Assembly (NCBI GenBank): GCA_964384605.1 | Contig: CAYLMO010000010.1 | Span: 1 to 24,684 of the forward strand | Length of the DNA: 24,684 nt | Reading direction: 5' to 3' | Source of the DNA: an uncultured Bradymonadales bacterium | Lineage (GTDB): Bacteria; Myxococcota_A; Bradymonadia; Bradymonadales; Bradymonadaceae | In this document: one piece after another, positions 1-24,684 of the stretch | Position numbering within the stretch: the first letter of the stretch is position 1 | Layout of the letters: the number at the start of each line of letters is the position of its first letter | Position numbers and translations under genes: made by a program | Notes under the pieces: model-generated | Databases searched by the model: none | What the model was told of the DNA's origin: nothing | The model's input: only the letters and a program-made list of their open reading frames with translations

Positions 1-10
1 ATCACCTCGC

Positions 11-1096
11 TCACTTTTCGGTAAGGAATCCCATCAGCGCCCCGATGTAGGCGTCGTACGCTTCGTACTGTGGGATGTGGCCGATCCCCTCGAGTTCGAC
101 CAGCTCGGCGCCTGGGATGGCGTCGCGGGTCTTCTTTCCGAGCTCGCCGTACAGGCCCATCTTGGCCGCCACCTCGGGCGGTGCGCCGCCTCGCCCAAGC
201 GCCGTGCGGTCGCGGTCGCCGATGATGAGCAGCGTCGGCTGCTTCACCCGAGGGAAGTCGTACACGACCGGCTGCGTGTAGATCATGTCGTACGTGAGCG
301 CCGACACCCATGCGACCTGCTCGTAGTCGGGCGATTCGGTCCAACCCATCTGGAGCTCGGCGAGGACGTCGTACTCGGGCTTCCAGGTTCCGTCGAAGTA
401 GGCTTTCGACATGTAGGCGCGCACGGCATCGGGCGTCTTCTTCAGCTCCTGCGCGTACCACTGACCGACCGGCACGTAGCCGACGAATTTCTGCCAGTCC
501 TCCAGCCCAATCGGGTTCACGAGCACGAGCTTTTCGGCAGTTTCGGGGAACATCAGCGCGAATCGAGTCGCGACCATCCCGCCCATCGAGTGGCCGACGA
601 CGGTGACTTTCTGCACGCCGAGGTCGGTGAGCAGGTCACGGGTGTGGGTCGCGAGCGCGTGGAACGTGAACTGAAAGTGAGCTGGCTTGCTCGATTTTCC
701 GAAGCCGATCTGGTCGGGCACGACCACTCGGAAGCCTGCTTCGCTCAATGGCTTGATCGTGTTCGACCAGTACGCGCCGGAGAAGTTCTTCCCGTGGAGC
801 AGCAGGACCGTCTGGCCGTTGGGTTCGCCGGTCGGAGCGACATCCATGTAGGCCATCTCGAGCGGCTGTTGCTGCGCTTCGAAGGCTCGGGTTTTGACTT
901 CGTACGGGTATTCGAACTCGGTGAGGCGCGCGTCGAAACGGCCGACGTAGGGCTCTTCGGCGGGCTCTTGCTCAGGTGTGGTCTTGGCGTCGGCCGTCGC
1001 CGCTGTGTCGGGCGCAGTTGGCGGCGTCGATGCGCAAGCTGAGAGGGCGAGTGCGGCGAGCGTGGCGAGTATCAATCGGTGCATAGCTGTTTCCAT
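11..1096 (-). CDS. alpha/beta-hydrolase fold lipoprotein (esterase/lipase-like). Start at METAM (1096) or at MHRL (1084).
   Basis: The ORF track extends to 1342, but the first 82 aa are Arg/Ser/Thr-rich junk. ATG at 1096 and 1084 both precede a lipoprotein signal peptide [17 protein letters not shown] (lipobox LSAC). GHSMGG nucleophile elbow and HGKNFSG oxyanion-type motif are typical of alpha/beta hydrolases. Stop at 11-13. Confidence 0.8.
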
Positions 1097-1136
1097 CAAG
1101 AGGGACTTCGGCTCTTTGATGCAGCTACTGCAAAAT

Positions 1137-1151
1137 GGTCTCGTCGCGAGA
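1137..1151 (-). terminator. small GC hairpin (gtctcgTCGcgagac) between the phosphatase stop and the hydrolase start. Possible weak terminator or attenuator.
   Basis: Perfect 6-bp inverted repeat with a 3-nt loop. On the minus-strand RNA it is followed by cattttg (a short U-tract). Confidence 0.25.
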
Positions 1152-1154
1152 CGG

Positions 1155-2213
1155 TCAGGGGATGCTCTTGGGAGGATCGATTGTCTTCCACTTCGACTTA
1201 GGAACGTCGCGAAACGCCTTGGCGAAACGCGCGTCGTCGTTCTTCGCGCCTGGCACCTCGCGAATGTAGATGGCCTCGACCGCCTCGGGGTGCTTTCGTG
1301 CGAAGTCCCCGTAGATGTCCGGGTCCCTCTCGCCGGAGTCACCGATGAGGATGAACTTTCGCTTTGGGAACTGCTTCACGAGACGCTCGAGCGTGCCCTT
1401 CTTGTGCGGCTCGGAGCTCTCGAGGAACTCGATCGTGCGGCCGAAGTCTTTCGCCCGAAAGATGCGCAAGTGGTACGTGCCTTCGGGCAGGCCAGCCTTG
1501 CCCCGCCAGTCCTCGAGGTCGCGGTACAGGTTCCACGGAGACGCCGATAGATAGTGGACGTGCGCGCCGTGCTTCTTCTGCAGCGCGGTCAAAAACTCGG
1601 GCATCCCCTCGACCGCTCGGAACGGCCGCGCGAACGAGTTCCGGAGCAACTCCCCGCGGTCGAGCACGTTGGTCACCTTCACCGTGTCGTCGATGTCGGA
1701 GACGATCGAAATCCCGGTCGCGCCGATGAGCGGAACCTGCAGACGTAGCGCCGTCGCGTCGTAGTCCTCGACTCGCATGGCCAGCGTATAGGTCGCGGCT
1801 TTTGTCGACTTGGGCGCTTTGTAAGGAACGCGCAGCGTCTTCTTCAGGTGTCCATTCGCGGGTGTCTCGCCGAGCTTCCACTCTTTGGTCTCGATGCCGG
1901 GTCCGCTCAGGGTCGCCCAAACTTCCTCGCCCCGCTCGTTGTCGACCATGAAGTCGAGCATGCGCACGCGGAAGAGCGATTTGGCGGTGGGGTCGTCGTC
2001 GATGTCGAGCGCCTCTTCGAGCGGTTTGACCGCCGCCCGCCGGAGGAGGTCGTCTTCCTGCTCGAACACCCAGACATGCACGGGCACGACGAGCTCGTCG
2101 CCGTCGACGCTCGCGTATGTCGGAAACGCCCGCATCGTCTCCTCACCCGCCCAACCATTGGCGCAGGTGAGCGTGACGGCGAGCACGAACAACGATGAAA
2201 ACAATCGTCTCAT
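1155..2213 (-). CDS. secreted App1-like/DUF2183 family phosphatase (lipin/HAD-like DxDxT phosphatidate-phosphatase fold)
   Basis: 352 aa. N-terminal signal peptide [20 protein letters not shown]. Central SDIDDTVKV (DxDxT catalytic motif of App1/DUF2183 proteins) and GDSGERD later. Start ATG 2211-2213 overlaps the upstream TGA by 4 nt (ATGA). Confidence 0.55.
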
Positions 2214-2893
2214 TTGCCCTCTACAAAGCTCCAGTCGACCTTCGCTCGGCGCGGTACGGCGTGTTTGCGCACCTGCCGGATGTGTTCTTTCGTGCGTTCA
2301 CACAGCGCGCCATGCTCCGTGTCGACCGTGTCGACGGTGCCCTCGGCGTCGTTCATCAGGCAGCCCGGCTGCGAGAAGTGGGGGAGGCCCATCACATGGC
2401 CAATCTCGTGGTTCACGACCTTCACGAATCGGCGGGTCGCGGTGTGCGGCTTCTTCAGTCGCTTGTGCGTGCGGTAGCTCGAGGCGACCGCGGCCACGCC
2501 GCCGACCTCGCCCAGGCCCAGGATGCCCCAGTCCTTGTGTTCGCCCTTGGTGGTCGAGATGTCTTGCTTGGTCACGCCGACGATATAGGTGCACGACGTG
2601 CCGGGACGCACCTCTTCGCGCAGGTAATCGAGGAGCTTATCGGCGCGCCACCGCTTGCGCGGCGCGTACCAGGCCGCCTTCGGCATCGGTCTGTCGGGGA
2701 GTACTTCGACTTTGAACCCGAAGACGTGCACCACCCCGCGTTTTGCGGCGGCGACCATCTTCTTGTCGTACTTGCCGAGCGGCTGAAGGCACAGGGTCAC
2801 GTCTGGGTTGGTCACTTCATCGGGGGCGGCGTCGCCTTCGGCAAAGGCGACCCCCGGGAGCAGGATCAGCAACAGCGTGACGAGTGTGCGCAT
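2210..2893 (-). CDS. archaemetzincin-like zinc metallopeptidase (peptidase M54 family), secreted
   Basis: 227 aa. Signal peptide MRTLVTLLLILLPGVAFA. HEIGHVMGLPHFSQPGCLM matches the archaemetzincin HExxHxxGxxH...CxxxxCxM zinc-site signature. Stop TGA overlaps the downstream ATG (ATGA at 2210-2213). Its own ATG (2891-2893) overlaps the upstream gene's TGA (TGATG). Confidence 0.75.
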   Translation of the reverse strand: MRTLVTLLLILLPGVAFAEGDAAPDEVTNPDVTLCLQPLGKYDKKMVAAAKRGVVHVFGFKVEVLPDRPMPKAAWYAPRKRWRADKLLDYLREEVRPGTSCTYIVGVTKQDISTTKGEHKDWGILGLGEVGGVAAVASSYRTHKRLKKPHTATRRFVKVVNHEIGHVMGLPHFSQPGCLMNDAEGTVDTVDTEHGALCERTKEHIRQVRKHAVPRRAKVDWSFVEGK

Positions 2894-3897
2894 CAGTCTA
2901 TCGGCTCAGGTGATTTGGTCGGCTTTGGCGCGTTCGGATCGATAGACGAATGCGAGCCCTTCTTCTTCACCAGCCGCTCGAACTCCACGAACTTGTCGCC
3001 GGTGTAATCGAGCCCGCTCGCGAACTGGTAGACGACCTTTTCGCCGTCGTTCAGCGTGAATTTGATCGTCGGCGCGCCACTCGGTGTGGCTCGTCCGACG
3101 CCGGGCGGCGGGTCCAATCGCTTGAGCCCTTCTTCGTCGTCTTCCGCGAGCAACTTCGCGTGTTCCCGCACGGTCATGACGCCGTTCACGAGCGTCTCGT
3201 CGAGCACCGCGTCGATCATTTCGTTCCAGTTTTCGACCTGGTCGGCGCGCAGAACCCAGGTGTCTTCCGAGCGGTACTGTGGCGCGATCGAGTAGTTGGT
3301 CTCGAAGTAGCGGGCGTGGGTCGTCGGCATATCGAATTCAACCGTGGCAGGAGTGGGACGTATTTCATCTTCCGGTTGCTCGGAGGGGCCGTCGGGCTCT
3401 TCGTACTTGGTCGTCGAAGAGGTCCCGTGCGCGTACACCATCTCGGTGATGTACCCGAGCCCCTCGCCCGAATACTCGAAGCGGTCGCCTACCTCGTACT
3501 CGAACCCGCCGCCCAGAAAGAGCGTCACCGTCGACTGCGAGCCGCCGGTGGGCTGAGGTTCTGGCGGCGGCGTCTTGCTGTCGACGTACTCGAGACCTTC
3601 GGTGTCTCCGTCCATCGTCATCGCGATGTGCCGCCGCAGCGAGACCACGCCATTGACCTTGGTCTCGTCGAGCACCTTGTCGATCTTCGCGCTCCAGTCG
3701 GGCACGTCCGCGACGTTCAGCGACCAGGTCGTATCTTCGCGATACTGGGGCGCGATCGAGGGGTTGGTGACCTCGATCTGAACGCTCGTGATGTCGAATT
3801 CGGTGATCGGTCCCTGCGTCGATGGATGAGGTGTTTTGCAGCCCATCACGAAGCAGGCAACGCAGAGCGAGAGGAACGCGAGACATACGTTGCGCAC
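2893..3897 (-). CDS. lipoprotein with two tandem copies of a ~115-aa domain of unknown function
   Basis: 334 aa. GTG start at 3895-3897 preceded by AGGAG (spacing 5). Signal/lipobox MRNVCLAFLSLCVACFVMGC. Internal duplication: ...NPSIAPQYREDTTWSLNVADVPDWSAKIDKVLDETKVNGV... versus ...NYSIAPQYRSEDTWVLRADQVENWNEMIDAVLDETLVNGV..., each followed by a Gly/acidic segment. Confidence 0.7.
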   Translation of the reverse strand: MRNVCLAFLSLCVACFVMGCKTPHPSTQGPITEFDITSVQIEVTNPSIAPQYREDTTWSLNVADVPDWSAKIDKVLDETKVNGVVSLRRHIAMTMDGDTEGLEYVDSKTPPPEPQPTGGSQSTVTLFLGGGFEYEVGDRFEYSGEGLGYITEMVYAHGTSSTTKYEEPDGPSEQPEDEIRPTPATVEFDMPTTHARYFETNYSIAPQYRSEDTWVLRADQVENWNEMIDAVLDETLVNGVMTVREHAKLLAEDDEEGLKRLDPPPGVGRATPSGAPTIKFTLNDGEKVVYQFASGLDYTGDKFVEFERLVKKKGSHSSIDPNAPKPTKSPEPID

Positions 3898-3931
3898 ATG
3901 AACTCCTGACTTGGAAGACGTGCGCGCGATG

Positions 3932-4768
3932 CTACAGAAGTTGCATCGACTTCGCGATCCCCGGCCCGAGTTTCGTCAGGCCGGCGAGGGGTTCGAGGCG
4001 CTGCCGCTGGGCTTCGAATGCACGTCGGAATGCTCGCGACGAGTCCACGTGTCGCTGCATCGCCTCGAGCAGCGCGTCGCGGTCGGTCGCGACCTTCATG
4101 ACCTCCGAGCCGAGGCGCTCGAACGTGTTCCGGACCGCATTGCCTTCAGGAACCTCGGCCACCGAGTGGGCCAGCTGGAACAAGCCCGAAGCCAACACGC
4201 GTCGGCACAGAACTCGCTCGTCGCTCAGCAGGTCCACGATGAACGGAAGGGCGGTCGCAGCAACCGGGTAGACGGTGCCCTGGTGGTGTAGCGCATCAAG
4301 CACCGAAAATGCTGCTGCGCCTGCGAAAGCGGCGTCGGCCGCACAGCATCGCTGCAGGTCGACCGCGACGGGCGTCGCGATGCCGAACGCGGCGTCCTTG
4401 TGCCACCATTCGATCTCGTAGAATTCGTCCGACAGAGCGTCGAACGACTCGAACTCTTCGATCGCCGCAACCTCGTCGACCCCGAGCTCGGCGAGCCACT
4501 TCTCGCGCGCTTCGGCGGTCATCACCTGTGGCGAGGAGTGTTGCTGGAGCGTGTTCATCGCCTCGACTTCGTCGTCGAAGAGATCTTCCAGAGTCGCCAA
4601 CCAGCCCGACAGGCCCAGGAACTCCCGGCCAAACTCGGCGTGCCGACCGAACACCTCCGCCTCGCCGAGCACAGACGCCAGATCCACACCGGAGATCACG
4701 ACTCGTTCTTCGAGAAACTCGCCGTTGAGTTCGAAGGCGAGACCAACTTGTCGGACAACTTCTTCCAT
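3932..4768 (-). CDS. hypothetical acidic protein (278 aa), probably the first gene of the secreted-hydrolase operon
   Basis: Normal protein-like composition (A/E/L/V/D/F), unlike the R/S/P-rich overlapping plus-strand ORFs. GAGGTGAAC precedes ATG 4766-4768. Only 34 nt separate its stop from the lipoprotein gene start. Confidence 0.55.
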   Translation of the reverse strand: MEEVVRQVGLAFELNGEFLEERVVISGVDLASVLGEAEVFGRHAEFGREFLGLSGWLATLEDLFDDEVEAMNTLQQHSSPQVMTAEAREKWLAELGVDEVAAIEEFESFDALSDEFYEIEWWHKDAAFGIATPVAVDLQRCCAADAAFAGAAAFSVLDALHHQGTVYPVAATALPFIVDLLSDERVLCRRVLASGLFQLAHSVAEVPEGNAVRNTFERLGSEVMKVATDRDALLEAMQRHVDSSRAFRRAFEAQRQRLEPLAGLTKLGPGIAKSMQLL

Positions 4769-4981
4769 CGTTCACCTCGAGGGCTGGACCGGAGGGCTTC
4801 GATATATCACGGGCCGAGCGGCGCGGAAACGAGTCGCGAGGATGGAGTCGTCATGCGTGTGGGAGCCGAGAGTACATTTGTGGACAGAGAGTATACGGCA
4901 ATGTCGCCGCGACACTTTTTCATTCTCGAAAGGTGGCGTAGCGTGAGCGTCAAACATCTGACTGTTACAACGAGGATAGAG

Positions 4982-7900
4982 ATGAACGTGCGTCACGTCG
5001 CATGGCTCGCGCTCTTTGGTTTGGTAGCTACGAGCTGCTCCGAAGAGTTGTCTGGGCCTCAGCCAGCGATCCCCGATCCCGTTGCCGGACAGGCATTGCC
5101 GGTCGATCCGGGACTCATCTGCAACGTCCAGCACCCCGAAGAGGGGACGCCGATTTCGGTCACCGGTGAGGCGCTCGCGCCCGTCGGGTTCGATATCCCG
5201 GGCGACCCGAAGGTGTCGCTGCCCGACATCATGCTCGCTCGGACGAGCGGTCTGACCGGAGGCGAAGCAGCCGAGGCGAGCGTCGAGTTTGGCGGAGAGC
5301 CAGGCGACGCGAATCACAGCTTGCTGACCTGGACCTCGCAACAGGCGATGGAGTTCCGCGTGACCGACGCGCTGGCGATCGAAGCCGGCGTGTACGATTT
5401 GACCGTGACGAACGCCGACGGCTCAGCCGCAACTTCCGCGGCCGCGCTCGCCGTCGTCGACCGCCCCGTGGTCACCTCGGCCTCGCCAGGCCTCGTCTGT
5501 GTGGCACAGGAAGCGCGCGACATCGTCATCGAAGGTACGGACTTCCTGCGCATCGGCGATTCGCTCGCCGCCGTGAACATCGGCGACAGCACGTTCGAGC
5601 CCGCGCTCGATGGCTGCACCGGTATCGCACACCCCGCGATCGACGCTGAAACCTGCACCACCGCGACGATCAACGTGCCGCAAGACGGCCTCGCCGAAGG
5701 CACGTACGACGTCACGATTCAGAACCCCGAGACGGCCGCATGCACCAGCGTTGCAGCCGATGACGCAATCACGCTGCGCGTCGTCGGGCCGCCTCGCATC
5801 GAGGCCGCCGACCCGCCCGCGATCTGCTCGGAATCGGCGTCGATGATGGAGACGATCACCTTCACGGGTGCGAACTTCATCAACGCCGACGGTCAGAACT
5901 TCGTGGTCACCGTGAACGGTCAGGAAGTCACGCCCGACTCGGTCGATGGATGCGAAGCGGTCGAGGGAGCTGGCTTCGAAGCTGAGATCTGCACCTCGTT
6001 CACCGTCACGGTCGACCTCACCGGTCAGGCTATCGGCGGCATCGAAGTTACGGTCACCAACCCCGACGTCGTCGGCTGCAATACCTCCACCACGGAGGTC
6101 TTCGAGATCGTCGGGCCGCCTACCGTCACTGGCGTACAGCCGTCCGAAATCTGCTCGGACCGCGCTGAAACCGTCACGCTCACCGGCACCGGCTTCGGCC
6201 AGAACGCGACCGTCATGTTCGGCAGCGAGATGGCCGACATGGTCGAGTACGTCAGCTCCACCGAGCTCACGGTCACCTTCACCGATGGCCTTCCTGCGGG
6301 CACCTACGACATCACCGTCGACAACGGCGGCGGATGTGTAGCGACCCTCATGGCCGGCATCATCGTGAACCCCACGCCAATCACGTTCTTTGTCGACCCA
6401 CGCGTGGTCTACAACGGCATCACGATCGAGGTGACCATCTTCACCTCGGGTCTCGACGCCATGGCGCAGAGTGTCGACCTCATCGACGATATGGGGAACG
6501 TCACGAACATCTCGGCGTTCAACTCGCCGACGCGTCCGAACCGAATCCTCGCGACGATCCCAGCGGGCCTCGACCCGGGCGAATACGAAGTGCAGGTGAC
6601 GTCGTCGGACGGCTGTGAATCGCTCATCAACGGGCGTCTCACCATCACCGACAACCTCACGCTCAACCTCGCGAGCATTACGCCGAGCTTCGTCTCGCCG
6701 ACGGTCGATACCGCCGTGACGATGGAAGCGGCCGACCCGAACAGCTTCGTGAGTACGCCGCGCGCGTACCTCAACCCGAACCCTGCAGGCGCAGGTGTGA
6801 CGGCGAGCCCGATTCGTGCGGTGGTTCAGGCCGATGGCGACACGCTCACGGGCGTGATTCCGGGTGGCCTCACTCCGGGCAGCTACGACCTCATCATCGT
6901 CAACCCAACCGGCGAAGTGGGACTGCTCGAGAGCGCGCTCACCGTGACGCCGAACGAGCCGCCGGTCATCACCTCGGTGACGCCGGCGACCCTCGCGAAC
7001 AACACCGACTATCCGGTGACGATCGCGGGTGAGAACTTCGACGCTGCGGGCGTCACCGTGGAGCTCACCTGCGAGGCGCCGGACGGCACGCAGACCGACT
7101 ACTCGGCGACGGTTCAGGGTGTCACCGCGGACAGCGCGGATGCGCTGCTGCCCACGAGCCAGCTCTCCAAAGGGACAGTGTGCGTGGTCAAGATCACCAA
7201 CGATGCCGAAGGTTCGTCCTTCGTGTTCTCGGCGATCTCCATCACGAACTCGTCGTTCAACCTCGAGCCCTGGCAGGCGACGACTGCGATGAACACGCCT
7301 CGACGTGCACTCGCGCTCGAAGCCGGTCGCCCGACGCAGACGAGCCGCGCGCTCTACGCGGTCGGTGGCGACGACGGAACCGCGGCGAACACCTACGACA
7401 CCATCGAGTACTCGCCGGTCAGCATCTTCGGCGACCTCGGCGCATGGGTCGACCAGTCCTACACACTTCCGGCTCCGCGAGCCTTCGCGGGTAAGACACG
7501 CATCGGGCGATTCCTCTACTTGATTGGCGGCACCGACGGGACCGCTGCGCAAGACACCGCGTGGCGCGCGCAGATTCTCGATCCGCTCGATACCCCGAGC
7601 GTGGTCGACGTCGATGCGACCCTCGGAGACGGCACCAATGGCGTGGGCGAAGGCGTGTGGATCTACCGCGTCGCCGCCGTCTACCCCATGACCGACGCCT
7701 CGAACCCTGGCGGCGAGAGCCTTCCGGGAGACCCACAGGTCATCGAGCTGCCACAGGTCGACGAAGGCATCGTGCTCACGATCAAGTGGGACGCTGACCC
7801 TCGCGCTTCGGCCTACCGAGTCTACCGCTCGCCTGCGGCCGACGACTCGATCGACAACCTCCAGCTGCTCGCTGAGGTTGCCGCGCCCGATACGCAGTAC

Positions 7901-8668
7901 ACCGACGACGGCACCGGAATGACCGACGCCTCCGTCACGCCGCTCCTCGAGGGCGAGACGGGGCAATGGCACTCGGCCGGCACGCTTGGAACTGCACGAG
8001 AGGGTCTGACGGCTGTCTCGGCGCCAATCCCGGGCACCACCGACCAGTGGGCGATCTACGCAGCTGGTGGTCGCGACGCGACCGGCACGTACCTGAACTC
8101 CATCGAGTACGCGGTCGTCACGGTCGCCGCCGATGGCTCACAGACTGTCTCGGCATGGACCACGGCTCCTGACGTGCTGGCAGCCGCGAAAGCCGACATC
8201 GGCTCGTGGCGGGTGCGTAACTCCGACACGTCGGCCGTCCCGGTCGGTTCGACCTGGATCTACTTCGGTCCGGGCAACGGAGAGACCGCGATCGTAGACG
8301 ACCTCGAAGCATTCGAGGTCACCGCTACCGGCGCTCCTGGTTCGTTCCAGTCGGTGAACCGTTCGCTCTCGGGCGACCGCGCCGGCTACGGGTACGGAGC
8401 CTCGAACGGCTACCTCTACATCTTCGGCGGTCAGGGTGGTGACGCCAGCGACGGAGCAGTTTCGGCCGTCATGTGCGACAGCCCATCGCCTCAGTGCGAC
8501 GACATCCCGCCGGACCTGCAGTCCGGAGCATGGAACAGCGTGAGTATCGCGACGTCTGAACCACGGCTCTACCCAAGCGTGGCGCAAGAAAGCGCCTTCT
8601 ACTTCGTCGGCGGCGGTTCCACTACGGGTGGCGCTGCGACGAGTTCTGTCGACACCACTGTGCAGTGA
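4982..8668 (+). CDS. large surface lipoprotein (1228 aa) with repeated IPT/TIG (Ig-like) domains followed by a Kelch-type beta-propeller
   Basis: ATG 4982 is preceded by GAGGA (4972-4976). Lipoprotein signal MNVRHVAWLALFGLVATSC. At least 5 repeats of the IPT/TIG pattern (P.ICS....T.T.TG..F ... GTYD.TV.N). C-terminal Kelch-like blades (YAVGGDDGTAANTYDTIEY, LYLIGGTDGTAA, IYAAGGRDATGTY, LYIFGGQGGDASDG, FYFVGGGSTTGG). The ORF track begins at 4400, but upstream residues carry no signal peptide. Confidence 0.8.
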   Translation: MNVRHVAWLALFGLVATSCSEELSGPQPAIPDPVAGQALPVDPGLICNVQHPEEGTPISVTGEALAPVGFDIPGDPKVSLPDIMLARTSGLTGGEAAEASVEFGGEPGDANHSLLTWTSQQAMEFRVTDALAIEAGVYDLTVTNADGSAATSAAALAVVDRPVVTSASPGLVCVAQEARDIVIEGTDFLRIGDSLAAVNIGDSTFEPALDGCTGIAHPAIDAETCTTATINVPQDGLAEGTYDVTIQNPETAACTSVAADDAITLRVVGPPRIEAADPPAICSESASMMETITFTGANFINADGQNFVVTVNGQEVTPDSVDGCEAVEGAGFEAEICTSFTVTVDLTGQAIGGIEVTVTNPDVVGCNTSTTEVFEIVGPPTVTGVQPSEICSDRAETVTLTGTGFGQNATVMFGSEMADMVEYVSSTELTVTFTDGLPAGTYDITVDNGGGCVATLMAGIIVNPTPITFFVDPRVVYNGITIEVTIFTSGLDAMAQSVDLIDDMGNVTNISAFNSPTRPNRILATIPAGLDPGEYEVQVTSSDGCESLINGRLTITDNLTLNLASITPSFVSPTVDTAVTMEAADPNSFVSTPRAYLNPNPAGAGVTASPIRAVVQADGDTLTGVIPGGLTPGSYDLIIVNPTGEVGLLESALTVTPNEPPVITSVTPATLANNTDYPVTIAGENFDAAGVTVELTCEAPDGTQTDYSATVQGVTADSADALLPTSQLSKGTVCVVKITNDAEGSSFVFSAISITNSSFNLEPWQATTAMNTPRRALALEAGRPTQTSRALYAVGGDDGTAANTYDTIEYSPVSIFGDLGAWVDQSYTLPAPRAFAGKTRIGRFLYLIGGTDGTAAQDTAWRAQILDPLDTPSVVDVDATLGDGTNGVGEGVWIYRVAAVYPMTDASNPGGESLPGDPQVIELPQVDEGIVLTIKWDADPRASAYRVYRSPAADDSIDNLQLLAEVAAPDTQYTDDGTGMTDASVTPLLEGETGQWHSAGTLGTAREGLTAVSAPIPGTTDQWAIYAAGGRDATGTYLNSIEYAVVTVAADGSQTVSAWTTAPDVLAAAKADIGSWRVRNSDTSAVPVGSTWIYFGPGNGETAIVDDLEAFEVTATGAPGSFQSVNRSLSGDRAGYGYGASNGYLYIFGGQGGDASDGAVSAVMCDSPSPQCDDIPPDLQSGAWNSVSIATSEPRLYPSVAQESAFYFVGGGSTTGGAATSSVDTTVQ

Positions 8669-8679
8669 GGAGGATGACC

Positions 8680-9339
8680 ATGAAACGCACCTTGAGCCTC
8701 ATCATCGTCGCCCTCGGACTGCTGTTCGCCGCGCCAGCAATGGCGCAGAACGAAGTGTCGAGTGGCCCTGTCTACGAAGACGGCGGCATGTTCGGAACCG
8801 GCATCGTCGTCGCCCTCAAAGCGGGCGGCGCGTTCGGCCAGCCCTTCAACGAGACCGGCACCGGCCTCGTGGGCGAGCTCGAGCTCGGCTGGATCGTGCT
8901 CCCGTTCCCCGATCTGCAGCTTTTCACCAACTTGCAGTACCAGAACTCCACCCAGTCCGGTGAGGGCACCGACCCGCAGCTCGCGTCGCAGACGTGGAGC
9001 TACGAAGTCGCGACCCAGCAGTTCATCATCACCCCCGGTCTGCTCTATCGCCTGCCGTTTGGGCCCGATTGGTATCGCGCATATGTCGGCGCGGGATTCC
9101 GCATCCACCTGACGAGCTCGGAAGCGACGGGCGAGTCGGGCGGCGAGGCGTTCGGTACGTACACCGAAGAAGCCACCGACTACGGCGGCTACGGTGTGCT
9201 CGGTTCGGACTTCTTCGTCGGGCCGGGGTCGATCCTCGTCGAGCTGCAGTTTGGGTATGGGTCAGTCGACCACTACGTGCTGCAGGATACGAACAACGGG
9301 ACGCTCAACCTGGCCGTTGGATACCGGATGTTCTTCTAG
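8680..9339 (+). CDS. outer-membrane beta-barrel protein (OmpW/OmpA-like small porin), translationally coupled to the upstream lipoprotein gene
   Basis: GAGGAGG (8667-8673) overlaps the upstream stop TGA 8666-8668; ATG 8680 follows. Signal peptide MKRTLSLIIVALGLLFAAPAMA. Alternating amphipathic strands with many G/Y/F. Ends with a ...VGYRMFF C-terminal aromatic signature. Confidence 0.7.
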   Translation: MKRTLSLIIVALGLLFAAPAMAQNEVSSGPVYEDGGMFGTGIVVALKAGGAFGQPFNETGTGLVGELELGWIVLPFPDLQLFTNLQYQNSTQSGEGTDPQLASQTWSYEVATQQFIITPGLLYRLPFGPDWYRAYVGAGFRIHLTSSEATGESGGEAFGTYTEEATDYGGYGVLGSDFFVGPGSILVELQFGYGSVDHYVLQDTNNGTLNLAVGYRMFF

Positions 9340-9546
9340 TTGGGTCGGGCAGTCCAAGACGAAGAATTCGAGTTCGAGTTGCGGGTCGAAAGCACCACCC
9401 GAGACTCCAAGCCAAATCCTTCGTCTTGGACCCAAACTCGCGACTGCGGGGCGGTGTGGCAATCGATCCCCGATCCCCACGCCATGATCCGTGGCAAGCT
9501 CGCCCCACCCCCCACATCCTGACGCCCTCCGCGCGTATCCTACATT

Positions 9547-9562
9547 GGCACACAATGTGCTC
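9547..9562 (+). promoter_or_regulatory. candidate sigma-54 (-24/-12) promoter TGGCACacaatGTGCT upstream of the Cys-rich repeat gene
   Basis: Matches TGGCAC-N5-TTGC with correct GG/GC spacing (only T to G at the first -12 position). Lies about 30 nt upstream of ATG 9593. The region also forms the palindrome GCACAcaaTGTGC. Confidence 0.4.
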
Positions 9563-9592
9563 AATGAATGGGTCGTACACCCGGAGGCAGTC

Positions 9593-10600
9593 ATGTCGCG
9601 TCAACGAAACCTCATCTCAGCACTCATCGTTCTGGCAATCACCGCGCTCGCATCCGACGCGTTTGCCCGCTCGTTCCGCGTCGACCAGACGCCCGGTGCC
9701 GACTTCAGCTGCGACCTCTGTCACCTTCCCGCCGGCGGACTCAACGACTTCGGCTTCGACTCCTTCCAGTTCGTCGACAACGGCAATGTCATCTGGGCCA
9801 ATCTCGCTGCCGTCGACAGCGACGGCGACGGCTACACCAACGGCGAAGAACTCGGTGACCCAACCGGTTCCTGGACCCCCGGCGATCCGATCCCGAGCGG
9901 CCAGACCGACCCGAACAACGCAAACGACACCCTGTGCGGCAACGGCCAGCTCGACGGCGAAGAAGAGTGCGAAGGCACCGAAACCGCCATGACCTGCGGC
10001 GACATCAACGCCGGCGTGGGCGAGCTCTCGTGCAATCCAACGACGTGCACCTTCGACACCAGCGCGTGCGGCGCTTGTGGCGACGGCATCGTCCAGTCAC
10101 CGCGCGAAGAGTGCGACGGCTCCGACCTCGCCGACGCAACCTGCGAGGCGCTCGGCTACTCCGGTGGGACGGTCAGCTGCGCGGCGAACTGCCAGCTCGA
10201 CACGAACGCCTGTGAAGGCGAGCCGGCCGATCCTGGCATGAGCGGTGGCGGTGGAACTCCCGCGCCGGGTACCGGCACCGGATTCTGCGGCGACGGACTG
10301 CGCAACGCCGGCGAAGCCTGCGAAGGCGGCGACCTCGGTGGGGCAACCTGCGGGTCGCTCGGCGCTGGCGACGGAATGCTCTTCTGTGACCTCAGCTGCA
10401 ACTACGACTTCTCGTCTTGCAGCGGCGGCAACGGGCTCTCCAAGGCCGACGACGGCGCGAGCGCACTCCCCCGCGACCCGGGCAACGACCTCATCATGGT
10501 CGGTGAAGCCTGCTCCGCATCGGGCGGCTCGACCCCAGACGGCGGACTGCTCGTGATTCTCGTGGGCTTGTTCGGCCTCGGCCTGCGCCGCCGCCGCTGA
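9593..10600 (+). CDS. secreted Cys-rich repeat protein (Myxococcus-type cysteine-rich repeats) with a C-terminal MYXO-CTERM-like sorting signal
   Basis: GGAGG 9583-9587 then ATG 9593. Signal peptide MSRQRNLISALIVLAITALASDAFA. Repeated CG.G..D..EECDG..C.. units. DSDGDGYTNGEE Ca-binding-like loop. C-terminus EACSASGGSTPDGGLLVILVGLFGLGLRRRR (Cys, G/S-rich, hydrophobic helix, Arg tail). CDLCH (CxxCH) follows the signal peptide. Confidence 0.75.
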   Translation: MSRQRNLISALIVLAITALASDAFARSFRVDQTPGADFSCDLCHLPAGGLNDFGFDSFQFVDNGNVIWANLAAVDSDGDGYTNGEELGDPTGSWTPGDPIPSGQTDPNNANDTLCGNGQLDGEEECEGTETAMTCGDINAGVGELSCNPTTCTFDTSACGACGDGIVQSPREECDGSDLADATCEALGYSGGTVSCAANCQLDTNACEGEPADPGMSGGGGTPAPGTGTGFCGDGLRNAGEACEGGDLGGATCGSLGAGDGMLFCDLSCNYDFSSCSGGNGLSKADDGASALPRDPGNDLIMVGEACSASGGSTPDGGLLVILVGLFGLGLRRRR

Positions 10601-10603
10601 GCT

Positions 10604-12532
10604 TCATGCGGCGTCGGAGTAGTGCGACTGCACCATCTGCGCATACACCCCATTCTGCTCCATCAGCGCTTCGTGATTTCCGCGCTCGACGATCTTTCCG
10701 CGGCGAAGCACCAGAATCTGGTCGGCATCGCGAATCGTCGAGAGGCGGTGCGCGATGACGATGGTCGTGCGTCCGGCGGTGAGGTTCGTGAGTGCGTCCT
10801 GGACCAGCTGTTCGGTTCGCGTGTCGACGCTGGCCGTCGCCTCGTCGAGCAGCAGAATCGGCGGATTGAACACAAGCGCTCGCGCAAAGCTCAAGAGCTG
10901 ACGTTCACCGGCGGAGAGGGTGCGACCACCTTCGTCCATCACGTGGTCGAGGCCGTCGGGGAATCGCGCGATGAGCTCGTCGGCGCAGACGGCGGCAGCG
11001 CACTCCATCACGCGTTCGTCGGTCACGTCGATGCCGAGCGTGATGTTGTCGCGGATCGAACCGGCGAAGATGACTACATCTTGCGGAACCAGCGCAATCC
11101 CGCGCCGGAGCTTGCGTAGCGTGTAGTCGCGTACGTTCTCACCATCGACCGAAACCGAACCGTCGTCGGCGTCGTAGAAGCGCGAAATCAGGTGCGCGAT
11201 GGTCGATTTTCCAGCCCCGGTGTCGCCGACGAGCGCCAGCATTTCGCCGGGCTGAATCTCGAACGAAACTCCGTGCAGGACCTCTTCTTCGGTGCCGGGA
11301 TAGCGGAACCGCACGTCTTCGAAAGCGACGCGACCTTCGGCCACTTCGAGCGCATCGTCGGCGTCGTCGGAGTCCCGCATCGCGGTCGGCGTCTCCAACA
11401 CGTCGAACACCCGCTCGCCCGCAGTCAGCGCGGTCTGGATGACGTTCACCTTCTCGGTCAGATTGCGCACGGGCACCCACAGTCGAGCGGTGTACTGCAG
11501 GAAGGTCATCAGCACGCCGATCGAGATGAGCCCGCCGGTCACGCGACCGTACCCGAGCCACAGCACGAGTGCGGTCGTACACGCCATCACGAACATCATC
11601 GACGGCCGCAAAAACGCCCACGACTGAATCACCCGAACCATCGAAGCCTGGTGCGCGTTCGTGAGCGACGCAACCTCGGCTCGACGGCGGTTTTCCTGGC
11701 GATAGAGCTGATTCTCGCGCATCCCGGAGATGTTCTCGGCGAGCCATGCGTTGATGCGCGAGACGACCGCGGAGTTGGTCCGAAGGGCAGGGCGCGCGAG
11801 CACGCGATAGAGCCACGCGATGCCGATGAGCGCCGGGAACGAACCGCACAGCACGAGCGCCAGGACGGGGTCGAGCGCGAGCATCACCGCGACCAAGATG
11901 CCGATGAACAGCAGGTCGCGGAACCCCTGCGCAAACGCGTTGGCGAACAGTTCGCTCAGCGACTGAACGTCGAACGTGGTGCGGTTCACCAGTCTCCCGA
12001 CCGGATTGTTGTGCAGGAATCCCTGATCCATCCCCGAGATGTGGTGGTACACGTCGACCCGCAGGTCGTGCACCACCAGCTGCCCGAGGCGCTGCATCAG
12101 ATACGCGGCGCCCGTCTCGAAGCACCAACGAATCACCCACATCGCCATGATCAGCACGCCGAAGAACACCGCGACGCCGACGCCCGCCGACTCCCACGTG
12201 AAGAGCGGCACGAACCACCCCTCGAGCGTGTCGATGATGCCGTCGAGGAACGCCGGTTTACGCACGGCGCCGGGCACAATTCGGTCGACCGCCATCCCGA
12301 TCAGATAGGCTGGCAAGGTCATCAAGAGCGCCTGAACCACGGCCAACACCACGGTGAGCGCGGCGATCGGCTTGTACGGCGAGAGGTAGCGCAGCAGCTT
12401 CCAGAGCAGCGTCAGATCGACGTCCTCCGACTCGATCCGCTCCTCTTCGAGCATTCGCTTGAGCAGCGGGTCATTCGCCATCTCGAGCGCACGACGTTCA
12501 ATCGCGGAGTATTTCTTCTTCGATTTGCTCAT
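10604..12532 (-). CDS. ABC transporter permease/ATP-binding fusion protein (type I exporter half-transporter, MsbA/MdlB-like)
   Basis: 642 aa. Six TM helices in the N-terminal half. Walker A GDTGAGKST, signature LSAGERQLLSFARAL, Walker B ILLLDEATASVD, H-loop IAHRL. ATG overlaps the upstream gene's stop (ATGA at 12529-12532). Confidence 0.9.
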   Translation of the reverse strand: MSKSKKKYSAIERRALEMANDPLLKRMLEEERIESEDVDLTLLWKLLRYLSPYKPIAALTVVLAVVQALLMTLPAYLIGMAVDRIVPGAVRKPAFLDGIIDTLEGWFVPLFTWESAGVGVAVFFGVLIMAMWVIRWCFETGAAYLMQRLGQLVVHDLRVDVYHHISGMDQGFLHNNPVGRLVNRTTFDVQSLSELFANAFAQGFRDLLFIGILVAVMLALDPVLALVLCGSFPALIGIAWLYRVLARPALRTNSAVVSRINAWLAENISGMRENQLYRQENRRRAEVASLTNAHQASMVRVIQSWAFLRPSMMFVMACTTALVLWLGYGRVTGGLISIGVLMTFLQYTARLWVPVRNLTEKVNVIQTALTAGERVFDVLETPTAMRDSDDADDALEVAEGRVAFEDVRFRYPGTEEEVLHGVSFEIQPGEMLALVGDTGAGKSTIAHLISRFYDADDGSVSVDGENVRDYTLRKLRRGIALVPQDVVIFAGSIRDNITLGIDVTDERVMECAAAVCADELIARFPDGLDHVMDEGGRTLSAGERQLLSFARALVFNPPILLLDEATASVDTRTEQLVQDALTNLTAGRTTIVIAHRLSTIRDADQILVLRRGKIVERGNHEALMEQNGVYAQMVQSHYSDAA

Positions 12533-14376
12533 TCCGCGGCCGCCTCGTTCTCTTGCTGCATCTGCTGCGCGGCGATCTCGGCGTAGTAGCCGTCGCCTTG
12601 GACGAGCTCGTCATGCGTACCGACGGCGGTCACATGGCCGTTCTCGAGCACTACGATTTGGTCGCAACCCTGAACCGCTCGGACCCGGTGCGACACCACG
12701 ATCCCGGTACAGCCGTCGAGGACGTCTCGCAGGCTGTCGAGGATCGCCTCTTCGGTCTTCGAGTCGACCGCGCTCAGGCAGTCGTCCAACACGAGCACCT
12801 TCGGTTTCGCCCCGATTGCGCGGGCGATGGCGAGTCGTTGCCGCTGGCCTCCCGACAGGTTCACGCCGCGCTCACCGAGCATGGTCTCGTAGCCGTCGGA
12901 GAAGGTCTCGACCTCTGCATGAAGCTGTGCGGTCTTCGCGAGCGACACGACCTCGTCGCGGCTCAGTTGGTTGCCCATCGAGATGTTCCGTTCGAGCGTG
13001 GTGCTGAAGAGGAACGTCTCCTGCGGGCCAACGACAATCTGCTCACGCAGCGAGTCGAGCTTCAGGCTGCGCACGTCTACATCGTCGAGGAAGATCGTGC
13101 CTTCGGGCGGGTCGTAAAGGCGCGCCAGCAGCGAGACCAGCGTCGACTTGCCGCACCCGACCGGACCAAACAGCCCGAGCGTCGAGCCCGCCGGGACCTC
13201 GATCGAGACATCGTGCAGCGCTTCGATAGGCCCGTCGTCGTGTTCCACCTCGACGCCGTCTTCCTCGACGACACGCGGTCCCGAGTACGAGAATGAGAGT
13301 CCGCGAATCGAGATGGCGCCTGGGCCGACCGCGACCTTCGCGTCGTCGGCATCCGTGATCGTCACGTCCTCCGAGAGCAATCGGTCGATTCGGCCGAGCG
13401 AAGCGCGTCCGCGCTGGAACAGTGAAATCGCCCACCCAAGCCCGATCATTGGGCCCGTCAGGTAGCCGATCAGGAACAGGAACGCGACGAACGTTCCGGT
13501 CGAAATCTCCCCCTTCACGACCTGGATTCCGCCGAAGATGACGATCAGCGCCTTAGACAATCCGAGCATGAAATCGAGCGTCGGATCGAACAACGCATGC
13601 ACTCGGGCGAGCCACATATTCTTGCCGAAGTGGCGCCACGAGTAGTCGCGAAAGCGCTCCCGGTCGAACGATTCACGCGCGTACCCCTGGATGATTCGCA
13701 TGCCTGCGTAGCTCTCGCGAACCCGTTCGGTCATGTCGCTCAGGTCTTCCTGGACCTGCTCGTGCCCGGTGTACTCCAGGTGGCTGAGCTTGTTCGTCAC
13801 CATGTAAATCAGCGGCAGCGGAATCAACGCGTAGAGCGTCAGCTCCCACGACAAGAGTCCCATGATCACGAGCACCATCGACACGATCAGCACCGTGTCG
13901 CTCCCGACGAGGACTCCCGGACCCAACATCATCCGCACGGCGCTCACGTCGCTCGTCGCACGCGACATCAAATCTCCCGACTTCGACCGGTCGTAGAACG
14001 ATTGCGTTTGGTTGAGCAGTGCGCCCGCAATGGCGCGCCGAATGGTCTGCCCGATTCGGTGCGACGGAATCGCGACGCGCGTGACCATCGGGTACCGCGA
14101 CAGGTTCGCGACGAGCGCCAGCGCCAGATACACCAGCACTGTCCCGAGCAGGGTAAAGCTACCCGCACTCAACCCGATCAACGCGAGCGGGCGAGGCATC
14201 TCCACGGCGCCGCCGAGGACCTCCGACTCCACGATCTCCACGGCGAGCGCGAGAAAGAGTGGCGAGATCGTTTCCATCAGGTTGACCGTGAACAAGGCGG
14301 TCAACCCGACGAAATACGCCCACTTCTCGGCTCGGACGAGCTCGAAGAATCGTCTTATGAACTGTGCGATTGGCAC
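12529..14376 (-). CDS. ABC transporter permease/ATP-binding fusion protein, likely heterodimer partner of the downstream gene
   Basis: 615 aa. GTG start at 14374-14376. TM domain then GPVGCGKST (Walker A), LSGGQRQRLAIARAI (signature), VLVLDDCLSAVD (Walker B), SHRV (H-loop). Overlaps the downstream ABC gene by 4 nt. Confidence 0.9.
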   Translation of the reverse strand: MPIAQFIRRFFELVRAEKWAYFVGLTALFTVNLMETISPLFLALAVEIVESEVLGGAVEMPRPLALIGLSAGSFTLLGTVLVYLALALVANLSRYPMVTRVAIPSHRIGQTIRRAIAGALLNQTQSFYDRSKSGDLMSRATSDVSAVRMMLGPGVLVGSDTVLIVSMVLVIMGLLSWELTLYALIPLPLIYMVTNKLSHLEYTGHEQVQEDLSDMTERVRESYAGMRIIQGYARESFDRERFRDYSWRHFGKNMWLARVHALFDPTLDFMLGLSKALIVIFGGIQVVKGEISTGTFVAFLFLIGYLTGPMIGLGWAISLFQRGRASLGRIDRLLSEDVTITDADDAKVAVGPGAISIRGLSFSYSGPRVVEEDGVEVEHDDGPIEALHDVSIEVPAGSTLGLFGPVGCGKSTLVSLLARLYDPPEGTIFLDDVDVRSLKLDSLREQIVVGPQETFLFSTTLERNISMGNQLSRDEVVSLAKTAQLHAEVETFSDGYETMLGERGVNLSGGQRQRLAIARAIGAKPKVLVLDDCLSAVDSKTEEAILDSLRDVLDGCTGIVVSHRVRAVQGCDQIVVLENGHVTAVGTHDELVQGDGYYAEIAAQQMQQENEAAAE

Positions 14377-14426
14377 AACGGACTCTGCGGGATTGGCGAT
14401 GAACGGCAGGCGAGTGAGTACCTGAA

Positions 14427-14455
14427 AGTGGCTCGAATTTCGAGTTATTCCACTT
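14427..14455 (-). terminator. compound stem-loop (aaagtgg-ctcgaa-ttt-cgag..ccacttt) downstream of the kinase gene and upstream of the ABC operon. Possible intrinsic terminator lacking a strong U-tract, or a regulatory hairpin.
   Basis: Outer 7-bp inverted repeat AAAGTGG/CCACTTT encloses an inner CTCGAA/TTCGAG repeat. Lies in the lower-GC intergenic stretch 14377-14468. Confidence 0.3.
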
Positions 14456-14468
14456 TGCTCATTTCACC

Positions 14469-16370
14469 TCAATCGTCGAGCGGATCGGTCCCGAGGATTC
14501 GGCGCAATCGACCGCGCGTATCTTCGTTCGAGTCTTTCTGCGCCTGGTCGAGCGAGTAGGACTTCGAGAGTACCTGCACGGTGCCCCGAGGCGAGGCCGC
14601 GAATTCCGCGCGCAGCTTCTCGAGTTCCATCAGGAACGAACGCGGTTGATCCGAAACCGCGGCGGCGCGCTCGAGCACTTCCTGGGCTGCGAGGAAATTG
14701 CCGCGACGCCGGAACTGCCCTGACAGTTCGAGCACCCGATCGACCTCGTCGTCCGAGAACGCCAGGCTCGGCGAGCTCAGGTTCGAGCTCGCTTCGCTCA
14801 AGTCGCGCCGCTCGGTCTTCACCGCGTCGTCGATGCGCACGACCCCGTGGTCAGCGAGCGAGAACACGGCCTCCTCGATATCGAACGGTAGTCCCGACGC
14901 TCGCGTACGGAGCTCCGAAATCGAGATTGGCTGTTCAGCGAGCGACAGCACGAAGTTTTGCCCCTGCGTCCAATCTCGCCCCGGCAAAGGGCCGGTTCGC
15001 GCGATGGTCGCTCCGTTTCCGATCGACCGCCGCACACCGTGCTTGTCGAGGAAGTACTCCAGCGCCGCGTGGCACGTGGGGCTGAGCTCCACGCCGAATC
15101 CCGTCGGATGTTGGTGGCAGTGCGATACGACTCGCCCCTCGAGCTTCAACTCGGCGTCCGCCGGTTCGTACACCACCCGTATCGCAACGATGTCGTTCTG
15201 GTCCGGAAAATCGCCGTCGGCGGTGACGAACAACCCTCGCGCGATCAGGTTTCGGCGATACTCTCGCCGCATCCGTTCGGCGGTCCCGAAGACCATTCGC
15301 CAGCATGGCACAGAGTCGATCGGGCGTTCGATGACGAGCGACGGAGACCGCGAGACTCTCGAAGTGACGGGCGCGGTTTTGCTCGACCGGAAGCTCTCTT
15401 CGTACGCCACGGAGTCGAGCGAATCGCCCACGGGCACGAATGTCGTTTCGGCAGCCGCATCGCGGAAGGCGGCGACGAACGACTCCACGTCGGGCCAGCG
15501 GTTCTTGCGCGAAACTTCGATCGCCCGCATGACCGTCGCGCTGGTGGCCTCGTTTACTTCGGAATTCAGTTCGTACAGCGGTCGCGGTGTGCGGCGTGCG
15601 CGGACCTCCGAATAGGCGTCGGCCCAACCTTCCGTGACCCAGGGCACGCGGCCGCTCAACATCTCGTAGACCACACATCCGAGCGCGAACACGTCCGCCC
15701 GCGGGTCGATGTCTTCACCGTCTGCGTGCTCCGGCGACATGTAGCGCGGAGTACCAAAGACGGACCCAGATTCGACGGTATTGTTGATGATCGAGGCCGT
15801 GCCGAAGTCGAGCACCTTCCAAACATGCCGATTGCCCGGCCGGCGCGCGTGCATGATGTTGGCCGGCTTCAAGTCGAGGTGCACAATCCCGAGCGCATGC
15901 ACCGAAGAGAGCGCGCTTCCTACCGCCACCAGACAGTCGAGCGTCTCGCGCAGCGACAACATTCTTCGGCGAACGAGGATATCGGTGAGTCGATCACCTT
16001 CGAGCAGCTCCATCGTCAGGAAGTACCCGTGCGCGGCGCAATGGCCGAAGTCGGTCACGAACACGATGTTGTCGTGACCGATCAGGCTCGTCGCCTTGGC
16101 CTCCTCCTGGAATCTGCGAATGAACTTCGGGTCGTGCGCAATCTCCGGGTGCAGAATCTTCAGCGCGAAGCGATGTCCCAGGTGCACGTGCCGCACCTCG
16201 TAAACCCTCCCGAACCCGCCTCGACCAATCTCGCCGGTGACCCGGTAGCGATTGTCGATCACCTGACCGATCGCCGATTGGAACCTCGGGATGGCGTGCT
16301 CGAGCTCGTCGAGCGCACGTTCGATCTCCGAATCGCTCGCGGCGAGGTTTTCGTTCATGCCGTCGTTCAT
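14469..16370 (-). CDS. serine/threonine protein kinase (Hanks-type) with a long C-terminal regulatory region
   Basis: Kinase motifs GEIGRGGFGRVY, ALKIL, HLDLKPANI, DFG, GTPRYMSPE. The ORF track starts at a TTG (16382). The first ATG is 16368-16370 (MNDGM...), with an alternative ATG at 16358. No strong SD is present. The C-terminal ~300 aa have an RREYRR...ADGDF stretch only weakly PilZ-like. Confidence 0.8.
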   Translation of the reverse strand: MNDGMNENLAASDSEIERALDELEHAIPRFQSAIGQVIDNRYRVTGEIGRGGFGRVYEVRHVHLGHRFALKILHPEIAHDPKFIRRFQEEAKATSLIGHDNIVFVTDFGHCAAHGYFLTMELLEGDRLTDILVRRRMLSLRETLDCLVAVGSALSSVHALGIVHLDLKPANIMHARRPGNRHVWKVLDFGTASIINNTVESGSVFGTPRYMSPEHADGEDIDPRADVFALGCVVYEMLSGRVPWVTEGWADAYSEVRARRTPRPLYELNSEVNEATSATVMRAIEVSRKNRWPDVESFVAAFRDAAAETTFVPVGDSLDSVAYEESFRSSKTAPVTSRVSRSPSLVIERPIDSVPCWRMVFGTAERMRREYRRNLIARGLFVTADGDFPDQNDIVAIRVVYEPADAELKLEGRVVSHCHQHPTGFGVELSPTCHAALEYFLDKHGVRRSIGNGATIARTGPLPGRDWTQGQNFVLSLAEQPISISELRTRASGLPFDIEEAVFSLADHGVVRIDDAVKTERRDLSEASSNLSSPSLAFSDDEVDRVLELSGQFRRRGNFLAAQEVLERAAAVSDQPRSFLMELEKLRAEFAASPRGTVQVLSKSYSLDQAQKDSNEDTRGRLRRILGTDPLDD

Positions 16371-16426
16371 GATAGGTGACAAAGTGAATCGGAGGGCCGG
16401 TGCACGGCCTCCAAATGGAGTTTCTT

Positions 16427-17422
16427 ATGACCGAACTCGTCCAGACACTCACGCAATGGTTGGAGATCGATTCGACCTCGGGTGGTGAGGCTGCCTTCCT
16501 CGAGGCGCTCCAGGCGCACTTCGAGGGTTTGGGCTACCGGTGCGAACGCGACGAGGTCGCGCCCAATCGTTGGAACTTGTTGTGCACGACGTCGGCAACG
16601 CCGCGACTCGTCTACTCGACGCACGTCGACACGGTCCCGCCGTTTCTGGGCCCGCGAATCGAGGGCGACACGATCTACGGACGCGGGGCGTGCGACACGA
16701 AGGGTGGCATCGTCGCGATGATGGCGGCCGCTGAGAAACTTCGTAGCGAAGGGCACCAAGAGGTCGGGTTCCTGTTCGTCGTCGGCGAAGAGGTCGACCA
16801 CTGCGGCGCCAAGCACGCCGGCACCAAATCGATCGAAGGCGTCGAACGAATCATCCTGTGCGAGCCGACTCGAAATCGCGTCGTGGCCGCCCAGAAAGGG
16901 ATGATCAAGTTCGAAGCCCGCGCCAAAGGCATCGCCGGCCACTCCGCCTACCCCGACCGCGGCGAATCGGCAGTCCACAAGCTTCTCGACGCGATCGAAC
17001 GTTGGCGAGCCGAACCGTGGCCTACGCACGAACTTCTCGGACCGACCACCATCAACGTCGGAGTCATCGAAGGTGGAGTTGCGGCGAACGTGTTTGCGCC
17101 CGAAGCAAGCGCGCAGATCTTGGTCCGCGCGGTGTCTGCCGTCGAGCCGATGGTTGCGCGCTTCAGGGAGCTTGCCCCCGAGGTCGAGATCGACGTTCCC
17201 GCCATGAACGACCCGGTCTTCTTCGACCCGCCCGCAGACGTAGAGACGGCGACCGTCGCCTTCAACACCGACGCCACCTACTTGGGAGGTCTCGCCCCCA
17301 TCTGGTTGGTCGGTCCCGGAGATATCGAGGTCGCCCACTCGGTCAACGAACACATCACCGTTCAAGACCTCGAGGCGGGAGTCGAGCTTTACGCTCAACT
17401 TGGTCGTGTCGCGCTCGGCTGA
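16427..17422 (+). CDS. M20 family metallopeptidase (ArgE/DapE-type acetylornithine deacetylase / succinyl-DAP desuccinylase-like)
   Basis: GGAG 16417-16420 then ATG 16427 (MTELVQTL). HVDTVP metal-binding motif, GRGACDTKGG, GEEVDHCGA, and a dimerisation-domain-like middle region. Divergent from the kinase gene. Confidence 0.75.
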   Translation: MTELVQTLTQWLEIDSTSGGEAAFLEALQAHFEGLGYRCERDEVAPNRWNLLCTTSATPRLVYSTHVDTVPPFLGPRIEGDTIYGRGACDTKGGIVAMMAAAEKLRSEGHQEVGFLFVVGEEVDHCGAKHAGTKSIEGVERIILCEPTRNRVVAAQKGMIKFEARAKGIAGHSAYPDRGESAVHKLLDAIERWRAEPWPTHELLGPTTINVGVIEGGVAANVFAPEASAQILVRAVSAVEPMVARFRELAPEVEIDVPAMNDPVFFDPPADVETATVAFNTDATYLGGLAPIWLVGPGDIEVAHSVNEHITVQDLEAGVELYAQLGRVALG

Positions 17423-17433
17423 AATCCCCCGCA

Positions 17434-17652
17434 CTACTCCTCCCTCGAGAGCGGCTTCTCTTGGTGGGTCAGCATCGCGGCCGCAAGCCGCTTCGCGTCC
17501 ACCTCGTACTCCCCAGCTTCGACCGCATCCCGCAGCTCGTCGCAGCTCAGCTCGGCCTCGGAGTTCTCGACGATCTCCGACAGCTCCGCTAGCTCCGACG
17601 CTGATACCGTCGTCGCAGCACTGTTTTTCGATTTCGAAGAGTCCCGGCTCAC
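17434..17652 (-). CDS. FlgM-family anti-sigma factor-like small protein (72 aa)
   Basis: GTG start 17650-17652 preceded by GAGG (spacing 6). Ser/Thr-rich disordered N-terminus. C-terminus ELRDAVEAGEYEVDAKRLAAAML matches the conserved FlgM C-terminal helix pattern (..I..G.Y.VD..KIA..ML). Confidence 0.5.
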   Translation of the reverse strand: MSRDSSKSKNSAATTVSASELAELSEIVENSEAELSCDELRDAVEAGEYEVDAKRLAAAMLTHQEKPLSREE

Positions 17653-17682
17653 GCGAACCTCATGTCGAAGCGTTCACGCGAG

Positions 17683-17710
17683 ACATCGGCACGAATTCGC
17701 TCGGCCTTAA
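17683..17710 (-). promoter_or_regulatory. sigma-28/FliA-like promoter candidate (TTAAGGCC-N12-GCCGATGT) upstream of the FlgM-like gene
   Basis: Minus-strand reading gives TTAAGGCC gagcgaattcgt GCCGATGT, close to the class-3 flagellar promoter consensus TAAAGTTT-N11-GCCGATAA. It lies ~30 nt upstream of the GTG start. Confidence 0.3.
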
Positions 17711-17737
17711 GCTCTTGAAGATGGAGAGGTGCCCGAC

Positions 17738-18097
17738 TTAGGCGGTGTAGACCACGCCCTGGGCGTCGAGCCAGTCCTGCGCCTTGGCGCGCACCGACTC
17801 CGAAAAGTAGGCCGCGAAATCGTCGCTCAGATCGGCGCCACGAACCTGGGCGCAAAGCACCTCGATCGTTTCGCCCTCGGCTCGAATCCCATGAGCCTCC
17901 AAAAACTCTCTCAGGAGTTCCTCGCGGCGGATTGGGGCTTTGGGAAGCTCCACAAAGTCGCGAGCCGGTCGATGCTCCGGAATGCCCTCCACCACCATCG
18001 CTCTCGGAAGGTCGAGATAATGGGGGCCGGACAACTCGGCATCTTGCTCGAAGTACTCCAACAATTCGCGAACCAGCGGATTTCGGGGGCGACTCAT
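17738..18097 (-). CDS. hypothetical protein (~119 aa)
   Basis: ATG 18095-18097 (MSRPRNPLVRELLEYFEQD...) preceded by purine-rich AGAGAGAAG. The ORF track's longer N-terminal extension (from 18187) is Arg-rich and runs into a low-GC intergenic region. Confidence 0.4.
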   Translation of the reverse strand: MSRPRNPLVRELLEYFEQDAELSGPHYLDLPRAMVVEGIPEHRPARDFVELPKAPIRREELLREFLEAHGIRAEGETIEVLCAQVRGADLSDDFAAYFSESVRAKAQDWLDAQGVVYTA

Positions 18098-18282
18098 ACT
18101 ACTTCTCTCTAAACGACGAGCGGACGCACTCGTAAAGATGCGTCTAGTATCGAAAGGTTGCGCGCCAATCCGGAATACCTGCAGCACAAGTATTTCAGCG
18201 CACTTCGTTCGATGTTAGGCAACCCGCAAGAATTCCATTATCCTCGCGTCGACGCCGACGGATTCGTCACAAGGGCTACGGC

Positions 18283-19827
18283 ATGCGCGAATCACAGCCG
18301 ACACCCAAGCTCGCTCGCTGGAGCGGCGAGAGCTTCGGGGAACTAGTGCTTGGCGGGGAGCTTGGATCGGGTCCGAATGGATCCACCTACTCAACAACGT
18401 CTCCTGAAGGCGATGGGAGGCCCTATGTCGTCAAGATCGTGGAGCGCCACACGGTTGACGAAGACAATCGGATGCGCCGCTACCGCACGGATGTCGACAT
18501 CCTTCGAGAGGCCGACATCACCGGAATCCTAGAGCCCGGCGCCTTCCGAACCCTCGACAATTCGCACCTCGCCGCCATCATGGAGCGAACGGACCTGCTC
18601 AGCCTGCGGGCGTTCCGAGGTAAGTTGCCACCGCATCGCTTCATCGATGTGTTGCGGCGAATCGCGATCGTCGTCGGCGACGGCCACAACGTCGGCTGCT
18701 TCCATGGACACCTGCACGAATCGAACATCTTCATCGACCCGGTCGAAGCCCCTCCAACGATCGAAGTCAGTGGCTTTGCGCTACATCACTTGATCAACGA
18801 CGAAGTCCTGTCGCCCGGTCAGCTACTCCACGACGACATCTTCGCCCTCGGACTCATCGCGTTCCGCGAAGTCTCGGGGCGGGAGTACCGCGGCCCCGAC
18901 GACCTCCAGCACCTCATCCGCGAATCGGGCAACTTCCCCGTCCGCTTCTGCCAGGCCGTCGAACGTTGGCTCGACCCGAACCCGGCCAAACGACCGCAGA
19001 AGATGCACCAGGTCATCGGCTTGCTCGAGTACGCGCTCGCCTCCACCGACCCCGCGCAGACGTTCCCGGTGGGCGTTGCCAAAGGCCCCGCGCCGGCGGC
19101 CGCGATCATACGACCGCCCAAGACTGGCATCTCCGAGGTCTCCGAAGCGCTCGAAGACAAATCGCCCGACAACACACAGAAGGTCCAAAGCTGGCGAAGC
19201 TGCGGCGGCAAGATGCTCTGGCTCGACGACCAGGGCGTGCTGCGCCGCCGCGATTCGAAAGGAAACGACACGATCGTCGACGCCGGTGGACTCGAGGTGA
19301 ACGCCTTCGCGATTTCGCACGACGCGATCGCGTTCGTGGTCCCCGGAGGTGAGGTTCACCTCATCGAAGATTCAGGAATCCGGCGAGTCTCCCAGCTCGG
19401 GCGCGACGCGCTCGCCGTCGCTCCGTCTGCCCGGCTTCGGCGAATCGTTGCCGCGACCGTGGACGGTCGGGTCTGGTTCAAGCCCGCAGACCAGCCGCGG
19501 CCACTTCCAGTCGGTTTTCTCAATCCCGACGACGGCATCGATCTCATGTTGGTCGGCGAGCGACTCCTCGTTCGCCACGGCGAAACCGCATGGCTCGCCG
19601 ACCCGGAAAGCCCAGACGACATCGACATCGTCTTCGAGAACACCACCCGAATCGACGGCGGGTTCGACCCTCGAACATTCGTCGTCTGGTCAGGCCGCCG
19701 CTGGTCGCTCTACGACATCGACGGCAACCTCCTCGAAACCGGCCGCACCGCTCAAGGGCCCCGTCCGGGACGTATGGACGGTCCGACCTACTCGACCTAT
19801 CGAGACCTTTCGAGCGTCAGTAGCTAG
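18283..19827 (+). CDS. pseudokinase: degenerate Hanks-type kinase domain fused to a C-terminal beta-propeller-like repeat region
   Basis: AAGGG then ATG 18283. Gly-loop-like GELGSGPNGSTY and VVKIV lysine motif are retained. The catalytic loop is HGHLHESNIFID (HRD Asp replaced) and the DFG position reads SGF. C-terminal repeats look like beta-propeller blades (VDGRVWFKP, VVWSGRRWSLYDIDGNLL). Confidence 0.65.
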   Translation: MRESQPTPKLARWSGESFGELVLGGELGSGPNGSTYSTTSPEGDGRPYVVKIVERHTVDEDNRMRRYRTDVDILREADITGILEPGAFRTLDNSHLAAIMERTDLLSLRAFRGKLPPHRFIDVLRRIAIVVGDGHNVGCFHGHLHESNIFIDPVEAPPTIEVSGFALHHLINDEVLSPGQLLHDDIFALGLIAFREVSGREYRGPDDLQHLIRESGNFPVRFCQAVERWLDPNPAKRPQKMHQVIGLLEYALASTDPAQTFPVGVAKGPAPAAAIIRPPKTGISEVSEALEDKSPDNTQKVQSWRSCGGKMLWLDDQGVLRRRDSKGNDTIVDAGGLEVNAFAISHDAIAFVVPGGEVHLIEDSGIRRVSQLGRDALAVAPSARLRRIVAATVDGRVWFKPADQPRPLPVGFLNPDDGIDLMLVGERLLVRHGETAWLADPESPDDIDIVFENTTRIDGGFDPRTFVVWSGRRWSLYDIDGNLLETGRTAQGPRPGRMDGPTYSTYRDLSSVSS

Positions 19828-19914
19828 GCGGCCTCGAGCAATTTCGACATCAATTAGATCCAAACTCGAGACAGGTCGTTAGAATGATCGACAACGAACC
19901 TGCGGAGCCTTCCC

Positions 19915-20805
19915 ATGTCTGAATCGAATCGAGCCAACGTCGCCCTCTCCATCACCATCGCCGCGGTAGCTCTCCTCGCGGGCTACGTCGTGTTTGCCGC
20001 GATGGGTGACAAATCGACCACCTCAACGAAACCGCCCATCGTCGACTCGCAGAACAAGGTCCTCGATGTCGTCTTCGTCATCGACGCGACCGCGTCCATG
20101 TCCGACGAGATCGAGCAGGTGAAGGCGGAGGTCGTGTCTGTCGCCGACCAGCTCTCGGGCGAGAATCCGGGCGCGAAGATCCGCTTCGGACTCGTGCTCT
20201 ACAAAGACACCACCGACGACTTCGTGACTCGAGTCACGCCGCTCAGCTTCGACACCCAAAAGGTTCGCGGCCTGCTCGAACAGATTACGGTGAGCGGCGG
20301 TGGCGATTACCCTGAGCATGTCGGTGCGGGCCTGCACGAAGCCATCGCGTTCGATTGGGCACCCGATGCCGAACGCGTCATCTACCTCGTCGGCGACGCA
20401 CCCAGCCAAGACCACGGCGACGGCAAGACCGTGTCGACCGCGCTCCAGCTGGCCAAATCGAACGGCATCGTCGTCCGCACCCTGGGCTGCAGTGGTATCG
20501 AGCGTGATGGCGCCGCGGGTCGAAACGAGTTCCAGATGATCGCGCAGATGACCGGTGGCACGTACCGCGACCTCACCTATCACGCGGTCGTGGTCGGCGA
20601 TGACGGCCGAAAGCGTTCGGTCATCTACGAGGGCGGCGAAGCGTACGAGGCCGACCGGGTGCTCGACGCTGAAGAATGGTCGGCCGGTAGTGGCGCGCTT
20701 CGCGAGAAAGGGATGGTCAAGCCGGCCGCTGCGCCGACGCGGGCCAAGGCCGACCGCGCCGAGAAGAAGAGCAACGTCATCGAAGTCATCAAGGGCGACT
20801 TCTAA
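19915..20805 (+). CDS. membrane-anchored von Willebrand factor type A (vWA) domain protein
   Basis: GGAG 19904-19907 then ATG 19915. N-terminal TM helix LSITIAAVALLAGYVVFAAM. MIDAS motif VVFVIDATASMSD (DxTxS) with downstream ..GGGDYPE.. and LVGDAP, typical of vWA folds. Confidence 0.8.
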   Translation: MSESNRANVALSITIAAVALLAGYVVFAAMGDKSTTSTKPPIVDSQNKVLDVVFVIDATASMSDEIEQVKAEVVSVADQLSGENPGAKIRFGLVLYKDTTDDFVTRVTPLSFDTQKVRGLLEQITVSGGGDYPEHVGAGLHEAIAFDWAPDAERVIYLVGDAPSQDHGDGKTVSTALQLAKSNGIVVRTLGCSGIERDGAAGRNEFQMIAQMTGGTYRDLTYHAVVVGDDGRKRSVIYEGGEAYEADRVLDAEEWSAGSGALREKGMVKPAAAPTRAKADRAEKKSNVIEVIKGDF

Positions 20806-20823
20806 GCCACCGGTTCGAGGCGG

Positions 20824-22740
20824 TCAGCCGCGTTTCATCTGCCGTTGCAGGTCGATCACGGTGACGCCGCCCGAGCCGTCATGGCGCACGGCCATCAGCT
20901 GATTCTGGCTGCTGAAACCGAGCGCGTGCACTCCCGAGGGCGGCTCATTTCCACGCATGAACACGTTCGGTTGCACTGCCGATTCGATTCGGACCTCTTT
21001 GTCGGTCAAGAGTGCCACAAGGTAGCCGTCGCTCGAGAAAGCGACGGCTCGAACGTCTGGATCTTTCACGGTTCGAACGGCGGTCCGGGGCGTTGCGAAG
21101 TCGTAGACCGAGCAGCTCTTCCCTCGCCGCGCCATCGCGAATCGGGACCCATGCGCGTCGACCGCAAACGTCACGATCGGGCCGTCACCCGACTCGACCG
21201 CGAACCGACTCCAGTCACGATTGTCATCGCCGGTCCACAGGTATGCGCGTCCGTTGACGGTTCCCGCGACGGCCACGTTGCCCGCGTCCGACACCGCGAG
21301 CACGGTGATCGCGGAGCGCCGGACGTCTTCGTAGACGAGCGTTGGTTCCTGGTCGCGCTCGACTCGAAAGATTCGGCCGCCAGCCGTACCGATCAGAACG
21401 AACCTGTCGCAGACGGCCAGGGCGGTGACTTCGCTTGGGAGGTCCAGTTTGCGCTTGGATTTCACGCCGCTGGACAGTTCGACCAAGGCGAGTTGATGAC
21501 GTCCATCGATGTACGCGACCCACTCTTCGGAGACCGCGGTGATGAGTGAGCCTTCGAGGTGCTGCGTCACGTGCACGCGGCTCGAGTCGTCACGGTGCAA
21601 TCGCGGCGCCGGCGGCTGCTCGCCCGTTTCGGTGAAGGCGCGACCATGCAGCGTGCCGCCAGTATCTTCACCGGGGGCCGAATCCTCCATGACGACGCTC
21701 GAAACGTGCGACAGCGTCGCCTCCGAGAGGCTGTCGAGGAGCGAGATCACGTCTGACAACTGGTCCGGACGGTCTTCCGGCCGCTTCTCGAGAAGGTTCT
21801 TCAGCAAGTTCTCGAGCTCATCCGGGAACGACTCCCCGGTGACTTCGCGCAGCGACGGGGCCGGTGTCGTAACGTGATCGTCGAGGATGCGCAGCACGTT
21901 GTCGTGCACGAACGGCGGGCGGCCCGTCAGCATCTGGAAGAGTACGGCTCCAACGCTGTAGATGTCGCTGCGTTGGTCGACTTCCTTCCCCTGGGCCTGT
22001 TCGGGAGACGCGTAGAGTGGTGTGCCGATGAAGCCTCGGGTCATCTTGACGGCGCCGCGCGCCGACACGATTCCGAAGTCCAATACGTGCACGAAGTCAT
22101 CGCCGGCTGGCAGCTCCTCGACGATGATGTTGTCGGGCTTGATGTCCCGGTGCACGAGCCCTGCGCGGTGCGCTTCGAACACACCGTTCGCGATCTGCCG
22201 CGTGATCTGAATCGTTCGCCGAATAGGCAGTCGGCCGTACTGTTCCACCAGCTCGTCGAGCCGAGTGCCCTCGATGAAGTCCATGACGAACGCCATCTCG
22301 CCGGACGGCAACGAGATCACGTCGTAGAACGACACCACGTGCGGGTTACGCATGCTGCTGAGTGCCTGAACCTCACGTTCCACGCGGGCTTTCGTCTGCT
22401 CACGACGCGCGGGATCAGCGTCCATGTGGACGACCTTCATCGCGAACGAACGCGGAATCGCCATCGAATCGGCGCGATACACGGCTGAGAAAGACCCATC
22501 GCCAACGTGCCGTGTCAGTACGTAGCGATTCGAAATCGTCTTTCCGAGCCAGCGATCGGCAAAGTCCTCCAGCGGAAACCAACCGTCGGCCGGGCGCTTC
22601 TCGCCGCAGTAGAAGCAGTCGTCGTCCTCGGCGAAGGCAACCGCGGTGCAGATACCGCACGCGAAGCTGATCTCGCCGCGAATCTGTTCGCGGCGAGCCT
22701 GCTCACGCTTGTGGCGCGATGCCCGTTCCGATGTGGACAT
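20824..22740 (-). CDS. serine/threonine protein kinase with an N-terminal C4 zinc-ribbon and a C-terminal WD40-like repeat region
   Basis: ATG 22738-22740 (MSTSE..) preceded by AGGGA. An in-frame ATG at 22755 has no SD. CGICTAVAFAEDDDCFYCG zinc ribbon. Kinase motifs AMKVV, HRDIKPDNI, DFG, GTPLYASPE. C-terminal ~300 aa have WD40-like repeats (VAGTVNGRAYLWT, VAFSSDGYLVALL). Confidence 0.85.
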   Translation of the reverse strand: MSTSERASRHKREQARREQIRGEISFACGICTAVAFAEDDDCFYCGEKRPADGWFPLEDFADRWLGKTISNRYVLTRHVGDGSFSAVYRADSMAIPRSFAMKVVHMDADPARREQTKARVEREVQALSSMRNPHVVSFYDVISLPSGEMAFVMDFIEGTRLDELVEQYGRLPIRRTIQITRQIANGVFEAHRAGLVHRDIKPDNIIVEELPAGDDFVHVLDFGIVSARGAVKMTRGFIGTPLYASPEQAQGKEVDQRSDIYSVGAVLFQMLTGRPPFVHDNVLRILDDHVTTPAPSLREVTGESFPDELENLLKNLLEKRPEDRPDQLSDVISLLDSLSEATLSHVSSVVMEDSAPGEDTGGTLHGRAFTETGEQPPAPRLHRDDSSRVHVTQHLEGSLITAVSEEWVAYIDGRHQLALVELSSGVKSKRKLDLPSEVTALAVCDRFVLIGTAGGRIFRVERDQEPTLVYEDVRRSAITVLAVSDAGNVAVAGTVNGRAYLWTGDDNRDWSRFAVESGDGPIVTFAVDAHGSRFAMARRGKSCSVYDFATPRTAVRTVKDPDVRAVAFSSDGYLVALLTDKEVRIESAVQPNVFMRGNEPPSGVHALGFSSQNQLMAVRHDGSGGVTVIDLQRQMKRG

Positions 22741-22867
22741 TAGGGTCCCTGACATTCATGGAGTCAATTCTTTGACGGCAATGTACAGCGGATTTGACCA
22801 GCCGAGCAACGCCGCGTGTGCCATTTTGTATACGAATGGAATACGGCCCAACCTCGCTGGAACGCAC

Positions 22868-22904
22868 AAAAAAAGGCGCCGCCCCGATTTCTCGGAGCGG
22901 CGCG
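22868..22904 (-). terminator. rho-independent terminator of the slipin gene
   Basis: Minus-strand RNA reads GCGCCGCuccgagaaaucgggGCGGCGCC followed by UUUUUUU (plus-strand A7 at 22868-22874). It starts 14 nt after the slipin stop codon. Confidence 0.75.
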
Positions 22905-22917
22905 TTAACGCGGCGCG

Positions 22918-23991
22918 TCAGGTGTCTCGCAGAAGCCGAAGAGCACCTTCGGTGGCCACGACTTTGACCTCGCCCACGGAGCTGGCGAGCTCTTTCAGAG
23001 TCTCGAGCTCTTTGAGGCGCATGAGCGTCGGGTTCGACTCGAGCATCTTGGCCGTGTTGGCCATGCTTCGGGTCGAAGCCGTCTCTTCGCGACGCGTGAT
23101 GACGTTGGCCTCAGCTTCTTTCTGAGCCTCGATCACCCGGTTCATGAGGGCCTTCATGTCGCCCGGAAGGACCACGTCTTTGAGGTCCACCGTTCGGACC
23201 GAAAGGCCCCATTCGCCCACGACTTTCCGAACTTCCTCGGTCGTCGTGTTCGAACCCTGGTTGCGCCGCTCGAGGAGCGACTCGACCGTCTCACCGGCCA
23301 CCCATCGGCGGACAGCGAGCTGGACTTCCGAGTAGAGGCCGTTCTCGTACGAGTCGACCGTCGACACGGCTGTCTCCGGGTTCGTGACTCGGTATCGCAC
23401 CAGCACGTTCACACGCACCGACACTTTGTCCGAGGTCATGACCTCTTGGCCGACGACCTGGAGCTCACGTTCACGCATGTCGACGACGTCCACTCGTACC
23501 GAGCGCTCGTACTCCGAGACCATGTATCGACCCGGTTGGAGCTCGCGCACCAGCTCGCCGTTCACCCAGAGGAGGCCTCGAAGGTGCGGACCGATCAGGT
23601 GCGAGTAGCCGTACTTCCGGTCGAGCATGCGCCAGAACGGCTTCGGCAGGCTCAGAACGTCTTCATTGAGGTCGAAGAGTTCGGCGGTCACGCGCTTGCG
23701 CACCTGCCACAGGACCCATCGGCCAACGCCGAGGACCTCGTGAGCGACACCGTCGACTCGGACACAAGCGACGCGACCCTCAGGGACCTCGAGCAGGACG
23801 CCCTCCGAAGCGGGGAGCATCTCTTCGAGTTCTGGCGTGAGTTTCGTCGAGGCGCACGAGACGTCGAACGAGATCGTTTCGTAGTCCGCGAAGATCGACC
23901 AAAGCGTGTGATGGCCGGGGCCGAGCCACTTGTAGGGCTGGCCGTTTCGCAGAACGAGAACGCGTTCGGTTCGTTTGATTTCGAGATACAT
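22918..23991 (-). CDS. SPFH/Band 7 (slipin/stomatin-like) family protein with an N-terminal extension
   Basis: GGAGGTGA then ATG 23989-23991. Core VDMRERELQVVGQEVMTSDKVSVRVNVLVRYRV..AV..V.. matches the SPFH beta-sheet region. C-terminal coiled-coil/Ala-rich region VIEAQKEAEANVITRREETA is typical of slipins. Confidence 0.75.
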   Translation of the reverse strand: MYLEIKRTERVLVLRNGQPYKWLGPGHHTLWSIFADYETISFDVSCASTKLTPELEEMLPASEGVLLEVPEGRVACVRVDGVAHEVLGVGRWVLWQVRKRVTAELFDLNEDVLSLPKPFWRMLDRKYGYSHLIGPHLRGLLWVNGELVRELQPGRYMVSEYERSVRVDVVDMRERELQVVGQEVMTSDKVSVRVNVLVRYRVTNPETAVSTVDSYENGLYSEVQLAVRRWVAGETVESLLERRNQGSNTTTEEVRKVVGEWGLSVRTVDLKDVVLPGDMKALMNRVIEAQKEAEANVITRREETASTRSMANTAKMLESNPTLMRLKELETLKELASSVGEVKVVATEGALRLLRDT

Positions 23992-24311
23992 GATTCACCT
24001 CCTCGTCGCGCCACGCGACGGGTGCTGCATTGAAAAAAACTCGGAACCGGCCAACCCACCTTGTCAGCGAGATCTGCGGGGGCGCTGCGGCCGGGAGACG
24101 TGTCGACTTCTCACGTCACTCGAAGGCACAACCGCGCGTGTGCTCCCCCCAAGGCGCACACGGCACGGCGCAATGCCCACAGGGCATCTCTCGCCTGGAC
24201 TCGCCTCGGCACCGTTGGTGCTTTGGTTCGTCCGGGTGGGCCAACCGGCCCCTCTTAGGTCACCGTAATGAGTGGTGGTCTCATCCGATTTTGTTCGGAC
24301 GAAGTTTACCG

Positions 24312-24354
24312 ACGGATTGACAGTCCGTTGCCTTTACCATTTGGCTACATTCCC
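24312..24354 (-). tRNA. 5' two-thirds of tRNA-Asp(GTC): acceptor GGGAATG, U8, D-arm, anticodon stem ACGGA / loop CUGUCAA / UCCGU. It lies 6 nt downstream of the 3' fragment, so the gene order is permuted.
   Basis: Minus strand gggaatg-ta-gcc-aaatggtaaa-ggc-a-acgga-ctgtcaa-tccgt. Perfect 5-bp anticodon stem, U33, GUC, A37. The acceptor 5' strand GGGAATG pairs with CATTTCC of the upstream 3' fragment (6 Watson-Crick pairs plus G3.U70). No T-arm follows it. Confidence 0.55.
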
Positions 24355-24360
24355 AATGCT

Positions 24361-24388
24361 TGGTGGAAATGATGGGATTCGAACCCAC
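24361..24388 (-). tRNA. 3' third of a tRNA (T-stem GTGGG, T-loop TTCGAAT, T-stem CCCAT, acceptor 3' strand CATTTCC, discriminator A, CCA), not preceded by an anticodon arm
   Basis: Plus-strand tggtggaaatgatgggattcgaacccac is the reverse complement of a canonical T-arm-acceptor-CCA. The 68 nt upstream on the minus strand contain GGAAGTG (24450-24456), which could pair with the acceptor. No anticodon or D stem was found in any 5-bp/7-nt-loop register. Confidence 0.55.
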
Positions 24389-24640
24389 ATTGGTGACGGC
24401 CGAGGCGATACGTGGGACACACGCTCCAGACTAGACGGGGATTGTGCGCCACTTCCTTACCGGCCGACTTCTCCTATCGCGAGACCCGTGCCAACTTTTG
24501 CGAGGGTGTCGCAAGTTGTTGAAAATAATGGGTTTTGCTGGCTGTCGGGTGGCGTGTCTCACGACGCTTCTGTATCGGATGAGATAGCTTCTATCGGCCG
24601 CGATAAGAATCCTTTTCGCCATTCAGGCACCAAACGCCGA

Positions 24641-24684
24641 ACGAGCATCCAGCAACCAGTAACGAGCAACCAGTAACGAGCAAC
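24641..24684. repeat. 14-bp tandem repeat (cagtaacgagcaac) with 2 perfect copies and a degenerate leading copy, cut off by the window end
   Basis: 24657-24670 and 24671-24684 are identical. 24641-24656 is a diverged copy (aacgagcatccagcaac). The unit length is not a multiple of 3. Confidence 0.6.

Follow-up and report, generated by a model that had tools for sequence, protein, structure and literature searches.

The sequence and neighborhood comparisons presented here point to a two-gene kinase/pseudokinase signaling pair as the conserved core of a locus in an uncultured Bradymonadia-like bacterium, a reading to which we give about an even chance of being right. Such a pair would be specific to a clade of uncultured Bradymonadia/Myxococcota-like bacteria and vertically inherited within it. 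In the window (the whole stretch of DNA analyzed, 24,684 nucleotides), which represents an ordinary chromosomal neighborhood, the genes for a degenerate and an active kinase lie convergent, with a vWA gene between them and a slipin gene beyond (Table 1). The argument for the pair rests on a common domain architecture, remote homology, conserved dead motifs, and an adjacency kept through local rearrangements, all read from sequence. All four domain calls of an earlier sequence-only reading (pseudokinase, membrane-anchored vWA protein, zinc-ribbon/Hanks kinase/beta-propeller protein, and SPFH/slipin protein) hold, and it had placed the open reading frames correctly.

Table 1. Features of the locus (positions in the window)
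Feature	Position	Strand	Basis and remarks
Small conserved hypothetical gene	17738..18097	-	119 aa as called; divergent from pseudokinase gene
Pseudokinase	18283-19827	+	514 aa; Pkinase profile match, motifs, homologues
vWA protein	19915-20805	+	VWA_4 68.8 bits; N-terminal signal anchor, intact MIDAS, conserved C-terminal extension
Ser/Thr kinase	20824-22755	-	Pkinase 156 bits; start at 22740 according to gene callers; convergent with pseudokinase and vWA genes
Intrinsic terminator-like hairpin	22876..22903	-	12 bp, 10 G-C pairs, then T-run; directly after slipin stop
SPFH/Band-7 (slipin-like) protein	22918-23991	-	Band_7 101 bits
Circularly permuted tRNA-like element	~24255-24400	-	Upstream of slipin gene, co-oriented

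The active kinase and its degenerate neighbor

The active kinase begins with an N-terminal helix and a CxxC...CxxC zinc ribbon; its kinase domain is PknB-like, and a disordered linker joins this to a beta-propeller of about 24 strands. Its AF2 model (pLDDT 81.6) contains the zinc ribbon, the kinase domain, the disordered linker, and a 24-strand propeller, and the top Foldseek match of that model is PknB. The CxxC...CxxC motif is conserved, D67-x-W69-x-G71 is near-invariant in the kinase family, and the description as a zinc-ribbon Ser/Thr kinase with WD40-like repeats is borne out. The protein is a member of a large WD40-kinase family in Bradymonadia, with full-length homologues at 34-40% identity in cultured Bradymonadia; near the more distant homologues in Microvenator (34%) and P0066 (38%), neither partner is found.

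Three parts make up the pseudokinase: residues ~20-255 form a degenerate Hanks-type kinase domain, a linker follows, and the C-terminal domain (~300-490) is all-beta. The Pkinase profile matches it at 24.8 bits (E 1.7e-5), short of the 31.7 that Pfam sets as its cutoff. The protein retains the Gly-loop and the VAIK lysine (K51), has no zinc ribbon, and lacks both catalytic aspartates, HGHLHESN standing in place of HRDLKPxN and SGF in place of DFG, so that it was aptly called a catalytically dead kinase. Like the active kinase, it has no transmembrane segment, and both proteins are cytoplasmic. The dead motifs are invariant in three aligned homologues, and the fourth (L094) has HGHLNESN/SGF; the patterns HGHL(H/N)ESN and (S/G)GF are thus kept although the homologues are only 57-68% identical. 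Judged from these alignments, the dead motifs and the C-terminal domain are under purifying selection. The family is tiny, comprising the window protein and three divergent relatives, and co-occurrence statistics for pseudokinase and kinase therefore amount to four data points. A scan with short exact patterns did not find the family in the GTDB species representatives or the JGI metagenome collection, and that scan missed at least one JGI member, the L094 pseudokinase with its HGHLNESN motif.

Several comparisons relate the two proteins. BLASTP aligns them at 23% identity (E 8e-7), and a pre-kinase "RW-G" stretch aligns as well, corresponding to a W-x-G motif common to both. The order of elements is collinear: W-x-G motif, kinase or kinase-like domain, linker, and propeller or propeller-like domain. 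The suggestion that the pseudokinase C terminus resembles a beta-propeller fared less evenly. Pfam gives no match there, and the AF2 model of the protein is unreliable (pLDDT 39), its C terminus being all-beta. A profile search nevertheless returned weak matches to WD40 propellers and to the C termini of two kinases, and hhalign placed the C-terminal domain on the kinase propeller profile (38 sequences) with a probability of 76.6%, E 2e-5, and a score of 39.8, in a collinear alignment of residues 303-488 of the pseudokinase with 405-614 of the kinase. By comparison, scores ran from 9.7 to 19.7 for 30 column-shuffled controls, and reversing the profile gave 12.2. To obtain the match, the profile had to be deeper and the local settings permissive; an earlier run with shallow profiles gave nothing (probability 1.3%). 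By this measure, the two C-terminal domains are remotely homologous, and the pseudokinase seems to be an ancient, degenerate relative, or strongly diverged offshoot, of the WD40-kinase family. A comparison of the two proteins for shared ancestry was among the checks that the sequence-only reading had proposed.

Conservation of the locus

The pseudokinase and kinase genes are adjacent in four of four lineages, in three local arrangements. In the window and in L006 the order is pseudokinase (+), vWA (+), kinase (-); in L003 the pseudokinase gene is flipped; and in L094 it lies 29 nt from the kinase gene with no vWA gene between. The proposal of an active/decoy pair sharing an architecture is supported by this adjacency as well as by the collinear domains and the remote C-domain homology. 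The convergent orientation of the two genes means that they do not share a transcript.

Housekeeping genes on the flanks (ABC exporters, M20 peptidase, ABC-F, and HtpG) are syntenic in the relatives and 74-89% identical, compared with 38-72% for the cluster genes. The four lineages are fairly close kin (ABC-F 87-89% identical), and their shared adjacency could therefore reflect simple inheritance and not selection. At the position of the small hypothetical gene, L002 and L006 carry homologues of it (37-39% identity); its product has no match in Pfam, NCBIfam, or PADLOC, and its membership in the module is uncertain. No genes for FHA, PP2C, MoxR, GTPase, GAP1, FNIII, or VMAP occur in the window or in about 5 kb of further contig to its right.

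The remaining neighbors are less firmly tied to the pair. Exactly as had been noted, 87 nt (19828-19914) separate the pseudokinase and vWA genes, which are probably co-transcribed in the window lineage. The vWA protein, correctly described as carrying a membrane anchor, has a hydrophobic N terminus and conserved MIDAS residues (D57/T59/S61...T111...D161). As family members carry Sec-type signal peptides, the vWA domain is almost certainly extracytoplasmic, and any coupling of this exported, membrane-anchored MIDAS protein to the cytoplasmic pair would be indirect at best. Its gene adjoins the pair in three of the four lineages, whereas at 80 GTDB loci with vWA relatives a kinase gene is adjacent in only 2 and any kinase lies within 8 kb in 10; its link to the kinase pair is accordingly weakly supported.

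The slipin protein is well identified, with about 31% full-length identity to proteins annotated as slipin family in addition to its Band_7 match, and has no transmembrane segment. Its place in the cluster did not stand: neither of the relatives spanning the site (L006 and L094) has the gene, and between it and the kinase gene lies a strong terminator of its own. Together with this terminator and the upstream tRNA-like element, it is a separate lineage-specific insertion of about 1.9 kb, outside the conserved module. The description of the cluster as tRNA-proximal likewise has to be given up. ARAGORN finds no canonical tRNA, and the Rfam tRNA match is marginal (59 nt, 30.4 bits versus a cutoff of 29), representing the 5' two-thirds of the permuted element. 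The element runs from a T-arm to the 3' acceptor strand with CCA, 6 nt, the 5' acceptor strand, the D-arm, and an anticodon arm (GUC). YrlA-type Y RNAs share the order of T-arm, loop-closed acceptor stem, and D-arm (bioRxiv 10.1101/312249; compared also through the Rfam alignment), and models of permuted, two-piece tmRNA match the same stretch. However, the element scores only 16.2 bits against a YrlA cutoff of 69 and 25.1 bits against a tmRNA_permuted cutoff of 47, it keeps a complete anticodon arm and an encoded CCA, and no rsr/Ro60 gene lies near it.

A possible role for the pair and alternative explanations

If the pair is functional, the pseudokinase could act as a non-catalytic partner of the adjoining kinase. 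It is conceivable that it serves as an allosteric regulator or scaffold through heterodimerization of the kinase domains, a scheme modeled on PknB-type N-lobe dimers and on eukaryotic pseudokinase/kinase pairs; alternatively, it may serve the kinase as a dedicated decoy or substrate. Under both schemes, the protein-binding surfaces would come from the two propellers.

It is also possible, if somewhat doubtful, that there is no functional module and that three kinase-like genes, a vWA gene, and a slipin gene merely stand side by side by inherited synteny in a kinase-rich genome. The close kinship and flanking identity of the lineages, the convergent transcription, the terminator of the slipin gene, the opposite locations of the vWA domain and the kinases, the scarcity of kinases beside vWA relatives elsewhere, and the different neighbors of other kinase homologues would all fit such a view. 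Against it, pseudokinase and kinase are still adjacent after at least three rearrangements over a short evolutionary distance, the dead motifs and C-terminal domain are under purifying selection, and the remote homology of the pseudokinase to the kinase family makes a functional paralogue pair plausible.

Two further explanations would draw the vWA gene into a larger system. A transmembrane signaling unit, in which the vWA protein senses a ligand, an FHA protein reads the phosphorylation, and a PP2C phosphatase resets it, is suggested by the direct contact of vWA and Ser/Thr kinase genes and by an operon of this type described in bioRxiv 10.64898/2026.01.23.701218. We consider it unlikely, as FHA and PP2C genes are lacking over the range given above, the vWA gene converges on the kinase gene, L094 has no vWA gene between the pair, and an exported vWA domain faces kinases without transmembrane segments. 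Very unlikely is a conflict or anti-phage system akin to the vWA-centered systems of Kaur et al. (2020), with the slipin as membrane effector. Its parts do overlap with those in PMC7159879 (zinc-ribbon kinase with beta-rich domain, standalone vWA, inactive kinase, and Band-7), and the PADLOC models PD-T4-6, mad6, and MkoA match the kinase domains. These matches are generic and sub-threshold, though, and equal scores go to an unrelated kinase at 14469-16382; the vWA and slipin proteins have no PADLOC match. NCBIfam scores for MAD6 and PglW are far under their cutoffs, no relatives came up in phage or viral collections, the characteristic partner genes are missing from the range searched, and the slipin gene is not conserved. 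The neighborhood is moreover core, non-mobile, and syntenic with housekeeping genes, which by the sequence-only reading's own terms argues against the defense role that it had entertained, and a phage-defense island is not supported. The locus is best read as vertically inherited signaling hardware in a kinase-rich genome and not as a mobile defense island.

Comparison with known systems

According to Kaur, Burroughs, Iyer, and Aravind (2020; PMC7159879), a third theme of GAP1-N2 GTPase systems combines a zinc-ribbon kinase carrying a beta-rich domain with PP2C and a standalone vWA, and vWA-MoxR ternary systems include inactive kinases and Band-7 domains among their effectors. The locus resembles the former in that a zinc-ribbon kinase with a beta-strand-rich domain adjoins a standalone vWA gene, and the latter in that it encodes an inactive kinase as well as a Band-7 protein. 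It differs from both in lacking the NTPase that defines them (GAP1-type GTPase or MoxR), PP2C, FNIII, and VMAP, in its exported vWA protein, and in its core synteny. Similarly, a vWA gene lies beside a Ser/Thr kinase gene in the vWA-STPK-FHA-PP2C operon DRA0331-0334 of Deinococcus radiodurans, as outlined in bioRxiv 10.64898/2026.01.23.701218. The genes at our locus, in contrast, include neither FHA nor PP2C and do not form one operon.

Other parallels lie in the kinases themselves. Eukaryotic pseudokinase/kinase pairs include STRAD-LKB1, KSR-RAF, HER3-HER2, and JAK JH2-JH1, and in mycobacteria PknB and PknD are activated allosterically by N-lobe dimerization. As in such pairs, a dead relative with the fold of a kinase and an intact ATP-site lysine stands beside an active kinase; here, however, the two are encoded by separate, convergent bacterial genes, and both products carry propeller-type domains. 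The prototype of WD40-repeat Hanks-type Ser/Thr kinases is PkwA of Thermomonospora curvata, and the NCBI name [quoted passage not shown] is used for proteins of Lujinxingia, Persicimonas, and Microvenator. The window kinase shares with this family the PknB-like kinase domain, the linker, and the C-terminal beta-propeller, but its orthologue group is set apart by an N-terminal zinc ribbon, and it alone adjoins a degenerate relative of the same family.

Gene content of the cluster

In the Bradymonadales window, an active kinase stands next to a conserved, apparently catalytically dead relative of its own family. The window has a G+C content of 62-64%, is matched exactly by a Logan contig (checked over 22000-24684), and encodes proteins that also appear in a 112-kb NCBI contig. 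Pfam profile searches largely agree with the domain calls of the sequence-only reading, with the pseudokinase (PK) scoring below its threshold.

Features of the window, with the profile or structural evidence for each
Feature	Coordinates	Strand	Length	Evidence
Very large ORF	4400-8668	+	1422 aa	One IPT/TIG domain and a Kelch motif; rest mostly without family match
Third kinase gene (kinase-2)	14469-16382	-	637 aa	Pkinase 149 bits; active motifs
FlgM-like weak ORF	17434-17652	-	72 aa	FlgM (anti-sigma-28) 26 bits (cutoff 40.75)
Small conserved hypothetical gene (small ORF)	17738-18097	-		No family match
Kinase-like gene (PK)	18283-19827	+	514 aa	Pkinase 24.8 bits, E 1.7e-5 (sub-threshold; cutoff 31.7)
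vWA gene, exactly 87 nt after PK	19915-20805	+	296 aa	VWA_4 68.8 bits (cutoff 27); VWA 51.3 bits (cutoff 23.8)
Kinase gene (STPK), 18 nt beyond vWA, opposite strand	20824-22755	-	643 aa	Pkinase (PF00069) 156.1 bits (cutoff 31.7); weak WD40-type matches
Band-7 (slipin) gene	22918-23991	-	357 aa	Band_7 101.2 bits (cutoff 23.6)
Permuted tRNA-like element	24255-24400	-	146 nt	
Leading half of the element	24388-24361	-		T-arm, 3' acceptor strand, A73, CCA
Trailing half, 6 nt later	24354-24312	-		5' acceptor strand, D-arm, anticodon arm (GUC)

The FlgM-like ORF, for which no counterpart was found in the related locus L006, may not be a real gene. The small ORF has homologues of 37-39% identity in L002 (1-354) and L006 (7870-8238), lies directly upstream of and divergent from the PK gene in two lineages, and is a possible additional partner.

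An active kinase and its probable inactive relative

The active Ser/Thr kinase, STPK, carries a complete catalytic set, comprising the VAIK lysine, the HRD aspartate, the catalytic-loop asparagine, the DFG aspartate, and SPE. An alignment of 38 homologues shows little or no variation at K107, H202-R203-D204, K206, N209, D226-F227-G228, and P251-E252, and the CxxC...CxxC zinc ribbon is also conserved. The AF2 model of STPK (pLDDT 81.6) consists of a helix, the zinc ribbon, a bilobal kinase domain, a disordered linker (residues 350-401), and a 24-strand beta-propeller at residues 402-640 (pLDDT ~90), and its best Foldseek matches are PknB, Stk1, and PknA (target-normalized TM 0.8-0.89). Pfam propeller or WD40 matches are all sub-cutoff in STPK itself; homologues have many such matches and carry WD40 names at NCBI. 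The family is large, with named members from Bradymonadaceae, Lujinxingia, Persicimonas, and Microvenator. By its Pkinase score, catalytic residues, modeled kinase fold, and C-terminal propeller, STPK is classified as a Hanks-type Ser/Thr kinase of the WD40/beta-propeller subfamily and is predicted to be active.

In PK, the Gly-loop and K51 are retained, HGHLHESN stands in place of HRDLKPxN, and SGF stands in place of DFG. The loss of catalytic residues (HGH for HRD and (S/G)GF for DFG) extends to all PK homologues, and relatives that are only 57-68% identical to PK read HGHL(H/N)ESN and (S/G)GF at these positions. As the dead motifs have been kept over this degree of divergence, PK is a conserved, putative pseudokinase and not a gene in decay, and the retention of the Gly-loop and K51 suggests that it may still be able to bind nucleotide.

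Signs of a relationship between the two proteins were found in the kinase domains and in the C termini. Precomputed Pkinase matches exist for two PK homologues, and BLASTP aligns PK with STPK at 23% identity (E 8e-7) over 279 columns, in the kinase domains only; a pre-kinase "RW-G" stretch that is near-invariant in the active family falls within this alignment. A first hhalign comparison of the C termini, made with shallow three-sequence profiles, gave no match; a deeper profile, run together with shuffled controls, took its place. With the PK C-domain profile as query, a search of 1.84 billion representative proteins recovered the PK family itself and, as weak matches (E 1.6e-8 to 1e-3), the C termini of two active kinases and two WD40 propeller proteins. 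Against a 38-sequence profile of the STPK propeller, the PK C-domain aligned collinearly over 182 columns with an hhalign probability of 76.6%, an E value of 2.1e-5, and a score of 39.8, compared with 9.7-19.7 for 30 column shuffles and 12.2 for the reversed profile. The AF2 model of PK (pLDDT 39, from a three-sequence alignment) is all-beta in the C-domain and too poor to be used for a fold search, and a PDB profile search with the C-domain gave no match. From these comparisons, we conclude that PK is probably a remote, degenerate relative of the WD40-kinase family of STPK and that its zinc ribbon has been lost. The earlier suggestion that the two share an architecture is moderately supported, through the kinase-domain BLASTP match, the "RW-G" stretch, and the alignment of the C-domains.

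Conservation of the gene neighborhood

A word-indexed search of 5.8 billion proteins returned only PK itself and two relatives, and a third relative was found adjoining an STPK orthologue in L094, a locus from the JGI metagenomes. Strict pattern scans for PK in GTDB genomes and the JGI metagenome collection returned none, and the patterns used missed the L094 relative, which reads HGHLNESN. The PK-STPK pair is present in four lineages.

Gene order around the pair in the window and in related loci
Locus	Gene order	Remark
Window and L006	ABC, ABC, kinase-2, M20, small ORF, PK(+), vWA(+), STPK(-), ABC-F	
L002	small ORF(-), PK(+), vWA(+)	Short contig of the L006 lineage
L003	STPK(+), vWA(-), PK(+)	PK flipped in place
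L094	ABC-F(-), STPK(+), PK(-)	29-nt gap; vWA gene not between

The flanking ABC exporters, M20, ABC-F, and HtpG are 74-89% identical between loci, which indicates that the four lineages are fairly close relatives sharing a core-syntenic backbone; the cluster genes are 38-72% identical. The signaling genes evolve fast and have undergone at least three rearrangements, and PK and STPK are still adjacent. Around distant STPK homologues (34-38% identity), the neighbors are unrelated. The original observation was largely right. Its interpretation was right about a kinase and pseudokinase pair, is weak for the vWA gene, and was wrong for the slipin gene.

Kinase-2, which has a long C-terminal region without a Pfam match, occupies the same place in L006 at only 55% identity, next to ABC-transporter neighbors of ~80%.

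The exported vWA protein

In the vWA protein, the MIDAS motif Dx(S/T)xS...T...D is represented by D57, T59, S61, and D161, which are invariant, and T111, which is nearly invariant. The N termini of the aligned family mostly resemble cleavable Sec signal peptides, with a longer, uncleaved anchor in the window's clade, and would place the MIDAS domain outside the cytoplasm. Neither STPK nor PK has a transmembrane segment. The closest vWA relatives in GTDB, at no more than 50% identity, come from Myxococcota and Bradymonadales MAGs. Among 80 GTDB loci with vWA relatives, a kinase gene lies within 8 kb at 10 and is adjacent at 2, and no locus among them carries slipin or one of the two C-terminal domains; closer relatives have TMEM43, a CCA-adding enzyme, and Mla genes among their neighbors. 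Given an exported MIDAS domain, cytoplasmic kinases, and a linkage that is rare elsewhere, the connection of the vWA protein to the pair appears weak, clade specific, and mechanistically indirect.

Over these 80 GTDB loci, a general co-occurrence of vWA and kinase genes was considered and rejected, as the arrangement is conserved beyond the window's clade in only one Bradymonadales MAG with non-orthologous kinases. In that uncultured MAG (CAZRLK010000016.1, 5911-12366), three active-looking kinase genes, none of them an orthologue of a kinase gene in the window, surround a vWA relative of 45% identity in an independent vWA-between-kinases arrangement.

The slipin gene and the permuted tRNA-like element

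A classic slipin operon encodes a membrane anchor and an adjoining NfeD partner. The slipin of the window aligns over 96% of its length, at ~31% identity, with records named "slipin family protein"; no hydrophobic or transmembrane segment was found in its sequence and no NfeD match among the called genes, and the gene lies between those for the kinase and the tRNA-like element. Its stop codon is directly followed by a 12-bp GC-rich hairpin and a T-run. The gene is absent from L006 and L094, where the kinase gene and ABC-F are separated by 410 bp (12714-13123) and 277 bp (9724-10000), respectively; in the window, the same interval (22756-24690) contains ~1.9 kb of inserted sequence in which slipin, this strong terminator, and the tRNA-like element are each encoded on the minus strand. 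No target-site, inverted, or flanking repeats and no integrase were found at the insertion, and its nucleotide sequence showed no resemblance to the unoccupied L006 and L094 sites. The slipin is a lineage-specific insertion outside the module, and to count it as a member of the cluster was mistaken.

The description of the cluster as tRNA proximal also has to be corrected, as ARAGORN detects no contiguous cloverleaf tRNA, even at relaxed settings, and what is present is a permuted tRNA-like element. Only once its halves are re-ordered in silico does ARAGORN report a canonical tRNA-Asp(GTC). The acceptor stem is paired at 7/7 positions and contains G3:U70 together with A73, which we take to be alanine identity elements. 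The 146-nt unit folds into a closed structure (-46.2 kcal/mol, z = -3.1), in which a terminal helix closes a junction made up of the T-arm, the loop-closed acceptor stem, the D-arm, the anticodon arm, and an extra hairpin. Its sub-threshold Rfam matches, permuted tmRNA and YrlA, have the same arm order, the YrlA model reaching 16.2 bits (cutoff 69) and covering the T-arm, acceptor, and D-arm only. YrlA Y RNAs are known bacterial "permuted tRNA-like" RNAs (bioRxiv 10.1101/312249). No TROVE/rsr gene was found in the window or in the ~5 kb of contig beyond the element, and viral and metagenome scans for relatives returned only one unrelated phage tRNA-Lys. The element is absent from L006 and L094. 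A truncated standard tmRNA and an unusually long tRNA were both ruled out using the extended contig. The element could be what is left of tandem tRNA genes that arrived together with slipin in the insertion; alternatively, it could be a Y-RNA-like gene.

Discussion

Kinase-rich bacterial phyla are predicted to encode many pseudokinases, and to our knowledge an active partner has been identified for very few of them. The locus described here offers a clean case, with an apparently dead relative and an active kinase of one family that have remained adjacent through several rearrangements, and could be used to ask whether bacteria employ pseudokinase-kinase allostery as eukaryotes do. It can be hypothesized that PK is a noncatalytic partner of STPK, acting through allosteric dimerization or as a scaffold, or else as a dedicated substrate, that the two propellers would serve as binding surfaces, and that the exported vWA protein would be at most an indirectly linked accessory. 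We give this mechanism, taken as a whole, an approximately even chance. The main competing explanation is that the adjacency is simply inherited, with no functional coupling. The four lineages are close enough for their backbone to be shared, and the distant STPK homologues have other neighbors; the pair itself has stayed together through the rearrangements of the locus. We regard plain inheritance as possible and somewhat doubtful.

The sequence-only reading had raised an anti-phage island as a possibility, and this proved wrong, the neighborhood being core and syntenic with housekeeping genes. Only generic kinase matches came from PADLOC, NCBIfam, and collections of phage, plasmid, or viral sequences. 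PADLOC-DB 2.0 matched kinase domains alone (PD-T4-6, mad6, and MkoA), with the unrelated kinase-2 scoring equally, and returned no match for the vWA, slipin, or small-ORF proteins; the NCBIfam MAD6 and PglW scores are far below cutoff, and no relatives were found in phage or viral collections. A false lead is thereby removed, in that the vWA, kinase, and SPFH genes found together here are not a defense island and the slipin is unrelated. Beyond the pair, the locus is ordinary lineage-specific signaling hardware.

It is conceivable, and in our view very improbable, that PK and STPK, together with the exported vWA protein, make up a self-contained relative of vWA-centered conflict or surveillance systems that works without an NTPase. 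The vWA at the cell surface would then sense an invader or an external ligand, and engagement of PK as decoy or bait would switch on STPK. If true, integrated-decoy immune signaling would have a bacterial analogue, in this case in a lineage to which the Bradymonadia are the closest cultured relatives. The parts lists of the locus and of known systems overlap, yet the defining components are absent. A vWA-STPK-FHA-PP2C signaling operon is unlikely, as no Pfam match to FHA or PP2C was found in any gene of the window or of the additional ~5 kb of contig on its right side; over the same extent, the called genes include no GAP1, GTPase (FNIII), AAA+/MoxR, or VMAP. According to Kaur et al. (2020; PMC7159879), the effectors of vWA-MoxR systems include inactive kinases and Band-7 domains, and the ternary vWA-MoxR-VMAP system is recognized by a vWA fused to an effector; the vWA protein here carries a signal anchor only. 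The third theme of the GAP1-N2 GTPase systems described there combines a Zn-ribbon kinase bearing a beta-rich domain with PP2C and a standalone vWA, and it is in the Zn-ribbon/beta-rich kinase and the standalone vWA, and in these alone, that the present locus resembles it.

Follow-up and report, generated by a model that had tools for sequence, protein, structure and literature searches.

What does a bacterial locus encode when the 3' third of an apparent tRNA gene lies upstream of its 5' two-thirds? Such an arrangement was noticed near the end of a 24,684-nucleotide stretch of DNA from an uncultured Bradymonadales bacterium (contig CAYLMO010000010.1; the whole stretch is called the window below). 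The preliminary description considered a functional, circularly permuted tRNA-Asp gene, which would be the first in bacteria, a rearrangement scar at the boundary of a genomic island, and an assembly mis-join. The permuted order is genuine, yet the element is neither a tRNA gene nor without precedent. The locus probably encodes a non-coding tRNA mimic related to YrlA rather than a tRNA; that this particular copy is expressed, and where its RNA begins and ends, we infer.

Organization of the tRNA-like module

Read 5' to 3' on the minus strand from 24388 to 24312, the sequence consists of a T-arm, a 3' acceptor strand, ACCA, a six-base linker, a 5' acceptor strand, a D-arm and an anticodon-like arm (Table 1). 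No T-arm follows 3' of the anticodon-like arm. The permuted order is thus present exactly as it had been described, and the two pieces fit each other as had been claimed, GGGAAUG pairing with CAUUUCC at all seven positions (7/7) with G3.U70 included. The core has four helices, with 5 bp in the T-arm, 7 bp in the acceptor, 3 bp in the D-arm and 5 bp in the anticodon-like arm, and each of these 20 pairs is standard, one of them being G.U. The positions that make tertiary contacts in tRNA are all kept, namely U8, the D-loop GG, UUCGAAU and the U that precedes the T-stem. Each half of the module is found a single time in the window or in L001, a second assembly of the locus described below, against an expectation of 0; together with the covariance-model match given below, this puts the arrangement far beyond chance.

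Table 1. Features of the locus and its neighborhood (positions are those of the window).
Feature	Position	Strand	Sequence	Remarks
Candidate non-coding RNA as delimited by the R1 model	24276..24423	-		full-length covariance-model match
Closing stem, 5' strand (predicted)	24392..24405	-	CCUC (24405-24402), GUCACC (24397-24392)	
U before the T-stem	24389	-	U	in place of tRNA Y48
T-arm	24372..24388	-	GUGGG / UUCGAAU / CCCAU	sequence reading; aligned by the tmRNA_permuted, beta_tmRNA, YrlA and R1 models
Acceptor-like helix, 7 bp and cap	24348..24371	-		7/7 pairs
3' acceptor strand	24371-24365	-	CAUUUCC	sequence reading
Acceptor cap, 10 nt	24364-24355	-	ACCAAGCAUU	starts with A73-CCA
A73 and CCA	24364-24361	-	ACCA	sequence reading
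Linker	24360-24355	-	AGCAUU	sequence reading
5' acceptor strand	24354-24348	-	GGGAAUG	sequence reading
U8 A9 linker	24347-24346	-	UA	sequence reading
D-arm	24345-24330	-	GCC / AAAUGGUAAA / GGC	sequence reading; 24330..24347 with U8-A9
Anticodon-like hairpin	24312..24328	-	ACGGA / CUGUCAA / UCCGU	loop Y32 U33 NNN R37 A38, GUC triplet
Extra hairpin (predicted)	24280..24303	-	UUCGUCCGA / ACAAAA / UCGGAUGAG	9 bp, 2 G.U; contains GUCCGAA; thermodynamic folding alone
Closing stem, 3' strand (predicted)	24251..24264	-	GGUGAC (24264-24259), GAGG (24254-24251)	
SPFH/Band-7 gene	22918-23991	-		downstream neighbor of the spacer
ABC-transporter gene	starts just past the window end			divergently transcribed; seen in L001

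Standard gene finders see little of this element. ARAGORN, which the preliminary description had recommended, returned 0 tRNA and 0 tmRNA genes on the whole window. The Rfam tRNA model matched with 30.4 bits against a threshold of 29, on the 5' two-thirds alone, and the T-arm is absent from the match.

Assembly support and gene neighborhood

The sequence across the junction is identical in two further assemblies from different sequencing runs (L001 and L002, both reached through the adjacent SPFH protein), and three assemblies in all therefore carry it. As an independent copy at the strain level, L001 departs from the window at 19 positions in 11.8 kb, none of them within the spacer that holds the element. 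Because the three assemblies agree in every base across the junction, it is not a mis-join.

The tRNA-like element sits in an intergenic spacer of about 690 nt, and the window ends inside this spacer. What had been taken for an ORF-free island boundary is instead an ordinary spacer between an ABC-transporter gene and an SPFH/Band-7 gene. The low GC content that had been noted is merely a mild decrease, from 0.634 in the rest of the window to 0.58 in the spacer; the tRNA-like core has a GC content of 0.49, as expected for tRNA-type sequence.

A scar, left by a tandem duplication or at the junction of a tRNA-targeting element, would account for an order in which one tRNA seems to end just before another begins, and an origin from dimeric tRNA transcripts has been proposed for Y RNAs (10.1101/312249). 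However, the window and L001 contain neither a second copy of either half of the module nor any other att-like repeat. No integrase, transposase or other mobile-element gene was found among the 14 products scanned, which comprised nine ORFs of the window and five genes of L001. Since neither half is duplicated and no mobile-element gene lies nearby, the junction does not have the character of an integration scar. Acceptor pairing at 7/7 positions would also be rare at the junction of two different tRNAs, for which the background mode is 3-4, and the same architecture, with covariation, is common to dozens of unrelated genomes, as detailed in the next section. We consider it very improbable that a scar or a mis-join explains the locus.

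A covarying family of permuted tRNA-like RNAs

The junction pattern was scanned against bacterial genomes, one genome per species, and at least 72 of the 120 matches listed had a capped acceptor helix with 7/7 pairs (background mode, 3-4). The bacterial sources among the matches listed include Nostocales, Myxococcota, Planctomycetota, Verrucomicrobiota, one gammaproteobacterium and others. A loose form of the pattern, when run on viral contigs, caught mostly ordinary tandem tRNA genes, and a filter for acceptor complementarity was then applied. At least 20 of 115 distinct viral junctions with this type of D-arm had a perfect 7/7 acceptor helix (background mode, 3), and about a dozen viral loci among the matches listed had the same layout as the window's copy. 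In both scans the permuted order was strongly enriched. Two junctions with 7/7 pairs (L040 and L054) were true back-to-back tRNA genes and were removed. Several viral junctions adjoin phage tRNA clusters yet receive no tRNA call. The family is frequently found as several tandem copies or within large arrays of 20-28 tRNA genes.

A covariance model, R1, was constructed from 20 RNAs of other genomes, with the window's sequence left out. RNAalifold analysis of these 20 sequences found compensatory changes in 28 of 36 pairs. In an alignment of 75 members, 96.2% of the cells pair, compared with 36-48% when the partners are slid, 33 of the 36 pairs have changed on both sides, and the observed covariation score was reached by 0 of 500 shuffles; this alignment was fitted to R1, which favors pairing, and the independent RNAalifold result agrees with it. 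The structure of the family is real.

The consensus from RNAalifold has a two-part closing stem formed by the 5' and 3' ends of the RNA (helix 1, 9 bp; helix 2, 5-7 bp), with the motifs UACACGCA, which is single-stranded, and CCACUCGG; the 3' strand ends in ...GGCUUnnCCACUCGGGCG. An exact GNCGAAN0-1G motif is present in 10 of the 75 members, and variants of it are present in most others. The remainder of the consensus consists of the T-arm, a 7-bp acceptor helix with a variable cap, UA, a 3-bp D-stem and a 5-bp hairpin with a 7-nt loop. The GG/CC pairs of the T-arm are invariant (75/75), and the D-arm sequence UAGCCAAAUGGUAAAGGC is nearly unchanged across most members. The acceptor helix has compensatory changes at all 7 pairs, with 99% of cells paired, and all five stem pairs of the anticodon-like hairpin covary among the 75 members.

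Features of tRNA identity

The tRNA-Asp label had been read from three loop bases and nothing else. A 7-nt loop with the pattern Y32-U33-NNN-R37-A38 was detected in 42 of the 75 members, the other 33 having no such loop, and the triplet is free across these 42 (AUU, CUA, CUU, CAU, GUA and others). NCCA stands at the start of the cap in 17 of 75 members compared with about 1.6% by chance, and is enriched but not conserved; most caps are without CCA, and many are only 3-6 nt long (GCAA, UUU, GUUG, UUUGAU and others). G3.U70 is present in 11 of 75 members and is not conserved. Because the triplet varies freely and neither CCA nor G3.U70 is conserved, the element has no tRNA-Asp identity. Moreover, A73 and G3.U70 are alanine-type rather than Asp-type features.

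These patterns bear directly on the reading of the locus as a functional gene for tRNA-Asp(GUC), with a transcript that would be circularized and then re-opened, as in Cyanidioschyzon merolae and Thermofilum pendens. The window's copy resembles the permuted genes of these organisms in having the 3' part encoded first and the acceptor initially capped by a loop, and its four arms are well formed, with GUC in a canonical loop of 7 nt and with CCA encoded. In contrast, the genes of C. merolae and T. pendens give rise to decoding tRNAs with functional anticodons through a circular intermediate, made with a splicing endonuclease that acts on a bulge-helix-bulge motif where the ends meet, whereas here homologues carry any triplet, when they have a 7-nt loop at all, most of their caps are without CCA, and the family is tied to a Ro60-like protein and not to translation genes. 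Processing of this kind also needs a splicing endonuclease and ligase, a route that is not known in bacteria (10.1101/312249). A decoding permuted tRNA-Asp is thus hardly credible, and of the preliminary description the permuted order and the mutual fit of the two pieces stand, while the tRNA gene, the scar and the mis-join do not.

Two-piece tmRNAs (alpha- and beta-proteobacteria and cyanobacteria; RF04321, RF01849-51) provide another precedent for the order of the parts, since permuted ssrA genes also encode a T-arm, the 3' acceptor strand with CCA, an intervening segment and the 5' acceptor strand, and G3.U70 and A73 of the window's copy are as in tmRNA. Partial matches were obtained with the Rfam models tmRNA_permuted (25.1 bits) and beta_tmRNA (22.4 bits), but both comprise the T-arm and acceptor hairpin alone, and the gathering scores are 47 and 84, respectively. 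ARAGORN, which covers permuted tmRNAs, finds none. The window's copy has no pseudoknots and no tag reading frame, a plausible frame ending in Ala-Ala not being found on reading the downstream sequence, and it has a full D-arm and an anticodon-like hairpin, which tmRNAs lack. Given also that G3.U70 occurs in so few family members (11/75), the likelihood that the locus is a divergent two-piece tmRNA gene is close to nil.

A vWA protein encoded beside the family

A conserved protein with a von Willebrand factor A (vWA) domain is encoded on the strand of the RNA, usually 0-2 kb downstream, at 37 of 72 bacterial loci, always on the same strand. The family is thereby linked to this protein, which has 477-642 amino acids and a vWA domain at its C-terminus, its N-terminal region being unannotated. 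Its database label is "VWA domain-containing protein", and it was unrecognized by Pfam TROVE, by NCBIfam and by a sequence search of the PDB. The predicted fold is Ro60-like, with a helical region and a vWA domain. This assignment is supported but not proven, because Pfam TROVE gave no match, Foldseek returned vWA matches alone for the protein model, and the pTM of the model was 0.47.

The neighbors of the window's copy are genes for SPFH, Ser/Thr kinases, ABC transporters and a 296-aa, vWA-only protein on the opposite strand. No gene for a Ro60-like protein was detected in the 8 kb upstream or the 24 kb downstream, and searches of the window and L001 with tblastn and with a hidden Markov model of the family's partner protein gave generic vWA similarity and nothing more. 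The orphan status of this copy is not exceptional. At least 20 loci whose downstream sequence extends for 3 kb or more are without the partner gene, and these include copies in Archangium and Myxococcus that adjoin an M1 aminopeptidase gene; the protein is encoded elsewhere in those genomes.

Relationship to YrlA

YrlA has been described as a look-alike of a circularly permuted tRNA, with an acceptor closed by a loop, and its gene lies beside that of Ro60 on the same strand (PMC4201824; 10.1101/312249). The features by which it was defined are the T arm, the AS arm (the capped acceptor), the D arm and the V arm, the GNCGAAN0-1G motif in the Ro60-binding stem, and a location within 4 kb of the Ro60 gene on the same strand (Chen et al., 2014; PMC4201824). 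The genomes searched in that work were solely those annotated with a TROVE protein (PMC4201824).

The window's copy and YrlA have in common the gene order of T-arm, loop-closed acceptor-like stem, UA and D-arm, conserved nucleotides in the T-loop and D-loop, a pyrimidine before the T-stem, and 5' and 3' ends that pair to enclose the tRNA-like module, a pairing that for the window's copy is predicted. At the level of the family, the likeness extends to a position upstream of a Ro60-type protein on the same strand, to tandem paralogs and to members in phages. The alignment of the Rfam YrlA model (RF02553) to the window's copy takes in the T-arm, capped acceptor and D-arm, in that order (model positions 30-81); its score of 16.2 bits (E 2.6) falls short of the gathering score, 69. 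The hairpin-bearing type scored 16-26 bits with this model, and tandem partner copies scored 43.4 bits (over the full model) and 38.9 bits, which is significant but below the gathering score.

There are also clear differences. The family is a branch with a separate anticodon-like hairpin (5 bp and 7 nt) and a 3-bp D-stem (GCC/GGC), and because this separate hairpin is present, the closing stem exits at the position of the variable region rather than replacing the anticodon stem. The family's partner protein is unrecognized by Pfam TROVE, and the window's copy has neither a partner gene nor the GNCGAA motif. We therefore regard the family as a branch related to YrlA, set apart by its separate anticodon-like hairpin and its divergent Ro60-type partner. 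A literature search found no later paper that describes the hairpin-bearing branch.

Membership and condition of the window's copy

The window's copy is a member of the R1 family. R1 matched it with 72.2 bits (E 4.1e-17) over model positions 1-153 of 153, and the next best match in the window scored 12 bits. Scores at other loci are 120-150 bits for primary copies, 55-75 bits for tandem secondary copies and RNAs of Nostocales, and 60-75 bits for the tandem paralogs of other Myxococcota loci; ordinary adjacent tRNA genes score at most about 53 bits. The window's copy is a stand-alone, divergent paralog with an intact core and a stem module unlike the family consensus. Its relatives are distant. 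No orthologous locus was found by synteny, the SPFH homologs being at most about 51% identical in the searched collections, and the host belongs to a deep-branching lineage of the Myxococcota of which these collections hold no close relative. A metagenome scan with the anticodon-like stem of the window's copy detected two loci of one organism, both typical family members with flanks that are no closer. Similarity in blastn and nhmmer comparisons of the whole spacer with all fetched loci was confined to the tRNA-like core.

Outside the core, the sequence departs from the family. In the R1 alignment of the closing stem there are several non-pairs and the UACACGCA region is deleted; neither UACACGCA nor even a relaxed GNCGA was present at the R1-aligned positions, and the exact GNCGAAN0-1G motif does not occur anywhere on the minus strand of 24030-24684. 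In minimum free energy folds of several sub-windows, GUCACC is predicted to pair with GGUGAC, and CCUC with GAGG. The register of this helix, together with CCACCACUC, differs from that of the family's closing stem. Folding likewise predicts an extra hairpin at 24280-24303, part of which R1 would place in the family closing stem instead, with several non-pairs. The closing helix and the extra hairpin are accordingly best regarded as energy-based predictions. Because the folds of the 490-nt spacer vary by sub-window, only the core and the one recurrent closing helix are given here. The sequence CCACCACUC precedes the 3' closing strand and is similar to the CCACUC motif of the family.

These departures raise the question of decay. 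The copy could be a former family member that lost its partner and Ro60-binding stem and is no longer functional, its core not yet having degraded. Consistent with such a relic, the neighborhood holds no partner gene, the alignment of the closing stem is poor and the family motifs are missing from it, neither a sigma-70 promoter nor an intrinsic terminator was detected at the copy, and the primary copies score about twice this copy's 72 bits. The core, however, tells against it. The T, acceptor and anticodon-like stems have sequences that are unique among the 75 members, yet all are fully paired, which argues for a maintained structure rather than decay, and every tertiary-contact position is kept. 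The absence of a partner gene is common among the Myxococcota whose genomes encode the protein, and secondary paralogs at other loci have the same range of scores as this copy. A decaying orphan is therefore unlikely, but it is the chief alternative to the YrlA-related reading.

Proposed architecture and processing

The RNA encoded at this locus, if it is made, would have a YrlA-like architecture. The T-arm, the 7-bp acceptor-like helix closed by its loop, the D-arm and the anticodon-like hairpin would fold into a tRNA-shaped module, and the 5' and 3' parts of the RNA would leave this module at the position of the variable region and pair as a closing stem. In most relatives the closing stem appears to bear an internal loop of the Ro60-binding type, and the gene lies just upstream of that of the Ro60-like protein. 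By analogy with characterized Y RNAs, the closing stem may bind the Ro60-like protein, which for the window's copy would be one encoded elsewhere in the genome, and the tRNA-shaped end may recruit a partner that recognizes tRNA. A Ro60-type function for this copy is likewise suggested by that analogy.

The acceptor-like helix may have a further role. The YrlA of Mycobacterium smegmatis, whose stem has 7 bp, is a substrate for cleavage by M1 RNA in vitro; in vivo it is cut and CCA is added (PMC4201824). An acceptor helix of 7 bp was identified as the determinant of RNase P cleavage, and the M. smegmatis YrlA was the sole 7-bp member to be tested (Chen et al., PMC4201824). The window's copy also has a 7-bp helix, but unlike the M. 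smegmatis YrlA it encodes CCA right after A73. RNase P could thus cut 5' of G24354, and trimming of AGCAUU back to CCA would leave a paired, two-piece molecule, much like the M. smegmatis YrlA or the two-piece tmRNAs. In addition to the helix and the M. smegmatis precedent, this processing is consistent with ACCA being encoded at the exact place expected, with the enrichment of NCCA at the start of the cap across the family, and with the alignment of the T-arm, acceptor, CCA and linker by the permuted-tmRNA and beta-tmRNA models of Rfam. Most family caps, however, are without CCA and some have just 3-4 nt, which indicates that cleavage is not the general mode of the family, and the enrichment of CCA could be an inheritance from tRNA ancestors. 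Opening of the window's copy by RNase P overlaps with the main explanation, that of a YrlA-related mimic, and we regard it as a real but minority possibility.

Implications

What looks like a permuted tRNA gene in a bacterium does not necessarily point to archaeal-type processing or a rearrangement. The anomaly at this locus is settled by the existence, in bacteria and phages, of an entire class of RNAs with the permuted layout. A sizeable branch of this class, the one described here, has been missed by current tools: ARAGORN reports nothing, the Rfam YrlA model scores below threshold, and the partner is labeled "VWA domain-containing".

A bolder reading, to which we give little credence, would make the window's copy a two-piece, chargeable tRNA mimic that is opened by RNase P and has a CCA end, the alanine set of G3.U70 and A73 and a complete anticodon arm, and/or would make the hairpin-bearing branch with its unannotated Ro60-like partner an undescribed Y-RNA system tied to mobile elements with tRNA arrays. 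A two-piece mimic, if true, would be a bacterial split tRNA-like molecule that arises from a permuted gene with no splicing endonuclease. The window's copy, with its 7-bp helix, encoded CCA and G3.U70, is a concrete test case for the opening of a tRNA mimic by RNase P. Since the branch is widespread in Myxococcota, Nostocales, Planctomycetota and phages and often occurs in tandem or within arrays of tRNA genes, systems of the Y-RNA/Ro60 type may be considerably more common than is presently cataloged.

Genomic surroundings of the RNA in the window

The tRNA-like RNA is separated from the SPFH gene by a strongly structured stretch on the same contig (see table below). It is terminated by a seven-U run (24039-24033), and the start codon of the SPFH gene follows about 40 nt further on. 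An Rfam search of the window gave no match for this stretch. It may belong to the tRNA-like RNA's transcript as its 3' part, constitute an RNA of its own, or act as a leader to the SPFH gene.

The window ends in a perfect 14-nt tandem repeat, GTTGCTCGTTACTG, which continues into L001, another assembly of this locus. This is the repeat that the preliminary description read as pointing to an island boundary. It directly abuts the divergently transcribed ABC-transporter gene, whose start codon follows immediately downstream, and it could be a regulatory or leader element.

Genes for Ser/Thr protein kinases also cluster in the window, together with one for a kinase-like protein of 514 aa and one for a vWA-only protein of 296 aa, an arrangement typical of Myxococcota. 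One of the kinases is fused to a WD40 propeller. No link between the cluster and the tRNA-like RNA was evident in the window.

Partner proteins and tandem copies

The Ro60-like vWA proteins (P0121 and homologues) are highly conserved, with about 70% identity across Myxococcota, and are annotated in databases as 'VWA domain-containing protein' and nothing more. Pfam TROVE was not detected in the family. Structures of Ro60/Rsr align with the predicted fold over 370-412 residues, and the family probably represents a branch of Ro60 that has escaped annotation. In Nostocales, the tRNA-mimic RNA is followed directly downstream by a conserved ORF of about 240 codons and then by the Ro60-like gene; the ORF product had no match in Pfam, NCBIfam or PHROGs.

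Two to five copies of the RNA occur in tandem per locus at four loci (L240, L351, L269, and L247). The anticodon-like hairpin is present in the first copy; those that follow often lack it and are more similar to canonical YrlA.

Occurrence in viral contigs and tRNA-gene arrays

IMG/VR contigs also carry the capped-acceptor tRNA mimic, which in most cases borders a phage tRNA cluster. Neither ARAGORN nor Rfam at the gathering threshold called it in any of the five viral contigs examined (L073, L035, L029, L034, and L121). Another contig, L054, has a RAGATH-19 RNA and a group I intron (4875-5018 and 1571-1815) beside a phage tRNA cluster, an observation unrelated to the tRNA mimic.

In five arrays of 20-28 tRNA genes (L269, L354, L263, L266, and L256) the tRNA-mimic RNA is interspersed in several copies, and at least two of the arrays (L263 and L256) also contain a Ro60-like vWA gene. 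They resemble tRNA-array islands or prophage-type modules equipped with a Y-RNA system of their own.

Coordinates of features in the window and in comparison loci (L-numbers)
Feature	Location	Strand	Remarks
Ro60-like vWA protein (P0121)	L251 5570-7345	-	homologues P0122-P0240
Conserved ORF, ~240 aa	L248 1621-2340	+	equivalent position in ~24 Nostocales loci
Structured stretch	window 24033-24258	-	~225 nt, G+C 0.65
Ser/Thr kinase gene cluster	window 14469-22755		
14-nt tandem repeat	window 24651-24684, into L001 7553-7597		x2.4 + degenerate extra unit
tRNA-gene array with RNA copies	L269 1650-7980		
tRNA-gene array with RNA copies	L354 3000-12500		
Tandem RNA copies	L240 5615-6315		
Tandem RNA copies	L351 4873-5564		
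Tandem RNA copies	L269 5606-6463		
Tandem RNA copies	L247 6465-6774		
Viral tRNA mimic	L073 6717-6770		
Viral tRNA mimic	L035 4658-4705		
Viral tRNA mimic	L029 4033-4088		
Viral tRNA mimic	L034 1307-1369		
Viral tRNA mimic	L150 8248-8294		
Viral tRNA mimic	L121, L131, L146, L232		contigs only
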